From assembly GCA_964448355.1 (NCBI GenBank), contig CAYUWC010000002.1:1995-65994 (forward strand): a DNA stretch of 64,000 nucleotides. Reading direction: 5' to 3'. The stretch is from an uncultured Oscillospiraceae bacterium (GTDB lineage: Bacteria > Bacillota > Clostridia > Oscillospirales > UBA644). The position numbers and the translations under genes are program-made. This document shows positions 1 to 64,000 of the stretch, one piece after another. The notes beneath the pieces are model-generated. The model did not search any database and was not told where the DNA came from. It worked only from the letters and a program-made list of their open reading frames with translations. Numbering within the stretch: position 1 is the first letter of the stretch; every line of letters starts with the position of its first letter.

Positions 1-1022
1 CCTGTAAGAAGCTCGCACCTGATATCGAGCGGAGAAAAAAGAGAGGAGAGATTTTCGCAATGTTGAACCGCGAGAACCTCCGTCGGCGCCATCATCGCGG
101 CTTGACATCCGCACATTTTAACATAATACATCAACGCCGCTGCGACCGCCGTTTTTCCGCTGCCGACATCGCCCTGAACAAGGCGCGTCATAGAAAAAGG
201 ACGCTTCATATCGTTGATACATTCGTCGATAACTCTCTTTTGCGCACCTGTAAGCTCAAACGGGAGTGCGGAAAGAAAAACGGACATATCGACTGATTTG
301 TTAAGCGGCAAGGCTGTGCGTTTGCGATTCTTTTTTTTCAACACGGACAAGCCGAGGATAAAATACAGGAGTTCTTCGACAACGAACCGATGCTCGGCAA
401 GCTCCCGATCGTTTGCGTTTTCGGGAAAATGTATTTTTTCGTAAGCTTCTCTTCTGCCGATAAGATCAAAATCCGTAAGTATTTTTTCGGGCAAAGTTTC
501 TTTTATTTGATCGGAATAAGCATTGAGTGCGGAGCGAACGGCAGTCCTGAGCATTTTTTGATTTATACCGCCGGTCAGGGGGTAAACGGGCAGGACGGAA
601 GCGTTTTCGACGAGTTCGACGAAAGGGCTTTTGATCGTTTTAAAAAAACCGGTAGCCTCGCCTTTCCCGTAAAAAATATATTCGCCGCCGTTCATGAGTT
701 TTTCCGCAGTATATTTTTGGTTGAACAAAACAAGCTGCATCGTATCCTGTCCGTCGCTTACAAGGAACGAATAAAGCGTGAGAGAGCCGCCGTGCCCGGT
801 ACGTTTTTCTTTTATATTCGTGACAAGTCGTGCCTTTACGGCGGCAAATTCGCCGTCTTTTATCTCTCTTATGGGAATAACGCGGCTTAGATCGAGATAC
901 GTTCGAGGATAATAATCGAGCAGGTCGCCGACCGTGTTTATTCCAAGCTTCCGAAGGGTCTCGGCCCGTTTGGGACCGACACCCTTCAGATAAGTTATGC
1001 TGTTGTTTAAAGCATTTTCCAT
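1..1022 (-). CDS. recG: ATP-dependent DNA helicase RecG, N-terminal ~340 codons (3' part lies outside the window)
   Basis: Absent from the ORF track because the window edge truncates it. My reverse-strand translation from the ATG at 1022 reads MENALNNSITYLKGVGPKRAETLRKLGINTVGDLLDYYPRTY. The frame stays open to position 1, passing LPFELTGAQKRVIDE, RLVQGDVGSGKTAVAA (helicase motif I) and AAMMAPTEVLAVQH. Confidence 0.85.
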   Translation of the reverse strand, partial: MENALNNSITYLKGVGPKRAETLRKLGINTVGDLLDYYPRTYLDLSRVIPIREIKDGEFAAVKARLVTNIKEKRTGHGGSLTLYSFLVSDGQDTMQLVLFNQKYTAEKLMNGGEYIFYGKGEATGFFKTIKSPFVELVENASVLPVYPLTGGINQKMLRTAVRSALNAYSDQIKETLPEKILTDFDLIGRREAYEKIHFPENANDRELAEHRFVVEELLYFILGLSVLKKKNRKRTALPLNKSVDMSVFLSALPFELTGAQKRVIDECINDMKRPFSMTRLVQGDVGSGKTAVAAALMYYVKMCGCQAAMMAPTEVLAVQHCENLSSLFSPLDIRCELLT

Positions 1023-2404
1023 TTTACGCCGTCTTTTGTGTCCTCAAGAATAATACCTCTTGCCTTGAGTTCGTCTCTGATCTCGTCGGCACGAGCAAAA
1101 TTCCTGTCTTTGCGCGCTTGTTGACGTTCATTGATAAGATCTTCGATCTCGGCTTCGAGCGACGACTTGCCCTGATTGTAAAGCAAGCCCAAAACCGACG
1201 CGAGCGATACGAACCGAGATTTGAGCAGGTTGTAAAACTCTTTTGAGAAACCGCCGTTTGCGACGGTGATATTTATCTCTTTTGCAAATTCGAACAAAAC
1301 CGACAGGGCGTTCGCGGTGTTAAGGTCATCGTCCATATCTTCTTCAAAGCGTGTGACGAATGTGTCGAAGTTTGCGAGAACCGTTTTTTCGTTTTCGGTC
1401 AAACATTCCGCTGCGGCGGAGTTTGTAAGGAAATCGAGGTTATCCGCGCAATTGTAAAGCCTTTCGAGTGCGGCTTTTGCGGAGAGGATAAGATCCGGCT
1501 CGTAGTTGATAGGTGTTTTGTAATGAGCGGAAACGGCGAAATAACGGAGCGGCTCGTAACCGTAAACGGCGGCAAGATCGCGGACCGTAAAGAAATTATT
1601 TTTGGATTTGCTCATTTTTTCGTTGTTTACGTTAACAAAACCGACGTGGAACCACATTTTCGAGAACGTGCAGCCGTTTGCGCATTCGGACTGTGCTATT
1701 TCGTTTTCGTGGTGCGGGAAACGCAGGTCGCTGCCGCCGCAATGGATATCGATCGTATCGCCGAGATAACGTTTTGCCATCGCGCTGCATTCGATATGCC
1801 AGCCGGGTCTGCCGTAGCCCCAGGGCGAGAGCCATGACGGTTCGCCGGGTTTTGCGCCTTTCCAGAGAGCGAAGTCGAGCGCGTCTTTTTTGCGTTCGTC
1901 AACGCTTATACGCGCACCGGACGCAAGATCGTCGATAGACTGGCCGAAAAGCTTGCCGTATTCGGGAAAACTGCGCACGCTGAAATACACGTCGTTATCA
2001 ACGACATATGCGTGACCTTTTTCGATAAGCGTTGAAACAAGATTGATTATCTGATCCATGTTTTCGGTTGCGAGCGGATGAACGGTCGCGCGCTTTATGT
2101 TAAGCCCGTCTGCGTCGGTGAAATATTCCGCCATATATTTTTGGGAGATATCGGAATAAGTTACGCCCTCGGCAGCGGCTTTGTTGATTATTTTATCGTC
2201 AACATCGGTAAAGTTCTGAACAAAATTTACCGTATAGCCTTTATATTCGAGATAGCGGCGCAGAACGTCGTAAACGATAAAGGATCTGCCGTTGCCTATA
2301 TGGAAAAAGTTATATACGGTCGGACCGCAGGCATAAATGCGGACCGTATTGTCTTTAACAACAAGGGGTTCTTTGCGCCCCGTCATGGAATTAAAAAGTT
2401 GCAT
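1007..2404 (-). CDS. cysS: cysteine--tRNA ligase
   Basis: 465-aa ORF with class I synthetase signatures FHIGNGRS (HIGH-type) and KMSKSKNN (KMSKS) readable in the translation. Its 3' end overlaps the recG start by 16 nt. Confidence 0.95.
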   Translation of the reverse strand: MQLFNSMTGRKEPLVVKDNTVRIYACGPTVYNFFHIGNGRSFIVYDVLRRYLEYKGYTVNFVQNFTDVDDKIINKAAAEGVTYSDISQKYMAEYFTDADGLNIKRATVHPLATENMDQIINLVSTLIEKGHAYVVDNDVYFSVRSFPEYGKLFGQSIDDLASGARISVDERKKDALDFALWKGAKPGEPSWLSPWGYGRPGWHIECSAMAKRYLGDTIDIHCGGSDLRFPHHENEIAQSECANGCTFSKMWFHVGFVNVNNEKMSKSKNNFFTVRDLAAVYGYEPLRYFAVSAHYKTPINYEPDLILSAKAALERLYNCADNLDFLTNSAAAECLTENEKTVLANFDTFVTRFEEDMDDDLNTANALSVLFEFAKEINITVANGGFSKEFYNLLKSRFVSLASVLGLLYNQGKSSLEAEIEDLINERQQARKDRNFARADEIRDELKARGIILEDTKDGVKWKML

Positions 2405-2424
2405 TGGTCAAATTCTCCCGTAAA

Positions 2425-3036
2425 TCAGTCTTTTATATACTGTTTCATCGATAAATAATATGGTATTGCGGAAATAACGGAATAGATCGCTGCGATCCAG
2501 AGCAGGATCTGCGGGATCATAAGGTTGCAGACGTTTTGTCCGTTAACAACAGACGGGTCACCCAAAAGATCGGCGGGAAGAAGTGCTACGAACACGAACA
2601 TCGTGCCTATTGCGATGCCCTGAAGCGTTGTTTTGACTTTGCCCCAGTAATTTGCTGCCACGACCGTACCTTTGCCTGCCGCACCGAGGCGAAGACCCGT
2701 AACGAAAAACTCGCGTGCGAGGATAAGGACTACGGGGACAGACGAGAGCACGTCAAGCTCTATAAACGCCATAAGGACGCTTAAAACAAGAAGCTTGTCG
2801 GCAATGGGATCGAGGAATTTTCCGAAATTCGTCACGGCGTCGAAACGTCTTGCTATTTTTCCGTCAACGGCGTCGGACAGTATTGCGACCCCGAAAATAA
2901 TACCGCTTATAAGGAATCTTGTTTGAACGGTAAAGTTTGCGGTGATCGGGCTTTCAAGCATAAAAAGGAGGATAAACGGAACGAGGACCATTCGGAATAT
3001 ACATATCATATTCGGGACTTTTTTTATCATAATCAT
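2425..3036 (-). CDS. pgsA: CDP-diacylglycerol--glycerol-3-phosphate 3-phosphatidyltransferase
   Basis: 203-aa polytopic ORF carrying the CDP-alcohol phosphatidyltransferase motif DAVDGKIARRFDAVTNFGKFLDPIADK. It has a 4-nt overlap with the rimO stop. Confidence 0.85.
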   Translation of the reverse strand: MIMIKKVPNMICIFRMVLVPFILLFMLESPITANFTVQTRFLISGIIFGVAILSDAVDGKIARRFDAVTNFGKFLDPIADKLLVLSVLMAFIELDVLSSVPVVLILAREFFVTGLRLGAAGKGTVVAANYWGKVKTTLQGIAIGTMFVFVALLPADLLGDPSVVNGQNVCNLMIPQILLWIAAIYSVISAIPYYLSMKQYIKD

Positions 3037-4343
3037 TCACAGACCTTTCCATAAAAATCGTATGTATCGTAAACATTAAGTGTTACACGGCAAAAGCTGC
3101 CTTCTTCGACAGGGTCGTCGGACGAGAAATATACTCTGCCGTCGATATCGGGGGCTTGAAAATACGTGCGGCCGGTATACAGTTCTTTTTCTTCGTCATA
3201 CCCCTCGCAGAGCACGTCGAACGTTTTACCGAGAAATTCGCGGTTGATGCTTTCCAAAAGCGTCATCTGAATATCCATAATGATATCCGCTCTTCTCTCC
3301 TTGACCTCCTGCTCGATCTGGCCGTGCATTCTTCCGGCTTTTGTGCCCTCTTCGCGCGAGTATGTGAAAACTCCGAGGTTGTTAAACCGTGATGTTTTAA
3401 CAAAATTACACAGTATCTCAAAATCTTCCTCGGTTTCGTGCGGAAAACCGGAAATGAACGTTGTGCGAAGCGACACGCCGGGAATACGGTCGCGAAGCTT
3501 GCAAATAAGTGCGGTAAGCTCGCTGTCGCTCATCGAACGGTCCATAAGCTTGAGGATATGCTCCGATGCGTGTTGAAGCGGAACATCGATATATTTAACA
3601 AGTTTTTCTTCCGTCGCCATAAGGTCGATAAGCTCGTCGGATATCTCTTCGGGTCTGCAATACAGGATACGTACCCAACGCACGCTGTCTATTGCTGCGA
3701 TTCGTTTTATCAGTTTGCAAAGATCGGGGTATGCGGTGGTGTCCTGCGCGATAAGGTTTATTTCAACGGCGCCGTTTGCCGCCAAAGCTTCGGCCTCGGC
3801 AACGACCTCGTCAAAATCCCTCGGCATAAACTCGCCTCTTACAGACGGTATAACGCAGTACGCGCAGTGGTTCGAACACCCGTCCGCGATCTTGAGAAAA
3901 ACGGAATAATTCGACGATGTGAGTATACGCGGGCCTGTCGGCGTGGCGGAGCAGAGAGGCTCGTAATGTTCGAACTTTTCTTCGTCGGGGCTTTCGATCG
4001 CTTCGATTATTTTATCGAAGCTTTTGCTGCCCAGAACGGCGTCGACCTGCGGGATCGATTCGATTATCTCATCTCTGTAACGTTCGGCAAGGCAGCCGGT
4101 AACGATAAGTTTTTTACAGTTGCCGTTATTTTTTTCTTCGGCGGCACGCAGGATATTTTCGATACTTTCGTCCTTTGCCTTATCTATAAACGTGCAGGTA
4201 TGAACGATTATAACATCGCATTCGCTTTCGTCGGCGCAGATCTCGCAACCGGCATTTTCAAGCATAGACAGCATTACTTCCGCGTCTATTCTGTTTTTTT
4301 CGCAGCCGAGAGCTATCATCCCGACCTTTGTATTTTCAATCAA
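3033..4343 (-). CDS. rimO: ribosomal protein S12 methylthiotransferase RimO (MiaB-family radical SAM enzyme)
   Basis: N-terminal MTTase domain (GMIALGCEKNRIDAEV), radical-SAM cysteine motif CSNHCAYCVIP, and a C-terminal TRAM-like tail. The rimO-pgsA adjacency is common in Firmicutes. The start is uncertain: the track ORF extends to 4427. I prefer the in-frame TTG at 4343, which follows GAGGAAG, or the ATG at 4319. Confidence 0.8.
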   Translation of the reverse strand: MIENTKVGMIALGCEKNRIDAEVMLSMLENAGCEICADESECDVIIVHTCTFIDKAKDESIENILRAAEEKNNGNCKKLIVTGCLAERYRDEIIESIPQVDAVLGSKSFDKIIEAIESPDEEKFEHYEPLCSATPTGPRILTSSNYSVFLKIADGCSNHCAYCVIPSVRGEFMPRDFDEVVAEAEALAANGAVEINLIAQDTTAYPDLCKLIKRIAAIDSVRWVRILYCRPEEISDELIDLMATEEKLVKYIDVPLQHASEHILKLMDRSMSDSELTALICKLRDRIPGVSLRTTFISGFPHETEEDFEILCNFVKTSRFNNLGVFTYSREEGTKAGRMHGQIEQEVKERRADIIMDIQMTLLESINREFLGKTFDVLCEGYDEEKELYTGRTYFQAPDIDGRVYFSSDDPVEEGSFCRVTLNVYDTYDFYGKVCE

Positions 4344-4971
4344 TTGAATCTTCCTCGTTTTCACAATATTTTTCATAGGCTTTTTTGATCGTTTCAAAAT
4401 CAAAGCCCTTTGCGCCGAAAGACGCAAACAGTTTTTTTAACACGGCTTTGTCTTCCACCGCAGCGCCCTTAAGCTTTTTTTTTATTTCTTTTAACACGGC
4501 TTTAACACCGTCGTCCTCGCCGTACATCTCGTCAAGGAGCAGTTCTGCGTCCTCTCGCGGAATACCGGACTTTGTCAGGTCAAACATGATCTGCTTTTTG
4601 CCGACTTTTGTTTTTTTGCGTTCGATAAGCCGCTCGGCGTAACGTCGATCGTCGATATAACCGAGCTCGGCGACTTTTTCGGCGGCGGCAAATGCGATCT
4701 GTTTTCGATAGCCTTTATGTTCAAGTCTGTCCGCAAGCTCTTTAACGGAAAAATCACGATATTCGAGCAGAAAAAGAGAATGGCGAACTGCTTTGCGTAT
4801 TTCGGAATCCGTTTTGAGGCAATCCAAAGCTTCGTCGTTGAACGTTTTGCCGACGAACAGATCGTTATCCGCAATAAAGCCGGGATCTGCGGAAAAACAG
4901 TATTCGTCGTTAACGAATATGTTTAACAAATTACCCTTTTGCTGAGGGCTTATCGCCGTAAGTTTATACAT
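4336..4971 (-). CDS. recX: recombination regulator RecX
   Basis: 211-aa helical-repeat protein immediately downstream of recA, the conserved recA-recX arrangement. The assignment rests mainly on position, size and composition. Confidence 0.75.
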   Translation of the reverse strand: MYKLTAISPQQKGNLLNIFVNDEYCFSADPGFIADNDLFVGKTFNDEALDCLKTDSEIRKAVRHSLFLLEYRDFSVKELADRLEHKGYRKQIAFAAAEKVAELGYIDDRRYAERLIERKKTKVGKKQIMFDLTKSGIPREDAELLLDEMYGEDDGVKAVLKEIKKKLKGAAVEDKAVLKKLFASFGAKGFDFETIKKAYEKYCENEEDSID

Positions 4972-4976
4972 ATATT

Positions 4977-6059
4977 TTATTCAAAATCTTCGGCGGAAAC
5001 ATCGATGGAAGCTTTTGTTCTTGCAACGTCGGGTTCGGACTTGGATTTGATCACGTCCGTAAGATCTTCGCCGGACTTTTTGAGAGATGCGGTGATCTTT
5101 GCTTCAAGCTCGTTGCGAAGCTCTTCGTTTGAACGAATGATCTCACGGCAATTATCTCTGCCCTGACCGAGACGATTTCCGTCGTAAGAGAACCATGCGC
5201 CGGATTTTTGAACGATATCGAGTTTTACCGCAATATCGAGTATCTCGCCGTCACGTGAAATGCCCTTGCCGTACAGGATATCGAACTCCGCTTCTTTAAA
5301 CGGGGGTGCGACTTTGTTTTTAACAACTTTAACACGTGTTCTCGAACCGATAACTTCGCCGCCGACTTTGAGATTTTCGACTCTGCGAACGTCCAAACGA
5401 ACCGATGCGTAAAACTTCAAGGCACGTCCGCCGGTAGTGGTTTCCGGATTACCGTAAACAACGCCGACTTTTTCACGGAGCTGGTTGATAAATACGACTA
5501 CGCACATCGATTTGGATATTGCGCCCGCAAGCTTTCTTAACGCCTGAGACATAAGTCTTGCATGAAGACCGACGTGGCTGTCGCCCATATCGCCCTCTAT
5601 TTCCTGTTTGGGAACAAGTGCGGCAACGGAGTCGACGATTATAATATCAACGGCACCGGAACGAACGAGCGTTTCGGTTATCTCAAGCGCCTGTTCGCCG
5701 TTATCGGGCTGAGAGACGAGCAAAGAATCGATATCTACGCCGAGATTTCTCGCATAAGCGGGGTCAAGAGCGTGTTCGGCGTCGATAAAAGCGGCAGTAC
5801 CGCCCTGTTTTTGGCTTTCGGCAACCATGTGCAGCGCAACGGTCGTTTTACCGGAGCTTTCCGGACCGTATATTTCAACGATCCTGCCTTTCGGCACGCC
5901 GCCTATACCGAGCGCCATATCAAGAGAAAACGATCCCGTGGATATAGAATCTATGTTCATAGCCGCATTTTGACCGAGAAGCATTACGGAGCCTTTGCCG
6001 TATTGCTTTTCTATTTGCGCAAGAGCAGTATCAAGCGCTTTCTTTTTTCCTTCCTGCAT
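4977..6059 (-). CDS. recA: recombinase RecA
   Basis: 360-aa ORF with [28 protein letters not shown] (Walker A) and IIVDSVAAL, which is unmistakable RecA sequence. Confidence 0.98.
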
Positions 6060-6231
6060 CAGAGAAACCTCCTGGTATTTCCGTATAATTATTTTTCTTT
6101 TATTTTTAATTTATAAGCAATAACGATTTCTCGTTTTTTTAGTGACTATCCTCGCTTTTTAATGACGATCCTCGTTTTTGTTAAAACCGGATCCGTCTTA
6201 AAACAAGAACTTTGCGTCATTTATTGTTTTT

Positions 6232-6260
6232 ATTATATATCATTTTGCGTGAAAAGTCAA
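6232..6260 (-). promoter_or_regulatory. sigma-A-type promoter upstream of recA
   Basis: The reverse strand reads TTGACT, then a 17-nt spacer, then TATAAT (-35 at 6255-6260, -10 at 6232-6237). This predicts a ~165-nt 5' leader. Confidence 0.6.
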
Positions 6261-6286
6261 TAGCTTTTATCAATATACGTGATAAA

Positions 6287-6913
6287 TCACACGTTAACAC
6301 ACGTGATTCCGTTCAACAGCATATTGTATGCCGCAAAAGTTTGAAACTCATCGGCGTTATGAGATTCTGCGGAAAAAGTTCTGCATGCATTCATAACGAC
6401 AATTATTTTTACGGACCTGTCTCTTTCGTTAAAAAAAGAGCGAAGCGACAGTGCAAGCTGCATAACGTCGATATCCGTAAGTGCGCCTGCGATGATAAAA
6501 TTGTCGAGAGTATCGGCATTATCCGCGAACCAACGTAAAAAAGCGTTGGAAAACATCGGATTTGCGCAGTTTTTTACAACAACATCGGACGAAGACGTGA
6601 ATTTTTCCAGCTCGTCGATTATTTGTCGATCGGCATCGGCAGTGCAATGTTCAGGGAAAACTTTAAGTTCGGGGCTTTTGTTCGAGTGATAATCGACAAC
6701 GAAAACACGCCTGCAGTAAAGCAGATACTCGTTTATCCGAACGAGGCTTTGTATTGCCGACGCAAAGTGCCCGTAACGGAACGGCCCGTGTTTAAAAAAG
6801 CCGTTGACCGTATTTATGTTGATTATGGCTGTTCTCTCCGGGTCGAGAAGCAGCTTGCGGATATTAAAAGTGTTGTCTGAAACAACTTTTTCCATATGAC
6901 CGAAAATTTTCAT
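6287..6913 (-). CDS. isochorismatase/cysteine-hydrolase-fold protein with a non-canonical catalytic triad
   Basis: By eye the sequence aligns to nicotinamidase/isochorismatase landmarks. ININTVNGFF matches VDxQNDF, FPEHC matches DHC, VVVKNCANPMFSN matches the lysine region, and IIAGALTDIDV matches GxxTDxCV. The start is uncertain (ATG at 6913 or TTG at 6961). Confidence 0.5.
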   Translation of the reverse strand: MKIFGHMEKVVSDNTFNIRKLLLDPERTAIININTVNGFFKHGPFRYGHFASAIQSLVRINEYLLYCRRVFVVDYHSNKSPELKVFPEHCTADADRQIIDELEKFTSSSDVVVKNCANPMFSNAFLRWFADNADTLDNFIIAGALTDIDVMQLALSLRSFFNERDRSVKIIVVMNACRTFSAESHNADEFQTFAAYNMLLNGITCVNV

Positions 6914-7012
6914 ATAAATTCCAATTCCGCCGTTGTGCGGCTTATGTTTATCACGTCGCAAATTATGTGTTAAACGGGCGAAAATAATTTCGATTTACGT
7001 TTAACATTCACG

Positions 7013-8449
7013 CTATCCTCGGCATTTTTCGACAAACGCTTTTCTGTCGTTTTCTTTAAACAATGCGGTGCCGATCACGGCAAGAGTGACTCCGGAGCGG
7101 GAGACGATGCCGATATTTTCGGATGTTACGCCGCCGTCGGCTTCGATCTCGACGAAAAGGTCGCGTCTGCGGATCTCATAGCGAAGCTTTCTGACTTTTT
7201 CAAGGCAGTCCGTCATCAGTTTTTGACCGCCGAAACCGGGTTCGACCGTCATTATGTTAACACACTTAAGTCTGTCAAGATACGGATATATCACCTCGAC
7301 GGGCGTTTGGGGCTTGATCGAGACGGAAGGCATAACGTTTAGCGATTCCATAAGGTCAAGCAGTTCGGAAAGGTTTTCGTCGATCTCGTAATGTACGCTT
7401 ATCATATCCGCGCCGGCACGTGCAAAACGCTCGATATACCGAGACGGATTATCTATCATAAGGTGCAGATCTATCGGGACATCTGTGGCTTTTTTAACAG
7501 CCGTAACTATCGGCAGCCCGAACGAGATGTTCGGAACAAAATGCCCGTCCATAACATCGATATGTATAAAATCGGCGTTTTCGACGGAGCGAAGCTCGTC
7601 TTCCAGACGCAAAACGTCGCAGGAAAGGATCGACGGAGCTATGCGTATCTTTCGGCGGACGGAATAATAATCCTCCGGAACGGGATCGGGTGTAGAAAAA
7701 AGGTTCGGGTCAAACTGCAAAAGGAGTGAAACGAAGTCGGCCGTTTTGGCGGCATCCGCGACGATACATTCGGCGTCGCCGAAGCTGCCCGTGTGAGCTA
7801 TACCCTTTGCAAGCAAAGGTGTTTTAAGCTTGCCGTAATTATCGGAAACGTGGCCGACCAAGCTTTGATGCCTGTGCATGCACCGGTCAAGATACGTTCC
7901 GTCCGGCATTTTTATTTTGAACATATGTTTTTGCGCAGACAATCTGTCGGGGATATCTGCCCACTCTTCCACGCCGTGGATAAACGTAAATTTTGTAAGC
8001 GGGCAGCCGACGAATAAAATTTTTGCATGTTCGTCTATAAGTCTGCCCCAGCAACCGTTTCTCGGGCATGGAGTTTCGGCATTTTCTTCGCCTTTAACAT
8101 ACTCGGCGGCTTTTGCGCCGCAATTTGCGCTGAGAGCGGCGACGGAGTGTGTCGGGTGAAGAGAGCGGACGACGCCCTCGCGTTTCATAAAAAGGTTTGT
8201 AAGTATTCCGACGCAGGAGGGTTCCGTTTCGGGGTCAAACACATAATGTCCGTCACGGACCGTATCCCATGAATGTGTCGGAAAAATCAGCATCCCGTCG
8301 GAAAAATATTCGCAAAAAGCGTCGAGCACGGTATCGGCGCCGCCAGCAACACTGCCGACGGCTTTCATCGACGAATGGACAAGCACGGTATCCCACGGGA
8401 AAAAGTTCATTTCGGCAAGCTGCCGTTTAAGGTCTTCTTTTGTATACAT
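7013..8449 (-). CDS. fusion protein: AAC(3)-family N-acetyltransferase domain plus ribulose-phosphate 3-epimerase domain
   Basis: The N-terminal ~260 aa show AAC(3) landmarks: VLVHSSMKAVGSVAGGADTVLDAF, MLIFPTHSW and RSLHPTHSVAA. The C-terminal ~210 aa are classic Rpe: IAPSILSCD, IHIDVMDGHFVPNISFG, DLHLM, MTVEPGFGGQ and IEADGG. It is one uninterrupted frame, and its start overlaps the ymdB stop (TAATG). Confidence 0.8.
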   Translation of the reverse strand: MYTKEDLKRQLAEMNFFPWDTVLVHSSMKAVGSVAGGADTVLDAFCEYFSDGMLIFPTHSWDTVRDGHYVFDPETEPSCVGILTNLFMKREGVVRSLHPTHSVAALSANCGAKAAEYVKGEENAETPCPRNGCWGRLIDEHAKILFVGCPLTKFTFIHGVEEWADIPDRLSAQKHMFKIKMPDGTYLDRCMHRHQSLVGHVSDNYGKLKTPLLAKGIAHTGSFGDAECIVADAAKTADFVSLLLQFDPNLFSTPDPVPEDYYSVRRKIRIAPSILSCDVLRLEDELRSVENADFIHIDVMDGHFVPNISFGLPIVTAVKKATDVPIDLHLMIDNPSRYIERFARAGADMISVHYEIDENLSELLDLMESLNVMPSVSIKPQTPVEVIYPYLDRLKCVNIMTVEPGFGGQKLMTDCLEKVRKLRYEIRRRDLFVEIEADGGVTSENIGIVSRSGVTLAVIGTALFKENDRKAFVEKCRG

Positions 8450-9198
8450 TACAGAGTAATCCTCACGATAAATTTCTTTTCTGTATCGGCATAGACCGCA
8501 TTGATAACGGGGTCAGCCTCTTCTTGTTCGAGCGGAACATATGCACGGGTCAGAAATCTTGATATGGCAGGATCGATCTTCGCGCCGAGGACGGAAACTT
8601 TTGCGCCTGTCATACCGACGTCGGTAATATAAGCCGTTCCTTTCGGCAAAAACTGTTCGTCCGCAGTGGGAACGTGGGTATGTGTTCCGAAAAAGCAACC
8701 GACGCGACCGTCGAGATAAAAGCCGAGAGCGCGTTTTTCGCTTGTTGCTTCGGCGTGAAAATCGACGATAATAAAAGCGTCTTTATTGCGTTCGATTATC
8801 CTGTCTGCCTCATAAAACGGGTTATCGGCAGGTTCAAGCCCGACCTGACCGGCGAGAGAAACGACGGCGATCTTCCCTTTTGCGGTATCGAGATGCGCCG
8901 TGCCGCAGCCGGGAGAACCGGAGGGGTAGTTTGCGGGGCGAACGATATAGCCGCAATCGTCCAAAAAATCGTAAACGCTCGGTTGCCGAAAAGCGTGGTT
9001 GCCGAGAGTTATAACATCGACACCGGCGTAGCGGAGCTGTTCGGCTTCATCTTTGGTTATTCCGTTTTTACGATCAACATTTTCGCCGTTGGCGACGACG
9101 ATATCGCAAGGGTATTTTTCTTTGAGCTTGTTTATATTTTTTTTCAGATGAACAAGGCCCGCATTGCCGACGATATCGCCTATAAAAAGTACACGCAT
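8449..9198 (-). CDS. ymdB: YmdB-family metallophosphoesterase (2',3'-cyclic-nucleotide 2'-phosphodiesterase-like)
   Basis: MRVLFIGDIVGNAG, VVANGEN, TLGNHAF and DFHAEATSEK match the YmdB family. I trimmed the track ORF (which ends at 9552) to the ATG at 9198. The upstream extension is low-complexity and overlaps the ispD promoter and gene. Confidence 0.85.
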   Translation of the reverse strand: MRVLFIGDIVGNAGLVHLKKNINKLKEKYPCDIVVANGENVDRKNGITKDEAEQLRYAGVDVITLGNHAFRQPSVYDFLDDCGYIVRPANYPSGSPGCGTAHLDTAKGKIAVVSLAGQVGLEPADNPFYEADRIIERNKDAFIIVDFHAEATSEKRALGFYLDGRVGCFFGTHTHVPTADEQFLPKGTAYITDVGMTGAKVSVLGAKIDPAISRFLTRAYVPLEQEEADPVINAVYADTEKKFIVRITL

Positions 9199-9310
9199 AT
9201 ATACACTCGAAAAATAACGACATTCGATCGTCGTTTGATAAGAGCCGTGTTTGTCGACAAAAAGCAACCTTGAAAAAGCATTTTTACGGACAAAAAACTT
9301 CTCTTCTATC

Positions 9311-9339
9311 ATTATATACCAATTTTCAAAAAAAATCAA
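9311..9339 (-). promoter_or_regulatory. candidate sigma-A promoter for ymdB
   Basis: The reverse strand reads TTGATT, then 17 nt, then TATAAT (-35 at 9334-9339, -10 at 9311-9316). Confidence 0.45.
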
Positions 9340-9350
9340 TAAGCTGACCC

Positions 9351-9378
9351 TTGACAAATGGAAAAAAAAACGTATAAT
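9351..9378 (+). promoter_or_regulatory. candidate sigma-A promoter for ispD
   Basis: TTGACA (9351-9356), then 16 nt, then TATAAT (9373-9378). It is divergent from the ymdB promoter. Confidence 0.55.
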
Positions 9379-9411
9379 ATTGTGTGATATGATATTATTT
9401 ATAATGGAAGA

Positions 9412-10119
9412 GTGTTTGTATTGACAGATAACATCGGAATTGCGGCTGTTATAACGGCTGCGGGGGAGTCCGAGAGATTCGGTAAAGACAAAACGGAGCA
9501 GCTCATAGGCGGACATCCGTGTATAGTTCATACGCTTCTTGCGTTTGAACATTCAAAGCAGACCGTGCAGACGGTCGTTGTTACAAAAAAAGAAAAAAAA
9601 GATTACATTCTCGAACTGAAAAAGAAATACGGCTTGCGAAAGCTTACAAAAGTTGTCGAAGGCGGTCCGTGCAGGCAAATGTCGGCGGCGATCGGGTTTG
9701 CGCATACGGACCCGGAAATCCCGTTTGTTGCGGTCCACGACGGAGCACGTCCGCTCGTAACGCCGGAAGATATCGACCGTGTTGCCCTTGCGGCATATGA
9801 GCAGGGAGCAGCCATTGCGGCAACGCCGCAGACGAACACGGTAAAGCTTGTTTCGTCGGACGGAACGGTGATACGAACGATCGACAGGAAGCGCATATTG
9901 GCGGCTGCGACGCCGCAGATATTTTCGAGAAAGATATACGAAGATATCGTGCGTTCGTTTTCCGACCGTTTTTCCGAATTTACGGACGATTCCTCGATGG
10001 CGGAGGAGTTGGGCGTGATCGTTAAAACAGTCATTTGCGACGCATCCAACATAAAGATCACGACGCCGACGGATCTTTTGGTGGCGCAAACGCTTTTTGA
10101 TTCGACGAATATAAAATAA
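9412..10119 (+). CDS. ispD: 2-C-methyl-D-erythritol 4-phosphate cytidylyltransferase
   Basis: 235 aa. The N-terminal IAAVITAAGESERFG nucleotide-binding loop, VAVHDGARP and ATPQ are typical of IspD. The start codon is GTG. Confidence 0.85.
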   Translation: MFVLTDNIGIAAVITAAGESERFGKDKTEQLIGGHPCIVHTLLAFEHSKQTVQTVVVTKKEKKDYILELKKKYGLRKLTKVVEGGPCRQMSAAIGFAHTDPEIPFVAVHDGARPLVTPEDIDRVALAAYEQGAAIAATPQTNTVKLVSSDGTVIRTIDRKRILAAATPQIFSRKIYEDIVRSFSDRFSEFTDDSSMAEELGVIVKTVICDASNIKITTPTDLLVAQTLFDSTNIK

Positions 10120-10185
10120 AATTACGTGATCGGGGCAGAATATTCGGAAGAATACGGATATTTTTTCGACTGGAGGTAGCGACAT

Positions 10186-11010
10186 TTGACGTATACTGCG
10201 GCAACGTTGAACATAAAGCACGTGCGTTCGGAAAAAGCGAAAAACAGTTTTGCGAACAGGCTTTGTTCGGTCATTGATTTTTTTCAAAAAGTTTCTCCCG
10301 ACATTCTCGGAACACAGGAGCTGACGAAAAAGGCGATAGAGGCTTTAAAACAAACTCGTTATATAGCGGAAAAATACTGTTGTATCGGCGAACCTCGGAG
10401 CTTGAGCAAAAGAGGGGAATATACCGCGATATTTTTCAAAAAAGACCTTTTCGAGCTTAAGGAATCGGACACGTTCTGGTTATCCAAATTTCCGAAAAAG
10501 AAAGGCAGCAGATCGTGGCTCTCGTTGTTTCCGAGGATATGCACGTGGTGTGTGTTAAAACCGAAAAACGAAGAGAGAGCGATACGAGTGTACAACACTC
10601 ATCTCGACTGTTTCAGCCCGTTGGCGAGGACGAGAGGTATACATCTGATAAAGCGTCTTGCGGAAAAGCATGACAACGACGGTCTTTGCGGAACGATTAT
10701 AATGGGAGATTTCAACGCGGGTCCAAACTCGAAAGCCGTAAAAGCATTGACGGAGAACGGACAGACGGGGACCGTTGTTCGGGATTCGTTCAGTTTTCTT
10801 TACGGGCTTGACAACAGGAATTTGCGGACATATCACGCCTTTAAGGGCAAGATAGCGGGCGTTCCGATCGATTATATTTTTACAACAAAAGATATCGAGA
10901 TAATATCGGCACATATCGACAGAACGGAATATGCGGAAAAATATCCGTCGGATCATTTCCCGGTCGTTGCCGAAATAAAAATAACAGAAAACGGAGATGA
11001 ACAGGTTTGA
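10186..11010 (+). CDS. endonuclease/exonuclease/phosphatase (EEP) family protein
   Basis: 274 aa. ILGTQEL, VYNTHLD, MGDFNA and the C-terminal SDHFPVVAEI are the characteristic EEP catalytic motifs. Confidence 0.75.
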   Translation: MTYTAATLNIKHVRSEKAKNSFANRLCSVIDFFQKVSPDILGTQELTKKAIEALKQTRYIAEKYCCIGEPRSLSKRGEYTAIFFKKDLFELKESDTFWLSKFPKKKGSRSWLSLFPRICTWCVLKPKNEERAIRVYNTHLDCFSPLARTRGIHLIKRLAEKHDNDGLCGTIIMGDFNAGPNSKAVKALTENGQTGTVVRDSFSFLYGLDNRNLRTYHAFKGKIAGVPIDYIFTTKDIEIISAHIDRTEYAEKYPSDHFPVVAEIKITENGDEQV

Positions 11011-11501
11011 ACATAGATCAGGTCATCACTTTTGTCGAAGAATCGGGGCTTATAATGCTTGCGATCTTGTCATACATCGAATATTTGAACATACCCGGAT
11101 TTCCCGGCGGTATCGTTATACCTGCGGCGGGAATAATCGTAAAGCTTGGTTATGCGGGCTTTGTTCAAACGGCAGCGCTGCTTGTTTTTGCTTCGATGCT
11201 TTCGGAGCTTACGGTTTACGGTGTTTCGTACATTTTTTCGGGAAAGATCGAGAGCATTTGTTTAAATCACGAACGTTCCGCAAAAATATATCAAAAAGCC
11301 GTCGATATGATAAACAAACACGGCGCACTCGGTATTTTTTCGGCAAGACTTATACCCGTGATAAGAACGTTTATCTCCATTCCGGCGGGGCTTATGAAAA
11401 TGAAGCTTCGAGAATACATACCTGTTTCGCTTGCAGGCAACGCACTTTACGTAACGGCAAATATGGCGCTCGGCTATTTTTTTACATCGCTTTTTGTTTA
11501 A
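11007..11501 (+). CDS. DedA/SNARE-associated family membrane protein
   Basis: 164 aa and polytopic. LEYLNIPGFPGGIVIPAAG and SARLIPVIRTFISIPAGLMKM resemble the DedA family. It has a 4-nt overlap with the upstream gene. Confidence 0.7.
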   Translation: MNIDQVITFVEESGLIMLAILSYIEYLNIPGFPGGIVIPAAGIIVKLGYAGFVQTAALLVFASMLSELTVYGVSYIFSGKIESICLNHERSAKIYQKAVDMINKHGALGIFSARLIPVIRTFISIPAGLMKMKLREYIPVSLAGNALYVTANMALGYFFTSLFV

Positions 11502-11740
11502 CAACAATCCCCTGCGCCGTTGTTGTACATTTTGCACAAATGTCGGTTGAAAAATTATGTAAAATATCAAAAAAAACGCTTACCCCCTTTTCAAATCGCA
11601 AAATATGTGTTATAATGTAGAATGTAAAGGTTTAACACAACAGTCCGGCGCAATACACGCCGTAAACAATGCCATCACAGCAAAAAATAACAACGGCAAA
11701 CAAGATCAAAACGGTCATGGTTCAAAAATCAAAATCGATT

Positions 11741-12055
11741 CACAGTTATCGGTCACGATTTAAAAATCGTTTTCAATTTTTAGTTGTCGGATTTAGATTT
11801 TTAGTAATCGATCTGGATTTTTAGGATTTTGATTTTAAAAATTGATTTTCGGTTATCTGATCACGATTTTCAGTTGTCGGATCTAGATAAAAAACGATTA
11901 AAAAACCGGATACGGTTTTTAGCGGTCAGGCTGCGATTTTAAAAATTGATTTTCGGTTATCTGATCACGATTTTCAGTTGTCGGATCTAGATAAAAAAAC
12001 GATTAAAAAACCGGATACGGTTTTTAGCGGTCAGGCTGTGATTTTAAAATTCGAT
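11741..12055. repeat. intergenic tandem repeat, ~104-105-bp unit, two near-identical copies plus degenerate flanking copies
   Basis: The unit beginning gattttaaaaattgattttcggttatctgatcacgattttcagttgtcggatctagat at 11831 recurs at 11935, differing by one extra A. A third copy starts at ~12039, and 11741-11830 is a degenerate version. Confidence 0.85.
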
Positions 12056-12086
12056 TATTATTTTCCCAAGAAAGACGGTCATAAAA

Positions 12087-12944
12087 ATGAGAGACAATAA
12101 GCCCAAAGGCAAAACCACGGGACGTAATCCCGCATATAAAAAGGGCGCGCACGCAAAGACGCAAAAGCCCGACAGACGTAAAAACGCAAACAAAGACGAG
12201 GCCGATGACAGCACAAATATCGTATTCGGCAGAAATTCCGTAATGGAAGTTTTGCGTTCGGGAAGAACGGTAGACAAGCTTTTTGTTGTAAAGGGAGACA
12301 GAGAGGGCTCAATAGTTCGTGTTATAGCGCTCGCAAAAGAGAACGGTGTCCCCGTTATCGAAGCGGAGAAGGCAAAGCTTGACAGTATGACGCAATCGTC
12401 GTCGCACCAAGGAGTTGTTGCGATAACGACTGAGTTTTCATATTGCGAACCCGAAGATATTTTGACATACGCCGAAGAGAAAGGCGAAAAGCCGTTTGTT
12501 ATCGTTATTGACGGAATAAACGATCCGAGAAATCTCGGTGCGATAATCCGGACCGCAAACGCCGCAGGCGTGCACGGCATAATTCTTCCGAAGCGCGGTG
12601 CATGCGGTTTAACATCGACGGTCTACAAGACCGCTGCGGGTGCGTGCGAGTATATGAAGATCGCGCGTGTTGTTAACATATCGGCAACGATAGAGTTTCT
12701 GAAAGAAAAAGGCGTTTGGATATACGGTACCGACGGTGCTGCGGAAAACGACATATACAAAACAGATCTTCGCGGCTCCTGTGCGCTCGTTCTGGGCGAC
12801 GAGGGAACGGGGCTTTCGAGGCTTGTTAAAGAAAGATGCGATCATCTTATAAAGATCCCGATGGCGGGACAGATCACATCGCTCAACATTTCCGTTGCGG
12901 CAGGTGTTGCAATGTACGAAAAAATAAGGCAAGACAGAGCATAG
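12087..12944 (+). CDS. rlmB: 23S rRNA (guanosine-2'-O-)-methyltransferase, TrmH/SpoU family (RlmB-like)
   Basis: 285 aa. A basic N-terminal tail precedes a substrate-binding domain (VFGRNSVMEVL) and the SpoU methylase motifs DGINDPRNLGAIIRTA, LGDEGTGLS and SLNISVAAGVAMYE. Confidence 0.85.
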   Translation: MRDNKPKGKTTGRNPAYKKGAHAKTQKPDRRKNANKDEADDSTNIVFGRNSVMEVLRSGRTVDKLFVVKGDREGSIVRVIALAKENGVPVIEAEKAKLDSMTQSSSHQGVVAITTEFSYCEPEDILTYAEEKGEKPFVIVIDGINDPRNLGAIIRTANAAGVHGIILPKRGACGLTSTVYKTAAGACEYMKIARVVNISATIEFLKEKGVWIYGTDGAAENDIYKTDLRGSCALVLGDEGTGLSRLVKERCDHLIKIPMAGQITSLNISVAAGVAMYEKIRQDRA

Positions 12945-13018
12945 CGACGATTTGCACGTTTTTTACAATACAGTACAATACTGAATCATTCATAAGATAA
13001 ACAGATCGGGGTATTTTT

Positions 13019-14656
13019 TTGAGAGACAATTATTTCCGCGAACAGTTCAACGTCGCACAGGCATCGAAGGACGCGTTCGGAGTAAAAACTCTCGTTGCGG
13101 GATTTGCAGCCGTTTTGACTGCGATCCTTGCTGCGATAGGGCTTCCGCCTATCGTTAACGGATTGGCGGGGCTTGTTCTTGCGATAACGGTGTTTGTTTT
13201 TTGTCTGCAGGAAATGGCAGACGGATTTGTTTCCATATTTATGTTAAGGCCGTCGAACGATTCGCTCACGGCGGCAGCACTTGTTGTAACGGCAATACAG
13301 TCGATCGTGCTGATATTCACGCCGAAAGACGCCGTTGTTCACACATTCGCACCGGCGGTGTTTGTTTCGGTTGCGATATCCATGGCGATGAAGTATTTCT
13401 TTATCTGCGAGATAATAAACAATCTTAATTTTATAAAAGACCATAAAACATACGTCGTCAACACGGGCGATATTGATATGTACAAACGAGCAATCGACAA
13501 AGTATGCATCGTTAACCCTGTTGTTAAATTCCCGAACGTTGTGGATACGACTTACGACGGCGACCCGTCGGAGGAAAAGATACGGCTGTTTGTACCGATC
13601 GCGAGCGGTGCGATACTGCTTGTGTCGGCGGTGATCGGGTTTATTTCGGGATTCGGCGCGTTTACGTCCGCAATGGCGGCGATGTTTGCCATAGCGGCGT
13701 CGTTCACGGCGGAGATGGCGTTCGTGCTGCCGTACATTACGGAGCAGAGGCGTTTGCGTAAGCTCGGCAGCGTATTGTTGGGCTATCATTCGATAGAGGC
13801 GATGAGAGATGTTGCGACGCTTGTTGTTTGTGACAAAGACCTGTTTCCCGCAAAGAGAACAAAGATGGAAAGATTCCGTTTTCGCAATGCGGAAAAGATG
13901 GCGGACGCCGTGGAATTTACGGCGGCGATATTATTGCAGTCCGAGTCTCCGTTTGCGAGAACATTTGTTGCGGAAACGGGCTGTGATGAAACGAGACTTC
14001 CGGCAGTGGACGATTGGCGTTACATGAAAAATTACGGCATTGCGGGTCATATTTACGGCGACGAAGTGATAGTGGGCAACAGGAATATGTTGCTGTCGTA
14101 CGAAATAATACCGTTGCCGCAGGAGACGGAAGCGGCTTTGACTTCAACAAACAAGAGCATACTTTACACTGCGATAAACGGTGTGCTTGTGGCATACACG
14201 GTATTCAGTTACGCAAGCGATCCGGAAATGAAGCGTGCGGCGGAAACGGTCGGCGAAGATTTTTCGATAATCGCAACGACAAACGACTGTAACATAACCG
14301 AGATCGCGGTGCAGAAGCTTTACGGATTAAACAGCACGAAGATAGTCGTACCCGACGCCGACGAGAAAAAGCTGATAGCCGCAGTACGTGAAAATATCGA
14401 AGAGACGGACGCTCTGCCCGATATGATAACGACAAAAAATGCGATCGGCATCCTGTCCTCGGTACGAAAAGCGAAAAAGCTTGCGACGGTGGTCAACATG
14501 AGCGTTCTGATAAAGATCGCGTCGATAATTTTCGGGCTTTTGTTAACAGCTGTGGCGTTTTTCATCGATCCGACGGCACCGTCCCCCGTTTGGACCGTTA
14601 TTTTCAACTCTTTATGGACTATGCCGATATTGTTCCTTTCGGCAGTGAGAAAATAA
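13019..14656 (+). CDS. P-type-ATPase-like polytopic membrane protein with degenerate catalytic motifs
   Basis: 545 aa. It has N-terminal TM helices, then LGSVLLGYHSIEAMRDVATLVVCDKDLFP, which I align with G(I/V)LIKGG..LE....V.T.VFDKTGTLT. IVGNRNML, ILYTAINGVLVAYTVFSYASDP and IIATTNDCNITEIAVQKLYG (cf. TGDN) follow, then two C-terminal TM helices. The start codon is TTG and is uncertain. Confidence 0.5.
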   Translation: MRDNYFREQFNVAQASKDAFGVKTLVAGFAAVLTAILAAIGLPPIVNGLAGLVLAITVFVFCLQEMADGFVSIFMLRPSNDSLTAAALVVTAIQSIVLIFTPKDAVVHTFAPAVFVSVAISMAMKYFFICEIINNLNFIKDHKTYVVNTGDIDMYKRAIDKVCIVNPVVKFPNVVDTTYDGDPSEEKIRLFVPIASGAILLVSAVIGFISGFGAFTSAMAAMFAIAASFTAEMAFVLPYITEQRRLRKLGSVLLGYHSIEAMRDVATLVVCDKDLFPAKRTKMERFRFRNAEKMADAVEFTAAILLQSESPFARTFVAETGCDETRLPAVDDWRYMKNYGIAGHIYGDEVIVGNRNMLLSYEIIPLPQETEAALTSTNKSILYTAINGVLVAYTVFSYASDPEMKRAAETVGEDFSIIATTNDCNITEIAVQKLYGLNSTKIVVPDADEKKLIAAVRENIEETDALPDMITTKNAIGILSSVRKAKKLATVVNMSVLIKIASIIFGLLLTAVAFFIDPTAPSPVWTVIFNSLWTMPILFLSAVRK

Positions 14657-14710
14657 TTAGCAATTTGCAATTAGAAATTATTAAATTAACAGTATATTTT
14701 GGAGGTTTTT

Positions 14711-15436
14711 ATGTCCGGTCATTCCAAGTGGAAAAACATTATGCACAAAAAAGAGAAGACAGACAAGCAAAGGGCGAGTGTCTTCACAAAGATAGGCAGA
14801 GAGATAGTTCTTGCTGTTAAAAGCGGCGGTCCGGATCCCGAATCCAATGCGAGACTCAAAGACATTATTCTTAAAGCGAAAGCCAACAACGTACCCAACG
14901 ACAATATCGAAAGATGCATCAAAAAAGCGTCCGGCGAGGGTGAAAACGTTAACTACGAAGAGATAACCTACGAGGGTTACGGACCTGCCGGGATCGCCGT
15001 TATTGTTGAAGCGGTAACGGAAAACAGAAACAGAACGGCAGCGGACGTGCGTCATTATTTTGACAAGTTCGGCGGAAATCTCGGTCAGACGGGTTCCGTA
15101 AACTGGCAGTTCACAAAAAAGGGCGTTATAGTAATAGACAAAGAAGAATATCCCGAAGACAAGCTCATGGACGACCTGCTTGAAGTTGACGCGGAAGATT
15201 ACGTTGTGGAAGAAGAAGTTTACGAGATATACACCGCGCCCGACAATCTCAGTGCAGTCTGCGAGGAGTTGGAAAAGAAAGGTTATACGTTCCTTTCCGC
15301 AGAATCCGAGCAAGTTCCCTCGACATACATATCGCTTACGGACGAGGAGCAGATAAAGAATATGCAAAAGCTTCTTGACCATCTCGAAGAAAACGACGAT
15401 GTTCAAAACGTTTGGCATAACTGGGACGAGCAATAA
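14711..15436 (+). CDS. yebC: YebC/PmpR-family DNA-binding regulatory protein
   Basis: MSGHSKWKNIMHKKEKTDKQRA is the hallmark N-terminus. The track ORF starts 12 nt earlier. Confidence 0.9.
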   Translation: MSGHSKWKNIMHKKEKTDKQRASVFTKIGREIVLAVKSGGPDPESNARLKDIILKAKANNVPNDNIERCIKKASGEGENVNYEEITYEGYGPAGIAVIVEAVTENRNRTAADVRHYFDKFGGNLGQTGSVNWQFTKKGVIVIDKEEYPEDKLMDDLLEVDAEDYVVEEEVYEIYTAPDNLSAVCEELEKKGYTFLSAESEQVPSTYISLTDEEQIKNMQKLLDHLEENDDVQNVWHNWDEQ

Positions 15437-15438
15437 AG

Positions 15439-15801
15439 ATGAAAAACAAAGACGACATTTCGGAAAACGGCTTTTGCGCTATACTCAAACGTGAGCGTTT
15501 AAAAAGAGATCTCAGTCTTCGTGCCGCAGGTGCGAAGATAGGGATCAGTCATTCGTATCTTTCATCGCTTGAAAACGGTGAAGATCCGAGGACGAAGCTG
15601 CCGATCGTTCCGTCAAAGGATGTTTTAACAAAAATATGCGTCGCATACGATCTTGACCCCAGAGATGCGGCGGTCGTTCTCAATTTCGGCAGTGAAGAAG
15701 ATTTTTATCTTTACATGGCAAGGCGCATCCACAGTCTCAAAGACAGCGATCCGTCGAAATACAGGTCAATGCTCAATATAGTATTGGGGAATCCGAAATA
15801 A
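15439..15801 (+). CDS. XRE-family helix-turn-helix protein
   Basis: 120 aa. LSLRAAGAKIGISHSYLSSLENG is a Cro/C1-type HTH. Confidence 0.7.
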   Translation: MKNKDDISENGFCAILKRERLKRDLSLRAAGAKIGISHSYLSSLENGEDPRTKLPIVPSKDVLTKICVAYDLDPRDAAVVLNFGSEEDFYLYMARRIHSLKDSDPSKYRSMLNIVLGNPK

Positions 15802-16416
15802 ATGAGTGCCGACAAAACGACAGCGAACGCCGCGTATGCGGATGTTATACTCGCTTCCGCATCACCGAGGCGCAGGGAGCTTTTGGCGCAGATAGGCGTA
15901 AAATTCCGGATATGTGTTTCGGACGCGGACGAAGCTTGCGATATATCGGACCCGGAGCTGCTTGTAAAGCATTTATCGGCCAAAAAAGCGAGCTTCGTGT
16001 TTAACAAAAATCCGAATGCGATCGTTATTGCCGCAGACACGGTAGTTTACCTTGAAGGCGAGGGTATTATGGGCAAGCCCGAAAACGACGAAGATGCGTA
16101 CCGCATGATATCGAAGCTTTCGGGGCGAGTAAACGAAGTGTACACGGGTGTTACCGTTGCAGACAGGACGGGAGCGGAGACGTTCGCCGTTAAAACAAAC
16201 GTATATTTCAAGGCTTTGACGGAAGCCGAGATACGAGAGTATGTTGCGTCCGGCGAATGTTCGGACAAAGCGGGCGCATATGCGATACAGGGCAGAGCAT
16301 GTGTGTTTATAGACAGGATAGAGGGAGACTATTTTAACGTAGTGGGGCTCCCGCTTTCGCCGTTATACGATATTTTAAAAAGAAAGGGGATACGCTTTTG
16401 GGAATATTTGACATAG
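15802..16416 (+). CDS. maf: Maf-like nucleoside triphosphate pyrophosphatase (septum formation protein Maf)
   Basis: VILASASPRRRELLAQIGV, ADTVV and AGAYAIQG are present. It sits immediately upstream of mreB, as in Bacillus and Clostridium. Confidence 0.9.
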   Translation: MSADKTTANAAYADVILASASPRRRELLAQIGVKFRICVSDADEACDISDPELLVKHLSAKKASFVFNKNPNAIVIAADTVVYLEGEGIMGKPENDEDAYRMISKLSGRVNEVYTGVTVADRTGAETFAVKTNVYFKALTEAEIREYVASGECSDKAGAYAIQGRACVFIDRIEGDYFNVVGLPLSPLYDILKRKGIRFWEYLT

Positions 16417-17396
16417 GAATAGATCTCGGCACGAGCAACACTCGATTTTACAGCAAATCGAGAGGCATATTGCTCAACGAGCCGTCTGTTGTGGCGATGG
16501 AAAGTTTTTCGAACAGGCTTATGGCTGTCGGCGAAGATGCGCGTCAAATGCTCGGAAGAACTCCCGACACCGTAACGGCTGTACGTCCCCTCGAAGACGG
16601 TGTTATAGCAAATTTTGACAGAACAACGGCGATGCTCAGCTCTTTTGTGGGCAGGATAAAAAGACCGTTCACGCCGATAAGGGCTGTTGTTACGGTACCG
16701 TACACATCGACTGCTGTCGAACGCAGGGCGGTGGAAGACGCAGTGCTGTCGGCGCGTGTTAAAAGAGTACATCTTATCGACGATCCGTTGGCGGCGGCGA
16801 TAGGTTTGAATTTGCCGATATTCGAGCCGAGCGGACATATGATAGTGGATATCGGCGGAGGCACGACGGAGGTCTCGGTCGTATCATTGGGCGGCATAGT
16901 TGCGGAAACGACCTGCAATTACAGCGGCATACAGATGGACAAGGATATTGTTGCGTACGTAAGAAAAACGTATAATATCCTCATAGGCGACCAGATCGCC
17001 GAAGAGATAAAGATAAAACTCGGTGCTGCGATCGAAAGAGAGACCGTAGATTTTATGACAGTCAGCGGACGTGATCTGATCGACGGGCTGCCGTTAAATC
17101 TGACGATCTCGTCCGATGAAGTTTACATTGCGATAAAAGAATCTCTTTTCGGCATTGTCGATGCGATAAAAGCGACGCTTGAGCGTGTTGACCCGGAGCT
17201 TGCGGCGGACATTATCCAAAACGGGATAATCGTTATAGGCGGCGGTTCGCAAATGCCGGGCTGGGCGGATTTTATTTATAAAGAAACAGGTGTTTTGACC
17301 GAGATTGCGGTCAACGCTCTCGACTGTGTTGCGATCGGTGCGGGCAGGGCAGCCGGAATGCTTGACAAGCTCAAACAGGCATCGACGATAGATTGA
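16398..17396 (+). CDS. mreB: rod shape-determining protein MreB
   Basis: 332 aa. Actin-fold motifs GIDLGTSNT and VDIGGGTTEVSV are present, and the gene lies in the maf-mreBCD context. Confidence 0.95.
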   Translation: MGIFDIGIDLGTSNTRFYSKSRGILLNEPSVVAMESFSNRLMAVGEDARQMLGRTPDTVTAVRPLEDGVIANFDRTTAMLSSFVGRIKRPFTPIRAVVTVPYTSTAVERRAVEDAVLSARVKRVHLIDDPLAAAIGLNLPIFEPSGHMIVDIGGGTTEVSVVSLGGIVAETTCNYSGIQMDKDIVAYVRKTYNILIGDQIAEEIKIKLGAAIERETVDFMTVSGRDLIDGLPLNLTISSDEVYIAIKESLFGIVDAIKATLERVDPELAADIIQNGIIVIGGGSQMPGWADFIYKETGVLTEIAVNALDCVAIGAGRAAGMLDKLKQASTID

Positions 17397-17415
17397 ACGT
17401 AAAAGAGGAGACGAT

Positions 17416-18252
17416 ATGCGAGATTTTTTCCGCGGAAAATTTTTTATCACGCTCGTTTTTATCGCAGCTTTTCTTGCCGGATTTATGCTTAATATGCTTT
17501 TCGACGGCGGTGTAACGGCGCCGAGAGATCTTATCGGAACGATCGCAACGCCGTTTACGACCCTCGGCACGTGGATAAAAAACGGTGTGACCGATTTTTT
17601 TGAAACGTTCACGGAGTATTCGGATCTGAAAAGCGAAAACGAGCAGCTGCGCCAACGCATAACCGAGCTTGAAAGCTTGTTGTCGGACACGTATTCCGAC
17701 AGTGTTGAAATAGAAAGATTAAAAAGTCTTGCAAACGTGATCGAAACGTCTCCGGACCTGCAATTTGTCGCGTGTGACGTCGTTTCCGTGGCGTCGGACG
17801 GTTTCGGCTCGACGTTTTCCGTTAACAAAGGCACGGCAGACGGTATAAAGCTCAATTCGGTGGTGGTGTCTGCGGACGGGCTTGTCGGAAAAGTAACGGC
17901 TGTCGGCATCAACTGGGCGACGGTCACGGCGTTGACGGACCCGTCGATGTCCGTGGGTGCCATGATCAAAAGAAGCGAAGAGGTCGGCGTTACGAAGGGT
18001 GACATTTCGCTGCGAGCAAAGGGGCTTTGCAAGTTATCGTATTTAACATCCGACGCATCCGTAATACGCGGCGATCTTGTATACACATCGGGCTTGGGCG
18101 GAGTATATCCGTCGGGCATATTTATAGGGACTGTTGTTGAAGTTAAAACAGAAGACAACGGGCTTGCGCAGACGGCGACGATCGAGCCTGCGGCAAAGAT
18201 CGAGGATCTGCGCAGGGTGTATATAACGAACGGAGCATGGGAGGGCAAATGA
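17416..18252 (+). CDS. mreC: rod shape-determining protein MreC
   Basis: 278 aa with an N-terminal TM and a coiled-coil segment (ENEQLRQRITELE). The C-terminal beta domain contains GLVGKVT and SGLGGVYPSGIFIGTV. It lies between mreB and mreD. Confidence 0.9.
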   Translation: MRDFFRGKFFITLVFIAAFLAGFMLNMLFDGGVTAPRDLIGTIATPFTTLGTWIKNGVTDFFETFTEYSDLKSENEQLRQRITELESLLSDTYSDSVEIERLKSLANVIETSPDLQFVACDVVSVASDGFGSTFSVNKGTADGIKLNSVVVSADGLVGKVTAVGINWATVTALTDPSMSVGAMIKRSEEVGVTKGDISLRAKGLCKLSYLTSDASVIRGDLVYTSGLGGVYPSGIFIGTVVEVKTEDNGLAQTATIEPAAKIEDLRRVYITNGAWEGK

Positions 18253-18758
18253 AAAGAAAAATAATTTTCTATTCTCTCGTTTTTATCCTGTTCTGTTTTA
18301 TCGACACCGTGTTTGTTCCCGTAAAGATATACGGCGTCGGTCCGTGTTTTCTTCTTGCGGCGACGGTATGCATATCGATGGTGGAAAAAGAACGTTTCGG
18401 GACGATATACGGTCTTATTTTCGGGCTGTTTCTCGATTTTTCGACGGCTTCGGTGTTCGGTGTTAACGCATTGATATTTATGGCGGTGGGATTTTTGACC
18501 GGTATAATTTCACGGCAAAAGATATCGGTTTCGGTTTTCGGCGCGTTTTTTCTTACGACAGTGTCGGCTGTCGCCACCGAGTTTTTGAAGTGCTGCTGTT
18601 ATTCTTTCTTTTTGACCGAACCGATAACGGACACGCTTTTATACATTATGCTGCCGGGAGTGCTGTTAACGTTGCCGACGGTGTTTATAACATATCCTGT
18701 GATCAGGCTCATAAACAAACTAACGACGCGATATGAGGAAAGGAGCGGTACATGGTAG
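18249..18758 (+). CDS. mreD: rod shape-determining protein MreD
   Basis: Small five-TM protein directly after mreC, with an ATGA overlap at 18249-18252. Confidence 0.7.
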   Translation: MKRKIIFYSLVFILFCFIDTVFVPVKIYGVGPCFLLAATVCISMVEKERFGTIYGLIFGLFLDFSTASVFGVNALIFMAVGFLTGIISRQKISVSVFGAFFLTTVSAVATEFLKCCCYSFFLTEPITDTLLYIMLPGVLLTLPTVFITYPVIRLINKLTTRYEERSGTW

Positions 18759-20779
18759 AAAAACCGTCAAGAATAATCGTGATATTGGCGATATTCCTGT
18801 TGATAATGGGAATATTTGTTTTACAACTGATAAAGCTTCAGTTGATTGACGGAGAAGAATATCTTGAATCTTCGAGAAACAGTGTTATAACAAAGACAAA
18901 AGTAAAGGCGTCGAGGGGCGAGATACTCGACAGGTATTGCAGTCCTATCGTTCAAAACGCATCGGTAATGACGGTCGAGTTTAACAGAAGCATTATAAAA
19001 GATCTGAACGAAACGATAAACTCGGTCATCGACATTTTCGAAAAACACGGAGAAGAATATACGGACAATTTTCCGATCTCGGAATCGGAGCCGTATATAT
19101 ATTACGAGAATTATCTTGCTTCGACGTCGAAGGTCTCGGCATTTTCGACATGGTTAAAAAACAAAAAGATCGACACGAACATCACAGCCGAGGATGCGCT
19201 TACCGCGCTTATAAAGTACTACAAGCTGTCGAATTACTCAGTCGAGCGAGCAAGAGACATAATAGCTGTTCGTTACGAGATAGAAACGAACAGTTCCGGA
19301 TATTTTTACACATTTGCGCAAGACGTCGGGCTTGAGACTGTTACGGAAATAAAAGAGCGAAGCTCGGACCTTGCGGGCGTTACGGTCGAAATGGAAAGCA
19401 AAAGATCGTATGTTAACGAGCGATTTGCGTCCCACATAATAGGCTATATCGGTAAAATATCCGCAGAAGAATACGAAAATCTTAAAAGCGAAGGATACTC
19501 CATAAACGACACGGTCGGCAAAGAGGGTATCGAAAAGATCGCGGAGGACTGGCTGCGCGGCACAGACGGGTACAAATACGCGCAAACGGACAAATCGGGC
19601 AATGTTATCGACATAATCGAAGATGTTGAACCGATAGCGGGCAAAGACGTTATATTAACAATCAGCACCGATATGCAAAAAATAACCGAGGACGGGCTTG
19701 CGCAGATAATCGCAAAGCTCAAAGAGCAAAACGGCGAAGACGCCGCAACATCGGGTGCCGCGATATTTATGGACATACACACCGGAGAGATCCTTTCGAT
19801 GGCGTCGTATCCGACGTATAATCTTGCAACGTACAACGAAGATTTTTCCGTTTTGTCAAAAGACCCCGGAAAACCGTATGTTAACAGAGCGATATCGGGG
19901 CTTTTCCCTCCCGGTTCGACGTACAAAATGGTAACCGGCGTGGCAGGGCTTGAGGAAGAGATAATAACTCAAAAAACGAGCTATAAGTGCAGCGGATACT
20001 ACACATATTACGAAACATACCAGCCGTCGTGCTTTGCGTATACGGCGCACGGCGATGTGAATATATTAACGGCGTTAAAAAAATCGTGCAACGGATTTTT
20101 CTTTGATGTCGGCAGACTCTTAACTATCGATAAGCTCAGTTATTACGGTTCGCTGTTCGGATTCGGACAGAAGACGGGAATAGAGCTGCCGGGCGAGAGC
20201 AAAGGCGTGCTTGCAAGCAAAGAATATCTCGAATCGCTCGGTGAAACTTGGCAGGCGGCGGACACGATCCTTACGGCGATCGGGCAGTCGTACACGACGG
20301 CAACGCCGTTGCAGCTTGTAAATTACATTGCGACGATCGCAAACGGCGGCACGAGATACAAGCCGTACATTATCAAAGCCGTGCGTAACAGAACGACCGG
20401 CGAGATCGAAAGCGAGACGGAGCCGACTGTTTTGGCGGAGCTTAATTTAAAGCAGTCCACCGTTGACGCCATACTTCTCGGAATGAAAATGGCGGCAATG
20501 GAGCCGGGCGGTTCGGCATATTCGGGTTTTGAGGATTTCAAAATAACGACGATCGCCGTAAAAACGGGCACGGCGGAAACGACGGGGATCCCGACATCGT
20601 TAATGATCGGAGTGGCGCCGGCGGAGGATCCGGAGATCGCGTTTGCGATAGTAATCGAACACGGCGGTCTGAGTGCGTCGCCGATCAATGCGGAGCTTGT
20701 AAAAGATGTTCTTTCATACTATTTTTCTAAAGAAGACAGATTTATTTCGGCGCAGACCGAGGGCGAGCTGTTGAGCTGA
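18752..20779 (+). CDS. mrdA: penicillin-binding protein 2 (class B transpeptidase)
   Basis: 675 aa with an N-terminal TM. GAAIFMDIHTGEILSMASYPTYN, the SxxK motif in PGSTYKM, and KTGTAE are present. It follows mreD. Confidence 0.9.
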   Translation: MVEKPSRIIVILAIFLLIMGIFVLQLIKLQLIDGEEYLESSRNSVITKTKVKASRGEILDRYCSPIVQNASVMTVEFNRSIIKDLNETINSVIDIFEKHGEEYTDNFPISESEPYIYYENYLASTSKVSAFSTWLKNKKIDTNITAEDALTALIKYYKLSNYSVERARDIIAVRYEIETNSSGYFYTFAQDVGLETVTEIKERSSDLAGVTVEMESKRSYVNERFASHIIGYIGKISAEEYENLKSEGYSINDTVGKEGIEKIAEDWLRGTDGYKYAQTDKSGNVIDIIEDVEPIAGKDVILTISTDMQKITEDGLAQIIAKLKEQNGEDAATSGAAIFMDIHTGEILSMASYPTYNLATYNEDFSVLSKDPGKPYVNRAISGLFPPGSTYKMVTGVAGLEEEIITQKTSYKCSGYYTYYETYQPSCFAYTAHGDVNILTALKKSCNGFFFDVGRLLTIDKLSYYGSLFGFGQKTGIELPGESKGVLASKEYLESLGETWQAADTILTAIGQSYTTATPLQLVNYIATIANGGTRYKPYIIKAVRNRTTGEIESETEPTVLAELNLKQSTVDAILLGMKMAAMEPGGSAYSGFEDFKITTIAVKTGTAETTGIPTSLMIGVAPAEDPEIAFAIVIEHGGLSASPINAELVKDVLSYYFSKEDRFISAQTEGELLS

Positions 20780-20855
20780 AAAAGCATTGAATTAAAGATA
20801 AATCATTAAATTTTAAAGATAATTATGTTTTAACAAACGGAGAGGAGCGGAAGAA

Positions 20856-21608
20856 ATGGGAAAACTGATAGTTGTTGCGTCCGGCAAAGGCGGAGTTGGA
20901 AAAACGACGCTTTCGGCTAATCTTGCGGCGTGTCTTTCGGAGCGCGGAAACAGAGTGCTTGCGATAGATTGCGATGTTTATCTGAAAAATCTCGATATAG
21001 TTTTCGGGGCGAGCGACGAGCATATATGGGACGCGGAAGATGCTTTTACGGGCAGATGCACTGTCAAAGACGCTATCGTGCGTGTTAACGGAAGAGAACG
21101 TTTGAATATGTTGCCCGCACCGCTCAAAGTTCCGGAAGACCCGGACGGACTGAGTGATTTTTTGTTAAACACGGCAAAAAAGCTTCTCGGCGATAACGAA
21201 TACGATTACGTGATCGCAGACTGTCCTTCGGGGATCGGCAGAGGCGTCAACTGTTTTTTCACGCGCGGAAGTCTGGTGATCGTTGTGGCAACGCCGGATG
21301 TAACATCTATTCACGATGCGGAGAAAGTTGCGGCGGCGGCATATGAAAAGGGCGCAGACACGGCGCTTGTTGTTAACAGGATAAAGGCGAAAGCGATCGA
21401 AAGCGGGACGGCTCCGGACATAGACACGATAATAGACAGGGTTTGCGTAAAGCTGATCGGACTTATACCGGAAGACCCGAAAACGTCGGAAGCGTTAAAC
21501 GCGGAAAGACTTGTTGTTGAAACAAAAAGAGCGCGCTCAAAACGAGCATACGAAAACATTGCGTCACGAGTGGACGGCGAGTTTACGGAGCTTTACAGGT
21601 TTTGGTAA
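20856..21608 (+). CDS. minD: MinD/ParA-family P-loop ATPase (MinD-like)
   Basis: The deviant Walker A SGKGGVGKTT is present, and LAIDCDVYLKNLDIVFG, DYVIADCPSG and VVNRI are collinear with B. subtilis MinD. The protein ends ~18 aa short of the MinD C-terminal amphipathic helix. Confidence 0.75.
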   Translation: MGKLIVVASGKGGVGKTTLSANLAACLSERGNRVLAIDCDVYLKNLDIVFGASDEHIWDAEDAFTGRCTVKDAIVRVNGRERLNMLPAPLKVPEDPDGLSDFLLNTAKKLLGDNEYDYVIADCPSGIGRGVNCFFTRGSLVIVVATPDVTSIHDAEKVAAAAYEKGADTALVVNRIKAKAIESGTAPDIDTIIDRVCVKLIGLIPEDPKTSEALNAERLVVETKRARSKRAYENIASRVDGEFTELYRFW

Positions 21609-21626
21609 AACAGGAGGAAAAAGATA

Positions 21627-22058
21627 ATGAAAATTGCACTCATTGCACACGACAAGCGAAAAGAAATGCTTGTACATTTCTGTGTGACGAACTGCAGCAC
21701 ATTTGCAAGACACACTCTGTGTGCGACAGCCGTAACGGGCAAGCTTATTTCGGACGCTACGGGGCTTGAGATCTACCGTTTTATGAGCGGTGTTCACGGC
21801 GGCGATCAGGAAATAGCGGCGAGAATAGCGAACAAAGAAATAGATGTACTTTTTTTCTTCCGCGATCCGAGCCTTAATGAAAAGGATAAGTTTGACAGTG
21901 CGACAATATTGCGGCTTTGTGACGTACACAACATACCAGTAGCGACGAATCTTGTTATGGCGAATGTTCTTATAAAGGCACTCGACAGAGGCGAGCTTGA
22001 AAAGAAAGATCCGCCTGTTTTTACCGGTACGGGCAGACGTAGAAGAAACATATATTAA
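21627..22058 (+). CDS. mgsA: methylglyoxal synthase
   Basis: 143 aa. MKIALIAHDKRKEMLVHF, GGDQEIAA, LFFFRDP and CDVHNIPVATN are present. Confidence 0.9.
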   Translation: MKIALIAHDKRKEMLVHFCVTNCSTFARHTLCATAVTGKLISDATGLEIYRFMSGVHGGDQEIAARIANKEIDVLFFFRDPSLNEKDKFDSATILRLCDVHNIPVATNLVMANVLIKALDRGELEKKDPPVFTGTGRRRRNIY

Positions 22059-22082
22059 CGGAAAATCCTTGGAGGAAACACA

Positions 22083-23330
22083 ATGGCGACGATAAAAGCT
22101 CCGAGGGGAACGAACGACGTACTTCCCTCGGATTCATTTAAATGGCGGTACATTGAGGCTGTTGCGGACAGAACTGCGCTCTCCGCCGGATATAAAGAAA
22201 TACGGTTCCCGACTTTTGAAGAGACGGAGCTGTTTTCGCGCGGTGTAGGCGACACGACGGATATAGTACAAAAAGAGATGTACACCTTTGACGACAAAGG
22301 CGGACGTTCGATGACGTTACGTCCGGAGGGCACTGCGTCGGCAGTTCGTCTTTCGCTCGAAAACGGGCTTTTGGGCGGTGCATTGCCGTTAAAGCTGTAT
22401 TATAAAATAAACGTATTTCGTTACGACAAGCCTCAGGCGGGAAGATACAGAGAGTTTAACCAGTTCGGCATGGAGCTTTACGGTGCGCAGTCTCCTTTTG
22501 CGGACGCAGAGCTTATCGCAATGGCGCAAATGTTTTTAAAAGAGCTTGGAATAAACGGTATCGGGCTGAAAATAAATTCGATAGGTTGTCCTGTATGTCG
22601 TGCGAAGTATCAGGAAGCGTTAAGGGAGTTTTTTGTTCAAAACGAAGGCGAGCTTTGCGAGACGTGCAAAGGCAGGCTTCAGCGCAATCCGATGAGGATA
22701 CTTGACTGTAAGTGTCCCGTATGCCGCAAGCTTGCGCAGGACGCACCGAAGATCACGGATTATTTATGCGAAGAATGCGAGGAGCATTATTCCTCGGTAA
22801 AAGACGCACTTTGTTCGATAGGCATTGATTTTGAAGAAGACAGCGGTCTTGTTCGCGGACTTGATTATTATACAAAGACGGTTTTCGAGCTTATCGATCC
22901 GAACACGGGGCTTGCGGTCGCTGCGGGCGGCAGATACGACGGATTGATAGAGGAATTGGGCGGCAAGCACACGCCGGCTGTCGGTTTTGCGAGCGGAATA
23001 GAGCGTCTTTTCCCGTTGATACCGGATTTCGGCACGGAGCCTACGGCGGACATATATATAGCGTCGATGGGTGATGCCGCGACGAAAAAGGCGTTTACGA
23101 TCGCGGACGGACTGCGTAAAAACGGCGTGAATGTCGAAACGGACCTTATGTTAAGATCCGTAAAAGCGCAAATGAAATATGCGGACAAGCTCGGAGCGCG
23201 GTATACTGCGGTAATCGGGGATTCGGAGCTTGAGACGGGTAAAGCCGAGCTTCGGGACATGAGCTGCGGAGAGACAAAAGTTGTTGATATCAACGACATT
23301 GAAGCATTAACCGCCATATTGAAAATATAA
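22083..23330 (+). CDS. hisS: histidine--tRNA ligase
   Basis: 415 aa. PRGTNDVLP, LRPEGTASAVR, FRYDKPQAGRYREFNQ and GGGRYDGL are present. Confidence 0.95.
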   Translation: MATIKAPRGTNDVLPSDSFKWRYIEAVADRTALSAGYKEIRFPTFEETELFSRGVGDTTDIVQKEMYTFDDKGGRSMTLRPEGTASAVRLSLENGLLGGALPLKLYYKINVFRYDKPQAGRYREFNQFGMELYGAQSPFADAELIAMAQMFLKELGINGIGLKINSIGCPVCRAKYQEALREFFVQNEGELCETCKGRLQRNPMRILDCKCPVCRKLAQDAPKITDYLCEECEEHYSSVKDALCSIGIDFEEDSGLVRGLDYYTKTVFELIDPNTGLAVAAGGRYDGLIEELGGKHTPAVGFASGIERLFPLIPDFGTEPTADIYIASMGDAATKKAFTIADGLRKNGVNVETDLMLRSVKAQMKYADKLGARYTAVIGDSELETGKAELRDMSCGETKVVDINDIEALTAILKI

Positions 23331-23383
23331 CTTCACATTTATGACGAATAATTATATTAAAATTATATAAAGGATGTTTTGGT

Positions 23384-25150
23384 ATGTATATAAATCGTAC
23401 TGATTACTGCGGAAATTTCAGCATAAAAGACGCAGGCAAAAAAATTACCGTTGCAGGTTGGGTACAAAGAAGAAGAGTGCTCGGCGGCCTTATTTTTATA
23501 GACTTAAGAGACAGAACGGGTATTTTGCAGCTCACATTTGACGAGCAAAACTCAAAAGAGCTGTTCGACCTTGCATACACGCTCCGTTCGGAAGATGTTA
23601 TTTGTGCGGAGGGAACGGTAACGCCGCGCGGCGAGAATGCCGTAAACAAAAACATGGCGACCGGCGAGATAGAAGTTTCCGTTGAAAGCTTAAAAGTTCT
23701 CGGCAAGAGCGAAACACCGCCGTTCGAGATCGTCGAAAACTCGAACGTAAACGAAGAGCTTCGTCTCAAATACAGATATCTTGACCTTCGTCGTCCCGAT
23801 CTGTTGAAAAATCTTTTGTTCAGAAACAAGCTTTCGAAGCTTACACGTGATTATTTTTACGATAACGGTTTTATTGAAATAGAAACTCCCATGCTCATAA
23901 AATCCACTCCCGAGGGTGCGAGAGACTATCTTGTGCCGTCACGTGTTCATCCCGGAGAATTTTACGCGCTTCCGCAGTCTCCGCAGTTGTACAAACAGCT
24001 GTCCATGGTAGCGGGTTTTGACCGATACATTCAGATCGCGCGTTGTTTCCGTGACGAGGACCTTCGTGCGGACAGACAGCCCGAATTTACACAGATCGAT
24101 ATGGAGATGTCGTTTGTTGACGTGGAAGACGTGCTTAAAGTCGGCGAAGGCTTTATGCAGAAGATATTCAAAGAAATGCTCGGTGTTGACATACAATTAC
24201 CTCTCAAACGTTTGACATATGCGGAAGCGATGTCGAAATACGGTTCCGACAAGCCCGACACACGTATCGGCATGGAGATACACGATCTTTCGTCCATTGT
24301 GGAAAAATGCGGATTTTCGGTATTTACCGGTGCGATCTCCGGCGGCGGCAGCGTAAGAGCGATAAATGCGAAAAATGCAGCCGACAAGCTTACGAGAAAA
24401 GAGATCGACAAGCTTACGGAATATGTTAAAGGCTGCGGCGGCAAGGGCCTTGCGTGGATAAGGCTTACGGAAGACGCAACGAGCTGTTCTTTCGCGAAAT
24501 TTATGACGGATGACGAGATGAGCGCCGTTCTTTGTGAAATGAACGCCGAAAAGGGCGACGTTATAATGATAATTGCCGACACGAACAATGCCCACGTACT
24601 TTCACAGCTCGGTATGCTCAGGAACGAGACGGCAAAGAGGCTCGGTATCAAGCCTGAGGGTTGGGACCTGATGTGGATCACGGAAATGCCGTTCTTCGAA
24701 TATGACGAAGAGCTTGGCACATACGTTGCAATGCATCATCCGTTCACGGCACCGCTCGACGAATGTCTCGATTATCTCGAAACGGACAAAGCGAGAGTAA
24801 GAGCAAAGGCGTACGACCTTGTTCTTAACGGAATAGAGCTTTCGAGCGGTTCGATAAGAATAACCGACCCCGTACTTCAAAAACGTATCTTTGCGCTGCT
24901 CGGTCTTTCCGACGAAGAAGCGTACAAGAAATTCGGATATCTCACGGATGCGTTCAAATACGGCGCACCTCCGCACGGCGGCATGGGTATAGGTCTTGAC
25001 AGACTTGTTATGCAGCTGCTCGGTGCAGACAGTCTTCGTGATGTTATAGCATATCCGAAGGTACAAAACGCATCGGAGCTTATGACGGACTGTCCGTCCG
25101 CTCCCGATCTTAAACAGCTTGGCGAATTGCATCTTAAAATTGTTGAATAA
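23384..25150 (+). CDS. aspS: aspartate--tRNA ligase
   Basis: 588 aa. It has an OB-fold N-terminus, then FYALPQSPQLYKQLSM, ARCFRDEDLRADRQPEFTQID and GAPPHGGMGIGLDRL. The hisS-aspS pair is conserved. Confidence 0.95.
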   Translation: MYINRTDYCGNFSIKDAGKKITVAGWVQRRRVLGGLIFIDLRDRTGILQLTFDEQNSKELFDLAYTLRSEDVICAEGTVTPRGENAVNKNMATGEIEVSVESLKVLGKSETPPFEIVENSNVNEELRLKYRYLDLRRPDLLKNLLFRNKLSKLTRDYFYDNGFIEIETPMLIKSTPEGARDYLVPSRVHPGEFYALPQSPQLYKQLSMVAGFDRYIQIARCFRDEDLRADRQPEFTQIDMEMSFVDVEDVLKVGEGFMQKIFKEMLGVDIQLPLKRLTYAEAMSKYGSDKPDTRIGMEIHDLSSIVEKCGFSVFTGAISGGGSVRAINAKNAADKLTRKEIDKLTEYVKGCGGKGLAWIRLTEDATSCSFAKFMTDDEMSAVLCEMNAEKGDVIMIIADTNNAHVLSQLGMLRNETAKRLGIKPEGWDLMWITEMPFFEYDEELGTYVAMHHPFTAPLDECLDYLETDKARVRAKAYDLVLNGIELSSGSIRITDPVLQKRIFALLGLSDEEAYKKFGYLTDAFKYGAPPHGGMGIGLDRLVMQLLGADSLRDVIAYPKVQNASELMTDCPSAPDLKQLGELHLKIVE

Positions 25151-25193
25151 AGTAATGTTTCAATAACGAATATATTTAATTGGAGAGTTTTCG

Positions 25194-26300
25194 ATGATAA
25201 CGGTTTCCGGCTTAACGAAGCGATACGGCAGCAAGATAGCGGTCAACAATGTCAGCTTCACGATCAATCAAGGCGAGATCGTCGGTCTTCTCGGCCCGAA
25301 CGGTGCGGGAAAGACAACGACGATGAACATGATAACGGGATACATATCTTCTCACGCGGGTAAAGTATCCATAAACGGGCACGATCTTCTTGAAGAACCG
25401 TCAAAAGCAAAGGAGTGCTTCGGATATCTTCCGGAGATCCCCCCTCTTTACCATGATATGACGGTTCGGGAATATCTCAGTTTTGTTTACAATCTTAAGG
25501 GTTGCAGCAAAAAAGAGAATATAAAGAAGAAAAAGGAGCATATCGCCGAGGTTTGCGAAGTTGTTAAGATCACGGGCGTATATAACAGGCTGATAAAAAA
25601 CCTTTCAAAAGGTTACAAACAGCGTGTCGGCCTTGCACAGGCGCTTATCGGGGACCCTCCGATCCTTATTCTCGACGAGCCTACCGCCGGTCTTGACCCC
25701 AAGGAGATCGTTGAGATACGAAATCTTATAAAACGTCTCGGAACGAGGCGAACGATAATCCTGTCCTCGCACATTCTTTCGGAGGTACAGGCTGTTTGCG
25801 AGCGTATAATAATAATGAACGAAGGCTTTGTCGTTATGGACGCGCTTGCCGATGATCTTACGATGCGTATGGGTGCAAACAGCAGATACGGCGTTCGTCT
25901 TGCGGCTCCGGAGGACGCGGATGTTATCGGGGTTCTCGGCTCTCTGCCCGGAATCGCAAAGATCGAATATATCGGCTCGTTTGAGCAGGGCACGTTCGAT
26001 TTTATAATCGAAGCCGAGAAGAAAACGGATATCCGCCGTATACTTTTCGACGAATGCGCAAAGAGAAACTGGTATATTTTGATGATAACACCTCTCGGTA
26101 TGTCGCTTGAAGACATCTTCCTGCAGCTTGTTTCTCAAAATGACGAGCAAAGGGCGCTTGCCGACAAAAAAGACGACAAGAAAAAGAAGAAAGATACAGA
26201 TAAAGAGGATATGACGGAAGCTCAAACAGAGCAAACCGATCCCGAAAACAATGATACGGAAGAACAAAAGGAGGAAGCAAACGATGACGGCAATAATTAA
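25194..26300 (+). CDS. ABC transporter ATP-binding protein (GldA-like, ABC-2 subfamily) with an acidic/lysine-rich C-terminal tail
   Basis: Walker A GPNGAGKTT, signature LSKGYKQRV and Walker B ILILDEPTAGLD are present. The last ~60 aa are low-complexity K/D/E-rich. Confidence 0.9.
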   Translation: MITVSGLTKRYGSKIAVNNVSFTINQGEIVGLLGPNGAGKTTTMNMITGYISSHAGKVSINGHDLLEEPSKAKECFGYLPEIPPLYHDMTVREYLSFVYNLKGCSKKENIKKKKEHIAEVCEVVKITGVYNRLIKNLSKGYKQRVGLAQALIGDPPILILDEPTAGLDPKEIVEIRNLIKRLGTRRTIILSSHILSEVQAVCERIIIMNEGFVVMDALADDLTMRMGANSRYGVRLAAPEDADVIGVLGSLPGIAKIEYIGSFEQGTFDFIIEAEKKTDIRRILFDECAKRNWYILMITPLGMSLEDIFLQLVSQNDEQRALADKKDDKKKKKDTDKEDMTEAQTEQTDPENNDTEEQKEEANDDGNN

Positions 26301-26988
26301 ACGAGAGCTTATCTCATTTTTCAAAAACCCGATCGGTTGGTTTGTTCTTGCGATATATTCTTTCCTTTCGGCGATACTGTTCACTCTTTTTGTTATTTGG
26401 CAAAACACGAGCTATCTCGGAGACTACTTCGGGTTCTGGCTGTTTTTTGTTGACATGGTAGTTGTCGGCATACTTTCGATGCGCTTTTTCAGCGAAGAAA
26501 AGAAAAACAAGACCGACCAATTGTTGTTAACATCGCCGATAAATCTTTATCAGCTCGTTTTGGGTAAATTTTTCGGCGCACTTATAATCTTTTTGATCTG
26601 CACGTCCGTAAACTTGTTTTACGTGCTTGTCGTAGACATTTTCGGAACGGTCGATTACGGTTGTCTTGCGACGAATCTTATCGGCACGGTACTTGCGCTT
26701 TGTGCGATAATCTCGATAGGTCTTTTCGTTTCCGCACTGACGGAGAGCGCCGTTGCGGCTGCGGCAGGTACGATGGCGATACTGTTTTTCATGTTCGTTG
26801 TCGACTTTTTCGCAATGTTCTTCCCGACGTGGCTTGCAAATATTTTAATGTACACAAATATTTATGCGCAATTCGATGATTTTACAAACGGTATTCTTAA
26901 TCTGCCCCCGATCGTTTATTATATCTCCGTAACGGTAATATTCTTGTTCCTTACGGTAAGAATGATAGAAAAACGCCGTTGGAACTAA
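26284..26988 (+). CDS. ABC-2-type transporter permease (GldF-like)
   Basis: MTAIIKRELISFFKNPIGWFVLAIY is the typical N-terminus, and the protein has about six TM helices. I prefer the ATG at 26284; the track ORF starts at 26251. Confidence 0.75.
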   Translation: MTAIIKRELISFFKNPIGWFVLAIYSFLSAILFTLFVIWQNTSYLGDYFGFWLFFVDMVVVGILSMRFFSEEKKNKTDQLLLTSPINLYQLVLGKFFGALIIFLICTSVNLFYVLVVDIFGTVDYGCLATNLIGTVLALCAIISIGLFVSALTESAVAAAAGTMAILFFMFVVDFFAMFFPTWLANILMYTNIYAQFDDFTNGILNLPPIVYYISVTVIFLFLTVRMIEKRRWN

Positions 26989-27001
26989 GGAGGTGCAAGA
27001 G

Positions 27002-28711
27002 ATGTCTAACGAAAATATTAACGAAAACGTAAATGCCGAAGCAAACGAGAGCATTAACGAAAACTCAACCGTTGAATCAAACGAACACATTGACGAAACC
27101 GTAACCGTTCAAGCGGAAGAAGTAACGAAAGTCGAACAGCCCGAGCAAGGTCCTGTCGCCGCTCTCGGCGGAAACGTATCGGATCAAAAAATACCGAGGA
27201 TAAACAAAAACAAGCTTAAATTCGGTTCTCTTGCGACCGTTTATACGATTCTTTTTATCGCGATTGTCATTGCGGTAAACGTTGTTATAAATCTTGCGGC
27301 GGACAGATTTACGTTAAAAGTGGACCTGACGTCCGAGCAGGTGTTCACTCTCGATCAGGAAACGCTCGATTTTCTTGCCGAGCTTGATTCGCCTGTTGAA
27401 ATAATCATTCTCGGCGATGAGCAAACGTATCGCTCCGCTACTTCAACATCGGGCGCTATTGCGCCGACGAGGTATGTTGTTGAAACGGTCGATAATTATA
27501 TAAGAGAGAGCGAAAATGTGACGGTACACTTTGTTGACCCGAGATATAATCCCAACTTTTTCAAGACGAGAAACATCACTCTCGACGACGGTACGGACAC
27601 GGCGGACAACATTTTTCTTGTTGTTTACTCGCCCGAAACGCAGAGATATCGTTTTATAAAAGACACTATATTCGACAATCTTATGTATGTCGGTCTCGAA
27701 AGACGTCTGACAGCGGGAATGTTGTACGTTACGGTCGAAGATATCCAAACGATAGCGATCGTAAAAGGTCACGGTGAGGAAACGTTGCCGTACTTCCAGG
27801 AAACGCTCAAAGACAACGGTTTTGATGTTAAATACATCACGATCCAGGAATTTGACGAGATCCCGGACTTTGTTTCGATCCTCGTTATCAACAATCCGAC
27901 AAGATCGTACAGCGACGACGATATCAACAAGATCGACGCATGGCTGTCAAACGACGAAGAGCTTGGGCACCATCTGATGGTCTTTGCAGATCTTGATATG
28001 CCGAAGAATCAAAAGCTTGAGGATTATCTTGCGGAGTGGGGGCTGTCGCTCGGTACGGAAAACGTATTCGACTACAACAACAGCTATGCCTTTACGAACG
28101 CATCGTATCCGCTTTTGAAAGTTACGTATGCCGATGATGCGACAACGCTTGCGGAAGATCTTGCGCGTGAGGGTTATTATCAGTTTGTTCAGCTCGGCAC
28201 GGCAAGAGCCGTCAACCGTCTTTACGAAAGCAAAGACAATCGAACGACATACAGCGTAATCGAAACTTTCGATACCGCATTTTCAAGATATACGGCGTCC
28301 ACAACGCTTGCTCCCTCCGATTGGAAAAACTTCAAAAAAGAAGATACCGACACTGTAGGTCCGTTCGATCTGAGTGCGATCTCCCGTCAGGTGCGCTACG
28401 AGGGAATGACGGAATTTTCGTCGAGCGTGTACCTTTGCGGCTCGACATCTTTTGTTGACGATTATTTTATCAGCAATATTGACGGTAACAACCAACAAAC
28501 TGCGGAATTTATGATAAAGCTGTCTAAATTCCTTGTTGCATCAAAACAATCTTACGATACGAATATTTTGCCCACGCAGCTGATCTTCGACACACTTGCG
28601 TTTACGACAACGACGGAATTTATAATTGTTGTATTCTGCCTTTTGATCGGCATTCCCGCGCTCTTGGCGATAACGGGTATAGTAGTGTGGAGAAAGCGTA
28701 AATTCTTATGA
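27002..28711 (+). CDS. GldG-like ABC-transporter auxiliary protein (large extracytoplasmic domain between N- and C-terminal TM helices)
   Basis: Its position after the GldA/GldF-like pair, an N-terminal TM (LATVYTILFIAIVIAVNVV) and a C-terminal TM (IIVVFCLLIGIPALLAITGIVVW) support the call. AAGGAGG lies 8 nt upstream of the ATG at 27002. Confidence 0.6.
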   Translation: MSNENINENVNAEANESINENSTVESNEHIDETVTVQAEEVTKVEQPEQGPVAALGGNVSDQKIPRINKNKLKFGSLATVYTILFIAIVIAVNVVINLAADRFTLKVDLTSEQVFTLDQETLDFLAELDSPVEIIILGDEQTYRSATSTSGAIAPTRYVVETVDNYIRESENVTVHFVDPRYNPNFFKTRNITLDDGTDTADNIFLVVYSPETQRYRFIKDTIFDNLMYVGLERRLTAGMLYVTVEDIQTIAIVKGHGEETLPYFQETLKDNGFDVKYITIQEFDEIPDFVSILVINNPTRSYSDDDINKIDAWLSNDEELGHHLMVFADLDMPKNQKLEDYLAEWGLSLGTENVFDYNNSYAFTNASYPLLKVTYADDATTLAEDLAREGYYQFVQLGTARAVNRLYESKDNRTTYSVIETFDTAFSRYTASTTLAPSDWKNFKKEDTDTVGPFDLSAISRQVRYEGMTEFSSSVYLCGSTSFVDDYFISNIDGNNQQTAEFMIKLSKFLVASKQSYDTNILPTQLIFDTLAFTTTTEFIIVVFCLLIGIPALLAITGIVVWRKRKFL

Positions 28712-30213
28712 CGAAAAAAAGGATCATCGGTATCGTTATCGCAATTGCGATCATCGGTCTGCTTATCGGCGCTGTGTTTTTCATGTTAACGTTCGACACT
28801 CTTCCCGAAGAAGAGGAGCCGTCCTCGGACCTGTCGATAGAATATGCGCGTCAAAGCTTGGTGCTGTACTCCTGCGTTATCGAAGATTTAAAGGCTATAC
28901 ACGTTAAAAATCCGACCGGCGAATATACCGTCAGCAAAGATGAAGACGGAAACATCAACTTCCTCGGCAGAGAGGGTGCACCGCTGTTGCCGTATTCGTC
29001 GGAGGGCCTTTATTCAAGCGTTGCGAAAGTAACGTGTGAAGCGTTGATCGAAGCGGAGACCGAGCATCTTGAGTATTATGGGCTTGACGAGCCGCAGGTC
29101 GTTATACAAATAGAGATGAAAGACGGAACCGTTACGGAGCTGCAGATAGGCGACGCCGCACCTAAGGGCGGCGGCTATTATATAAGAAACGCTTCCAACA
29201 CGGACGTATTTCTTGCGCAGACGTATTTCTCGGAACGTTTTCTGAAGAATCACGTACAGTATTATCAAACATCCATAAGCAAAGAGTTTGATTATACGGG
29301 ATTTGAATCCCTTTCGATCGAATATTCCGAAGCTTCCGGAAAAGACGATATATATATAAGGAAGACAACCGACGAAGAAGCGACCGATCTGAACTATTCC
29401 GGCGGTATGGTAATGGAAAAACCGTTCCATTGGGGCGGAGATTCAACGCCGATACAGGGTATCGTCGAGATCCTCGCAAGTCTTGAAGCGGACGATATAA
29501 TTACCGACACGCTCGACGAAGAGCTCCAAGCGCAGTACGGTTTTGACGATCCGACAAGAGTTGTTATAGAAGCGTGGGTAGACACGCAAAACTACGTAAG
29601 TCAGCTGACAAGTCTCGAAAACCCGTACTACGGTGCAACGGAGGACGGCTCTGATTTGTTGATACAAAGCGAATATCTTCTCGGTAACATAGACGGAAGA
29701 ACGCTTTATGTTATGTACGACGGCGAGCCTGTTATATACGGCGTTGATATCGACAATTTCGCGTTTGTCGATTACGGTGTCGATACGTACTGTCAAAGAA
29801 TAATCAATCTGAGAAACATCAATGATCTGAACGGTATTATTGTTGAACTTAACGGCGAAACATATTCGTTCTCGATCGAAAATCCCGATGCGGGCGACGA
29901 TATGGTCGTTATGTGGGACGGAACGACGAAGATCGATCCGGATCTGTTCAGAAGTTTCTACGTTTCCATTATCAGTGTTACGCACGACGGGCTTGCGTAC
30001 GAACCGGAGGAGGGGCTTGAACCCGATCTGAAAATAACGTACAAGGCTATCGACGGAACGGATACGGTGCTTGAATTTATACCGATAGAATCGAGAAAAA
30101 GTGTCCTTAAAGTTAACGGCGAGGGTAGATTCTTCGTGTATGTAAATAAAGAAAACAAAATAAAAAATGATCTGACAAAGCTTATAAACGGCGAAGAGAT
30201 CAAAAACTACTGA
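28708..30213 (+). CDS. DUF4340-like single-pass membrane protein associated with GldG-type ABC systems
   Basis: 501 aa with an N-terminal TM and a large extracytoplasmic region. The call rests on the recurrent four-gene neighbourhood and has not been verified by HMM. Confidence 0.5.
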   Translation: MTKKRIIGIVIAIAIIGLLIGAVFFMLTFDTLPEEEEPSSDLSIEYARQSLVLYSCVIEDLKAIHVKNPTGEYTVSKDEDGNINFLGREGAPLLPYSSEGLYSSVAKVTCEALIEAETEHLEYYGLDEPQVVIQIEMKDGTVTELQIGDAAPKGGGYYIRNASNTDVFLAQTYFSERFLKNHVQYYQTSISKEFDYTGFESLSIEYSEASGKDDIYIRKTTDEEATDLNYSGGMVMEKPFHWGGDSTPIQGIVEILASLEADDIITDTLDEELQAQYGFDDPTRVVIEAWVDTQNYVSQLTSLENPYYGATEDGSDLLIQSEYLLGNIDGRTLYVMYDGEPVIYGVDIDNFAFVDYGVDTYCQRIINLRNINDLNGIIVELNGETYSFSIENPDAGDDMVVMWDGTTKIDPDLFRSFYVSIISVTHDGLAYEPEEGLEPDLKITYKAIDGTDTVLEFIPIESRKSVLKVNGEGRFFVYVNKENKIKNDLTKLINGEEIKNY

Positions 30214-30241
30214 TTTTAAATCCAAAAAAAGGGGCGAAAAA

Positions 30242-31999
30242 ATGAAAATCGAGAATATTGACGAAATGAAGGTTTTTTGGCATACCTCATCTCACATTCT
30301 TGCACAGGCAGTCAAACGTCTGTATCCGAATGTTAAACTCACGATCGGTCCGGCGATAGAAAACGGTTTCTATTACGATTTTGACAGCGATGTTTCGTTC
30401 ACTCCGGAGATCCTCATAAAGATCGAAGCGGAGATGAAAAAGATCGTTAAAGAAAATCTCAAGGTCGAACGCTTTGTTCTTCCGCGTGAAGAAGCTCTCG
30501 AACTTATGAAGGACGAACCGTATAAGATCGAGCTTATCAACGAGCTTCCCGAAGACGAAGAAATAAGCTTTTACAAGCAGGGTGAATTTGTCGATCTTTG
30601 CGCAGGCCCGCACTTGCCGTACGCAAGTAAGGTTAAGGCTTTTAAGTTAACAAGCTGCACCGGTGCGTACTGGAGAGGCGATTCCAACAAGAAAATGCTT
30701 CAAAGAATATACGGAATATCTTTCCCCAACGCAACGCTGCTCGACCAGTATCTTACAGACGTTGAAGAGGCTAAAAAGAGGGATCATAACAAGCTCGGCA
30801 GAGAGCTTGAGCTGTTCACGACGTGCGATCTTATCGGTCAAGGTCTTCCCATACTTTTGCCCAAAGGCGCAAGGATAATCCAAACGCTTCAGCGTTTTGT
30901 CGAAGACGAAGAGCAAAAACGCGGTTGGCTTTTAACAAAGACCCCCTACATGGCAAAAAGCGATCTTTACAAGCTTTCCGGCCACTGGGATCATTATCAG
31001 GACGGTATGTTTGTTCTCGGCGACGAAACAAAGGACGACGAAGTCTTTGCTCTCCGCCCGATGACCTGCCCGTTCCAATATCAGGCATATCTTAACAGAG
31101 CGCGTTCTTACCGCGATCTTCCGCTTCGTTATAACGAGACTTCCACGTTGTTTAGAAACGAAGCGTCAGGCGAAATGCACGGCCTTATAAGAGTTCGTCA
31201 GTTCACCATTTCCGAAGGTCATCTGATGTGCTTGCCCGAACAGTTGGAAGAGGAGTTTAAAAACTGTCTCGAACTCGCCATTTATATGTTAAAAACACTC
31301 GGTCTTTACGAAGATGTTTCATATCGTTTCTCGCAGTGGGATCCCAACGACAGAGAAAAATACATCGGCACGCCCGAACAGTGGGACGAAGCTCAAAGTG
31401 TTATGCAAAAGATCCTCGATCATCTCGAGATTCCGTACAAGATCGGCATAGGCGAAGCTGCATTCTACGGACCCAAGCTCGATATCCAGATCAGAAACGT
31501 TTTCGGCAAGGAAGATACGCTGATCACTATCCAGATCGACCAAATGCTCGCCGAAAAATTCGGTATGGAATATGTCGATCGTGACGGAACGAAGAAAAAT
31601 CCGTACATCATTCACAGAACTTCTATCGGCTGCTATGAAAGAACGCTCGCTCTCCTTATCGAGAAGTATGCCGGCGCGTTCCCGACTTGGCTCGCGCCCG
31701 TTCAGGTCAAGATCCTCCCGATCGCCGACAGACATCAACCGTATACGTTTGAACTCAAAAAAGAACTCGAAAAATACGGCTTGCGCGTCGAAGTTGACGA
31801 CAGAAGCGAAAAGATAGGCTACAAGATCCGTGAAGCTCAAATGGAAAAAGTTCCTTTCATGCTCGTCGCAGGCGACAAAGAGCAGGAAGAAGGCACAGTC
31901 TCCGTCAGAGCAAGAAAAGAGGGCGACAAAGGCTCCATGCCCGTGTCCGACTTCATCGCACTTATCAAAGAGCATATCGACAATAAGATGATAGACTGA
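30242..31999 (+). CDS. thrS: threonine--tRNA ligase (short form starting in the editing domain)
   Basis: 585 aa. FWHTSSHILAQA marks the editing domain, RPMTCPFQ, FRNEASGEMHGLIRVRQF and the class II core are present, and an anticodon-binding C-terminus follows. No TGS-domain-length N-terminus is present. Confidence 0.93.
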   Translation: MKIENIDEMKVFWHTSSHILAQAVKRLYPNVKLTIGPAIENGFYYDFDSDVSFTPEILIKIEAEMKKIVKENLKVERFVLPREEALELMKDEPYKIELINELPEDEEISFYKQGEFVDLCAGPHLPYASKVKAFKLTSCTGAYWRGDSNKKMLQRIYGISFPNATLLDQYLTDVEEAKKRDHNKLGRELELFTTCDLIGQGLPILLPKGARIIQTLQRFVEDEEQKRGWLLTKTPYMAKSDLYKLSGHWDHYQDGMFVLGDETKDDEVFALRPMTCPFQYQAYLNRARSYRDLPLRYNETSTLFRNEASGEMHGLIRVRQFTISEGHLMCLPEQLEEEFKNCLELAIYMLKTLGLYEDVSYRFSQWDPNDREKYIGTPEQWDEAQSVMQKILDHLEIPYKIGIGEAAFYGPKLDIQIRNVFGKEDTLITIQIDQMLAEKFGMEYVDRDGTKKNPYIIHRTSIGCYERTLALLIEKYAGAFPTWLAPVQVKILPIADRHQPYTFELKKELEKYGLRVEVDDRSEKIGYKIREAQMEKVPFMLVAGDKEQEEGTVSVRARKEGDKGSMPVSDFIALIKEHIDNKMID

Positions 32000-32026
32000 T
32001 AAAATTCATTTTTTTGTTTAACAAAG

Positions 32027-32097
32027 ATCCACAGTACGCAAAGTATACCCCAAAGGCAAACACTTTCGGGAGTATACAACGGCTGTGGATTTTTTTT
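32027..32097 (+). terminator. rho-independent terminator after thrS
   Basis: ATCCACAG (32027-32034) pairs with CTGTGGAT (32083-32090), with further inner pairing (gtatacccc/gggagtatac). Seven T residues follow. Confidence 0.7.
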
Positions 32098-32201
32098 GTC
32101 TTTGTTTTTACAACCGAAAATATCAATGTAATTTAACACCATTTCGTCAAATCTACCAATAACTCGTATTTTAAAAACAGCATTTTTGTTAAACTTGAGT
32201 A

Positions 32202-32230
32202 TTGACTTTTTTTTCACGACATGATATAAT
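32202..32230 (+). promoter_or_regulatory. near-consensus sigma-A promoter of the small-protein/permease cassette
   Basis: TTGACT (32202-32207), then 17 nt, then TATAAT (32225-32230). AAGGAGG lies 8 nt before the S1 ATG. Confidence 0.65.
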
Positions 32231-32260
32231 TAAAATATCAAACATAAGGAGGCATTTTTC

Positions 32261-32629
32261 ATGAAGAAAAATATAATTTTTACAGTGGTCCTTTTGACAT
32301 TGGTCATCTCTGTTTTTGCCGTAACATCGGTTCAGGTGTTGGGCTTAACAGATGCGCTCACCATAACCGTGTATACCAATTCGGGATATATTGCAGATGA
32401 TCCGGATGAAATACCGCTATACTTTGCCGAGACGGAAACATCCGGAGCAATGCCCCCGACAACGCACTATGCATATGCATACATATATAAAGACGGTGTA
32501 CAAGTCGGCTATGATCAAGGGCGTTTAAACGCCACATCTTCGCATGCATATGCGACATATCAACCGGCAATGCCGAATGAGAATTTCACTACAGACCATG
32601 GATATATAGTTTTTAATGAATTACAGTGA
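32261..32629 (+). CDS. small secreted protein S1 (unassigned family; paralog of S2 and S3)
   Basis: 122 aa. It has a Sec-type signal peptide (MKKNIIFTVVLLTLVISVFAVTSVQ), a strong RBS, and shares the C-terminal motif AYATYQPAMPNENFTTDHGY with S2 and S3. Confidence 0.8.
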   Translation: MKKNIIFTVVLLTLVISVFAVTSVQVLGLTDALTITVYTNSGYIADDPDEIPLYFAETETSGAMPPTTHYAYAYIYKDGVQVGYDQGRLNATSSHAYATYQPAMPNENFTTDHGYIVFNELQ

Positions 32630-32639
32630 TTGAAAAATC

Positions 32640-32690
32640 GGAGATAAAGAAGGCAAACCCGTTCGCCTTCTTTATCTCCTGCGTTTTTTT
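32640..32690 (+). terminator. intercistronic rho-independent terminator/attenuator between S1 and P1
   Basis: A perfect 15-bp stem, GGAGATAAAGAAGGC (32640-32654) with GCCTTCTTTATCTCC (32665-32679), has a 10-nt loop and is followed by tgcgTTTTTTT. Confidence 0.75.
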
Positions 32691-32705
32691 AGGGAGAATT
32701 TGCGT

Positions 32706-34229
32706 ATGATCTTTACGGTTTATTTGAGGGAAGCATGGAAAAATATAACGAAAAAACCGTTGCTTTCAACTCTTACAATTTTATTTTTAACGTTTACCGT
32801 CCTTTTTTTCTGTGTTTTTGTTAGAATTTCGGATATAAAAACCATAACGACCGACAATTTCCAAAAATCGGAAGCATATATTCAATATAAGCAATATAAT
32901 CTGACTACCACTATAAAAGGCAATACTATCGGATCGCTTAATGCAACCGATCCCTTTACATATATGTACCCTCCCGATGAAGATGAAGTAGAACTCAGAG
33001 CTAATACTCTTGCATACTTTGATGAATTCAGCGATTTTTTTGACACTCTTTTCACTTTGGATTCCGAAGATATAAAAGTTGTTTACATGGGTTGGGGACA
33101 AACAACACTTATCGAAAACTACAAAGGCGCAAAGGATTTGGAAGAATCCTACAACAAAAAATATCGAAGAGAAGAGATTTCCGATTATAAAAAACAAGGT
33201 ATAGACACCACATTTCTCGAAACTGGCGCTTATGTACACACGATATACGTGGGCAAAAGCTTTTTTGAATATGAAAAGCTTAATTTTGCACAAGGCGGAG
33301 TGCCGACGGAAGAAGATCTCGAATATAAGTTTATTGCGGACGAAGAGACCCCCGTATTGGAAATCCCGGTAATTGTCGGTTCCGCATTTGGCGAAGATTA
33401 TGAAGTCGGTGATATTTTAAGCCCTGTAAATGATCCGTATATGGGTCCCCTTGAATCGCAGTGGAAATATTTTCCTGTAAATTATCGTCAAGAATATTGT
33501 GCCCGATATAGGATAGTCGGTATTTTAAGTGCGGACAACGCCATAAGTAACAGCCTCGGCTCAACTATTTCCGACTTTTCGAAATACATAATTGCTCCTT
33601 ACCATTTTTTAACTGACCCTGCATTTACCGAAAAATATACGGATAATCAAAAGATAGTTCTGTTAGACGACCTGATCAAAGATATAACAAAAGTAAAACT
33701 TTATATAAACAGAGAAAAAGAAGCTGAATGCGTTTCGATTTTATGGGATATGATCGATAATTCTTCTCTTAAAGATTATCTGAAGCCGCACACGTTTGAC
33801 GTTCTTAACGAGATATCGATAACAATCGCGAACGCAAGGGATACTTCTTACAAAGTGCTCGCAATAGCTATCGCGGTATTCTGTTCTATCGGTGTTTTTA
33901 TAATGATATTAAACAATCAAAAAGACAACATCCGAGATTACAGTGTACATATGATATCGGGCGCAAGCAAGGCGGATATACTTTTGACAGGTGTTGTTGA
34001 AACATTGATATATGTGCTGATCGCAGATATATTGATGCAATATCCGAGGATATACATGATGTTCGGCTGGCAACAGAATTCTCCGCTCGGAACATGGATG
34101 GGAATGTGGAGCGGAATGATCCCTATCGTTATAATAGAAAATCTTGTTATTATCCTCATTGCGTTTATTTGTAACTACATTTCGGTTTCGAAGATCAGTT
34201 TTTCCGAAGTTCTGAAAAGAAAGGATTAA
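32706..34229 (+). CDS. FtsX/MacB-type permease P1 (four TM helices, large extracytoplasmic domain); no cognate ATPase adjacent
   Basis: It has an N-terminal LREAWKNITKKPLLSTLTILFLTF TM and a ~340-aa extracytoplasmic region. The C-terminal three-TM block carries HMISGASKADIL, an FtsX-domain-like helix. GGGAG lies 9 nt upstream of the ATG at 32706; the track ORF starts at the TTG at 32700. Confidence 0.75.
   Translation: MIFTVYLREAWKNITKKPLLSTLTILFLTFTVLFFCVFVRISDIKTITTDNFQKSEAYIQYKQYNLTTTIKGNTIGSLNATDPFTYMYPPDEDEVELRANTLAYFDEFSDFFDTLFTLDSEDIKVVYMGWGQTTLIENYKGAKDLEESYNKKYRREEISDYKKQGIDTTFLETGAYVHTIYVGKSFFEYEKLNFAQGGVPTEEDLEYKFIADEETPVLEIPVIVGSAFGEDYEVGDILSPVNDPYMGPLESQWKYFPVNYRQEYCARYRIVGILSADNAISNSLGSTISDFSKYIIAPYHFLTDPAFTEKYTDNQKIVLLDDLIKDITKVKLYINREKEAECVSILWDMIDNSSLKDYLKPHTFDVLNEISITIANARDTSYKVLAIAIAVFCSIGVFIMILNNQKDNIRDYSVHMISGASKADILLTGVVETLIYVLIADILMQYPRIYMMFGWQQNSPLGTWMGMWSGMIPIVIIENLVIILIAFICNYISVSKISFSEVLKRKD
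32728..32818. repeat. 91-bp tract identical to 35291-35381 (5' ends of P1 and P2)
   Basis: Base-by-base comparison by eye found no differences. The offset is 2,563 bp. Confidence 0.85.
33726..34120. repeat. 395-bp tract identical to 36289-36683 (TM2-TM4 region of P1 and P2)
   Basis: Base-by-base comparison by eye found no differences. The track's spurious antisense ORFs 33898-34095 and 36461-36658 have identical translations. The offset is 2,563 bp. Confidence 0.9.
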
Positions 34230-34459
34230 AAGATGAAAGCCCTTTTGTGATTGTCTCCCCCCGAACGTTCATACCTATACCCGCTCTTGTTTTCGTCAAT
34301 TCGACCGATATATAAACAAAAATCGGCGGTTTTGCTGAACATTGGCAGAAGAACTCGTCTAGTTATAACGAAATCGCAAACCAATTTATTCTTTTTCAAG
34401 TAGATTCAACAATCATATCATCACATAATTTCCAATCCAAAAGGAGGTGAAAAATCACA

Positions 34460-34795
34460 ATGAAAAGAAAGATTTACGCATTTGCACTTTTAGCAATCGT
34501 TATCTCCGTCGCAGTAGCTTTTTCTGTTCAATCTTTTGCAGATCTTGCACACCGGGTTATACTTGAGACTTACAATGGATATATTTACACAAGTATACCG
34601 AAATATTACGCAGAAACAAAATCAAATTCATACGGGAACATTGAACACAGAGCTGTTGCAAAGATTTTTTTGGATGATGTACTCGTTGCAACAGATATCG
34701 GAGAAAAAGATTACACATCCTACGCATATGCAACATACCAACCGGCAATGCCCAATGATAATTTTACTACATGGCATAGTTATATTTTAGGATAA
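34460..34795 (+). CDS. small secreted protein S2 (paralog of S1 and S3)
   Basis: 111 aa. It has the signal peptide MKRKIYAFALLAIVISVAVAFSVQSFA, the RBS AAAGGAGGTG, and the motif AYATYQPAMPNDNFTTWHSY. Confidence 0.8.
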   Translation: MKRKIYAFALLAIVISVAVAFSVQSFADLAHRVILETYNGYIYTSIPKYYAETKSNSYGNIEHRAVAKIFLDDVLVATDIGEKDYTSYAYATYQPAMPNDNFTTWHSYILG

Positions 34796-34812
34796 AAAGG
34801 AGAAGATGATTC

Positions 34813-35172
34813 ATGAAAAAAAATATTATTTTTTCAGTATTTCTTTTAACTCTAATCATTTCGATCTTTTCTTGCACTGCGATACAAATGATCGGATGGG
34901 ATGATGATGAACGGATAGTTGTAACTTCAGATTACGGATATCTACCGACAGATATACCATCATATTTCGCCCGAACAACAACAGCCTCAGCTCCTCCCAT
35001 CAAACATTACGCTATTGCGGTTATTTACAAAGGTGACATAACAGAAGTAGTTGCGTCAAATTATGGTCGAACAGGAACTGCTTCTAGTGCATACGCATCA
35101 TGGCAACCGGCAATGCCCGGAGAAGGTTATTTTACCGAACATGGATATAGAATAACCGAAATTCTCGACTAA
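34813..35172 (+). CDS. small secreted protein (possible lipoprotein) S3 (paralog of S1 and S2)
   Basis: 119 aa. Its signal peptide MKKNIIFSVFLLTLIISIFSC is nearly identical to that of S1 but ends in a Cys. The motif is AYASWQPAMPGEGYFTEHGY, and the gene is 17 nt downstream of S2. Confidence 0.8.
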   Translation: MKKNIIFSVFLLTLIISIFSCTAIQMIGWDDDERIVVTSDYGYLPTDIPSYFARTTTASAPPIKHYAIAVIYKGDITEVVASNYGRTGTASSAYASWQPAMPGEGYFTEHGYRITEILD

Positions 35173-35183
35173 GTAAAAGTAAA

Positions 35184-35219
35184 CATAAAGAAGAAGACAA
35201 TCCTGTCTTCTTCTTTATG
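35184..35219 (+). promoter_or_regulatory. intercistronic perfect 16-bp stem-loop between S3 and P2 (no U-tract)
   Basis: CATAAAGAAGAAGACA (35184-35199), loop ATCC, then TGTCTTCTTCTTTATG (35204-35219). It shares the ATAAAGAAG core with the S1-P1 terminator. Confidence 0.6.
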
Positions 35220-35268
35220 GAGAATAACGTTCCGATGCTTTATAATTTAACAGAAGGAGATGTTCCAT

Positions 35269-36792
35269 ATGCTATTTGCGGTCTATTTAAGGGAAGCATG
35301 GAAAAATATAACGAAAAAACCGTTGCTTTCAACTCTTACAATTTTATTTTTAACGTTTACCGTCCTTTTTTTCTGTGTTTTCGCAAGGATATCTACGATC
35401 AAAACTATAACCGAAGACAATCTTCAAAAATCGGAAGCATATATTCAATATAAGCAATATAGTTTTAATACAGATACAAAGGGAGTTGGAGTTGGAAGTT
35501 ATAATTCTACCGACGATAAGTTTACATATTTGTACCCTCCCGATGAAGATGAAGTAGAAATCAGAACTGAAGCTCTCGGCTACTTTGACGAACTAAGTGA
35601 TTTTTTCGATACAATTTTCACCTTGGATTCCGAAGATATAAAAGTCGTTTATATGAGTGGCGAATGGACGACTCTTATCGTCAATTCAAAAGGTGCAAAG
35701 AATTTGGAAGAAACTTACAACAAGAATTTTCGAAAAGAAGATATCTCAGAATATAAAAAACAAGGTATAGACACCACATTCCTTGAAACCGGCGCTTATG
35801 TGAAAACTATATTCGTAAGCCAAAGCTTTTTTGACCACGAAAAGCTTAATTTTGCAAAAGGCGGGGTTCCGACAGAAGAAGATCTTAATTATAAATTTAT
35901 CTCGGACGAAGAAACCCCTGTAATTGAAATACCGGTAATTGTCGGTTCCGCATTTGCCGAAGATTATGAGGTCGGGGATATTATAGAACGTGCATATGAG
36001 CCTTATGAATCTCCTGAAACAGATTGGCAAAGATACTCGAGCGATTACCATCAGCAGATGTTTTGCAAATACAGGATAGTCGGTATTTTAAGTGAAGACA
36101 ATGCCATAACCAACTGTTACGGCTCAAGTATTTCAAACCTATCGAAGAATATAATCGTTCCTTACCATTTTTTAACCGACCCTGCATTTACCGAAAAATA
36201 TACGGATAATCAAAAGATAGTTAGAGTAGACGATCTATTCTGGGAAATAACGCAAGTAAAACTTTATATAAACAGAGAAAAAGAAGCGGAATGCGTTTCG
36301 ATTTTATGGGATATGATCGATAATTCTTCTCTTAAAGATTATCTGAAGCCGCACACGTTTGACGTTCTTAACGAGATATCGATAACAATCGCGAACGCAA
36401 GGGATACTTCTTACAAAGTGCTCGCAATAGCTATCGCGGTATTCTGTTCTATCGGTGTTTTTATAATGATATTAAACAATCAAAAAGACAACATCCGAGA
36501 TTACAGTGTACATATGATATCGGGCGCAAGCAAGGCGGATATACTTTTGACAGGTGTTGTTGAAACATTGATATATGTGCTGATCGCAGATATATTGATG
36601 CAATATCCGAGGATATACATGATGTTCGGCTGGCAACAGAATTCTCCGCTCGGAACATGGATGGGAATGTGGAGCGGAATGATTCCGATCGTTATAGCTG
36701 AAAACCTCATTATAATTTTAATAGCGTTCATTTGCAATTACATTTCGGTTTCAAAAATCAGTTTTTCCGAAGTTTTAAAGAGGAAGGATTAA
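35269..36792 (+). CDS. FtsX/MacB-type permease P2 (paralog of P1)
   Basis: It has the same length and layout as P1, with identical N-terminal TM and TM2-TM4 segments and a diverged extracytoplasmic domain. AAGGAG lies 9-10 nt upstream of the ATG at 35269; the track ORF starts at 35260. Confidence 0.75.
   Translation: MLFAVYLREAWKNITKKPLLSTLTILFLTFTVLFFCVFARISTIKTITEDNLQKSEAYIQYKQYSFNTDTKGVGVGSYNSTDDKFTYLYPPDEDEVEIRTEALGYFDELSDFFDTIFTLDSEDIKVVYMSGEWTTLIVNSKGAKNLEETYNKNFRKEDISEYKKQGIDTTFLETGAYVKTIFVSQSFFDHEKLNFAKGGVPTEEDLNYKFISDEETPVIEIPVIVGSAFAEDYEVGDIIERAYEPYESPETDWQRYSSDYHQQMFCKYRIVGILSEDNAITNCYGSSISNLSKNIIVPYHFLTDPAFTEKYTDNQKIVRVDDLFWEITQVKLYINREKEAECVSILWDMIDNSSLKDYLKPHTFDVLNEISITIANARDTSYKVLAIAIAVFCSIGVFIMILNNQKDNIRDYSVHMISGASKADILLTGVVETLIYVLIADILMQYPRIYMMFGWQQNSPLGTWMGMWSGMIPIVIAENLIIILIAFICNYISVSKISFSEVLKRKD
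35291..35381. repeat. 91-bp tract identical to 32728-32818
   Basis: See the partner entry at 32728-32818. Confidence 0.85.
36289..36683. repeat. 395-bp tract identical to 33726-34120
   Basis: See the partner entry at 33726-34120. Confidence 0.9.
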
Positions 36793-36795
36793 GCG

Positions 36796-37950
36796 ATGAA
36801 GAAGTATTTAAATTTCACAAATTTTTTAATCGTATTAAGTATTGCGATAATGACGGTATTTCTTATCGTTATTGTCAATCAGGAATTGATAAACAGCAGA
36901 AACGAGCGTGAGTTCAACAACTTTTACGGCGGAAACAGCCGAAGAATAAGTATCGATTCCGACGCAAGAAAATTTTCTTTTGACGTAACGGGGCTTTCGG
37001 AGAATTACGTTATATACGGATTGTTAAGCAATTCGAGTGAAAAGAACTATTTGGCGGATTCCGTAAGGACTGTTTACGGCGAAGGTAATTTCCCGATACC
37101 GACAATAAAGGCAGGCAGATTTTTTACTGCTGAAGAGCTTTTGTCGGAAGAGGCGTTATGTGTTGTGGGCCAAACGACGTTCAATCGTTCTGCGTATACA
37201 AAAGACGAGGCTGCGCCGACGGAAGCCGTTGCAACAGATAGCGAGACGGAATATATCGAAGACGAAGAGATCGAAGAAAAGGTTTTTGACGAAACAAAAG
37301 AATATTACTATTTGCACAGCGGTATCGAGTACAAGATCATCGGTGTGTTCGGAATGAACAAAACGAGTGATATCGACACGATAACAATGCTCAATTTTGG
37401 CGGATACATTGCAAGCAAGGGTTCGTCGTACAAATTGACGTATCATATTGATTCGTTTAACACCGAAGAGATCGACACTGTATTTACGGCACTCGGCGAA
37501 AGGGTAGTTGAGGCCGAAGGAGAGTGGAGAGAGATATTGTATTCGTCGCCGTTAAAGTCGATCGACGTATATTACACGTATATTTATCTGCTCGGCTGTA
37601 TAATATTGATACTTAATCTTTTGATAGTATCGTTCAGATATGCGGCGAAGAACGAATATCGTATGTGCATCAAAAAGATGCTCGGCGTGACGTCTTTCCG
37701 CTTGGCTGCGGAGACTTGCGGCTCGTTTGCGTGCATATCTTTTATAGGCATGGGCATAGGAATATGGATCTTTTCGATGTTATCGAAAACGCAATTTTTC
37801 GAAAGCAGCGGCCTTGATTATTTTGCCGGTTTGACGTGGCAGACGATACTGTTTACGGCTGTGATCGTTTATGCGGTATCGCTTTCGATATCCGTTTTCC
37901 CGCTCATTCGTATATACAAATTAGATACAAGTGCTCAAATACGAGGATAG
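36796..37950 (+). CDS. FtsX/MacB-type permease P3 (shorter and divergent)
   Basis: 384 aa with an N-terminal TM. Its extracytoplasmic domain has MacB-like strings IKAGRFFTAEELLSEEALCVVGQ and YKIIGVFG, plus an acidic insert. The C-terminal three-TM block carries KKMLGVTSFRL. It starts 4 nt after the P2 stop. Confidence 0.7.
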   Translation: MKKYLNFTNFLIVLSIAIMTVFLIVIVNQELINSRNEREFNNFYGGNSRRISIDSDARKFSFDVTGLSENYVIYGLLSNSSEKNYLADSVRTVYGEGNFPIPTIKAGRFFTAEELLSEEALCVVGQTTFNRSAYTKDEAAPTEAVATDSETEYIEDEEIEEKVFDETKEYYYLHSGIEYKIIGVFGMNKTSDIDTITMLNFGGYIASKGSSYKLTYHIDSFNTEEIDTVFTALGERVVEAEGEWREILYSSPLKSIDVYYTYIYLLGCIILILNLLIVSFRYAAKNEYRMCIKKMLGVTSFRLAAETCGSFACISFIGMGIGIWIFSMLSKTQFFESSGLDYFAGLTWQTILFTAVIVYAVSLSISVFPLIRIYKLDTSAQIRG

Positions 37951-38004
37951 AAAAATCGCTTTTTTGTTAAAAACGCCGAAAAAGCCGGTGTAAAAAAAAT
38001 TTGC

Positions 38005-38033
38005 TTGCAAAATAAAAAAGAATAGTATATAAT
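38005..38033 (+). promoter_or_regulatory. candidate sigma-A promoter of the fucosidase gene
   Basis: TTGCAA (38005-38010), then 17 nt, then TATAAT (38028-38033). Confidence 0.5.
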
Positions 38034-38076
38034 AATGTTAAAACATACCATAAAGCGATAAGGAGCTTATTTGATT

Positions 38077-39360
38077 ATGATGCAGGAATGGTTTAAAGAG
38101 GCGAAACTCGGCATATTCATTCATTACGGAATATACAGCTGCGGCAATTGGTCGGAATCGTGGTCTTTCCACAACGGTCATGTTCCGTACGACAGATACA
38201 TGGCACAGTGCAACGAATTTACGGCAAGCAAATACGATCCCGAAAAGTGGGCTGAGCTGTTCAAAAAAGCAGGCGCGAACTATGTTGTTATGACAACAAA
38301 GCATCACGACGGTGTTGCGTTGTTCGACACAAAATACAGCGATTTGAGTGTTGTTAAAAAAACGCCGGCAGGCCGCGACCTTGTAGCACCGTATGTTAAA
38401 GCGGTAAGAGATGCGGGAATGCACGTCGGACTTTACTACTCGCTCATCGATTGGTCGGACTTACGTTACAGAAGCGTATATCCCGACGGACAAAGTCCCG
38501 AAAACTACAATAAAAACGACATATACGGCTGCCCGATGGGTGGACCGGAAGATCCCGAAAAGTGGGAAGAATTTCTCAAGTTTAACGACGATCAGATGCG
38601 TGAGATCCTCACAAATTACGGAACTGTCGATCTTATCTGGTTCGACGGAGACTGGGAGCGTTCCGCAAAGCAGTGGAGAGCAGACAAAGTACGCGAATTT
38701 TTGCACAACATCAACCCGAACATTGTTATAAATTCGAGATTGCAGGGTTACGGCGACTATGACACACCCGAACAGGGTGCGCCGATCATTGCGCCGACAC
38801 GTCCGTGGGAATTCTGCACGACCATCAACGACAGCTGGGGCTACAGAAAGTTCGATAACGATTACAAGACATCGAGAATGGTCATAAGAATGTTCTGCGA
38901 TTGTTTAACAATGGGCGGAAACATGCTTTTGGACGTAGGCCCGAAAGAAGACGGAACGATCGATCCGCGCCAAGAGCAGATACTTCTCGATCTCGGCTCG
39001 TGGATCAGCGACAACAAAGAAGCTGTTTACGGTACCGAAAGAGGTATAAACTACAGATATTTCCTCGGCGGAAGCACTGTTTCCAAAGATAAGAAGAATC
39101 TTTATCTTATTTGTTACGACAAGCCCGATGAGCATATTTGTCTTAAGGGATTGTTAAGCCCCGTAAAGCGTGTATCCGTTCTTCACTCGAACGAGACGCT
39201 TCAATACCGTTACACGGGCATGGGCTTTAACAACGGAACGCTTTGGATCAACATCGCAAAAGATCAGCTGCACCGTTACGCAACGGTCATCAAGATCGAG
39301 CTTGAAGAGGAGCTTAAGCTCAGCGGAAGCGCCGGTCAGGTCGTAACCAACAACGACTAA
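38077..39360 (+). CDS. alpha-L-fucosidase (GH29 family)
   Basis: WFKEAKLGIFIHYGIYS, TTKHHDGVALFDT, LIWFDGDWE and a C-terminal beta domain are present. AGGAG lies upstream. The start is ATG at 38077 or TTG at 38071. Confidence 0.85.
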   Translation: MMQEWFKEAKLGIFIHYGIYSCGNWSESWSFHNGHVPYDRYMAQCNEFTASKYDPEKWAELFKKAGANYVVMTTKHHDGVALFDTKYSDLSVVKKTPAGRDLVAPYVKAVRDAGMHVGLYYSLIDWSDLRYRSVYPDGQSPENYNKNDIYGCPMGGPEDPEKWEEFLKFNDDQMREILTNYGTVDLIWFDGDWERSAKQWRADKVREFLHNINPNIVINSRLQGYGDYDTPEQGAPIIAPTRPWEFCTTINDSWGYRKFDNDYKTSRMVIRMFCDCLTMGGNMLLDVGPKEDGTIDPRQEQILLDLGSWISDNKEAVYGTERGINYRYFLGGSTVSKDKKNLYLICYDKPDEHICLKGLLSPVKRVSVLHSNETLQYRYTGMGFNNGTLWINIAKDQLHRYATVIKIELEEELKLSGSAGQVVTNND

Positions 39361-39396
39361 TTCTTTTTAACTTTTAAACATAATATTAAAAATCCG

Positions 39397-39433
39397 CAAA
39401 AGCACCATAGTCTTAACGGCTATGGTGCTTTTG
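39397..39433. terminator. bidirectional intrinsic terminator between the fucosidase gene and murE
   Basis: AAAAGCACCATAG, a 9-nt loop, then CTATGGTGCTTTT. The A-run and T-run flanks serve both convergent genes. Confidence 0.75.
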
Positions 39434-39435
39434 TG

Positions 39436-40893
39436 TTATTTAAGTTTTTCCATTGCTGCCTGCATATCGCCTATATACGGAACGGCTTTGCCTGCGACCA
39501 TTTGCGTTTTTTCGCCGCCCTTTCCCGCGAGGATAACAACATCGCCCTCGGCGGCGTTATCGATGGCATAGGCGACCGCTTCCTGCCTGTCCTTTATAAA
39601 GACGTACGGAGTATCGTATTTTTTCAGTTCGGGCTCGACCTGTGCAAAGATTTCTTCCGGCTCTTCGCTGCCCGGGTCGTCTGTCGTCATAACAATAAAA
39701 TCTGAATTTGGGCAGGCGACTTTCGGGAGATCAACACGGCGGTCGAGGGCGCGATTGCCGATACAGCCGAAGAGTATTATTTTGCGAGACGAGGGATAGA
39801 AACTGTCGACATAATCGAAAACGGCTTCAAACGACGCTTTGTTGTGAGCGTAATCGACAAGAACGGTTATACCGTTTTTTTCAAAAATTTCGAGGCGCCC
39901 GGGTGCGGACGCTTTTGCGATGCCGTTTTTTATTTCGTCTGCCGAAAAACCGATGAAAAACGCACAGGCGACGGCGCACAAAGCGTTAAGAACATTGAAC
40001 CTGCCGGGCATATTCAGACGTATATCATCGATATTGACAATGCCTTTAACGGAAAACGTCGAACCCTTTTTGTCTTCCCGAATGTTGTACGCAAAAAGAT
40101 CGGCGGACGAAGAGGTTCCGAACGTTAAAAGCGAATCGGGAGCCGCGCAGGCGATAAATTCGCCGGCATACGGGTCATCGAGATTGGCAACGCATTTTTT
40201 GCAAAGGGAGAAAAGACGTTTTTTCGATTCTTTGTAATCATCGAACGAAGAATGCTCCGTGGGGCTTATATGGTCGGGCGAGATGTTCAAAAAAGCACCG
40301 ACGGAAAAAGTGAGGTCGCTTACCCTATCGTATTTTAACGCCTGGGAGGACACTTCCATGACGGCGGCCTGCGCATTGTTAAGCCGAAAACCGTCTAAGA
40401 TCGAGAAAAGCTCAAGGGCTTCGGGGGTAGTGCCCGTTTTTTGCCAGACTTTGTCGCCGCAGCGGGCTTCGTTTGTTGAAATTATGCCGATTTTAGAATA
40501 ACGCTCTTGCAGGATGCTGTTAAGAATATAAAGAGACGAGGTTTTGCCTTTTGTGCCGGTAATGCCGACGAGGGGGTACGAAAGCGTCATATCGCCGTAA
40601 AAAGCTCTTGCGGCGGCGGACATAGCTTTGCGGACGTCGGAAACGAGAAGCAGCGGGATATCGACATCGAGGTCGTGTTCGCAAACATATGCAGCTGCGC
40701 CGTTTTCGATTGCGGAGACGAGGTATTCGCGCTTAAATTTAACACCTTTGGCAAAGAAGAGGGTGTTTTTGCGGATATCTCGTGAATCGCACGAAAGTTT
40801 CTCTATGCGTGAGAAAAACTTGTCCGAATTTGAGAGATTTTTGAGTAATAAATTTTTAGAAGATAGAATTTCGGCTATATTTTTCAATGTCAT
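39436..40893 (-). CDS. murE: UDP-N-acetylmuramoyl-L-alanyl-D-glutamate--diamino acid ligase (MurE family)
   Basis: GITGTKGKTS P-loop, the VDYAHN region and the Mur ligase C-terminal domain are present. I trimmed to the ATG at 40893 (MTLKNIAEIL); the track extension to 41016 is low-complexity and covers the DnaA boxes. Confidence 0.85.
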   Translation of the reverse strand: MTLKNIAEILSSKNLLLKNLSNSDKFFSRIEKLSCDSRDIRKNTLFFAKGVKFKREYLVSAIENGAAAYVCEHDLDVDIPLLLVSDVRKAMSAAARAFYGDMTLSYPLVGITGTKGKTSSLYILNSILQERYSKIGIISTNEARCGDKVWQKTGTTPEALELFSILDGFRLNNAQAAVMEVSSQALKYDRVSDLTFSVGAFLNISPDHISPTEHSSFDDYKESKKRLFSLCKKCVANLDDPYAGEFIACAAPDSLLTFGTSSSADLFAYNIREDKKGSTFSVKGIVNIDDIRLNMPGRFNVLNALCAVACAFFIGFSADEIKNGIAKASAPGRLEIFEKNGITVLVDYAHNKASFEAVFDYVDSFYPSSRKIILFGCIGNRALDRRVDLPKVACPNSDFIVMTTDDPGSEEPEEIFAQVEPELKKYDTPYVFIKDRQEAVAYAIDNAAEGDVVILAGKGGEKTQMVAGKAVPYIGDMQAAMEKLK

Positions 40894-41018
40894 TTTTACG
40901 TGCTCCAAAATTTGGGTGTTAAAAAAAGCGGTATTTATACAAAAGTACCAAAACGATTTTTTTGGCGAAAAAAATATAAACAGCCTCGAAAGAGCGAAAA
41001 TTATCCTTGTTTTCAACG

Positions 41019-41053
41019 TTATCCACAGGGTTTTCCACAGGAATTGTGGATAA
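41019..41053. promoter_or_regulatory. cluster of three DnaA-box-like 9-mers
   Basis: TTATCCACA (41019-41027) is a perfect match to the consensus. TTTTCCACA (41031-41039) has one mismatch. TGTGGATAA (41045-41053) is a perfect match in inverted orientation. Confidence 0.6.
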
Positions 41054-41083
41054 CTCGGTTTTTATATCTCAAACATTCGGTGC

Positions 41084-42619
41084 TCACTTTTTGTACTTTT
41101 TATCCAATGTTCTGAAATATGTTGCTTCAACAACGAACTCCGGAGAGATAACATCGCTGCCTGCGAGGTCTGCGATGGTTTGGGCGATCTTGATGATCTT
41201 GTCATAAGAACGCATGGAAATATTAGACCGTTCCATAAGTTTGTTAAGCAATGCGGCCGCTTCGGGAGAGATGTTGCACAGTTCACGGATGGCTTTGGAC
41301 GTCATTTTGGCGTTGCAGGTCATGCCATACGGAGAAAGACGTTGCTGTTGGCGTTTTCGTGCGGCGTCAACACGTTTTTTGATATCGGCGGAAGATTCGC
41401 AAAGTTCCCTGTTTTCGGTGATTTCGGCAGCGGTAACGGGCGGCATGGAGACTTGAAGATCTATTCTGTCGAGCAACGGACCGGAGATCTTGCCCATATA
41501 TTTTTCGACCTGCGATTCTTTGCAGCGGCACGGTACGGACGGATGTCCGTAATAACCGCACGGGCACGGGTTCATTGCGCAGACGAGCATGAACGATGAG
41601 GGGAACGAGAGGCTTTTTTTGACCCTGTTGACGGTTATGATGTTATCCTCAAGCGGCTGACGCAGAGTTTCGAGCGTGCGTGCGGAAAACTCGGCGATCT
41701 CGTCAAGAAACAAAACGCCGTTATGCGCAAGCGAGATAATGCCCGGAGTAGGCACGGCGCCGCCGCCCATGAGGCTTGCGACGGTGATATTTTGATTTGA
41801 GCGAACGAACGGACGACGAACGCAAAGCGGCTCTTTTTCGGAAAGTTTGCCTGCGATGGAGTAAATTTTCGAGCTTTCTATTATCTCGTCAAAAGACATA
41901 TCCGGCAAGATCGTCGGCAAGCTTTTTGCGATCATGCTTTTGCCGGAGCCGGGAGGGCCGACGAGCAGAATGTTGTGTCCGCCTGCGGCTGCGATCTCAC
42001 ACGCGCGTTTAGCGGTTTGTTGACCGACGATATATGCAAAGTCGTCGTTCGAGCGGGTTTGCACGCCGATGAGTTCTTCGAGTGTTTTTTTAACGGGAGA
42101 CAAGACCTCCGTACCCTCAAGATGCCGAATAACGGTAAGAACGTCCGGAGCGGCAAAAACGTCGATACCCGTTATGACTGCGCCCTCGGAAGCGTTTTCT
42201 TCCGGAACGAAGACCGATTTAAAGCCAAGCTCTTTTGCGGCAATAACGGAGGCGAGGATACCTCGTCCACGGCGTATCCGGCCCGAAAGCGAAAGCTCGC
42301 CTATAAACGCGGTTTCGGGATCCGGAGTGGGGATCTGGCCTGTTGAAGAAAGAATACCCAAAAGCATGGGCAGGTCGAACGTTGAGCCTTCTTTTTTAAC
42401 ATCGGCGGGCGCAAGGTTTAAAATGATCTGAGCCGACGGGATACGATAGCCACAGTTTGCGACAGCGGAAATTATCCTGTCACGAGCCTCTTTTATAGCG
42501 GTATCGGGAAGTCCCACGATATCTATTTCCGGTTCTTGTGAGGGGCGTGAATCCGTTTCTATCTCGATCTTGTAGCCGTCAAGGCCCCAAAGGCCTATAC
42601 TGTTTATTTTTGTTACCAT
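41084..42619 (-). CDS. comM: YifB/ComM-family Mg-chelatase-like AAA+ ATPase
   Basis: 511 aa. It has an N-terminal Lon-protease-like domain (GLPD.AIKE.R.R), Walker A LLVGPPGSGKSM, Walker B LFLDEI, and a C-terminal ChlI-like domain. Confidence 0.9.
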   Translation of the reverse strand: MVTKINSIGLWGLDGYKIEIETDSRPSQEPEIDIVGLPDTAIKEARDRIISAVANCGYRIPSAQIILNLAPADVKKEGSTFDLPMLLGILSSTGQIPTPDPETAFIGELSLSGRIRRGRGILASVIAAKELGFKSVFVPEENASEGAVITGIDVFAAPDVLTVIRHLEGTEVLSPVKKTLEELIGVQTRSNDDFAYIVGQQTAKRACEIAAAGGHNILLVGPPGSGKSMIAKSLPTILPDMSFDEIIESSKIYSIAGKLSEKEPLCVRRPFVRSNQNITVASLMGGGAVPTPGIISLAHNGVLFLDEIAEFSARTLETLRQPLEDNIITVNRVKKSLSFPSSFMLVCAMNPCPCGYYGHPSVPCRCKESQVEKYMGKISGPLLDRIDLQVSMPPVTAAEITENRELCESSADIKKRVDAARKRQQQRLSPYGMTCNAKMTSKAIRELCNISPEAAALLNKLMERSNISMRSYDKIIKIAQTIADLAGSDVISPEFVVEATYFRTLDKKYKK

Positions 42620-42700
42620 GGTCGTCCTCCCGATAATAAAATTCTCCCTCTTATTTTACAACAAAATCACAGAGATTTCAATAGTTAAACGAGATAAATA

Positions 42701-42729
42701 TAGATTTTTTAGAAAAAATGTGCTATAAT
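42701..42729 (+). promoter_or_regulatory. candidate extended -10 promoter for secA
   Basis: TGcTATAAT spans 42721-42729. The -35 (TAGATT) is weak, with a 17-nt spacer. Confidence 0.4.
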
Positions 42730-42832
42730 ATATAGGAAGATATACTATATACTTGATCAAAATCGAACGGACCGACCGCAAAGGGAGGGACATTCGTGTT
42801 AAAACATAAATACAGACACACGGAGGGCATAA

Positions 42833-45556
42833 ATGGGTCTTTTTAATATTTTCGGCTCGTACAGTCAAAGAGAAGTCAAAAAAGTAAGGGCGTTGGTCGA
42901 AAAGATCAACGCGCTTGAGCCTGCATACAAGGCATTGAGCGATGCGGAGTTGAGAGCGAAAACAGATGAATTTAAAGCACGTCTTAAAAACGGAGAGACG
43001 TTGGACGATATACATTGCGAGGCTTTTGCGGCTGTCAGGGAGGCGGCGGTAAGGGTTATAGGTCAACGCGCGTTCGACACACAGCTTATCGGCGGCACTG
43101 TTTTGCATCAAGGTCGTATAGCCGAGATGAAAACGGGTGAGGGCAAGACGTTATCCGCGGTGTTTCCGTCTTATCTTAATGCGCTTTCGGGCGAGGGTGT
43201 TCACGTTGTAACGGTCAACGATTATCTTGCTCGCAGAGACAGTGAGTGGATGGGTAAGATCCATCGTTTTATGGGGCTTACGGTAGGGCTGATAGCTCAC
43301 GATATCGAGCCGAAAGAGAGAAGGGCCGCATATCTTTGCGATATAACATACGGTACAAACAACGAATTCGGCTTTGACTATCTGCGCGACAATATGGTAC
43401 ATTACAAAGAGGAGAAGGTTCAGCGGGGCCATAATTTTGCGATCGTTGACGAAGTTGACTCCATACTTATCGACGAAGCGAGAACGCCGCTTATTATTTC
43501 CGGTCACGGAGAAGAAAGCGACGAGATGTATGCAAAGGCGTCGGCATTTGTTTCGCGTTTAAAACAAATGAAGATAAAAGAGATGGACACAAAAGAGAGC
43601 TACGATGATGTTGATGCGGACTATGTTGTTGAAGAAAAGCATAAAAACGCGGTTTTAACAAACAACGGTATGGAAAAAGCGCAGCGTGTTTTTAACGTAG
43701 ACAACTGGGCGGATGCCGAAAACGTCGAACTGCAGCATTATGTTAACCAAGCGCTTAAGGCGTGGGGCACGATGCAAAGAGATGTCGATTACGTTGTTAA
43801 AGACGGAGAAGTAATAATAGTTGACGAATTTACGGGGCGACTTATGTACGGCAGACGTTATTCAAACGGGCTGCATCAGTCTATCGAAGCAAAAGAGGGC
43901 GTTAAGATAGAAAACGAATCGCAGACGCTTGCGACGATAACCTTCCAGAACTACTTCAGAATATACTCAAAGCTTTCGGGCATGACCGGTACGGCGATGA
44001 CGGAAGAAGAGGAATTTAACGATATTTACAAGCTTGACGTTATCGAGATCCCGACGAATCTGCCGATGATACGAAAGGACCACAACGATGTTATATACAA
44101 AACGGAGGCGGGAAAATATTCGGCTGTTGTCAAACAAATAAAGGAATGCCACGAAAAAGGTCAGCCGGTACTTGTCGGCACGACAACGATCGAGAAATCC
44201 GAGCTTATAAGCAAGATCTTAAAGCGCGAGGGGATATCTCACAATGTGTTAAACGCCAAGTATCACGACAAAGAAGCGATGATCGTAGCGCAGGCAGGCA
44301 AAAAGGGTGCTGTAACGATCTCGACGAACATGGCGGGCAGAGGTACGGATATTATTTTAGGCGGTAATGCGGAATACATGGCAAAATCCCAGATGATGAA
44401 AGAGGGATTTGAACACGAATATATCGCGGCGGCGACCGGTTTTTCCGAAACGAACGACGAAAACATCATTGCGGCGAAGGCGAGATACAACGAGTTGTAT
44501 TTAAAATACAAGCCCGAAACGGAAAAAGAAGCCGAGCAAGTAAAGCAAGCGGGCGGTCTGTTTATACTCGGCACGGAACGTCACGAATCAAGGCGTATAG
44601 ACAACCAGCTTCGCGGACGTGCGGGCAGACAGGGCGACGTGGGCGAAAGCAGATTTTATCTGTCATTGGAAGATGAGCTTATGCGGCTTTTCGGCGGAGA
44701 AAGGGTCTCGAGCATTGCGGAGATGTTAAACCTGCCGGAGGATCAGCCCATAGACGCAAAGATCCTTTCGAACACGATAGAAAATGCGCAAAAGAAGGTT
44801 GAGAGCAACAACTTCCAACGTCGTAAGCGCACGCTTGAGTATGACGATGTTATAAATCAACAAAGAACGATAATATACGACCAACGCCGCAAAGTTCTTG
44901 ACGGTGAAGATCTGCGTGCGTATATCCTTAAAATGGGTGAAGACATTATTGCGAATGCGGAAGCGCAGTGTCTTGCGGACGATGATCCGAAAAACTGGGA
45001 TCTTGAAGGGCTTCACGAGCGGTTTGACGGGATACTTTTGTCAAAAACAGACCTTACTGGCGATGTTACGTTAAACAAAAAAGAGATCTCGGCAATGCTG
45101 TCGGAGCGTCTTAACGTTGCTTATAACAGAAGCGAGCAGGAGAACACGCCCGAAAAAATGCGTGAGATCGAGAGATATGTGCTGCTGCGCAGTGTTGACA
45201 AGCACTGGATGGAGCATTTGGACGCCATGGACGATCTGAGGCAAGGCGTTTCGCTGCGTTCGTACGGCAACAGAGATCCGCTGACGGAGTATAAGTTCGA
45301 AAGCTTTGATATGTTCGACGAGATGGTAAATCAAATCAAGTTCGACACTGTAAGAGACTGTTTGCGTTTGCGCCTTATCAACAGAGAGATAAAGCGTGAG
45401 CGTGTGGCTAAGATAGACGAAGCGCGTGCGATCAACGCCGGAGGAGAAAAGCCGAGACCCGTTGTTAAAAAAGCGTCGGAAAAAGTCGGAAGAAACGATC
45501 CGTGTCCTTGCGGAAGCGGAAAGAAATACAAGCATTGCTGCGGCAAGAACGAGTAA
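42833..45556 (+). CDS. secA: preprotein translocase ATPase SecA
   Basis: 907 aa. [30 protein letters not shown] and [10 protein letters not shown] are present, along with the C-terminal zinc-finger tail [14 protein letters not shown]. Confidence 0.98.
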
Positions 45557-45574
45557 GATGTTAAAACAAAAGTT

Positions 45575-46270
45575 ATGACAAAAGAATTTATTACAAGAAA
45601 ATTCAGCGACAGGAATATTCCGTTGAACGAAACACAGGCAAAGCAGTTTTCGGATTATTGCAATTTGCTTTCGGAGTGGTCACAAAAGATGAATTTAACG
45701 GCGATAACGGACGAAGAACAGATCGTCGAGCGTCATTTTATCGACAGTCTTTTGCCTCTCGGCTCGGAATGTGTAAAACTCGGCGCGGAATGTGCCGATG
45801 TCGGAACGGGCGCAGGGTTTCCGGGCGTTCCGATAGCGATAATGAGACCGGACGTGAAGATGCTGCTGATAGATTCGCTGCAAAAGCGGCTCGGTTTTTT
45901 AAACACCGTGATCTCCGCTCTTGGTTTAACAAACTGCGAAACGCTGCATATTCGTGCGGAGGACGCCGCAAAAAGAGAGCTGCGAGAGCGGTTTGACGTT
46001 GTGTTTTCGCGTGCTGTCGCAAAAACCGTGTCTTTAACGGAGCTTTGTTTGCCGCTTGTGCGAGAGGGCGGATATATGCTTGCGTTAAAATCCGTGGCAG
46101 TGCATGACGAACTTGACGAGGCAAAAAACGCAATAGCCATCCTCGGTGGCGGCGATGTTAAAATATTCGGTTCGGACGAGCGGAATATGATAGTTGTTAA
46201 AAAAATAAAAAAGACGCCGATCGGTTATCCTCGAAAAGCGGGGAAAGCCGTCAGCGACCCGATATATTAA
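45575..46270 (+). CDS. rsmG: 16S rRNA (guanine527-N7)-methyltransferase RsmG (GidB)
   Basis: 231 aa. NLTAITDEEQIVERHFIDSL, the SAM motif DVGTGAGFPGVPIAI, and SRAVA are present. Confidence 0.9.
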   Translation: MTKEFITRKFSDRNIPLNETQAKQFSDYCNLLSEWSQKMNLTAITDEEQIVERHFIDSLLPLGSECVKLGAECADVGTGAGFPGVPIAIMRPDVKMLLIDSLQKRLGFLNTVISALGLTNCETLHIRAEDAAKRELRERFDVVFSRAVAKTVSLTELCLPLVREGGYMLALKSVAVHDELDEAKNAIAILGGGDVKIFGSDERNMIVVKKIKKTPIGYPRKAGKAVSDPIY

Positions 46271-46277
46271 GAACAAA

Positions 46278-46313
46278 CCCTGCAAGGATCAACGTACTTG
46301 CAGGGTAATTTTT
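46278..46313 (+). terminator. rho-independent terminator after rsmG
   Basis: CCCTGCAAG, a 10-nt loop, then CTTGCAGGG, followed by TAATTTTT. Confidence 0.65.
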
Positions 46314-46465
46314 CGGATATTTTTAAATAAAGGCTTGCCGTGTTATTCGACGTGTTTCCGAAACGCTCCCGCATTGCACTTAAAAAGAGAAGCTTACGAT
46401 TGCAAATACGGAAAGGTTCGGGGAAAGATAAAACCGCCGCAGAGATGTGAAACATCTGCGTTGAG

Positions 46466-47725
46466 TTATATTTTCAACATCGGGCGCAATCTCGAAAGGG
46501 TTATCCTGTTTCGCATAAAGCAGTGATATGCCATTGCGTCGTCAACAAGGCGATCGTTAAGTTGAGCGTCCTTAGGCTCGACCGTTGCGCCTGCGGCGTT
46601 CATAAGGCGGATAAGTTCGCTTGTTTCGGGAACGTATTTATTGACGATTGCTTTTATATCCTGCCATTTATCGTATAAAATATCGGGAGAAATATTTGCG
46701 GTGATGGGAACGGTGTTGAGCGCTGCGACGTCTTTGTACAAAACAGGACCGTAGGCTTTTTCGACGCTTGCCCAGTCTATTTGTTCGGGACCGGGGAAAA
46801 CATCGGGTATTTGCGCAAGTTTGCGGTAAACATCTGCGATCTTAACGGTCGCAATGCCTACGAGTTTGCCGTGATATTCGTGGTCTCCGAGCTGTTCGAG
46901 CTGCTTTATCTCCCAAAAATGGGCTATCATATGCTCTGCGCCCGATGCGGGGCGTGAAACTCCGACGAGTGACATTGAAAGTCCGGATAAAACAAGGGCT
47001 TCCATTTCCGCTTTTGCCGCAGATTCGTCGTTAAGCAAAAGTCTGTCGGAAAGAGAAATGAGCGTATCGACAACGTTTTCGACAAGCTCCGCCACGTTTT
47101 GGCAGAAATATTCGCCCGTTACAATGCGTGATATCTCCCAGTCTGCGCGAGCGATTTTTTTGCCTATAACATCGCCGAAGCCTGCGGCTTTAAGCTCTGC
47201 CGGAGCTGCGGCGAGGATCTTTGTGTCGGCAAGGATAACGGACGGCTGTTTTGCGGAATACGTAACTTTAAAGCCCTCGTCGCTGATTATCGGGCAAACG
47301 GACGATGCGAATCCGTCCATAGAGGGAGCGGTACCGAAGATGGCAAGCTCCTTTTTTTCGAGGAATGCTGCGTATCGGCAAATATCGTTTACGGAGCCTG
47401 TTCCGACGGAAAGGATAGCATCGCAATCCGAGCAAAGATCGCATATTGCACGCACCTCGGAAACGAGCGGTTTTTTCATCAGCGGGTATATGTGTTGTTT
47501 AACAATAAATCCGCTTTTTTCAAGGCATTCGACGATACCGTCCGCAGCGGAAAACGCCGGAACGTCCGACACCAAAAGTATCCTTTTAGGAAAACCGTTT
47601 TGCTTGAGTATCTTGCCTGTTTCGTATACGACACCGCTATCTATCTCGACCGCTTTGATAGACGACACGTGTTCTTTGCCGCACGGGCAGTTTTTATAAT
47701 TTTCGAGTAATTTATTAAGATCCAT
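46466..47725 (-). CDS. sn-glycerol-1-phosphate dehydrogenase-like protein (AraM/EgsA branch of iron-containing alcohol dehydrogenases)
   Basis: From memory it is collinear with B. subtilis AraM. Matching strings are GTGSVNDICRYAAF, TAPSMDGFAS, AAGFGDVIGKKIARADWEISR and SRPASGAEHMIAHFWE. Confidence 0.7.
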   Translation of the reverse strand: MDLNKLLENYKNCPCGKEHVSSIKAVEIDSGVVYETGKILKQNGFPKRILLVSDVPAFSAADGIVECLEKSGFIVKQHIYPLMKKPLVSEVRAICDLCSDCDAILSVGTGSVNDICRYAAFLEKKELAIFGTAPSMDGFASSVCPIISDEGFKVTYSAKQPSVILADTKILAAAPAELKAAGFGDVIGKKIARADWEISRIVTGEYFCQNVAELVENVVDTLISLSDRLLLNDESAAKAEMEALVLSGLSMSLVGVSRPASGAEHMIAHFWEIKQLEQLGDHEYHGKLVGIATVKIADVYRKLAQIPDVFPGPEQIDWASVEKAYGPVLYKDVAALNTVPITANISPDILYDKWQDIKAIVNKYVPETSELIRLMNAAGATVEPKDAQLNDRLVDDAMAYHCFMRNRITLSRLRPMLKI

Positions 47726-47826
47726 TTTTTTACCTTTCAGTAATTATTATACTTATGCGGATAGCTGTCTTCCGTATATAACAAAAGATATTTCGTTATT
47801 GCGAAGACCTGATCCAAATGATGATA

Positions 47827-48546
47827 TCACGTTTCGGCAACTTTGTCAAGATGTAAAACAAAGATACTTGTTTTTTCGTCCTCCGTAAGTCTTCTTGCGA
47901 TACCGGGGCCGAGCGTCGAATCGAGGCGCAAGCCGCCTATCTGTAAACGTTTAAGGTAGAGGACTTTGTTTCCCGTTATCGAAAAAAGACGTTTTACTTC
48001 GTGATATTTACCCTCGCTTACGGTAATATACGCGCTTTTGTCCTCCCCTGCTTCGAGTTTTGCGGGCAGGAAGCGGTCGCCGTTTTGCGTTGTTAAACCG
48101 GAGGCGAAAGCGACGATATCGTCATTTGAGACCTCGTGCTCAAGCTCGGCATAATATATCTTTTTTATATTTCGAGACGGAGCCGTTACGGAATGCGCAA
48201 AATCGCCGTCATTTGTTATAAGAAGAAGGCCCTCGGTATCTTTATCCAGTCTTCCGACGGTAAAAAGTCCTTTTTTATACAGTTCTTTCGGGACAAGGCG
48301 CAAAACGCTGTCGTCGCCTTCGTTTGAACAGACGTAGCCGGCAGGCTTGTTAAGCATAAGATATATAAACTCGTCGGTGTTTAAACACCGGCCGTCGAGG
48401 CAAATACTTGCATTATCGTCGATCTTTGCCGACGGGGAGCGGACGGGGAGCCCGTCTACCGTAACTCGGCCGGAACATATGGCTTTGCGGGCTTCGCTGC
48501 GTGAACAGACGCCGGAATTGGCTAAAATGTTGTCAAGTCGCTTCAT
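47827..48546 (-). CDS. RsuA/RluB-family rRNA pseudouridine synthase
   Basis: It has an S4 domain N-terminus (MKRLDNILANSGVCSRSEARKAI), then LNKPAGYV and the catalytic GRLDKDTEGLLLITNDG. I trimmed to the ATG at 48546, because the track extension to 48696 would run through the SRP RNA gene. Confidence 0.85.
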   Translation of the reverse strand: MKRLDNILANSGVCSRSEARKAICSGRVTVDGLPVRSPSAKIDDNASICLDGRCLNTDEFIYLMLNKPAGYVCSNEGDDSVLRLVPKELYKKGLFTVGRLDKDTEGLLLITNDGDFAHSVTAPSRNIKKIYYAELEHEVSNDDIVAFASGLTTQNGDRFLPAKLEAGEDKSAYITVSEGKYHEVKRLFSITGNKVLYLKRLQIGGLRLDSTLGPGIARRLTEDEKTSIFVLHLDKVAET

Positions 48547-48592
48547 AGAAAAAATACTCCGTGAAAATAATATGAAATTTCGCTTTTCCCTC

Positions 48593-48621
48593 TTGATTTT
48601 AAGGATAAAATAGTGTATAAT
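48593..48621 (+). promoter_or_regulatory. sigma-A promoter of the SRP RNA gene
   Basis: TTGATT (48593-48598), then 17 nt, then TATAAT (48616-48621). Confidence 0.6.
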
Positions 48622-48629
48622 AGTATTTA

Positions 48630-48736
48630 AGGCGGGTCCTGCGTGACTTTGCGTGCGAACCATGTCAGGCGGGGAACCGAGCAGCATTAAGCACATACAA
48701 AGGGCACAGCAGGGAACCCGTCTTTTTATTTTTTTT
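48630..48736 (+). ncRNA. ffs: signal recognition particle RNA, small (4.5S-like) type, including its terminator U-tract
   Basis: GUCAGGCGGGGAACCGAGCAGC matches the conserved domain IV motif (cf. E. coli GUCAGGUCCGGAAGGAAGCAGC) and has a GGAA tetraloop. The 5' GGCGGGUCCUGCGUG pairs with the 3' CACAGCAGGGAACCCGUC. A T-run lies at 48723-48736. The gene sits directly upstream of dnaX, as in many Firmicutes. Confidence 0.8.
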
Positions 48737-48749
48737 AACGGACAAAATT

Positions 48750-50471
48750 ATGCAAAAAACAGCACTTTACAGAAAATACAGGCCTCTCACTTTTTCGGAA
48801 GTTTACGGTCAAGACCATATAACGCTTCCTCTTCGCAGGCAAATAGCAAGCGAGGCGATCGGGCACGCATATCTTTTTACTGGAACGCGCGGAACGGGCA
48901 AAACGACCTGCGCAAAGATATTTTCACGTGCGATAAACTGTCTTAACCCGAAAGACGGTGAGCCGTGCAACGAATGTTCGGTTTGCAAGGGCATTCTCGA
49001 CGGCAGTATTTTCGATGTTTACGAGATCGACGCCGCATCGAACACAGGTGTTGAAAACATACGTGATATAAGGGACGACATTGCCTACGCCCCGATCACG
49101 GCAAAATATAAAGTGTATATTATCGACGAGGTGCATATGCTTTCGACGGGTGCATTTAACGCACTATTAAAAACGCTCGAAGAGCCGCCGGAGCACGTTG
49201 TTTTCATTCTTGCGACGACGGAGCCGCATAAAGTACCTGCAACGATACTTTCGCGTTGCCAACGTTTTGATTTTTTTCGTTTAAACATCAAAACACTGAC
49301 CGCCGTTCTCGAATCGGTATTGGCGCGCGAGGGCAAGGTGTTAAACAAAGATTCGATATCTCTCGTTGCGGACATTGCGGACGGCTCGGTAAGAGATTCG
49401 CTGTCGATACTCGACAGGGTTTTGGAGCTTGATTCACCGGAGCAAATAGAGCGTTCTCTCGGCGTTATAGGCAAATCGAAACTTTACAACACTGTACGAC
49501 ACATTGCAAACGCAGACACGACAGCGCTTTACTCACTTGTAGGCGAGATGTATTCCGCGTCTGCGGATATGGGTGTTTTTGCAGAGGAGCTTGCGGAAGT
49601 TTTCAGACGGATACTTGCCGCCAAATCGGCGACGGAACCCGAAAAAGTGATCGATGTTTCGGACGATGAGCTGCAAAAGATCAAAGAGCTATGCCCTCTG
49701 TTTTCGGAGCAATATTTGATCTATGCGATAAAAATGCTGCGACAGGTACGGCAGGCGATATCGAAAGGCACGGACGCGCGCGCGGAGGTCGAAGTATGTC
49801 TGCTTATGTTGGCAAAACCTTCTCTTTCCGAAGATGCTGCGGCGTTAACGGCACGGATAGAAGTGCTTGAAAACAAGGTCGAAAGTCTTGCAAACGGCAG
49901 TATGCGAAACGTTGTTCCGTCGCCGAAGCCGGAATATCCGAAAGAAGACGCGGCTGTAAGCCGTGTGTTAAAACAGGAAAGTCCGATTGAGGATACTTCT
50001 GTTAAAACAAAAACGAAAGGCACAGCTCAAACGACCGAAAGTTCCGACGGCTATCATAAGGAAGAAACGCCTGTAAGCCGTGTATCAAAACAGGAAAGTC
50101 CGATTGAGGATACTTCTGTTAAAACAAAAACGGAAGACACAGCTCAAACGACCGAAAATTCCGACGCATGGCGTGAATATCAGACATTAGACGAGATCGC
50201 GTTGCGGATAAAAGATATGTCAACGCAAATGCTGTTAAGATATTATTCGAAAGCCGTGTACAGGAACAAAGAGATCGTTATAATAACGGCGAAGCAGACG
50301 GATGTTGACGCATTAAAGAAGAACATAGAGCAGATACGGGCGGCGTTTGAAGCCGATCACAAGACCGGGCGGATAATAACCGTTGAGCGAGGGGATGACA
50401 CGGCAAAATACGTAGGCAGCACGTATGCTTATGATAATATAGAAACAAATCCAATGTTCAAAATAGAATAA
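48750..50471 (+). CDS. dnaX: DNA polymerase III subunit gamma/tau
   Basis: YRKYRPLTFSEVYGQ, GTRGTGKTT, the zinc module CNECSVCKG, and IIDEVHMLS are present. Confidence 0.95.
   Translation: MQKTALYRKYRPLTFSEVYGQDHITLPLRRQIASEAIGHAYLFTGTRGTGKTTCAKIFSRAINCLNPKDGEPCNECSVCKGILDGSIFDVYEIDAASNTGVENIRDIRDDIAYAPITAKYKVYIIDEVHMLSTGAFNALLKTLEEPPEHVVFILATTEPHKVPATILSRCQRFDFFRLNIKTLTAVLESVLAREGKVLNKDSISLVADIADGSVRDSLSILDRVLELDSPEQIERSLGVIGKSKLYNTVRHIANADTTALYSLVGEMYSASADMGVFAEELAEVFRRILAAKSATEPEKVIDVSDDELQKIKELCPLFSEQYLIYAIKMLRQVRQAISKGTDARAEVEVCLLMLAKPSLSEDAAALTARIEVLENKVESLANGSMRNVVPSPKPEYPKEDAAVSRVLKQESPIEDTSVKTKTKGTAQTTESSDGYHKEETPVSRVSKQESPIEDTSVKTKTEDTAQTTENSDAWREYQTLDEIALRIKDMSTQMLLRYYSKAVYRNKEIVIITAKQTDVDALKKNIEQIRAAFEADHKTGRIITVERGDDTAKYVGSTYAYDNIETNPMFKIE
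49954..50187 (+). repeat. in-frame 117-bp (39-codon) tandem duplication inside dnaX
   Basis: ctgtaagccgtgt starts at both 49954 and 50071. The peptide units are VSRVLKQESPIEDTSVKTKTKGTAQTTESSD and VSRVSKQESPIEDTSVKTKTEDTAQTTENSD. Confidence 0.85.
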
Positions 50472-50487
50472 AGTTAGGAGAAACGAT

Positions 50488-50841
50488 ATGAAAGTAAGAA
50501 TACCGAACCAAGGCGGCGGAAATCCGCAAGCGATGATGAGGCAGATAACAAAATTGCAGGACGACATGAAGGCGAAGCAAGACGAGCTTGACGCGCGTGA
50601 GTACGAGGTATCGTCCGGCGGCGGAATGGTTAAAGTGAAGATTCTCGGAACGAAGCAGATAACGTCGGTAAAAATAGATCCGTCGGTTGTTTCCGGTGAA
50701 GCGGAAGATGTTGAGATGCTGGAAGATATGCTTGTTGCGGCTGTTAACGAAGCGATCGAAACCGTTGAAAAAACGAATGACGAAGAGATGCAGAAGCTTA
50801 CGGCTGCCGCAAAACTGCCCAACATTCCGGGGCTTATATGA
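50488..50841 (+). CDS. ybaB: YbaB/EbfC-family nucleoid-associated protein
   Basis: 117 aa. MMRQITKLQDDMKAKQDEL and the conserved dnaX-ybaB-recR synteny support the call. Confidence 0.9.
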   Translation: MKVRIPNQGGGNPQAMMRQITKLQDDMKAKQDELDAREYEVSSGGGMVKVKILGTKQITSVKIDPSVVSGEAEDVEMLEDMLVAAVNEAIETVEKTNDEEMQKLTAAAKLPNIPGLI

Positions 50842-51434
50842 GCAAGATAGTATCTCTTGATATTTTAACAGACTGTTTTCGCAGACTTCCGGGCGTTGGT
50901 TCGAAGATGGCAGCGCGATTGGCGTTGCACGTGACAAAGATGCCTGAGGCGAAGGTGGAGGAGTTTGCGCAGGCGTTGTTAAACGCGAAAAAGCTTATCC
51001 ACAAATGTCCGGTCTGTAAAAATTTAACGGACGGAGAAGTATGTTCCGTATGTTCGGATGTTAAACGAGACAGAAGCATTGTTTGCGTTGTTGAGACGCC
51101 CACGGACGTGATGGCGATCGACAAGGCAAAGGATTACCGTGGTCTGTTTCACGTTCTGCACGGTGTTATTTCGCCGATGGACGGGATCGGTCCGGACGAC
51201 ATATATATAAAAGAGCTGATAGCTCGGCTTGAAAGCGGAGAGATAAAGGAAGTTATCTTAGCGACGAATCCGACTGTTGAGGGCGACACTACCGCCCTTT
51301 ACATTTCGAGATTGATAAAGCCGCTCGGTGTTAAAGTAACGAGATTGGCATTCGGTATCCCGATAGGAGGGGATCTCGAATATACGGATGAGATGACCCT
51401 TTCATTGGCGATAGAGAACAGAAGGGATCTTTAA
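50838..51434 (+). CDS. recR: recombination protein RecR
   Basis: 198 aa. LPGVGSKMAARLA (HhH), the C4 zinc finger CPVCKNLTDGEVCSVC, and a Toprim region are present. Confidence 0.95.
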   Translation: MSKIVSLDILTDCFRRLPGVGSKMAARLALHVTKMPEAKVEEFAQALLNAKKLIHKCPVCKNLTDGEVCSVCSDVKRDRSIVCVVETPTDVMAIDKAKDYRGLFHVLHGVISPMDGIGPDDIYIKELIARLESGEIKEVILATNPTVEGDTTALYISRLIKPLGVKVTRLAFGIPIGGDLEYTDEMTLSLAIENRRDL

Positions 51435-51835
51435 TGACGAACGAAGAAAGAGACGAGAGGCGGCAAGAGGCGCTGGCATACTCGCCGTTGACGCTTGCAT
51501 ATCTCGGAGATTGTGTTTACGAGCTGCTTGTGCGCGAATATCTTGTTAACAAAGGCAACAAACCGAACGGAAAGCTTCACGACGAAGCGACGAGGTTTGT
51601 CAGCTCCGCAGGGCAAAGCGAAGCATTTTTCGTCATCAAGCCGATGTTGACGGAAGAAGAGATGGTGATGTTCAAACGCGGACGAAATGCGCATTCTGTT
51701 CCTAACAAAAATAACAATGCCGACGAATACCGCAGGGCTACCGGTTTGGAGACATTGTTCGGGTATTTGCAGCTTTGCGGGGATCTGGACAGGATAGGCG
51801 AACTTTTTGACGCAATCGTAAAAAGCAGGGAATAG
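51434..51835 (+). CDS. mrnC: mini-ribonuclease 3
   Basis: 133 aa. LAYLGDCVYELLVREYL and YRRATGLETLFGYL are RNase III-like catalytic motifs. Confidence 0.85.
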   Translation: MTNEERDERRQEALAYSPLTLAYLGDCVYELLVREYLVNKGNKPNGKLHDEATRFVSSAGQSEAFFVIKPMLTEEEMVMFKRGRNAHSVPNKNNNADEYRRATGLETLFGYLQLCGDLDRIGELFDAIVKSRE

Positions 51836-51846
51836 TGGTGCAGCAT

Positions 51847-52719
51847 ATGAAAATGAAGATGAAGGATATATTAACGGATCTCGTTACCTTTTTTATAGGC
51901 AGTTTTATATATTCGATCGCGATCAACACATTTACGCTTCCGAACCTGATAGCTCCGGGCGGTATGACGGGCATTGCGACGATAATATACCATTTTACCG
52001 GTCTTCCCATCGGAACATTGTCCCTTGTTTTGAACATACCGTTGTTTTTGATAACCTTAAAAGTCATGGGGCTTAAATCGCTGCTGCGTGTGTTGGAATC
52101 CTCTGTGTTCTTTTATATAATGACCGATATAACGGCTCCGTTCCTGCCCGAATACACGGAAAACATAGTCATTGCGGCGATATTCGGCGGCGTATTTTCG
52201 GGTTTGGGAATAGGCTTGATAACGACGCGCGGCGTATCCACGGGCGGTACGGACCTGATGGCGCAGCTTGTTATGAAAAAGTTCCACGCAGTGTCTTACG
52301 GCACGATGTTAACGATAATCGACGCTATAATCGTTGTTATAGCGGCAATAGCTTTCAATGACATGAATTCGATGCTTTATGCCGCGATAACGATATATAT
52401 CACGGGTATAGTTATCGACAAAGTGACGAGCGGACTTAATCACGCAAAGCTCGTGCAGGTTATAACGGACGACCCGAAGCTTTTGTCGGAGCGGATAATA
52501 CAGCAAATGAATCGCGGTGCGACGTTGATAAAGGCGAAAGGCGCATATACGGGTAACGATAAAGAGATGGTCTTCATCGTTGTTAAACGCTACGAAATGC
52601 AAAAGCTCAAAGATCTGATCAGACGAACGGACCCGAAAGCATTCACGATAGTGGGAGATGTTTCTGAGGTTTTGGGCGAAGGCTTCAACGCATATATTGA
52701 TGGGTCCGATAATAAATAA
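51847..52719 (+). CDS. YitT-family membrane protein (with a C-terminal DUF2179-like domain)
   Basis: It has five or six TM helices, LPNLIAPGGMTGIA, and a soluble C-terminus VITDDPKLLSERI...GATLIKAKGAYTG. The start is uncertain (GTG at 51835 or ATG at 51847). Confidence 0.7.
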   Translation: MKMKMKDILTDLVTFFIGSFIYSIAINTFTLPNLIAPGGMTGIATIIYHFTGLPIGTLSLVLNIPLFLITLKVMGLKSLLRVLESSVFFYIMTDITAPFLPEYTENIVIAAIFGGVFSGLGIGLITTRGVSTGGTDLMAQLVMKKFHAVSYGTMLTIIDAIIVVIAAIAFNDMNSMLYAAITIYITGIVIDKVTSGLNHAKLVQVITDDPKLLSERIIQQMNRGATLIKAKGAYTGNDKEMVFIVVKRYEMQKLKDLIRRTDPKAFTIVGDVSEVLGEGFNAYIDGSDNK

Positions 52720-52768
52720 TAACATTTTTCGCTTGAAAAGTCAAGGAAAGCGATGTTAAAAACAGAAA

Positions 52769-52803
52769 AAAGCGCAAGGAATATAAAAATTCTTTGCGCT
52801 TTT
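52769..52803. terminator. bidirectional intrinsic terminator between the yitT-like gene and rpmB
   Basis: AAGCGCAAGGAAT, a 6-nt loop, then ATTCTTTGCGCTT (one G-T pair). An A-run lies 5' and a T-run 3'. Confidence 0.7.
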
Positions 52804-52868
52804 GATTATGCTGTTAAATTTAAAGCGGAGCCTTTCGCCTTTAGCGGGCGGAGAGCATCTGCGTTAGA

Positions 52869-53054
52869 TTATACGCGTGTGACCTTGCCGGAGCGAAGAC
52901 AGGACGTGCAAACATAAACATGCTTCACGGAACCGTCTACAACGGCTTTGACACGGCGAACATTTGCTTTCCAAGGTCTGTTGGTATGTCTGTTAGAGTG
53001 AGAGACCTTGCAACCGAAAACTACGCCTTTACCGCAGTATTCACATTTTGCCAT
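52869..53054 (-). CDS. rpmB: 50S ribosomal protein L28
   Basis: 61 aa: MAKCEYCGKGVVFGCKVSHSNRHTNRPWKANVRRV. Confidence 0.95.
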   Translation of the reverse strand: MAKCEYCGKGVVFGCKVSHSNRHTNRPWKANVRRVKAVVDGSVKHVYVCTSCLRSGKVTRV

Positions 53055-53120
53055 GACTGTACACCTCCGTTTGAAATGACAATATAAATCGTAATAATGT
53101 TGATCCTAAATTCCGCTGTT

Positions 53121-53858
53121 TTACATATAAGTAATAAGCTCGCCGTATTCGGCAAGAACTTTTTTGTTGTGCTCGTCGCCGCCGTCGAGATTTGCGCTGA
53201 TAAACACGGGCGGAGTGATTCCTTTTTCGATAAACATACCGACAGCCTCCGCGACGACCGCGTTAAGAACGGCTGCGCCTGCGGCTGTTGAAGTCGGGCC
53301 GGACTTTTCGTCGAACCCGTCGAAGGAAACGGCAGCGTCGCCTATATCGCCGCAATTGTCGAGGACAAGCGAGCATACCTCAAAAAGTCTTTTTCCGCTC
53401 GAATGACGAGAAGAAACGGACGAGGAATATTTAACATTTGTAAGACACACGACAAAAACGCCTCTGCGAGCGGCTTCGAGAGCCATATCGATGCTTACGG
53501 GGTTTCTGCCGGAGACGGAATGGATTAAGAGAAGATCGCCGCTTTGAAGATTTTTTCTTGCGATAACGGTTGTCCCATACCCTTCGATTCGCTCGATGTC
53601 GCTCGTAAGAGTTACGGGGGACACGTCAAGCTCAAGGCCGGGCGCGAAGATGGGGTTTATCGTTACAAGACCGCCGGAGCGGTAAAAAAGTTCTTTTGGC
53701 AACAGCCCTGCGTGACCGCAGCCGACAGCATATATGCGGTTTTTACGAACAGTCGTTTCAACCATATGTTCGGCGCAGGATTTGATCGCATCGAGCTGTG
53801 TTGATCGGATCTGACGGAGGATCTCGTCAAGTCGCAAAAAATATTTTTCGGAATACAT
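53121..53858 (-). CDS. SIS (sugar isomerase) domain protein, UPF0309-like
   Basis: The phosphosugar-binding fold is indicated by IYAVGCGHAGLL and DLLLIHSVSGRNPV. GGAGG lies 8 nt upstream of the ATG at 53858; the track ORF starts at 53882. Confidence 0.65.
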   Translation of the reverse strand: MYSEKYFLRLDEILRQIRSTQLDAIKSCAEHMVETTVRKNRIYAVGCGHAGLLPKELFYRSGGLVTINPIFAPGLELDVSPVTLTSDIERIEGYGTTVIARKNLQSGDLLLIHSVSGRNPVSIDMALEAARRGVFVVCLTNVKYSSSVSSRHSSGKRLFEVCSLVLDNCGDIGDAAVSFDGFDEKSGPTSTAAGAAVLNAVVAEAVGMFIEKGITPPVFISANLDGGDEHNKKVLAEYGELITYM

Positions 53859-53912
53859 AAAGTTGGCCTCCGTCAAGAGCACAAGCGGCGTGCCTGATCA
53901 ATAAAGAGGTAA

Positions 53913-54287
53913 TTACTTAAGTTCGACAGATGCGCCTGCAGCTTCGAGTTTGGATTTAAGTTCTTCTGCTTCGTCAGAGGAAACCTTTTCTTTGATAGCT
54001 TTGGGAGCGTTATCAACGATTTCCTTAGCTTCTTTAAGACCGAGACCTGTGATTTCTTTAACTGCTTTGATAACAGCCATTTTGCTTGCGCCTGCGTCTG
54101 TGAGGACAACGTCAAATTCGGTCTGAGCAGCGGGAGCGGCATCAGCAGCGGGAGCAGCGGCAACAGCAGCAACGGGAGTTGCGGATACGCCGAATTCTTC
54201 CTCGATTGCTTTTACGAGATCAGCAAGTTCGAGGATAGTGAGAGATTTGATATCTTCTAAGATTTTAAGAGACTTTTCAGTAGCCAT
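53913..54287 (-). CDS. rplL: 50S ribosomal protein L7/L12
   Basis: 124 aa. It has an Ala-rich hinge and a C-terminal domain reading [21 protein letters not shown]. Confidence 0.97.
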
Positions 54288-54379
54288 TTTAATTTTCCTC
54301 CTGATGATTTTGAAAAAATAATTAAAGATTTTCGGGTTTTGAACCCGTTTGTTAAAATCGGACCGTTAAAAGACCCGGA

Positions 54380-54901
54380 TTACTCTGCGGCAGGAGCTTC
54401 TTCTTCGCCGCTTGTTTCTTTGTCGATTTTTGCCTGAAGAACGTATGCAAGACCGTAAAGCGGGCTCTGGATACTGCCGAGAAGTTTTGCGATAAGACCT
54501 TCTCTGGACGGGATCTTGGACAGCTCTACAACTCCGTCAACGTCGAGGATCTCGCCGTCGATAAAGCCTGCTTTGACCACGAGGTTTTCGTGTTTCTTGG
54601 CAAATTCGCAGATGACCTTTGCCGGAGCCGTGAAATCTTCGCTTGTTGCGAGAGCGGTTGTTCCGTTAAAGACATCGGAGAGTGCGTCGTAGCCTACGTT
54701 TTTGGCAGCCATTCTTGTAAGAGTGTTCTTAACAACGGAATATTCAACACCGTTTTTACGAAGTTCTCTACGAAGAGCGGTGTCGTCCTGAACGTTAAGG
54801 CCCATGTAACTTACGATAACACCTGACTTGGCGTTTTTAATACGCTCGGTAAGCTCGTTGACGATTTGCTGTTTCTCCGCAAGGATTTTGTTGCTGGGCA
54901 T
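54380..54901 (-). CDS. rplJ: 50S ribosomal protein L10
   Basis: The 173-aa form starts at the ATG at 54901, preceded by GGAGGTGACAAAACA. The rplJ-rplL pair supports the call. Confidence 0.93.
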   Translation of the reverse strand: MPSNKILAEKQQIVNELTERIKNAKSGVIVSYMGLNVQDDTALRRELRKNGVEYSVVKNTLTRMAAKNVGYDALSDVFNGTTALATSEDFTAPAKVICEFAKKHENLVVKAGFIDGEILDVDGVVELSKIPSREGLIAKLLGSIQSPLYGLAYVLQAKIDKETSGEEEAPAAE

Positions 54902-55111
54902 TGTTTTGTCACCTCCCAATGTAACTTATGCCTTTAGGTCTCCTGAATAAATATAAAAAGAAAGCTCTTTCAAAACAGCACTGTCTTGAAAGAGCGAAAT
55001 AATTCCGTAAATAATGTTATCTTAAGAAATTAAATCTCTTCCTCGACAGGCGTACATTAAGACGGTAAACCGTCGCCTGTTGTCTCAGGAAACGCAACAC
55101 TCATTTATGAG
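54902..55111 (-). ncRNA. probable ribosomal protein L10 (rplJ) leader / autoregulatory 5' UTR
   Basis: It is a ~200-nt structured untranslated region between a perfect promoter and rplJ. It contains stem-loops such as CTCTTTCAAgacagtgctgttTTGAAAGAG and ACAGGCGacggtttaccgtcttaatgtaCGCCTGT on the coding strand. I have not verified it against a covariance model. Confidence 0.5.
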
Positions 55112-55118
55112 CCTAAAC

Positions 55119-55147
55119 ATTATATCACTTTCATCGTCGTTTGTCAA
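55119..55147 (-). promoter_or_regulatory. consensus sigma-A promoter of the rplJL operon
   Basis: The reverse strand reads TTGACA, then 17 nt, then TATAAT (-35 at 55142-55147, -10 at 55119-55124). Confidence 0.75.
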
Positions 55148-55194
55148 CACCGAAAACGAAACAATGTTTGACATTTTAAAAAACTAATTGTGTT

Positions 55195-57600
55195 TTACTT
55201 GATAACGATATTGACCATTCTGCCGGGGACGAATATTTCTTTAACAACGGTATGTCCGTCGAGATAGCCTTTTACTTTATCGTCGGTTTTAGCTGCGGCG
55301 ATAGCGGTATCTTTATCGGCGTCTGCGGGGATAACGACTGTCGCGCGGAGCTTGCCGTTGATCTGGACGGGGATCTCGACTGTTGACGCGACTGTCTTGC
55401 TTTCGTCGTAAGAGATCCACTTGCCGGAAGCGAGCATACCCTCGCCGCCGATCGTTTCCCACATCTCTTCGCAGATATGGGGTGCAAACGGAGAAAGGAG
55501 TGTTAAAAACGCTTTAAGCTCGGCATGATTTACGGTTTTGACATCGTAAATTTCGTTGAGCAGGCTCATAAGAGCGGCGATAGCGGTGTTAAACTTCATA
55601 GCCTCGATATCTTCGGAGACTTTTTTGATAGTTTTGTGGATAGACATTTCGAGTTTTTCGGAGAACTCGTCGCCGTCTGTAAGCATCGGCAGCAAGCCCC
55701 AAACTCTGTCAAGGAAGCGTTTGCAGCCTTTAACGCCGTTTTCGGACCACGGTGCGGATTTTTCGAAATCGCCTATAAACATAACGTACAAACGCAGCGT
55801 GTCTGCGCCGAAGTCGCGAACGATATCGTCGGGATTTATAACATTTCCGCGAGATTTTGACATTTTTTCTCCGCCTTCGCCGAGGATCATACCGTGAGCC
55901 GTTCTCTTTTGGTACGGTTCGGGGCAGGAGACGAGGCCGATATCGTAAAGGAACTTATGCCAAAAACGCGAATAGAGCAAATGAAGAGTTACGTGCTCCA
56001 TACCGCCGTTGTACCAATCGACGGGCATCCAATAATCGAGTGCTTCTTTGGACGCGATGCAAGTATCGTTATGCGGATCGCAATAGCGCAGGAAGTACCA
56101 GGACGAGCCTGCCCAGTTCGGCATGGTGTCGGTCTCGCGTTTTGCGGGGCCTCCGCAGTGCGGACAGGTCGTGTTGATCCAGTCGGTCATTTTGGCGAGC
56201 GGAGATTCGCCGTTATCGGTAGGTTTATAGCTTTCGACGGGGGGAAGACGAAGCGGAAGTTCTTCTTCGGGCAGCGGGACCCAACCGCATTTTTCGCAAT
56301 AAACGAGGGGAACGGGTTCGCCCCAGTAGCGTTGACGCGAGAATACCCAGTCACGCAGCTTAAAGTTTGTTTTGCTAACACCTATACCTTTATCCGTCAG
56401 CCATTGGATCATGGCTTTTTTCGCATCGGCAACTTCCATTCCGTCAAGGAAGCCGGAATTGACCATTTTGCCTGTTGAAACATCGGTGAAAGCTGCTGAT
56501 TGAACATCGCCTCCGGCGACGACTTCGATTATGGGCAAGTCGAACTTCTTTGCAAACTCCCAGTCACGCTCGTCATGTGCGGGAACAGCCATAATAGCGC
56601 CCGTACCGTAAGAAACGAGGACGTAATCGGAAACAAATATCGGTATTTGCTTGCCGTTTACGGGGTTGATGGCACAAACGCCGTCGAGCCTGATACCTGT
56701 TTTGTCTTTGGCAAGCTCTGTACGTTCAAAATCGCTCTTTTTTGCGGCTTCGGCCCTGTAAGCGACGATATCCTCGTAATTTTTGAGACTGTCTTTCCAT
56801 TTTTCGATATACCGATGTTCGGGCGAGATAACCATATAAGTTGCGCCGAAAAGCGTATCGGGACGTGTTGTATAAACACGAAGCTTGTCGCCGGCAGTCG
56901 TTTCAAAATCGACCTCTGCGCCGTGAGAACGACCGATCCAGTTTATTTCCTGTGTTTTAACACGTTCGATAAAATCGAGGCCTTCGAGGTCGTCTATGAG
57001 CCTGTCGGCATACTCGGTGATCTTAAGCATCCACTGGCTTTTTACTTTATGTTCGACTTCGCCGCCGCAACGTTCGCATCTGCCGCCGACAACCTCCTCG
57101 TTTGCGAGGACGATCTTACAGGACTTGCAGAAGTTGACGCTCATTTCTTTTTTATATGCAAGGCCGCGTTTGAACAGTTGCAGGAATATCCACTGTGTCC
57201 ATTTATAATAATTGGGGTCTGTGGTGTTGATCTCTCTGGACCAATCGAAAGAAAGGCCGAGAGATTTTATTTGTTCTCTGAAGCGTGCAACGTTTTTTTC
57301 AGTAACAAGCTCTGGACGAACGTTGTTTTTAATGGCGTAGTTTTCCGTCGGAAGACCGAAAGCGTCCCAACCGAGCGGATAAAGGACGTTATAGCCCTCC
57401 ATTCTGCGTTTTCTCGCAACGATATCGAGCGCGGTATAGGGGCGAGGATGACCGACATGAAGGCCCTGACCGGACGGATAAGGAAACTCTACGAGAGCGT
57501 AATATTTGGGAAGAGTATAGTCGTTTTTAGCTTCGAATACGTGAGATTCTTCCCATTTTTTTTGCCATTTTTTTTCGATGGAAGTGTAATCGTAACCCAT
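55195..57600 (-). CDS. leuS: leucine--tRNA ligase
   Basis: 801 aa. [14 protein letters not shown] (HIGH) and KMSKSRGN (KMSKS) are present, together with a CP1 editing domain. Confidence 0.97.
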
Positions 57601-57601
57601 T

Positions 57602-57967
57602 TCAGTTTTCTCCCTGCTGTTCGAGGTATTTATTTACGTCGATCTCGATGCCGTCTTTCCAGAAACGTTCGAGGTCGTAAAACTCACGTGCCTGTTTTGT
57701 ATAGACGTGAACGATAACATCGTAATAATCGAGAAGTATCCAACCGCCTTCGGGTTGACCTTCGCGGTGACCGAGCTTATATCCGGCTTCGTCGAGCTTA
57801 AACTCGCACTCGTCGGCAAGCGTGCGCACCTGTGTTGTTGACGTACCGTTACAAATAACAAAATACGAAGCGAGAGTTGTTATCTCGTCTATTTTTATTA
57901 CTTTTATATTGACCGCGCCTTTTGAATCAAGCGCATTGACAGCCTTTTTTACCATTTCTTCTGTCAT
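57602..57967 (-). CDS. rsfS: ribosome silencing factor RsfS
   Basis: 121 aa. [20 protein letters not shown] and [10 protein letters not shown] are present, in the conserved nadD-yqeK-rsfS context. Confidence 0.9.
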
Positions 57968-59160
57968 TTTTTACTGTCCTTTCTTTGTTTGATTATATAA
58001 TTATACATTTCTATCGTGTCGGGGTGAATGCTCTTTTCCGTTGTTAACATATTGCCGATTATCCATTTCATGCCTTCAAAAAGAGCTTCGTCGAGGTCGT
58101 TATCGGCAAGAGCGCGATAATAGCCCACGTCAGAATAATTACGTGTCGGTTCGATAAAGTCCGCCACGTATATTATTTTTTCGAGCAACGACATATTTTT
58201 TCTGCCCGTTGTGTGGTAGCGGATAGCGGAAAGTATTTCGGGGTCGTTGATAAATATCTTGTATTTTACAAGATATTCCGCCGTTATCGCATGAATGACC
58301 TGCGGAGAATCGAGATCGGCATCGGTAAGAGAGATCCTGCGTTTTTCGCAAAACGTGATCTGTTCGTCATCCGTCATATTTTTCGTTATATCGTGAAGCA
58401 GGCCAGCGATCTTTGCTTTTTGAGGATCTGCACCGTATTTTTCCGCGAGATAGACGGCTGTTTTCGCAACGCCGAGGCAATGTTTGTATCTTTTTTCGGG
58501 CAAACGTGCACGGAGCAGAGCTTCGGCTTTTACAAGGTCAAAATCGTTTTTTTTGATTTTGATTTTGTAATAGAGGCTGTGTTGAATAATATATTCACAG
58601 ACTTTTTGCGGTACGACGTCCGAAACATCGAAGCCCCTGCCGATTGCCGTTCTGATCTCCGTGGAGCTTATCTGCACGGGAGAAAAATCATAAACGTTCA
58701 CTGCCGCTCCGAATTGCTTGCGAAGATAGCGGGCTTGTTCGTCGAGAGCCGCGCGATCGGAGCCTGTTCGGGAAAAGCAGGCGATCGAGCAGAGTTGAAC
58801 AATGCGTTCGACTTTGTACCATTTATGGAACGATAAAAGCATATCCGAGCCTGTGTAAAGAACTATCTCGTCGTCGGGATATCTCGAAGCGAGCCATTCG
58901 AGGGTCTCGACAGAGTAGCTTTTGCCGCCTTTTTGTATTTCATAATCGCATATTTTTGTTTTTTCAATATCCGAAAACGCAAGCCTTGCCATATTAAGTC
59001 GTTCCATATCGTAGGCTTGACCGTCCGGTTTATGGGGCGGGGTGCCTGTCGGGATAACGAGAGCAAGGTCGAGGTTGCACGTTGAAATAAAAGCCGAAAG
59101 AGCGGCGACATGACCGTAATGCGGAGGGTCGAACGTTCCGCCGAAAAAACCTATCCTCAT
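57964..59160 (-). CDS. nadD: fusion of nicotinate-nucleotide adenylyltransferase (NadD) with a YqeK-type HD-domain phosphohydrolase
   Basis: The N-terminus MRIGFFGGTFDPPHYGHV is the NadD (H/T)xGH motif. The C-terminal half has RYKHCLGVAKTAVYLAEKYG and IAGLLHDITK (HD motif). The start at 59160 forms an ATGA overlap with the yhbY stop. Confidence 0.85.
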   Translation of the reverse strand: MRIGFFGGTFDPPHYGHVAALSAFISTCNLDLALVIPTGTPPHKPDGQAYDMERLNMARLAFSDIEKTKICDYEIQKGGKSYSVETLEWLASRYPDDEIVLYTGSDMLLSFHKWYKVERIVQLCSIACFSRTGSDRAALDEQARYLRKQFGAAVNVYDFSPVQISSTEIRTAIGRGFDVSDVVPQKVCEYIIQHSLYYKIKIKKNDFDLVKAEALLRARLPEKRYKHCLGVAKTAVYLAEKYGADPQKAKIAGLLHDITKNMTDDEQITFCEKRRISLTDADLDSPQVIHAITAEYLVKYKIFINDPEILSAIRYHTTGRKNMSLLEKIIYVADFIEPTRNYSDVGYYRALADNDLDEALFEGMKWIIGNMLTTEKSIHPDTIEMYNYIIKQRKDSKK

Positions 59161-59444
59161 TTCGGCAGCTCGATTTTCGGTTTTTTCGACCGTCTGTACA
59201 GAACGGCTTTCGAACCGATCGAACATATGACCTCTGCCGAACACGCTTCGGCGAGAAGGACGGCTGCCTCAAGGGGTGAAAGCTCGCAGTTTTCGAGGCA
59301 TTTGAGTTTGATGAGTTCACGTGCTTCGAGAGCATCTTCTGCCTGTTTTACGATATTGTCGTTCATACCGCCTTTGCCGATATGAAGGATCGCGTCTTCT
59401 TTTGACGCGAGACCGCGAAGATATGCGCGTTGTTTACTTGTCAT
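59157..59444 (-). CDS. yhbY: YhbY-family (CRM domain) RNA-binding protein
   Basis: 95 aa. MTSKQRAYLRGLA, ILHIGKGG and LIKLK are present. Confidence 0.85.
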   Translation of the reverse strand: MTSKQRAYLRGLASKEDAILHIGKGGMNDNIVKQAEDALEARELIKLKCLENCELSPLEAAVLLAEACSAEVICSIGSKAVLYRRSKKPKIELPK

Positions 59445-59456
59445 TATGATGTTTCC

Positions 59457-60050
59457 TTAATTTTCGATTAATTTTTTTCTTAACGCCGCAAGAGCGTTCG
59501 CCCTGTGGCTGATATTGTTTTTTATGCTGCCGTCAAGCTCGGCAAAAGTTTTGCCGTACTGTTCGACCAAAAAATGCGGGTCGTATCCGAATCCGTTGCA
59601 GCCGCGCGCCTCGTCGATTATAACACCGGGGCATTCGCCCTCGGCGGTGACTGTTTTTCCGTCGGGCCAAACGAGTGCGATCGCGCTTTTGAACACGGCA
59701 CGTCTGTCTGTGATACCGCGCATTTTTTCGACGAGCTTTTTATTGTTGCTCTCGTCGGAAGCGTTGCCGTCGGATTTGCTTGCGTAACGTGCGGAATACA
59801 CGCCCGGCTCGCCGTTAAGAGCAAAGACGCAAAGACCGCTGTCGTCTGCAATCGAAGGTTTACCGCCTGCTTTTGCGGCTGCACGGGCTTTGATCAGCGC
59901 ATTTTCGAGGAATGTCGTGCCTGTTTCTTCCGGGTCGGAAACGATACCGGCTTCGGCAAGAGACACAGGCTCGAACATATCGCCGAGGATCTGCTTGATC
60001 TCGCGGATCTTGTTTTTATTGTTGGAAGCAACGACCAAAATATTGTTCAT
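59457..60050 (-). CDS. rdgB: non-canonical purine NTP pyrophosphatase (RdgB/HAM1 family)
   Basis: VVASNNKNKIREI, ETGTTFLENALIKA, ADDSGL, GFGYDP and SHRANA are present. The start is ATG at 60050 or GTG at 60062. Confidence 0.9.
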   Translation of the reverse strand: MNNILVVASNNKNKIREIKQILGDMFEPVSLAEAGIVSDPEETGTTFLENALIKARAAAKAGGKPSIADDSGLCVFALNGEPGVYSARYASKSDGNASDESNNKKLVEKMRGITDRRAVFKSAIALVWPDGKTVTAEGECPGVIIDEARGCNGFGYDPHFLVEQYGKTFAELDGSIKNNISHRANALAALRKKLIEN

Positions 60051-60068
60051 TTCGCATTTCACCGTCTT

Positions 60069-63000
60069 TTATTTAAAATAAGAAACGCCCGCCTCGAATA
60101 TTTGCATATTTTTATTGCCGTAAATATTCTTTGCGATGTTTTCACCGCGACGTTCGCTATGGCCCATCTTGCCGAATATTTTTCCGTCGGGCGAGAATAT
60201 GCCCTCGATAGCGTCTGCGGAAGTATTGGGATTATAACGTATATCCATGGTCGGTTCGCCCGATTTGTCAACATACTGCGTTGCGATCTGACCGTTTTTG
60301 GCAAGCTCGGAAAGCATAGCCGTTGAAGCGACAAACCTGCCCTCGCCGTGGGACACGGGAACGGTATATATATCGCCGAGTGAGCAATTTTTCATCCACG
60401 GAGAATCGACCGACGATATGCGTGTGTTAACATAAAGCGACTGATGTCTGCCGATAGCGTTAAACGTGAGGGTGGGTGACGTTACGTCGATATCACGTAT
60501 CTCGCCGTAAGGAACAAGTCCGAGCTTGATGAGAGCCTGAAAACCGTTGCAAATGCCGAGCATTAAAAAATCGTCGCTTTGAAGACGTGTATTGACGAGT
60601 TCTTTTATACGTTCGTTACGGAAGAACGTTGCGATAAACTTACCGGAGCCGTCTGGTTCGTCGCCGCCGGAAAAGCCGCCGGGGAGCATTACGATCTGAG
60701 CCGATCTGATCGCTCTTTCGAGGCGTTCGACGCTGCCGGATATATCGATTGCGGAACGATTGCGTATAAGGACGATCTCGGTATCGGCGCCGGCTGTTTG
60801 AAACGCACGAGCCGAATCGTATTCGCAGTTCGTGCCGGGGAAAGCGGGAATGACGACTTTAGGTCTGTTTATTTTAACCAAAGGAGCTTTGGCAGGACGT
60901 GCGGCACAATCGTATTTTTTTGCGGTGCCGTATGCAGCTTCGGTATTGAGGGGGAAGACGTCTTCGAGAACGGCTTTCCACGTTCTTGTTAAACTATCGA
61001 GGGAAACGACCTCTTTATTATAAGATATCGTTCTTGTTTTATTGATACGACCGACTTTTTTAAATCCGCTCATCGGCGTGTCTGTTTCGAAGACAAAGCC
61101 GCCGTAATAAGGCGTAAAGAGCATTTCGGGCAAAAGACCCGACGAGAGTTCAACGCCCTTGCCGTTGCCGACAGCCATTTTGAACACAGCCTCGGCAATA
61201 CCTCCGGACGTTATTGCAGAGCATGCCTTACAGAAATCCGCATTGACAACGGCGTGCATGAGCGCGAAGTCTTCGTTAAGGGCCGCAAATTTAGGCAGAC
61301 CGTTTTTGTCGTATTGAGGCAAGCAGGCGTAAATGTAGCCGTCATCGGTTTTAAATTCGTTGGATTTTACTTTGTCGGCGTCTGCGACGGAAACGGCAAA
61401 AGAAACGAGTGTCGGCGGAACGTCTATATTCTCAAAAGAGCCTGACATCGAATCCTTGCCGCCGATTGCTGCAATACCGAGTTCGGTTTGAGCGGTAAGT
61501 GCGCCGAGAAGCGCTTCAAAAGGCTTGCCCCAGCGTTCGGGGTCGTTCTTCGTGCTTGCAAAGTATTCCTGAAGCGAAAGCCAGATCTTATCTTGCGGAC
61601 AGCCTGCGGCGATAAGTTTTGCGACACTTTCGACTATAGCGAACACTGCGCCTTTAAACGGGCTTTCGGACGAGAGATACGGGTCGAAACCGTATGCCAT
61701 CACGGAAGCCGTACCGCTTTCGCCTTTAAGGCAGGGGATCTTTGCCGCCATGACCTGCGACGGGGTGAGCTGTTCTTCACCGCCGAACGGCGAAAGAACG
61801 CTGCGTGCGCCGATAGAGCTGTCGAAACGTTCGACAAGGCCTTTTTGGCAGCATACGTTAAGGTCCGATACGAGTTTGTTCATTCTTTCGGCAAAAGACG
61901 AAATATCTTCGGGTTTTTCGGTTTTTTCAAATTTGGGTACTTTAACGCAAGTATGTTTTTCCGCACCGCTGCTGTTAAGAAAATCACGGGAAATATTAAC
62001 TATTTCGGTATCGTTGCAAGCCATAACGAGGCGGTTTGTATCCGTAACGACCGCGATCTGCACGGCGTTGAGGTTTTCTTCCGCTGCGTATTTAACAAAA
62101 GTTTCCGCATCGTTTTTATCCACAACGACCGCCATACGTTCCTGGGATTCGGAAATGGCAAGCTCCGTACCGTCGAGACCGGCGTATTTTTTGGGAACTT
62201 TGTCAAGATCGATAAAAAGTCCGTCCGCAAGCTCGCCCACAGCGACTGAAACGCCGCCTGCGCCGAAGTCGTTACAACGCTTGATAAGACGAGTGACTTC
62301 CGGTCTTCTGAACATTTTCTGTATTTTAAGCTCTTCGACGGGGTTACCTTTTTGTACTTCCGCACCGCACTCCGTAATTGAATCGAGCGTGTGCTGTTTT
62401 GACGAGCCCGTGGCGCCGCCGCAGCCGTCACGTCCGGTAGCACCGCCGAGAAGGATTATAACATCGCCGGGTTTGGGGCATTCGCGAACGACGTTTTCCG
62501 CGGGAACAGCGCCGACAACAGCGCCGATCTCCATGCGTTTTGCAACATAACCCTCGTGATAAAATTCGTTGACTATGCCGGTCGAAAGTCCGATCTGATT
62601 ACCGTAAGAGCTGTAGCCCGCTGCGGCGGTGGTTGTTATTTTACGCTGAGGAAGCTTGCCCTTGAGTGTTTTTTCAAAAGGTGTACGAGGATCCGCGGCA
62701 CCTGTAACTCTCATAGCCTGATATACGTACGCACGTCCGGACAGAGGATCTCTTATCGCGCCGCCGAGACACGTTGCCGCACCGCCGAAAGGCTCGATCT
62801 CGGTCGGGTGGTTATGTGTTTCGTTTTTGAACATGAGAAGATAATCTTTATCTTCGCCGTCGATCTTTGCCTTGATATTAACCGAACAAGCGTTTATCTC
62901 GTCGGAAACATCGAGAGCGGGAAGTTTACCTCGTTTGCGGAGGATTTTTCCGCCGATCGTTGCGATATCCATAAGGCAGATCGGCTTTTTCGTTCCGAGT

Positions 63001-63767
63001 TCTTCTCGGATATCGAGATATTTATCGTATGCTTTTTTAACAAAGTCGTTTTCGATCCGGGTACTGTCGATAACGGTGGAAAAAGTGGTGTGACGGCAGT
63101 GATCCGACCAATATGTATCGATCATCCTTATTTCGGTGATCGTGGGGTCTCGCCGTTCGGTGTTTTTAAAATAATCTTGAAGATAAAGAATATCGTCGAT
63201 GTCCATTGCAAGACCGTATTCTTTTACAAACGAGGAAAGCTCGGTTTCGTTCATATCCGTAAAGCCGGAAAGGATCTTTACGGGTTTCGGCTCGGCATAT
63301 TCAAAAGCGAGTGTTTCCGGTTTTTCGGGTGATGCCATACGTGATTCAACGGGGTTTATCAAATAGTTTTTTATCTGTTCAAACTCGTGCTCGCTAAGCT
63401 CGCCGAACAAGACGTATACTTTTCCGCTTTTAACGATCGGGCGGTCTTTGCCCGTAAGCAGTGAGATACATTGAGAACAGGATTCGGCACGAACATCGAA
63501 CTGACCGGGCAGATATTCCGTTTCGAACATTCTGAACTGTTCGGAAAAAGACGGAAGCTCGGAATAAACATCGTCCGTGTTAGGTTCGGAAAAAACGATT
63601 CCTTTCGCTTTTTCAAAATCTTCGGCAGATATGCCTTCAACATCGTATCTGTTAAAAAAGCACACGTTTTTAACGTCTATGCCGAGAGTTTTGCGGATAT
63701 CGACGGCAATACTTTTTGCTTCGACCGCAAATATATTCTTTTTTTCGGTATAAATTCTGTAGACCAT
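60069..63767 (-). CDS. purL: phosphoribosylformylglycinamidine synthase, single-chain large form
   Basis: ~1,230 aa. The FGAM synthetase AIR-synthase-like repeats include ETHNHPTEIEPFGGAATCLGGAIRD. The C-terminal glutaminase domain reads LGICNGFQALIKLG...SHGEGRF. I prefer the start MVYRIYTEKK at 63767; the track ORF starts at 63797. Confidence 0.93.
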   Translation of the reverse strand: MVYRIYTEKKNIFAVEAKSIAVDIRKTLGIDVKNVCFFNRYDVEGISAEDFEKAKGIVFSEPNTDDVYSELPSFSEQFRMFETEYLPGQFDVRAESCSQCISLLTGKDRPIVKSGKVYVLFGELSEHEFEQIKNYLINPVESRMASPEKPETLAFEYAEPKPVKILSGFTDMNETELSSFVKEYGLAMDIDDILYLQDYFKNTERRDPTITEIRMIDTYWSDHCRHTTFSTVIDSTRIENDFVKKAYDKYLDIREELGTKKPICLMDIATIGGKILRKRGKLPALDVSDEINACSVNIKAKIDGEDKDYLLMFKNETHNHPTEIEPFGGAATCLGGAIRDPLSGRAYVYQAMRVTGAADPRTPFEKTLKGKLPQRKITTTAAAGYSSYGNQIGLSTGIVNEFYHEGYVAKRMEIGAVVGAVPAENVVRECPKPGDVIILLGGATGRDGCGGATGSSKQHTLDSITECGAEVQKGNPVEELKIQKMFRRPEVTRLIKRCNDFGAGGVSVAVGELADGLFIDLDKVPKKYAGLDGTELAISESQERMAVVVDKNDAETFVKYAAEENLNAVQIAVVTDTNRLVMACNDTEIVNISRDFLNSSGAEKHTCVKVPKFEKTEKPEDISSFAERMNKLVSDLNVCCQKGLVERFDSSIGARSVLSPFGGEEQLTPSQVMAAKIPCLKGESGTASVMAYGFDPYLSSESPFKGAVFAIVESVAKLIAAGCPQDKIWLSLQEYFASTKNDPERWGKPFEALLGALTAQTELGIAAIGGKDSMSGSFENIDVPPTLVSFAVSVADADKVKSNEFKTDDGYIYACLPQYDKNGLPKFAALNEDFALMHAVVNADFCKACSAITSGGIAEAVFKMAVGNGKGVELSSGLLPEMLFTPYYGGFVFETDTPMSGFKKVGRINKTRTISYNKEVVSLDSLTRTWKAVLEDVFPLNTEAAYGTAKKYDCAARPAKAPLVKINRPKVVIPAFPGTNCEYDSARAFQTAGADTEIVLIRNRSAIDISGSVERLERAIRSAQIVMLPGGFSGGDEPDGSGKFIATFFRNERIKELVNTRLQSDDFLMLGICNGFQALIKLGLVPYGEIRDIDVTSPTLTFNAIGRHQSLYVNTRISSVDSPWMKNCSLGDIYTVPVSHGEGRFVASTAMLSELAKNGQIATQYVDKSGEPTMDIRYNPNTSADAIEGIFSPDGKIFGKMGHSERRGENIAKNIYGNKNMQIFEAGVSYFK

Positions 63768-63861
63768 AGTGACCCCATATATATTTTGAATATACAAGAA
63801 ATATTATTACTGATAATTATAGCACATTTTCTCCGTGTTTTCAATAGGTGAGGGAAAATTT

Positions 63862-64000
63862 TCACAATAGTATCGCTTGCGAATACCCCTCGAAAATGCC
63901 CGTAATTTCCACGGGAAGAATGAGGTTTTCTATATTGCGGTCGCTTTCGACCGACACCTCGGCATATTCGGGCGTATAACCGGTATAAACGCCGTTTTTT
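63862..64000 (-). CDS. C-terminal end of a MiaB/MtaB-like methylthiotransferase (TRAM domain tail); 5' part lies outside the window
   Basis: My reverse-strand translation reads KNGVYTGYTPEYAEVSVESDRNIENLILPVEITGIFEGYSQAILL followed by a stop at 63862-63864. This resembles the GYT.NY..V ending of MtaB-type enzymes. Only ~45 codons are visible. Confidence 0.4.
   Translation of the reverse strand, partial: KNGVYTGYTPEYAEVSVESDRNIENLILPVEITGIFEGYSQAILL

Follow-up and report, generated by a model that had tools for sequence, protein, structure and literature searches.

A thrS-linked cassette of small secreted proteins and ATPase-less FtsX/MacB-type permeases as a candidate variant of a Sec-dependent bacteriocin/immunity module

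In the lactococcin 972 (Lcn972) and streptococcin (scb) loci the gene for a Sec-dependent, unmodified beta-sandwich protein precedes genes for membrane proteins to which a part in immunity or transport is ascribed (PMC4055356; PMC11796350), and natural deletions in a fraction of strains are reported for the pneumococcal Lcn972-like scb locus (PMC11796350). A plasmid module of the Bacillota is organized like these production/immunity loci and is so labelled by UniRef. It consists of four genes, encoding a small Sec-secreted protein (X), two different four-transmembrane permeases of the FtsX/MacB type (PermA and PermB) and an ATPase of the LolD/FtsE/Lcn972 type. The arrangement X-PermA-PermB-ATPase occurs, in Paenibacillus, Sarcina, the B. 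cereus group and Bacillus sp., at seven of eight plasmid loci that were inspected. Examples are PPM_RS26845-26860 on plasmid pPPM1a of Paenibacillus polymyxa M1 and HH195_RS12275-12290 on plasmid p6 of Sarcina sp. JB2, an 11.3 kb plasmid whose only annotated cargo apart from the replication genes is the module. TIGR03608 (L_ocin_972_ABC) is the best or second best model for the module ATPases, with 218-229 bits, and two X members carry the UniRef names 'Lactococcin 972 family bacteriocin' and 'Bacteriocin'. At E<=1 neither the Pfam nor the NCBIfam models of Lcn972 matched any of the eight X proteins, and the 'bacteriocin' label of the module therefore rests on the UniRef names and on context.

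The locus that we compare with these systems lies in a window of 64 kb, the whole stretch of DNA that was analysed, from an uncultured Clostridia bacterium of the gut. It is a cassette of six genes in the order S1, P1, S2, S3, P2, P3, situated between thrS (30242-31999) and the gene for an Alpha_L_fucos protein (38071-39360), a GH29 fucosidase that begins after a gap of 120 nt from P3. The six open reading frames, all on the plus strand, were found where the original prediction had placed them. The features are as follows.

32027 to 32097, plus strand: thrS terminator, an inverted repeat ATCCACAG...CTGTGGAT followed by a T8 run, read from the sequence
32173 to 32193, no strand assigned: left copy of an imperfect direct repeat, 21 nt
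32202 to 32230, plus strand: strong sigma-70-like promoter candidate, TTGACT-17-TATAAT with an extended -10 TG
32261 to 32629, plus strand: S1, small secreted protein of 122 aa (ORF, RBS, paralogy, signal-like N-terminus)
32640 to 32690, plus strand: hairpin between S1 and P1, an 18-bp stem (32640-32679) followed by TGCGTTTTTTT, candidate attenuator or terminator
32706 to 34229, plus strand: P1, PermB-type FtsX/MacB-like permease of 507 aa, alternative TTG start at 32700
33726 to 34120, plus strand: tract of 395 nt in P1, 100% identical to 36289-36683 in P2
34460 to 34795, plus strand: S2, small secreted protein of 111 aa (ORF, paralogy, orthology)
34813 to 35172, plus strand: S3, small secreted protein of 119 aa (ORF, paralogy, orthology)
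35184 to 35219, plus strand: hairpin between S3 and P2, 16-bp stem
35269 to 36792, plus strand: P2, PermB-type permease of 507 aa, alternative ATG at 35260
36796 to 37950, plus strand: P3, PermA-type FtsX/MacB-like permease of 384 aa (Pfam, topology, PermA homology)
37951 to 37971, no strand assigned: right copy of the imperfect direct repeat, 21 nt

The cassette has a GC content of 0.380, as against 0.467 and 0.473 in its flanks. The thrS terminator forms its upstream edge, and the two 21-nt repeat copies, identical at 18 of 21 positions and of uncertain significance, bracket it. The promoter candidate agrees with the consensus at 11 of 12 positions and lies 31 nt upstream of S1; it is the best match between 31900 and 38200, as a consensus match only, and the total count of promoter-like sites in that interval is not above the shuffled expectation. 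S1 has the ribosome-binding site AGGAGG, and the ribosome-binding sites of the cassette are strong. The scan flagged the S1/P1 hairpin on the minus strand, and a plus-strand T-run begins 4 nt past its stem; no plus-strand T-run accompanies the S3/P2 hairpin. One relative (L001) has a comparable hairpin in the gap that separates its last S gene from P.

The paralogy of S1-S3, as originally proposed, was borne out: the three proteins are 45-51% identical in pairs, with 34 invariant columns. The N-terminus of each is signal-like, with a K/R-rich segment and then a hydrophobic helix of 17-20 residues, as judged by hydropathy and by the residues at -3 and -1. The predicted mature proteins are acidic (pI 4.1-5.1), Cys-free, about 10 kDa in mass and 84-94 aa long, mature S1 having 94 aa, a pI of 4.1 and no Cys. 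Two His residues are invariant in the family, and Tyr residues are many. S2 is orthologous to a 112-aa S protein of metagenome relatives (59-64% identity) and S3 to a 115-aa S protein of relatives (P0011, 56% identity). S is an orphan family: when 1.84 billion representatives were searched exhaustively with HMMER, no S homologues emerged beyond this clade. Pfam and NCBIfam gave no match to S1-S3 at E<=1.

The layout claimed for the permeases was recovered in P1, P2 and P3 alike: each has one plus three transmembrane (TM) segments, and a large outside domain separates TM1 from TM2. By hydropathy the segments lie at about 17-45, 380-405, 422-445 and 465-500 in P1/P2 and at about 4-34, 255-285, 307-330 and 343-374 in P3, and the outside domain is longer in P1/P2 (about 335 aa) than in P3 (about 225 aa). 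P1 and P2 are 82% identical; the 395-nt identical tract, which spans TM2, the cytoplasmic coupling loop and TM3, is the result of gene conversion. P3 starts 4 nt past the P2 stop and is not a close paralogue of P1/P2, as BLASTP and hhalign show no similarity between them; sequence comparison places P3 in a permease subfamily other than that of P1/P2.

The FtsX model match expected for all three permeases was below the Pfam gathering threshold. FtsX (PF02687) scored 24.8 bits on P3 against a gathering value of 25.5 (E 2.5e-5, full domain, 4-118/120) and gave a partial match of 17.5 bits on P1/P2, and MacB_PCD scored 18.8 bits on P3; the P3 orthologue P0010 has precomputed matches to PF02687 and PF12704. 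Formally, at the Pfam thresholds, this failure of the FtsX models is one of the grounds for refutation named in the original prediction; we override it because of the topology of the proteins and their homology to annotated ABC permeases encoded beside a type VII ATPase. In hhalign, P1, P2 and P0008 align with the seven plasmid PermB proteins over their full length (98.5%, E 1.9e-15, 401 collinear columns), and P3 and P0010 with the seven PermA proteins (98.5%, E 2.2e-15, 291 columns). Pairwise BLASTP gives 1e-8 for P against PermB and 6e-8 for P3 against PermA, the latter matches also being found by tblastn, and P and PermB have the motifs IPVI.GS..Y..GD and HLISGA(S/T) in common. The analogy with the Lcn972 locus, first proposed from gene layout, is thus strengthened, as P and P3 are homologous to the permeases of a module that also encodes a UniRef-named bacteriocin X and an Lcn972-type ATPase.

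No ABC ATPase is encoded in the cassette, and none of the LolD/FtsE/MacB type lies within the 64-kb window. The only ABC ATPase of the window (25194-26300) is a GldA-like protein from an ABC-2/GldG-like/DUF4340 operon, and the description of the permeases as ATPase-less therefore stands. None of the related contigs has a cis ATPase; here and in L088 and L089 the gene after P3 is not an ATPase gene, the fucosidase gene following instead. The TM2-TM3 cytoplasmic loop is the most conserved stretch between P and PermB (YSVHMISGAS versus YAIHLISGAT), and it aligns with the same loop of MacB, in a weak match of correct register, which argues that docking of an ATPase by P has been retained.

The cassette is chromosomal and lineage-restricted, at a fixed site between thrS and the fucosidase gene. 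Relatives have, at the same site, thrS followed by zero, one or two S genes and then P-P3: the versions are thrS-S-S-P-P3, one in which one S gene is frameshifted, and P-P3 alone. None of 80 related species representatives, the closest (L008) included, has the cassette. The expected co-occurrence of S and P elsewhere is conserved in relatives, and every S gene here and in relatives lies directly upstream of P, or of an S gene that precedes P, where the contig reaches. The close relatives L088 and L089 have P-P3 with a promoter-like site of its own and no S, which shows that the locus has the two permeases as its core and can do without S. The P genes of contigs with and without S differ by a dS of only 0.1. 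Such variation in S content is a pattern typical of toxin/immunity loci, to which the deletions reported for scb offer a parallel.

The same two contigs bear on a second explanation, in which P/P3 would serve resistance or detoxification as a Bce/YknYZ/MacB-type exporter that removes foreign antimicrobial peptides or other envelope-active compounds, with S1-S3 as non-toxic extracytoplasmic accessories. YxeA, which is encoded with YxdLM in Bacillus subtilis, is a comparable accessory. The occurrence of P-P3 without S implies an S-independent role of the permeases, the FtsX/MacB-type topology and coupling loop are kept, and S is acidic, unlike typical cationic bacteriocins. However, S has no DUF1093/YxeA match, given that no Pfam model matches it at E<=1, neither a two-component system nor an ATPase such as Bce-type modules typically have is adjacent, and the variable S copy number, the S pseudogene and the small-plasmid module better fit toxin/immunity dynamics. 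We regard an exporter as unlikely.

An improbable explanation is that the cassette is a decaying remnant, in which the ATPase was lost, the transporter is non-functional and chance or hitch-hiking has kept the genes in place. The absence of a cis ATPase in every version would agree with this, as would the frameshifted S gene in one relative and the truncated P3 in another. All genes are intact here, however, and are under purifying selection (dN/dS 0.09-0.5, with saturated synonymous divergence); P-P3 has been kept at the locus across a thrS dS of about 1, and P has been duplicated and homogenised by gene conversion.

The structure model of S, of moderate confidence only (pLDDT 67, pTM 0.62), is all-beta with six strands, and Foldseek found a weak likeness to C1q/TNF-like and CBM-like jelly rolls. 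Together with the two invariant His residues, the many Tyr residues and the GH29 fucosidase directly downstream, this likeness could suggest that S1-S3 are surface or nutrient-related proteins, such as glycan- or metal-binding jelly rolls, functionally unrelated to the adjoining permeases. We give this little credence, as no fold match is significant (E>=0.005, TM<=0.56), every S gene found sits upstream of P, directly or via another S gene, wherever the contig is long enough to tell, and X holds the same position in the plasmid modules. The least probable explanation is an FtsEX-like mechanotransmission or envelope-sensing pair, offered as an alternative in the original prediction, in which the permease would control an extracytoplasmic S acting on the cell wall: an FtsX-like membrane protein with a large outside domain beside a secreted protein is common to the cassette and to FtsEX with EnvC, PcsB, CwlO or RipC, but FtsE is absent, S is compact and all-beta with no coiled coil and no LytM, CHAP, NlpC/P60 or hydrolase domain (by Pfam and by the model), S is dispensable in close relatives, and a low-GC, lineage-restricted, variable accessory cassette found in 0 of 80 species representatives is unlike a core division function.

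Because its permeases are distantly related to the pair in the plasmid-borne Lcn972-style sets, the cassette most likely represents, in an unusual and stripped-down form, a bacterial weapon-and-shield system of a known kind. With moderate confidence we read it more specifically as a chromosomal variant, variable in S and lacking an ATPase, of a bacteriocin/immunity module of the Sec-dependent type. The strong promoter would drive high-level synthesis of S1-S3 and their export by Sec, and the released acidic beta-sandwich proteins of about 10 kDa may act outside the cell as bacteriocin-like effectors, while the hairpins after S1 and S3 would reduce the amount of transcript that extends into P1-P3. 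Either P1 or P2, as the PermB-type subunit, is predicted to heterodimerise with the PermA-type P3 in the manner of LolC/LolE, forming a membrane complex whose large outside domains may, at the membrane's outer face, handle S or the target of S and so protect the producer. We predict an antimicrobial activity for S, an immunity role for P/P3 and a type VII ABC ATPase, encoded elsewhere and supplied in trans, that would power the complex. The expression architecture (the 11/12 promoter, the strong ribosome-binding sites and the S/P hairpins) and the variation of S content among relatives count for the bacteriocin/immunity reading, and the lack of Lcn972 model matches, the acidity of S, the missing cis ATPase and the inverted permease order count against it.

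Compared with lcn972-orf2-orf3 of pBL1 and with scbABC, the cassette has the same succession of a secreted-protein gene and membrane-protein genes, and in both cases some strains have partial loci. The claim that S1-S3 are unlike lactococcin 972 agrees with the lack of any match to its sequence models (Pfam Lactococcin_972 and TIGR01653, E<=1); the S profile reached an hhalign probability of 0.5% with the Lcn972 sequence (checked against 2lgn_A). The Foldseek hits of the S model include PDB 9hkj, labelled an Lcn972 family bacteriocin, with probability 0.96 and TM 0.47/0.51, a match that counts for the bacteriocin/immunity reading, though it is not significant (E 0.11, rmsd 11.7 Å). Lcn972 is basic (pI 9.7), whereas mature S is acidic, and its mature form has 66 aa as against 84-94. 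A further trait of the Lcn972 family is antimicrobial activity through binding of lipid II. Where orf2-orf3 and scbBC encode a membrane protein and an ABC ATPase, the cassette encodes membrane proteins only, in the form of two separate 4-TM FtsX-type proteins, and P1-P3 have no match to DUF1430 or bact_immun_7tm at E<=1.

The type VII ABC transporters LolCDE, with its heterodimeric FtsX-type permeases, and MacB share with the cassette subunits of four TM helices in which TM1 and TM2 flank a large outside domain. As in LolCDE, the genes for two different permease subunits are neighbours, and the motif of the TM2-TM3 coupling loop can be aligned with MacB. Unlike these systems, the cassette is a Gram-positive, lineage-restricted accessory locus with no cis ATPase of the LolD/MacB type, with Pfam scores below threshold and with no lipoprotein-sorting or efflux context.

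The plasmid module differs from the chromosomal cassette in having an ATPase as its fourth gene and in its permease order, PermA-PermB being inverted here to PermB-type and PermA-type; the cassette has as many as three S genes, its PermB-type gene is present twice, and the outside domain of P has two insertions relative to plasmid PermB. Between S and X, hhalign gives a probability of 3% (E 0.013), at which its statistics do not establish homology; the score of 18.2 exceeds all of 400 column-shuffled nulls (400/400; mean 10.1, sd 2.0), and both families have the same 18-residue spacing from an invariant His to a D-x-G-R/K motif, which suggests a weak collinear similarity. In both systems a small Sec-type protein of like size class is encoded directly upstream of the permeases, and the homology of P1/P2 to PermB and of P3 to PermA extends over the full length.

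The original prediction had described six open reading frames between thrS and a GH29 fucosidase gene, and we confirmed all six at the following coordinates. S1-S3 are small secreted proteins, P1 and P2 are paralogous permeases and P3 is a third, different permease.

Features of the cassette and its flanks
30242-31999: thrS (tRNA-synt_2b and HGTP_anticodon domains), upstream flank
32173-32193: imperfect 21-nt direct repeat, first copy, AAAAACAGCATTTTTGTTAAA
32261-32629, + strand: S1
32640-32679: hairpin after S1, followed by a T-run
32700/32706-34229, + strand: P1 (two starts)
34460-34795, + strand: S2
34813-35172, + strand: S3
35184-35219: hairpin after S3
35260/35269-36792, + strand: P2 (two starts)
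36796-37950, + strand: P3
37951-37971: direct repeat, second copy (18/21 match), AAAAATCGCTTTTTTGTTAAA
38071-39360: Alpha_L_fucos protein, downstream flank

The GC content falls to 38.0% in the block, its flanks being at 46.7% and 47.3%. All of its genes are real and show purifying selection (dN/dS of 0.09-0.5). The 21-nt repeat pair flanks the cassette almost exactly and could be an insertion relic or a chance match in AT-rich spacers. Rfam identified no RNA family within the cassette; elsewhere in the window, gathering-level matches were a bacterial small SRP RNA (48630-48726, +) and a ribosomal protein L10 leader (54949-55107, -). Because PHROGs and PADLOC returned no match, a phage origin and a defence-system origin were dropped.

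S1-S3 are 45-51% identical to each other over their full length and share 34 invariant columns, including a C-terminal AYA(T/S)(Y/W)QPAMP motif. Each has a K/R-rich N-terminus followed by a 17-20-residue hydrophobic helix and small residues at -3/-1 (VQSFA, then D, in S2). In mature form they are predicted to be 84-94 aa long (9.4-10.5 kDa), Cys-free and acidic (pI 4.1-5.1); assignment of S3 as a lipoprotein (IFSC) was rejected, as the Cys is not kept in S1, S2 or the orthologues. The structural model is all-beta with six strands and moderate confidence (pLDDT 67, pTM 0.62). Foldseek searches of this model against PDB and BFVD gave nothing at E<0.005, and matches to C1q/TNF-like, CBM and tail-fibre structures (TM<=0.56) were discarded. 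Its likeness to PDB entry 9hkj, labelled 'Lactococcin 972 family bacteriocin', is suggestive only, the match not being significant (TM 0.47/0.51, probability 0.96, E 0.11). In public data the S family has almost no other members: when 1.84 billion representatives (~15 billion proteins) were searched exhaustively by HMMER with the mature S profile, this clade alone was recovered, and a word-indexed search of 5.8 billion proteins added two S clusters, all within the clade. A repeat protein (P0012, E 7e-4) proved to be a spurious homologue. The word-indexed searches gave one cluster of relatives each for P (P0008, 60% identity) and P3 (P0010, 70%).

P1 and P2 are 82% identical, and a 395-nt tract spanning TM2, the following loop and TM3 is 100% identical in DNA between them (33726-34120 and 36289-36683), the remainder being at dS 0.3-1.5. 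The tract is a product of gene conversion limited to TM2, the coupling loop and TM3. The outside domain is diverging, with dN of up to 0.33 in the windows of codons 51-100 and 251-300. P3 has no detectable similarity to P1/P2 by sequence, nor by hhalign of the two families. All three permeases have the predicted layout of one N-terminal and three C-terminal transmembrane helices with a large outside domain, of ~335 aa in P1/P2 and ~225 aa in P3. The expectation that Pfam FtsX and MacB_PCD would match P1-P3 was borne out in part: matches are present, but weaker than expected and, for FtsX, under the cut-off. On P3 the FtsX match spans the whole domain at 24.8 bits (cut-off 25.5), and on P1/P2 it is partial at 17.5 bits; MacB_PCD scores 18.8 bits on P3. 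An AlphaFold model of P1 was left out (pLDDT 32).

A tblastn search of PLSDB with P3 led to an 'ABC transporter permease' on the Paenibacillus polymyxa plasmid pPPM1a; with P1, no plasmid match was obtained at E<=1e-3. The plasmid locus has four genes.

Module of pPPM1a, in gene order
X: 134 aa, Sec-type signal
PermA: permease, 350 aa
PermB: permease, 428 aa
ABC ATPase: 219 aa

Homologues of X on plasmids of Sarcina sp. JB2 (p6), B. cereus, B. mycoides and Bacillus sp. PM8313 share this four-gene arrangement, and the module was seen at 7 of 8 plasmid loci, the eighth extending past the end of its record. Across these loci (L096-L103; Paenibacillus, Sarcina, B. cereus group and Priestia plasmids), X is ~130-145 aa, the permeases are ~312-350 and ~425-428 aa, and the ATPase is of the LolD/FtsE/Lcn972 type. 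This recurrent module is apparently unstudied. Apart from its replication genes, the Sarcina plasmid has no annotated cargo other than the module. The ATPases of these modules fall in the LolD/FtsE/MacB group, and TIGR03608 ('L_ocin_972_ABC') is their first or second match, at 218-229 bits, under the cut-off of 254.85. Profile comparison is decisive for homology of P1/P2 to PermB and of P3 to PermA: hhalign aligned the P family with PermB at a probability of 98.5% (E 1.9e-15) over 401 collinear columns, which extend between the N-terminal helix and the (L)LK(R/K)K(D/E) tail at the C-terminus, and the P3 family with PermA at 98.5% (E 2.2e-15).

The relationship between S and X is fainter. The hhalign probability is 3% (E 0.013, 24-25 columns), and the score of 18.2 was reached by none of 400 S alignments with shuffled columns (mean 10.1, sd 2.0, max 17.9). 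In a relaxed alignment, 70 columns are collinear and share, in order, W(S/D)E...GY, AE, HY.A, D.GR and an aromatic strand at the C-terminus; the 18-residue spacing from the invariant His to the Gly of the D-x-G-R/K motif is common to both families. On these alignments S is possibly a very diverged X-type protein. UniRef names one X 'Bacteriocin' and another 'Lactococcin 972 family bacteriocin', these being database labels and not test results, and RefSeq has 'hypothetical'. Neither S1-S3 nor the eight X proteins matched a Pfam or NCBIfam lactococcin 972 (Lcn972) model at E<=1, and hhalign of the S and X profiles with the Lcn972 sequence, checked as identical to PDB 2lgn_A, gave probabilities <1% each. 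By every sequence test the cassette is outside the Lcn972 family. No significant match emerged from PDB sequence searches with the profiles of P, P3, S and X; WW-domain matches of X were spurious.

The host, an uncultured gut bacterium, belongs to the Clostridia; its thrS shares 92% identity with that of the MAG CAMZEM01 and 75-83% with those of the other fetched genomes, mostly MAGs labelled Clostridia, Oscillospiraceae or Acutalibacteraceae, many from animal or human gut. S, P and P3 are absent from all 80 species representatives fetched; genome-contig pattern scans with P and metagenome-contig scans with S and P3 gave no match. The window and a set of metagenome contigs from animal-gut samples have a common chromosomal site in differing versions.

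Versions of the site in related contigs (protein lengths in brackets)
L001, L002, L090, L092: thrS-S(112)-S(115)-P(502)-P3(366)
L091: same layout, first S gene frameshifted
L088, L089: thrS-P-P3-fucosidase, no S gene, own promoter-like site before P

Comparison of these versions equates the unit of the relatives with S2-S3-P2-P3 of the window, S1-P1 being an additional copy. The P genes of versions with and without S differ by a dS of only 0.1, so that S content shifts fast and P-P3 is the stable core. Protein identity to the relatives is 83-94% in the flanks against 57-64% for S, 60% for P and 69% for P3. The frameshift in L091 (1265-1604) and a P3-type gene cut to 284 aa in L002 (2385-3239) reflect errors of assembly or else the decay of single cassette genes in part of the strains. 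In L090 (3426-5454) the place of the fucosidase after the P3-type gene is taken by a polytopic protein of 289 aa (TadB/C-like by eye, no Pfam match) and a protein with DUF4320 and alpha-amylase matches; the downstream boundary of the locus is thus variable. A clean empty site was not found: the closest representative, L008 (thrS 92% identical), has other genes 3' of thrS. These (11855-15253) encode a 588-aa putative lipoprotein and ORFs of 231 and 205 aa (RsmG-like and HAD-like by eye), and the secA, comM, murE order is inverted relative to the window. The region 3' of thrS is a rearrangement point, and intergenic DNA is too diverged between relatives for insertion or deletion boundaries to be reconstructed.

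The best promoter match of the region (TTGACT-17-TATAAT, extended -10 TG) lies 31 nt upstream of S1, and a good Shine-Dalgarno sequence precedes every cassette gene. Given the hairpins after S1 and S3, S transcript is predicted to be in excess, the permease genes being reached by partial read-through; L001 has a comparable hairpin between its last S gene and P. A structural gene followed by less transcribed immunity or transport genes is the usual bacteriocin operon arrangement. The most economical reading is that S would be a set of Sec-dependent bacteriocin-like effectors and that P1 or P2 would pair with P3 in a heterodimeric FtsX-type immunity or handling complex. The cargo of the Sarcina plasmid, the pattern of partial loci and the homology of P and P3 to the module permeases argue for it; the acidity of S, the absent ATPase and the failed Lcn972 sequence tests hold our confidence at about an even chance. 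A literature search on formosin returned nothing relevant.

The description of the cassette as ATPase-less is correct, since the 64 kb contain a single ABC ATPase gene (25194-26300), which is GldA-like and leads an ABC-2/GldG-like/DUF4340 operon that is conserved 5' of thrS in relatives without the cassette. The thrS start lies 28 nt past the stop of the DUF4340 gene (operon and thrS, 25194-31999), Rfam found no T-box leader at thrS, and thrS appears to be co-transcribed with this operon; L008-L010 share this gene order. The TM2-TM3 loop of type VII ABC transporters bears the coupling helix on which the ATPase docks, as in MacB and LolCDE structures. P and PermB are most alike in this cytoplasmic loop (NIRDYSVHMISGAS in P, NIKKYAIHLISGAT in PermB), where P also aligns weakly to MacB, and we infer from this that P still works with an ATPase encoded elsewhere.

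A more far-reaching reading, which we regard as unlikely, is that S1-S3 are an unrecognised family of acidic, Sec-exported ~10-kDa beta-sandwich effectors restricted to one uncultured gut Clostridia lineage, with an FtsX-type permease pair freed of a dedicated ATPase, which would either serve in immunity or as a receptor complex without any energy supply or borrow a housekeeping type VII ATPase. If true, this would be a new working mode for FtsX-fold proteins. Equally doubtful is a resistance exporter formed by P/P3 with S as non-toxic accessory proteins, which fits the loci without S and the acidity of S. That the cassette is a decaying remnant is improbable: its genes are under purifying selection, it contains a duplication, and P-P3 is kept across lineages with a thrS dS of ~1. 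We give as little credit to S being unrelated secreted glycan- or metal-binding proteins, in view of the strict S-P adjacency here and of X adjoining permeases on the plasmids. FtsEX-like control of a wall hydrolase, offered as an alternative in the original prediction, is the least probable reading, as S carries no hydrolase or coiled-coil domain, FtsE is absent and the distribution is accessory.

If the bacteriocin and immunity reading is right, this near-unique gut gene set joins a broader, unstudied branch of Sec-dependent bacteriocins using two separate FtsX-type permeases, and offers a natural case in which to ask whether FtsX-fold permeases function without a dedicated ATPase. The loci, which naturally vary between 0, 1, 2 or 3 S genes and one or two PermB-type genes, could then indicate which permease domain recognises which S. 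Should S prove antimicrobial, its acidity would be unusual for the class; we know of no characterised bacteriocin from this lineage. An ATPase-less FtsX pair is odd, yet none of these findings overturns current understanding.

In its proposed working the cassette most resembles an Lcn972-type locus, and through its permeases it is homologous to the plasmid module. Close strains carry loci that are complete, decayed in part or reduced to the permeases, a pattern resembling the naturally occurring deletions of the pneumococcal Lcn972-like scb locus (PMC11796350). The ATPase is a defining part of both the Lcn972 locus and the plasmid module, whereas the cassette is without it. The cassette is further set apart by an inverted permease order, several S genes, fixed chromosomal residence and a duplicated PermB-type gene homogenised by conversion solely in its membrane and coupling part.

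Follow-up and report, generated by a model that had tools for sequence, protein, structure and literature searches.

Bacteriocins of the lactococcin 972 type are beta-sandwich proteins that depend on Sec and whose genes precede those with a presumed role in immunity and transport (PMC11796350; PMC4055356); the respective operon on plasmid pBL1 consists of lcn972, a gene for a TIGR01654 'bacteriocin-associated integral membrane protein' and a TIGR03608 ATPase gene. The type VII ABC permeases (MacB, FtsX, LolC/LolE, HrtB) are four-TM proteins with a big ectodomain between TM1 and TM2; in the case of LolC/LolE, two differing permease genes lie side by side. A third point of comparison is an unnamed cassette of Firmicutes plasmids, in which a gene for a small signal-peptide protein (114-150 aa) is followed by genes for an F-type FtsX permease (~312-354 aa), a P-type permease (~398-428 aa) and a MacB/LolD-like ABC ATPase. 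This layout is found in Bacillus, Paenibacillus, Vagococcus, Sarcina and C. gasigenes (B. mycoides SIN3.2, KBAB4 pBWB401, Bacillus sp. PM8313, P. polymyxa M1 pPPM1a, Sarcina JB2 p6, V. fluvialis p25B2_p1 and C. gasigenes pCGAS001_A). A minimal version without the ATPase (a small protein of 106-111 aa, P and VanZ) is present on C. septicum and Terrisporobacter plasmids of 5.3-5.6 kb, where it is essentially the only cargo beyond replication and mobilisation genes; similarly, on the plasmids of 10.8-11.3 kb from Sarcina, Vagococcus and C. gasigenes, the main cargo is the four-gene cassette.

The window, i.e., the whole 64-kb stretch of DNA that was analysed, stems from the genome of an uncultured member of the gut Clostridia and contains a chromosomal island in which three small genes (S1, S2 and S3) are interspersed with genes for FtsX/MacB-like membrane proteins (Table 1). 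The GC content of the island is 0.37 compared to 0.47 in the flanks. Each of the S genes is preceded by an AGGAG-type ribosome-binding site, and the promoter upstream of S1 is the best match (11/12 positions) within 31900-38200. The sole ABC ATPase in the window is part of an ABC-2 operon, and the island itself encodes none; neither does it include a regulator, pheromone or processing gene. An earlier note, made from the DNA sequence alone, was concerned with the small proteins and missed this context, namely that the S genes lead a conserved cassette with FtsX/MacB-like membrane proteins and that these partners link it to the plasmid cassettes, which bear bacteriocin-like hallmarks. The note's remark that the signature is unlike any described bacteriocin applies to the sequences but not to the genomic logic.

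Table 1. Genes and sequence elements of the island (positions in the window; ↓, predicted cleavage)
Feature	Position	Strand	Description
Promoter	32202..32230	+	Predicted by consensus match; sigma-70-type TTGACT-17-TATAAT with TG extension, 30 nt 5' of S1
S1	32261-32629	+	122 aa; predicted signal peptide (~22-28 aa) and acidic Tyr/Thr-rich all-beta domain; type B paralog
Hairpin S1/P509	32640..32690	+	15-bp stem in the predicted fold (18 pairs by pattern scan), then TGCG-T7; terminator-like attenuator; -27.7 kcal/mol, z -4.0
P509	32706..34229	+	507 aa from ATG (alternative TTG 32700); four-TM FtsX/MacB-like; ~340-aa extracytoplasmic domain
Gene-conversion tract	33726..34120	+	395 nt in P509, 100% identical to 36289-36683 in P510; spans TM2-TM4
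S2	34460-34795	+	111 aa; type A paralog; predicted cleavage ...SFA↓D or ...AFS↓V
S3	34813-35172	+	119 aa; type B paralog; start 17 nt past S2 stop
Hairpin S3/P510	35184..35219	+	16-bp stem, no U tract on + strand; -27.4 kcal/mol, z -4.9
P510	35269..36792	+	507 aa from ATG 35269 (alternative ATG 35260); P509 paralog, 83% identical
F384	36796..37950	+	384 aa; second, shorter FtsX/MacB_PCD-like four-TM protein

The three small proteins align collinearly (MAFFT), with 34 invariant columns and pairwise identities in the range of 38-54% (54% for the mature parts of S1 and S2, 39% for those of S2 and S3, both with a BLASTP E-value of 3e-18, and ~51% for S1 and S3). Given these E-values and the collinear alignment, their kinship is not due to chance, and the three paralogs with the motifs delineated in the earlier note are real. 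The N-terminal blocks (GYIADDPDEIPLYFAET in S1, GYIYTSIPKYYAET in S2 and GYLPTDIPSYFART in S3) and the middle blocks (HYAYAYIY, HRAVAKIF and HYAIAVIY, respectively) are located as quoted there; of the C-terminal signature, AYA(T/S)(Y/W)QPAMP holds whereas the spacing after PAMP, given as (F/Y)..T.H, is one residue off, the actual pattern being x3-(F/Y)-x-T-x-H-(G/S)-Y. A HMMER profile scan of 1.84 billion representative proteins yielded three real clusters, and the only other known clusters of the family are the metagenomic P0004 and P0006 (S2 orthologs, 59-70% identical) and P0005 (S3 ortholog, 56% identical). The blocks are retained in these homologs, with G-Y, IP-Y-A-T, H-A, S-AY, PAMP and T-H-Y invariant in all six sequences; the position before PAMP is Q or, alternatively, S, and the preceding Y/W can be T/H.

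There were no matches of the S family to a described family in Pfam, NCBIfam, PADLOC, PHROGs or PDB sequences, so that, together with the scan of the 1.84 billion representatives and the Foldseek search described below, the suggestion that the signature lies outside any described family is borne out. DUF3139 (PF11337) was rejected as a candidate because it is matched by S2 alone among the six members, with an E-value of 0.073 and a bit score of 14.1, short of the required 27.3. The S proteins thus constitute a nearly orphan family that is almost unique to this lineage. The dN/dS of S2 and its ortholog is ~0.18, and dN within the family is 0.31-0.34 in comparisons with saturated dS; judging by these substitution rates, the S genes are under purifying selection.

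The S proteins start with MKK followed by a hydrophobic stretch of ~15-19 aa and small residues at -3/-1, and the alignment reveals a signal-peptidase-I site of this type after residue 22/23 in each of the six (V-T-S↓V, A-F-S↓V, C-T-A↓I, L-S-S↓I). We therefore propose that these proteins are Sec-exported, with removal of the signal peptide. The mature domain of 84-100 aa is acidic (pI 4.1-5.1) and, in accord with the description of a small, exported, Tyr/Thr-rich and beta-rich family, contains 10-13% Tyr and is modelled by AlphaFold2 (AF2) as an all-beta domain of seven strands, preceded by an N-terminal helix at residues 3-27 (pLDDT 78.7). The cysteine count given earlier is accurate, with none in S1 or S2 and one in S3, at residue 21. 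The idea that this residue serves as a lipid anchor, however, is not supported: P0005, the S3-type ortholog, has Leu at this position (FSLS versus FSCT), residue -2 is Phe, and the canonical signal-peptidase-I site is common to all six proteins. Assignment of S3 to bacterial lipoproteins is likewise disfavoured by I-F-S-C in place of the conserved lipobox L-[AS]-[GA]-C and by the lack of the Cys in S1, S2 and P0005 (F-S-L-S).

The comparison with lactococcin 972 reveals a similar genomic logic, in that the lactococcin operons start with the gene for a Sec-dependent, unmodified beta-sandwich protein (~90-100 aa in the precursor) and continue with the presumed immunity and transport membrane genes (PMC11796350; PMC4055356), while the S genes, for proteins with a signal-peptide-like N-terminus and a predicted all-beta domain, likewise precede membrane genes; a Tyr/His/Ser/Thr-rich composition is also shared. 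However, mature lactococcin 972 is basic and consists of 66 aa, whereas the mature S proteins are longer and acidic. The lactococcin 972 family (PF09683/TIGR01653) was not matched in Pfam at E<=10 or in NCBIfam at E<=1, and its structure 2LGN was not found in the PDB profile search at E<=10, gave an hhalign probability of 0.5% with the S profile and was not within the top 50 Foldseek matches of the S model. For the membrane proteins, the hhalign probability of the window P family with pBL1 orf2 is 0.2%, and P509, P510 and F384 do not match TIGR01654. By these profile comparisons, there is no sequence relation between the S family and lactococcin 972.

A hydropathy scan predicts four TM helices with a large TM1-TM2 ectodomain in P509 (helices 23-41, 384-402, 425-443 and 471-489), P510 and F384, i.e., the topology of type VII ABC permeases; the adjacent, differing P and F genes are also reminiscent of LolC/LolE. 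The similarity in sequence is near the threshold for F384 (FtsX, 24.8 bits versus a cut-off of 25.5; MacB_PCD, 18.8 versus 27, E 0.002) and weak for P509 and P510 (FtsX, 17.5 bits; E 0.004 for P509). Unlike the typical type VII systems, all three fall below the Pfam gathering thresholds, and the cassette includes neither an adjacent ATPase nor a membrane-fusion, LolA-like or hydrolase partner. For P510, AF2 gave a low-confidence model (pLDDT 30.7). The ectodomains of P509 and P510 are 52-86% identical per 50-residue block, and the 395-nt tract that is the same in both genes covers TM2-TM4, which marks it as a product of gene conversion. The small genes and P were thus duplicated in tandem; divergence followed in the former and in the P ectodomains, and gene conversion in the membrane part of P.

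Similar loci were detected in related genomes. In one metagenomic genome, thrS is directly followed by S(type A)-S(type B)-P(502 aa)-F(366 aa), as in the window cassette, and an F384 ortholog occupies the same site in a third genome. A strong hairpin directly separates the P gene from the small gene that precedes it, both in the two window units and at L002, a related locus (z -5.9); the related locus L001 does not encode an ATPase. Between the compared genomes, with a thrS dS of 1.1, the dN of the cassette genes is 0.2-0.34 compared to 0.045 for the adjoining thrS, and dN/dS is ~0.09-0.27 for most of the cassette gene pairs; S genes of type A compared to those of type B give 0.44-0.50.

The closest relatives of the membrane proteins are encoded in the plasmid cassettes. 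The alignment of the window P family with nine plasmid P-type permeases (hhalign 99.0%, E 8.6e-18, 419 columns; 25% identity across 70% of the query in tblastn) indicates that P509 and P510 are clearly full-length homologs of these permeases, and by the same method (hhalign 95%, E 3.5e-8, 203 columns, with the 344-aa protein of B. mycoides) F384 is a homolog of the F-type permease. The link between the small proteins is weak. The hhalign score of 25.6 over 48 columns (probability 27.8%, within a range of 18-28%), with H-Y-x-x-A and D-x-G-R in register, was not reached in any of 400 column shuffles (maxima 18.5 and 23.2). The similarity is thus beyond shuffles, but it is below any database-wide significance. 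S1 ranks first among 8,735 decoy ORFs with the plasmid small-protein profile, though the HMM E-value is 1.7 for S1 (~2 for the link in general), and the B. mycoides small protein ranks first among 8,742 with the S profile; lactococcin 972 ranks 50th in the same test, and composition may inflate these ranks. The motif G-W-(S/D)-(E/D)-(E/D) at the mature start is common to both groups.

The two types of cassettes share a leading gene for a small exported Tyr/Ser/Thr-rich protein, the P and F homologs and the existence of ATPase-less versions. They differ in gene order (F then P on plasmids, P then F in the window), in the ATPase, which is present in the four-gene plasmid form, in the window P ectodomain, which is ~80 aa longer, in the number of small genes (a single leading gene on plasmids compared to two or three, with a duplicated unit of small gene and P, in the window) and in location, on plasmids or on the chromosome. 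All the plasmid small proteins are annotated as 'hypothetical', and six of the nine are basic. On the Sarcina JB2 plasmid p1, F, P and the ATPase are intact (95-98% identical to those of p6) but of the small gene a remnant of ~45 aa is left.

Taken together, these observations lead us to consider it the most likely reading, at slightly less than an even chance, that S1-S3 are Sec-exported bacteriocin-like proteins and that the cognate FtsX-like proteins provide immunity or export. Several features are counted in favor of this reading. The near-consensus promoter and the hairpins between the small and P genes suggest a structural gene set ahead of its machinery. The low GC of the island, the dN in excess of that of thrS and the diverged S proteins and P ectodomains fit the behaviour expected of toxin/immunity pairs. 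The plasmid cargo and the matches of the plasmid ATPases to TIGR03608 'putative bacteriocin export ABC transporter' (best or second-best model, 219-228 bits, with a cut-off of 255) point in the same direction, as does Sarcina p1, where loss of the small gene with intact membrane genes implies that the small protein is dispensable for keeping them, as in immunity-only loci. Counted against it are the acidic S proteins (compared to basic lactococcin 972 and most plasmid small proteins), the missing ATPase and regulator, pheromone or processing gene, the absent sequence link to lactococcin 972 and its membrane partner, the tie between S and the plasmid small proteins, which falls short of database-wide significance, and the conserved S N-terminal segment, which also fits a retained membrane anchor.

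In such a mechanism, S1-S3 would be abundantly expressed products of a chromosomal bacteriocin-like cassette, and removal of the signal peptide would release an acidic Tyr/Thr-rich beta-sandwich protein of ~90-100 aa; S2 and S3 may act as a pair, and S1 alone. P509 or P510 together with F384 would protect the producer and perhaps aid the release of the small protein, with the large extracytoplasmic domain recognizing the cognate small protein and keeping it from, or pushing it off, its membrane and cell-wall target. That S is antibacterial, that P and F confer immunity, that S touches P and how the system is energised are inferences. More tentatively, the S proteins could found an undescribed class of Sec-exported, acidic, Cys-free beta-sandwich antibacterials, with immunity from ATPase-less FtsX/MacB-like proteins that recognize the cognate protein by a rapidly co-diversifying ectodomain; such a toxin/immunity specificity system would use the type VII ABC scaffold and represent a chromosomal gut-Clostridia branch of the plasmid cassette family.

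The strongest alternative, which we deem rather unlikely, casts the S proteins as extracytoplasmic partners, or as the binding subunits, of a mechanotransmission module of type VII (MacB/FtsX-like), which would make the cassette a means of resistance or efflux and not a weapon. S might stay in the membrane by its N-terminal helix, left uncleaved, or be set free in the wall space; it would capture an external compound, for instance a metal, an antimicrobial peptide or a lipid-linked molecule, or else bind to the ectodomain of P. Apart from the topology of P and F, this scenario is consistent with the uncharged N-terminal stretch of 23-26 residues, which is predicted as one helix, contains invariant I16, S17 and Q25 and is conserved to the same degree as the mature part; however, the canonical -3/-1 cleavage site is found in all six S proteins. 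In ABC systems, binding-protein genes are also placed ahead of a hairpin followed by the membrane genes, a layout that the S genes match. The candidate ligand-site residues H69, H113, Y115 and M104 are invariant in the six-sequence alignment, the acidic pI suits binding of cationic peptides, VanZ, a resistance-type protein, adjoins the small and P genes on two tiny plasmids, and the fact that S and the P ectodomains differ between the two units agrees equally well with a physical S-P contact and with immunity. Conversely, deletion of the small gene in Sarcina p1 next to intact F, P and ATPase genes implies that the small protein is not an obligate subunit, the small proteins of the plasmids, whose signal peptides end in clear AXA cleavage sites, have diverged at a much higher rate than P, and S resembles neither MacA, LolA, PcsB nor EnvC by sequence or fold. 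Small Ig-like secreted proteins are not known as a partner class of type VII ABC systems; if this scenario is correct, S would be a new one.

A structural or adhesive role, with Ig-fold S proteins forming a wall coat or adhesin modules whose placement or turnover depends on the FtsX-like neighbours, appears improbable. The best Foldseek matches of the S model are Ig-like adhesin repeats (7ui8, TM 0.47-0.50; 7uc3, 5u6f and 9ifr), and the Tyr/Thr-rich acidic composition and the strong predicted expression signals (promoter, hairpins) would be compatible with such a function. However, the search returned only generic Ig-like sandwiches, with no match at E<=1e-3, the S sequences lack sortase motifs, cell-wall-binding repeats, S-layer homology and pilin signals, each is a single domain of ~90 aa, and the context of 5-11 kb plasmid cassettes is ill-suited to a structural role. 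That the cassette is a decaying remnant in which the S genes, as recent duplicates, drift without function after loss of the ATPase, as its absence from the island and the extreme rarity of the family might suggest, is highly improbable given the six intact genes with the low dN/dS values listed above, the S motifs kept at a thrS dS of 1.1, the conserved gene order in the second genome and F384 ortholog in the third, the intact promoter, ribosome-binding sites and hairpins, and the ATPase-less small + P units maintained on minimal plasmids.

If S1-S3 are indeed bacteriocin-like, this new protein family and the unnamed plasmid cassette family would join the short list of Sec-dependent unmodified protein bacteriocins, and a function could be assigned to operons of the type 'hypothetical protein + ABC permease' that are carried by plasmids of Bacillus, Paenibacillus, Clostridium, Sarcina and Vagococcus. 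FtsX/MacB-type proteins could then be specificity-bearing immunity proteins, possibly without a dedicated ATPase. With respect to specificity, S1-P509 and S2/S3-P510, which combine the same membrane part with diverged ectodomains and small proteins, represent a natural swap experiment.

The open reading frames of S1, S2 and S3, three paralogous small exported proteins, were confirmed at the coordinates proposed for them, all on the forward strand and each preceded by an AGGAG-type ribosome-binding site (see the table). The earlier note had aligned the three proteins by eye; their collinearity was borne out by an alignment with 34 invariant columns, and the mature parts show 54% (S1/S2) and 39% (S2/S3) identity, both with E 3e-18 in BLASTP. 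All of the motif blocks quoted there were found, with a correction to the spacing after PAMP, which is really x3-(F/Y)-x-T-x-H-(G/S)-Y, and the cysteine counts were as described. The lipid anchor proposed for S3 was not upheld: Cys21 is absent from the ortholog P0005 and residue -2 is Phe, so that lipidation of this protein is unlikely.

Features of the island extending from S1 to F384 (positions in the window)
Feature	Position	Strand	Length	Remarks
Promoter TTGACT-17-TATAAT	32202-32230			consensus match
S1	32261-32629	+	122 aa	
Hairpin + T7	32640-32690			between S1 and P509; -27.7 kcal/mol, z -4.0
P509	32706-34229			
S2	34460-34795	+	111 aa	
S3	34813-35172	+	119 aa	
Hairpin	35184-35219			between S3 and P510; -27.4 kcal/mol, z -4.9
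P510	35269-36792			
F384	36796-37950			

The S family is new and unnamed. A word-indexed search of 5.8 billion protein clusters with a profile of the mature domain returned six proteins, namely the three from the window itself and three homologs from metagenome assemblies (P0004-P0006), and HMMER, run in full over 1.84 billion representatives at 50% identity, recovered the same three real clusters. Two additional HMMER matches (P0007, P0008) are long repetitive proteins in which several short stretches were matched; these matches were considered compositional and discarded. In keeping with the earlier note, no named family emerged from the profile search or from comparison of S1-S3 and their homologs with Pfam, NCBIfam, PADLOC and PHROGs, and assignment to DUF3139, supported in only one of the six members, was rejected. 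The products of the adjacent genes, the FtsX/MacB-like paralogs P509 and P510 (P family) and the shorter FtsX/MacB_PCD-like protein F384 (F family), are equally orphan in direct searches. Profiles of S, P and F had no matches in genome, metagenome and viral collections, PDB sequence searches with the three yielded nothing useful, and no description of an S/P/F cassette was found in literature searches.

The conserved blocks are retained in the homologs, with G-Y, I-P-x-Y-x-A-x-T, H-x-A, S-x-A-Y, P-A-M-P and T-x-H-x-Y invariant across all six sequences, so chance similarity among duplicates does not account for them. The family comprises type A (S2, P0004 and P0006), characterized by SFA↓D-x-x-H-R-V-I-L-E-T, and type B (S1, S3 and P0005), with G-W-D-D-D-E in S3 and P0005. 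The AlphaFold2 model built from the six-sequence alignment (pLDDT 78.7) shows a helix (residues 3-27) joined by a disordered linker to seven beta strands, in agreement with the proposal that these proteins are beta-rich. When this model was compared with PDB and BFVD in Foldseek, nothing reached E<=1e-3, and the best matches were generic Ig-like sandwiches, such as the ester-bond adhesin repeat 7ui8 (TM 0.47-0.50). For 'Formosin D' (9hkj), the literature yielded only plant diterpenoids so named, with no account of the PDB protein. In their predicted mature form, the proteins are acidic (pI 4.1-5.1), contain 10-13% Tyr and lack Cys. The N-terminus consists of MKK followed by a hydrophobic run from residue 5 to ~19-23, and inspection of the alignment by eye places small residues at -3/-1 in all members (V-T-S↓V, A-F-S↓V, C-T-A↓I, L-S-S↓I), with a second candidate cleavage site, S-F-A↓D, in type A. 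Given that the N-terminal segment is conserved to the same degree as the mature domain, it might be retained as a membrane anchor.

In the window, the small S genes head two adjacent units of an island that is flanked by thrS and an alpha-L-fucosidase gene and has a GC content of 0.37 vs ~0.47 in the flanks. P509, P510 and F384 each have four TM helices, the first two of which are separated by a large ectodomain. They match FtsX and MacB_PCD weakly or close to threshold, and the AlphaFold2 model of P510 (pLDDT 30.7) is too low in confidence to classify the ectodomain fold. There is no ABC ATPase gene in the island, and the only one within the 64-kb window is located at 25194-26300. This gene belongs to an operon just upstream of thrS (25194-30213) that also encodes an ABC-2 permease, a GldG-like ABC_transp_aux protein (572 aa) and a DUF4340 protein (501 aa) and is unrelated to the island. 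No Rfam families were detected inside the island; elsewhere in the window, gathering-level matches were obtained for the ribosomal protein L10 leader (54949-55107, -) and the bacterial small SRP RNA (48630-48726, +).

P509 and P510 share 83% identity overall and 52-86% in individual 50-residue blocks of the ectodomain. A 395-nt tract that covers TM2-TM4 shows 100% nucleotide identity (33726-34120 in P509, 36289-36683 in P510) amid flanks, namely the ectodomain and the 3' end, that are 59-90% identical, which indicates recent gene conversion within an otherwise old duplication. S1 and S3 show ~51% amino-acid and 50-60% nucleotide identity. Pair-specific function would be carried by the variable parts, that is, the small protein and the P ectodomain, and the homogenised membrane part of P could cooperate with one partner common to both copies, F384 or else an ATPase encoded at another locus.

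Metagenomic contigs L001-L006 contain the genes in the order type A (112 aa), type B (115 aa), P (502 aa) and F (366 aa), and a hairpin (z -5.9) is again present between the last small gene and P in a related metagenomic locus. In two of these contigs (L004, L005), the cassette is located directly downstream of a thrS gene that is 94% identical to that in the window. Among species-representative genomes, a Clostridia MAG from water-deer colon is the nearest by SecA (88%); one of its contigs (L009, 1-142) opens within the F384 ortholog, of which the last 47 aa are present with 87% identity, and continues with a fucosidase gene. These linkages place the island at one shared site in at least three related genomes. 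The contigs of the two MAGs nearest by SecA (L009, L010) both end ~5.3-5.5 kb upstream of secA, and L010 carries neither the fucosidase gene nor F384; the assemblies seem to break in the island, perhaps because of the duplicated permease segment. In L001 (3393-5454), the gene after the cassette encodes a 300-aa multi-TM protein without a Pfam match; next, where the window has the fucosidase gene, comes a gene cut by the contig end, with 382 aa seen and weak DUF4320 and alpha-amylase matches; this difference places the downstream boundary of the cassette at F. The type A gene of L004 (1265-1604) contains undetermined bases (XXXX in the translation) and is apparently split across frames, probably an assembly artefact rather than a pseudogene. 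The S/P/F module evolves much faster than the neighbouring thrS (dN of 0.31-0.34 for S, 0.32 for P and 0.20 for F vs 0.045 for thrS). Positive selection on the module is not demonstrable: dS has reached saturation, and the measurable dN/dS values are below 1.

A tblastn search of 72,556 plasmids with P510 gave one weak match, a B. mycoides 'permease' (25% identity over 70% of the query, E 3e-3) from a locus that encodes, in this order, a lipoprotein, a 138-aa signal-peptide protein, a 344-aa FtsX/MacB_PCD permease, a 424-aa permease and an ABC ATPase. With the proteins of this locus as queries, a wider plasmid cassette family was found. The arrangement small secreted protein (114-150 aa), F, P and ATPase is present in Bacillus sp. 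PM8313, P. polymyxa M1, B. mycoides KBAB4, V. fluvialis (11-kb plasmid), C. gasigenes (10.8 kb) and Sarcina JB2 p6 (11.3 kb). Plasmids of C. septicum (5.3 kb) and Terrisporobacter (5.6 kb) carry a minimal version in which a small protein gene (106-111 aa) and P are adjoined by a VanZ-family gene, with no F-type permease or ATPase beside the pair (L091 3819-4484 and L092 4855-5412, respectively). Profile-profile comparison matched the window P family with nine plasmid P proteins (99.0%, E 8.6e-18, 419 columns) and F384 with the plasmid F-type permeases (95%, E 3.5e-8), so the homology of the membrane proteins can be considered solid; these partners tie the S family to the wider unnamed cassette family. 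For the plasmid ATPases, TIGR03608 ('putative bacteriocin export ABC transporter') was the best (Sarcina) or second best (B. mycoides) match, below the cut-off, and one P-type protein matched TIGR01654 with E 7.5e-4, far below the cut-off.

The plasmid small proteins (alignment A7) form an unnamed family of their own, with the motifs GGWSE, HYTRAR, DSGRxxG and A-x-TYYG and no Pfam, NCBIfam or PDB match. They are certainly positional equivalents of S and its putative homologs, a relationship considered likely. In hhalign, the two families align over 48 columns (probability 27.8%, score 25.6) with H-Y-x-x-A and D-x-G-R in register, the same register being obtained with a single sequence, and none of the 200 + 200 column-shuffled controls reached this score (maxima 18.5 and 23.2). 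When ~8,700 six-frame ORFs served as decoys in plain HMM comparisons, the plasmid profile placed S1 at the top, and the S profile did so for the B. mycoides protein, with 7 of the 10 test proteins within the top 129. Absolute E-values are ~2, and shared composition may contribute to the likeness. The likeness of the C. gasigenes small protein to S that was seen by eye was discarded, hhalign having aligned the signal peptide only.

Judging from gene context, we tentatively favor the possibility that S acts in the manner of a bacteriocin, its cognate proteins providing immunity or export. This reading draws on the combination of an exported small protein, a strong predicted promoter and a hairpin that precedes the membrane genes, on the cassette being nearly the sole cargo of tiny plasmids, on the fast evolution of the small genes beside slower membrane genes, and on the divergence of both the small genes and the P ectodomains in the tandem duplicates. 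The acidic pI of S, the missing ATPase and the lack of regulators in the island count against it. The main rival, in which S would act outside the cytoplasm as the binding or partner subunit of a resistance or efflux module, appears less likely: it is favored by the conservation of the N-terminal helix, by the invariant His/Tyr/Met residues and by the presence of VanZ next to the pair on the two smallest plasmids, but the small proteins of the plasmid family have clear cleavable signals, and one small gene has been lost on its own. Sarcina sp. JB2 carries two copies of the cassette, on plasmids p1 and p6; the p1 small gene (L099 2191-2325) lacks ~335 nt compared with that of p6 (L090 2601-3005), leaving a ~45-aa remnant, and the F, P and ATPase genes of p1 are intact and 95-98% identical to those of p6, which also argues for the bacteriocin-like reading. 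A structural or adhesin role of S is improbable, and decay of the cassette is very unlikely. The S family and its cassette are a solid, testable lead.

Lactococcin 972 is a Sec-dependent, unmodified beta-sandwich bacteriocin whose gene precedes others with presumed roles in immunity and transport (PMC11796350; PMC4055356). With a query sequence checked against PDB 2LGN, hhalign gave probabilities below 1% against both the S family and the plasmid small proteins, and pBL1 orf2 showed no relation to the window or plasmid P families, so homology was rejected for S, the plasmid small proteins and the membrane partner; the operating principle alone, as reflected in the pBL1 gene layout, is comparable. 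In B. mycoides, an extra gene for a 122-aa lipoprotein (L089 3738-4106, LLSGC lipobox) lies immediately upstream of the small secreted protein gene and may encode a further immunity component.

Follow-up and report, generated by a model that had tools for sequence, protein, structure and literature searches.

P1 and P2, the two P permease genes described here, most probably (we put this at about 0.8) go back to an old duplication of an S-P module, after which the P bodies were repeatedly homogenised by intrachromosomal gene conversion. The phenomenon itself is textbook; here it is met in an uncharacterised and very rare gene family of gut Clostridia. The window, i.e., the whole stretch of 64,000 nucleotides that was analysed, comes from an uncultured Oscillospiraceae bacterium, and the two-copy locus is represented by this one genome and one sequencing run.

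Organisation of the locus

The genes lie in the order thrS, S1, P1, S2, S3, P2, P3, fucosidase, with the following features (window positions):

32142..32161, + strand: candidate 20-nt motif TTTCGTCAAATCTACCAATA, 5' of the S1 promoter
32202..32230, + strand: sigma-70-like promoter ahead of S1, 11/12 matches
32261..32629, + strand: S1, 122 aa, paralogue of S2 and S3
32640..32690, + strand: hairpin between S1 and P1, -26.9 kcal/mol, then U7
32706..34229, + strand: P1, 507 aa, FtsX-like permease paralogue, 4 TM
32727..32818, + strand: putative conversion tract A, copy 1, 92 bp = 35290-35381
33420..33515, + strand: hypervariable loop of the external domain, P1 aa 239-270
33615..33659, + strand: third short identical tract, 45 bp = 36178-36222
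33660..33690, + strand: 31-nt diverged patch, LLDDLIKDITK vs RVDDLFWEITQ
33726..34120, + strand: putative conversion tract B, copy 1, 395 bp = 36289-36683
34121..34229, + strand: P1 3' tail, TM4 and C-terminus
34460..34795, + strand: S2, 111 aa, paralogue of S1 and S3
34813..35172, + strand: S3, 119 aa, paralogue of S1 and S2
35184..35219, + strand: hairpin between S3 and P2, -22.4 kcal/mol, without U-run
35269..36792, + strand: P2, 507 aa, paralogue of P1 (82% aa)
35290..35381, + strand: putative conversion tract A, copy 2
36289..36683, + strand: putative conversion tract B, copy 2
36684..36792, + strand: P2 3' tail, TM4 and C-terminus, silent sites diverged from P1 tail
36796..37950, + strand: P3, 384 aa, single-copy FtsX/MacB-like permease, always adjacent to P

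P1 and P2 are complete open reading frames with ribosome-binding sites, each preceded by a promoter region and one or more small genes of its own, and the window holds no third P copy. The S1 promoter consists of TTGACT, 17 nt and TATAAT, with an extended TG. The TTTCGTCAAATCTACCAATA motif recurs upstream of S2 (34291-34310, 85% identity) and may be an operator. The hairpin between S1 and P1 looks like a leaky terminator or attenuator; its counterpart by position is the hairpin between S3 and P2.

In P1, some 340 aa of external domain separate TM1 from TM2-TM4, which hydropathy places at aa 384-402, 425-443 and 471-498, respectively; the predicted structure of P has a pLDDT of 33, too low to be of use. 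Pfam matches to FtsX and MacB_PCD are weak (17.5 and 24.8 bits against a gathering threshold of 25.5), the external domain contains no recognisable MacB_PCD, and no NCBIfam model matched the permeases. An ATPase of the FtsE/LolD/MacB type was found in cis neither here nor in five related loci. S1, which is 51% identical to S3 and 46% to S2 at the amino-acid level, is predicted to have a small beta-sandwich behind an N-terminal helix that resembles a signal peptide (AF2, pLDDT 79.5); this generic sandwich of about 90 aa gave no specific PDB match. The family would combine a secreted small beta-sandwich protein with two FtsX-like permeases and no ATPase nearby. It is very rare, with about 5 close members known among 5.8 billion protein clusters.

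Two related metagenome contigs, L001 and L003, each carry a single P gene. The window is colinear with L003 from 34459 to 37946 (thrS, S, S, P, P3), and L001 reads thrS, P, P3; from these gene orders it follows that S1-P1 is the extra module. It is an additional copy of the S-P module, and P1 and P2 are true tandem paralogues 2.56 kb apart. P2 is the positional orthologue of the lone P gene in both contigs, and S2 and S3 are the orthologues of the first (59% aa) and second (57% aa) small genes of L003. In the S tree, S1, S3 and L003-Sb form one clade (94% bootstrap), a trichotomy without resolution that is no proof that the duplication predates the lineage split.

Identical tracts and their boundaries

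The original prediction was of a 2,563-bp tandem duplication of S1-P1 against S3-P2, with two tracts identical base for base. Our MAFFT alignment of 32230-34240 with 34796-36800 bears this out for P, where DNA homology extends over 32693-34237 and 35256-36800 at 85.1% identity; at the DNA level it does not hold for S1/S3, whose homology was undetected by blastn and appears at the protein level (51% identity). The P genes are indeed equal in length (1,524 nt) and offset by 2,563 at both ends, but the offset is not constant, reaching 2,566 mid-gene because of two compensating 3-nt indels. Tract B has exactly the 395 bp and the coordinates claimed for it, and tract A is identical as claimed but slightly larger, at 92 bp from 32727 instead of 91 bp from 32728. 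The quoted mismatch gaagcTgaatg/gaagcGgaatg lies at 33725/36288, and the IIENLV/IAENLI difference was found as quoted. The sharp boundaries that had been described are present at the 3' edge; the 5' edge of tract B is stepped, with one SNP, the 31-nt diverged patch and then 45 more identical bases, such that 33615-34120 is a nearly identical block broken by the patch.

Tract A codes for the cytoplasmic N-terminus and most of TM1. Tract B covers aa 341-472: it opens with the final ~43 residues of the external domain and continues through TM2, the cytoplasmic RDYSVHMISGASK loop and TM3 into the next loop; it had been thought to run from TM2 to TM4, but it lacks TM4, since hydropathy puts this helix at 471-498. 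The picture of homogenised membrane parts and a diverging external domain is thus roughly right, except that TM4 sits in the most diverged segment and that about 80 external-domain residues fall within the nearly identical block. In the hypervariable loop P1 and P2 share 34% aa identity, with an indel, and the loop is as far from the other copy as from the outgroup.

Chance identity was considered and is excluded by permutation tests. The longest run of P1/P2 agreement comprises 118 of the 643 polymorphic columns in a four-sequence codon alignment, while the longest permuted run averaged 13.2 and reached a maximum of 33 (20,000 permutations; analytic P ~8e-21). With this run masked, the 5' tract (32 sites) was matched in 0/50,000 permutations; the 45-bp tract at 33615-33659 was matched in 34/50,000.

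Layered synonymous divergence

Synonymous divergence between P1 and P2 changes from one region to the next. It is close to zero in tract B (dS 0.012; 1/82 synonymous sites), rises to 0.17 at the 5' end and to 0.71 in the extracytoplasmic domain, and is saturated in the last 109 bp, where pS, based on about 23 synonymous sites, is 0.745. The tails are 80% identical in nucleotides and 94% in amino acids, with a dN of just 0.05, and S1-S3 is likewise saturated (pS 0.77). Protein identity is 94-100% on either side of the boundary between tract B and the tail; the boundaries of the divergence layers are independent of protein constraint. The sharply bounded tracts and a dS that runs from about 0 to saturation speak against uniform decay after duplication, as the original prediction had argued.

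The external domain differs from the tail (Fisher P = 0.014) and is far younger than the saturated S genes and P tail, which argues that conversion is layered over nearly the whole P body. We infer that it reached almost all of it in several layers, beyond the two perfect tracts. Over the P body, P1 and P2 are each other's closest relatives (79% nt, against 59% to the outgroup); over the tail they are not. Within tract B, 30% of nucleotides and 47-48% of same-amino-acid codons differ from the orthologues in L001 and L003. The proposal of gene conversion or recombination is supported by this outgroup divergence together with the jump in dS from about 0 to saturation.

Alternative explanations

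A short-read assembly could in principle have created the array or its perfect identity by joining strain alleles or collapsing repeats: the locus is represented by one sample, SRR10277277, and by one NCBI contig, the typical read is shorter than the 395-bp repeat, and De Bruijn bubble-popping, which can remove rare SNPs of near-identical copies, could have made the match within a tract look perfect when it was only nearly so. Yet an independent k=31 assembly of the run (Logan contigs) agrees with the tandem structure. Three contigs match the window at 100%. L009 (31072-32756) ends k-1 = 30 nt inside tract A copy 1; L010 (34091-35319) starts 30 nt before the end of tract B copy 1 and ends 30 nt inside tract A copy 2; L091 runs from 36654 onwards, starting 30 nt before the end of tract B copy 2. 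Breaks at exactly 30 nt mean that the repeat ends are exact, and L010 joins the P1 tail, the sequence 5' of S2, S2 itself, S3 and the P2 head, which requires two tandem P genes and hence a real array. The graph admits one type of path, from thrS-S1 into repeat A, through two middles into repeat B and out by two exits; the remaining freedom of phasing across the two long repeats is a swap that assigns the external domains to either copy. Even a few hidden interior SNPs would preserve the contrast with the saturated tail. We regard an artefact as very unlikely. Selection on the nucleotides themselves, for an embedded internal promoter, small RNA or binding site, is close to negligible as an explanation. 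Promoter-like hexamers do occur within the tract at 34005-34033 and 36568-36596, but the region has 17 such sites, below the shuffled expectation of 22.8; the divergence of tract B from its orthologues excludes nucleotide-level constraint, and absolute constraint over 395 bp is without precedent for such an element.

It is also conceivable, if rather improbable, that the S-P duplication is recent, that the tracts are its untouched remnant, and that S1, the external segments and the tail were replaced from other strains. The island looks foreign in composition (GC 0.37 vs 0.47) and was not found in 80 related species, and in the sister lineage L001 and L003 differ in the 5' ~80 nt of P, replaced between them, and in the presence of S genes, which shows that the locus does recombine with other alleles. 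Such a history would need at least four separate imports, of at least two divergence classes, into one copy, from a family with so few close members. It would also make one copy a patchwork of foreign alleles nearer to or further from the outgroup, and the asymmetry expected for this reason is absent (71 vs 57 unique changes in P1 and P2 relative to the outgroup, P = 0.25). Programmed switching, with the tracts as arms for a regulated exchange of external domains, would fit the two identical arms in direct orientation, of 92 and 395 bp, that flank this variable domain in both copies, and the hypervariable loop as the most diverged part. We consider it highly unlikely: both copies are intact, with their own small genes and promoter regions, neither silent nor truncated cassettes accompany them, and the island consists of S, P and P3 genes, with no recombinase, invertase or reverse transcriptase. 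PADLOC and PHROGs searches gave no matches.

Proposed history

Under repeated gene conversion, the S-P module would have been duplicated long ago, roughly when this lineage and that of L001/L003 parted. Homologous recombination of the RecA type between the direct copies, on sister chromosomes or in the repair of forks or breaks, would then have repeatedly copied one P onto the other without crossing over. Earlier events may have reset most of the external domain to a dS of ~0.7, and the latest would have left two tracts, one of 395 bp that takes in the external-domain stalk, TM2, TM3 and the cytoplasmic loop, and one of 92 bp over the N-terminus and TM1. Conversion would have missed the S genes and, within P, the hypervariable loop, the 31-nt patch and the final 109 bp. 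Tracts probably end where local divergence blocks strand exchange or heteroduplex extension, so that identity would breed further conversion; selection may also act against conversion events by which the copies would become alike in the S genes, the loop or the patch.

In MacB/FtsX-type transporters, TM1, TM2 and the TM2-TM3 loop form the dimer and ATPase interfaces. P3 is presumed to be the common partner of P1 and P2, and a speculative rationale would be that both need to fit this single P3 and an unlinked ATPase, which would favour homogenised TM1, TM2 and TM2-TM3 loop.

Comparison with known systems

Conversion between bacterial paralogues is familiar from tufA/tufB in Salmonella, rRNA operons, babA/babB in H. 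pylori and PE/PPE genes in M. tuberculosis, and RecA-mediated tracts typically measure tens to hundreds of bp. Concerted evolution in prokaryotes has been surveyed (PMC6053082). P1 and P2 resemble ectopic conversion systems in lying in one genome, in having synonymous-identical tracts within diverged flanks, and in being more similar to one another than to their orthologues within the converted part. Unlike the housekeeping cases, which are highly expressed, P1 and P2 are accessory genes for membrane proteins that stand in close tandem, 2.56 kb apart, and their conversion is partial and layered, sparing the variable loop, the 31-nt patch, the 3' end and the S genes.

As in MacB/FtsX-type (type VII) permeases, P has four TM helices, the first two separated by a large external domain, and its conserved TM2-TM3 loop (R-D-Y-x-x-H-x-x-x-G-A-S) resembles the FtsX-family cytoplasmic loop; P and P3, two different permease genes that are always adjacent, recall heterodimeric pairs such as LolC/LolE. 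Unlike those systems, P/P3 fall below Pfam thresholds, lack a cis ATPase and follow a gene for a small exported protein, and the external domain of P has no recognisable MacB_PCD. FtsEX has the extracellular partners PcsB, CwlO, RipC and EnvC. In a similar way, the FtsX-like external domain is encoded next to S, a small exported protein and putative extracellular partner, though no hydrolase, coiled-coil or LytM/CHAP domain occurs in S.

Neisseria pilE/pilS and Borrelia vlsE are examples of cassette-based antigenic variation. P1/P2 share with them conserved arms around a variable surface-exposed segment and non-reciprocal recombination between copies. They differ in having two copies, both complete and apparently expressed, with no silent cassettes, and in that the net outcome is homogenisation instead of diversification.

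Results

Layout of the island and its small genes

The two permease paralogues P1 and P2 (507 amino acids each) lie in a low-GC island that runs from thrS to an alpha-L-fucosidase gene (GC 0.36-0.40, against ~0.47 in the flanks) and carries six same-strand genes:

30242-31999, thrS, left border of the island
32261-32629, same strand as the other island genes, S1, small exported-protein gene
32706-34229, same strand as the other island genes, P1, permease gene
34460-34795, same strand as the other island genes, S2, small exported-protein gene
34813-35172, same strand as the other island genes, S3, small exported-protein gene
35269-36792, same strand as the other island genes, P2, permease gene
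36796-37950, same strand as the other island genes, P3, single-copy permease of 384 amino acids
38071-39360, alpha-L-fucosidase gene, right border of the island

S1 to S3 encode paralogues of 111-122 amino acids (pairwise identity 36-51%), each with a predicted signal-peptide-like N-terminus. AlphaFold2 predicts S1 to be a six-stranded beta-sandwich with good confidence (pLDDT 79.5), and a fold search with this model returned only generic Ig-like beta-sandwich matches, none at E <= 0.001. There is a strong predicted promoter match upstream of S1, and long, stable hairpins are predicted between S1 and P1 (32640-32690, -26.9 kcal/mol, z -4.3, U7 directly after) and between S3 and P2 (35184-35219, -22.4 kcal/mol, z -6.2); L003, a metagenome contig with an orthologous locus, has a hairpin of different sequence at the equivalent position. 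These hairpins suggest attenuated read-through, with S output possibly far above that of P. A 20-nt motif is common to the regions upstream of S1 (32142-32161, TTTCGTCAAATCTACCAATA) and S2 (34291-34310, TTTCGTCAATTCGACCGATA), and L003 has a related inverted repeat, containing TTTGTC, ahead of its first S gene. This motif may be a candidate site for a regulator, with S1-P1 and S2-S3-P2-P3 as two separate transcription units. We also observed 62 nt at 84% identity between S1 (32546-32607) and S2 (34724-34785), against ~50% over the whole genes; the stretch encodes AYATYQPAMPN-NFTT-H-YI, with 4 of 17 same-amino-acid codons differing, and either conversion over a short tract or strong conservation of a motif may account for it.

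Identical tracts in diverged copies

Global alignment of the two modules, each a small S gene with its permease gene, bore out the original prediction of two identical tracts, which measure 92 bp (32727-32818 = 35290-35381, the 5' tract) and 395 bp (33726-34120 = 36289-36683, the long tract), their identity being read from assembled sequence, in which rare SNPs within the long tract may have been lost to bubble-popping. The boundary differences quoted in that prediction are present in the sequence. The constant offset of 2,563 that it proposed holds at both gene ends; between them it is 2,566, owing to a pair of 3-nt indels that compensate each other. Homology detected by blastn is limited to 32693-34237 against 35256-36800 (85.1% identity), the S1/S3 part being missed because its divergence is too high. 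The long tract ends abruptly at its 3' edge; its 5' edge is stepped, with, going outward, a SNP at 33725, 34 identical bases, a diverged 31-nt patch (33660-33690) and 45 identical bases (33615-33659). The mismatch at this edge (33725 / 36288) reads AGCTG in P1 and AGCGG in P2; AGCGG is the Chi pentamer of Bacillus subtilis, and its presence at a tract edge is probably a coincidence for a 5-mer.

Divergence was measured by the Nei-Gojobori method for P1 against P2, on a codon alignment that also held the orthologues from the metagenome contigs L001 and L003.

Synonymous divergence between P1 and P2, by region
Long tract: dS 0.012 (1 of 82 synonymous sites)
First 40 codons: dS 0.17
External domain: dS 0.71, dN/dS ~0.26
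Last 35 codons: saturated, pS 0.745, protein 94% identical

Fisher's test separates the tail, meaning the final 109 bp of P, from the external domain (P = 0.014), and S1 and S3 are likewise saturated at synonymous sites (pS 0.77). The external domain itself shows much less divergence than the S-P module's real age would imply. In a Sawyer/GENECONV-type permutation over the 643 polymorphic columns of the codon alignment, the longest run of identity between P1 and P2 spans 118 polymorphic sites, compared with a mean of ~13 and a maximum of 33 in 20,000 permutations (analytic P ~1e-20). After masking of the long tract, 0 of 50,000 permutations reached the 5' tract and 34 of 50,000 reached a third tract (45 bp, 33615-33659). 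Permutation and per-region dS therefore agree that the sharply bounded tracts go beyond chance.

Hydropathy places TM1 at residues 19-41, TM2 at 384-402, TM3 at 425-443 and TM4 at 471-498, with an extracytoplasmic domain of ~340 residues between the N-terminal helix and the three C-terminal ones; the layout of P3 is the same. The long tract encodes ~43 membrane-proximal external residues, TM2, a conserved cytoplasmic loop (NNQKDNIRDYSVHMISGASK) and TM3. It had been described as spanning TM2 to TM4, which is incorrect, TM4 falling in the saturated tail. With TM4 diverged and external residues inside the long tract, the picture of homogenised membrane parts and a diverging external domain therefore survives only as an approximation.

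The tandem array in an independent assembly

Assembly chimerism could produce the same duplication, and this possibility was addressed with Logan contigs of run SRR10277277, an independent k=31 assembly which also contains the exact S1, S2/S3 and P3 proteins. These contigs match the window at 100%, covering 31072-32756, 34091-35319 and 36654 onwards, and each breaks exactly 30 nt (k-1) inside a tract, as a de Bruijn graph does at exact repeats. The middle contig, L010 (34091-35319), runs unbroken from the P1 tail through the S2 upstream region, S2 and S3 to the P2 head, which requires two tandem P genes and supports the array as predicted. The only ambiguity left by the graph is which external-domain segment belongs to which copy. 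No third P copy occurs in the window.

Relatives and history of the locus

P belongs to an extremely rare family: among 5.8 billion clusters, the homologues of P were P1, P2 and one protein of 59% identity, and a repeat search with a 15-sequence family alignment returned the same three; an S profile search returned five proteins, three of them from the window. Orthologous loci were found on metagenome contigs, with the order thrS-P-P3-fucosidase (L001, L002) or thrS-S-S-P-P3 (L003, L004). Window positions 34459-37946 are colinear with L003, so that S2-S3-P2-P3 represents the shared block and S1-P1 the extra module. S, P or P3 followed thrS in none of 80 related species representatives (Oscillospirales-type gut Clostridia), including the one with the best ThrS match (L011, 92% identity). 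We found no second same-species genome with the two-copy locus in protein clusters or in genome, metagenome and viral contigs; a P-alignment profile search of genome and metagenome contigs found no locus, and an exact 26-nt conserved pattern had no match in metagenome or viral contigs.

S2 and the first small gene of L003 pair together in the S tree (100% bootstrap), where S1, S3 and the second small gene of L003 (Sb) form a 94% clade of weak inner order (S1+S3 49%, S3+Sb 41%). The P tail gives a similar trichotomy, with nucleotide identities of 80% for P1-P2, 72% for P1-outgroup and 74% for P2-outgroup and similar synonymous-codon differences, on ~23 synonymous sites only. The P body, in contrast, strongly groups P1 with P2 (external domain 79%, vs 59% to the outgroup). 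This discrepancy is suggestive of a duplication older than the body similarity implies. Between the window and the L001/L003 lineage, dS is ~2.6 for P3 and ~0.75-0.8 for the thrS C-terminus; the island diverges faster than thrS. L001 and L003 are themselves ~97% identical over P and P3 and only ~70% across the initial ~80 nt of P (L001 453-530, L003 1254-1335), which places a recombination breakpoint in the part of P that encodes TM1, where the window has a conversion tract, and hints that this stretch may be a recurrent breakpoint. L001 has neither S gene, its thrS being followed directly by a promoter and P.

P and P3 compared with FtsX/MacB permeases

P shares with FtsX/MacB permeases the four TM helices and the large extracytoplasmic domain between TM1 and TM2, but P1/P2 (17.5 bits) and P3 (24.8 bits) miss the Pfam FtsX cut-off (PF02687, 25.5 bits), the P3 matches to FtsX and MacB_PCD being near threshold. 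When 1.84 billion representatives were scanned in full by HMMER, only 38 proteins matched the P profile at E <= 0.001; the distant matches among them carry FtsX and MacB_PCD, proteins in which these domains are significant being linked only at E ~1e-4. In a PDB profile search with P, MacB came up at no better than E 0.12-0.26, comparison of the P family with P3 by hhalign yielded nothing significant, and the AlphaFold2 model of P1 (three-sequence alignment) had a pLDDT of 33 and no usable structure. The partner ABC ATPase of such transporters (FtsE/LolD/MacB NBD) is here neither fused nor adjacent, and none adjoins the P loci of L001, L003, L092 or L095-L097. The sole ABC ATPase in the 64 kb, a GldA-like gene (25194-26300), sits in a separate ABC-2 operon and is probably unrelated to P and P3; this GldA/GldF/GldG-like operon, with a DUF4340 protein, occupies 25194-30213 directly upstream of thrS. 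The assignment of P to FtsX/MacB is thus only partly justified, by topology and not by Pfam threshold or a cis ATPase.

In four distant relatives (~21-25% identity) the gene order is again small exported protein(s)-P-P3-like. L092 encodes a small protein with S motifs and a P3-like protein 32% identical to P3 (E 1e-51), and in L097 (2237-7464) two highly diverged genes of P type (488 and 461 amino acids, 22% identical to each other) flank a P3-like gene and a lipoprotein gene, so that multiplication of P modules within one locus recurs in the family. From these sequences, P and P3 seem to form an obligate pair, two divergent permeases of FtsX type that have an exported protein as partner, any ATPase being encoded elsewhere. 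A glycoside hydrolase gene directly adjoins the P-P3 pair in every locus with flanking sequence, including the ~22%-identical relatives: alpha-L-fucosidase in the window (38071-39360) and L001/L003, GH125 in L092 (8716-9981), alpha-L-rhamnosidase in L095 (3018-5285) and alpha-L-arabinofuranosidase in L097 (1-1461). This adjacency may reflect a functional tie to glycan use, or chance. NCBIfam, PADLOC and PHROGs gave no match for S, P or P3, and an origin in a defence system or phage was dropped on these grounds.

Discussion

The locus holds two real direct copies whose divergence is layered, with sharp boundaries, and is free of sequence-level constraint. Selection at the nucleotide level could also keep tracts identical; inside the long tract, however, the L001/L003 orthologues differ from P1/P2 at 30% of nucleotides and 47-48% of same-amino-acid codons, so that silent sites are free to change there and this explanation is ruled out. 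The idea that one copy decays or neofunctionalises faster was dropped because P1 and P2 showed no asymmetry in a relative-rate test. A diversity-generating retroelement or an invertase would offer a source for the hypervariable loop (P1 residues 239-270, 34% identity), and was set aside as there is no reverse transcriptase or recombinase gene in or beside the island.

Given the layered divergence and the tree pattern, the simplest reading is an old duplication followed by later homogenisation. The S-P module would have duplicated at about the time when this lineage and that of L001/L003 parted; several rounds of homogenisation would then have covered most of the P body, the two perfect tracts being the most recent, whereas no conversion would ever have reached the S genes, the 3'-terminal 109 bp of P, the hypervariable loop and the 31-nt patch. 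We infer RecA-dependent non-reciprocal recombination between the direct copies, across sister chromosomes or during repair, with tracts probably ending where divergence blocks strand exchange, so that a stretch already identical would more readily be converted again. Selection may act against conversion that reaches the variable loop, the patch or the S genes. Unequal crossing-over at the 395-bp and 92-bp direct repeats is also to be expected, with loss or gain of a module.

In MacB/FtsX-type transporters, TM1, TM2 and the TM2-TM3 loop make dimer and ATPase contacts. By analogy, one could speculate that the converted parts are kept alike since P1 and P2 share a single P3. A broader proposal, which we consider rather unlikely, is that S-P-P3 is a three-gene envelope system, made of a secreted beta-sandwich protein and a heterodimer of two divergent FtsX-like permeases without a cis ATPase and repeatedly neighboured by glycoside hydrolase genes, in which conversion keeps the P1/P2 core identical and selection keeps the heads apart, giving two specificities on one chassis. 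TM1, TM2 and the cytoplasmic loop would then be identical so that both copies fit the single P3 and its ATPase, and the cognate S, the hypervariable external loop and the 31-nt patch would be kept different by selection. The conversion map gives a hint of which P segments the paralogues can exchange and which are kept apart.

Ectopic conversion and concerted evolution in bacteria are exemplified by tufA/tufB and the rRNA operons. Concerted evolution has been surveyed across prokaryotes (PMC6053082). P1/P2 is a new instance of this process among bacterial paralogues; the finding is right and has good support, though as a phenomenon it is ordinary. Two copies occur in one genome, the tracts exceed their flanks in identity, including at synonymous sites, and constraint is excluded. 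Existing knowledge of gene conversion is left unchanged. Cassette-type antigenic or phase variation, unlike this locus, has silent, promoterless or truncated donor cassettes beside a single expression site, or a dedicated recombinase; here there are only two copies, both full-length with ribosome-binding sites, and the S-P-P3 island has no recombinase gene, for which reasons the locus is not counted as such a system. What remains of interest is the rare and uncharacterised S-P-P3 trio, kept down to ~22% identity. As a clean, well-bounded case of layered conversion between tandem bacterial paralogues, with an outgroup and an independent assembly check, the locus is a useful worked case, and a warning that short-read assemblies will break, and gene trees be distorted, at this locus.
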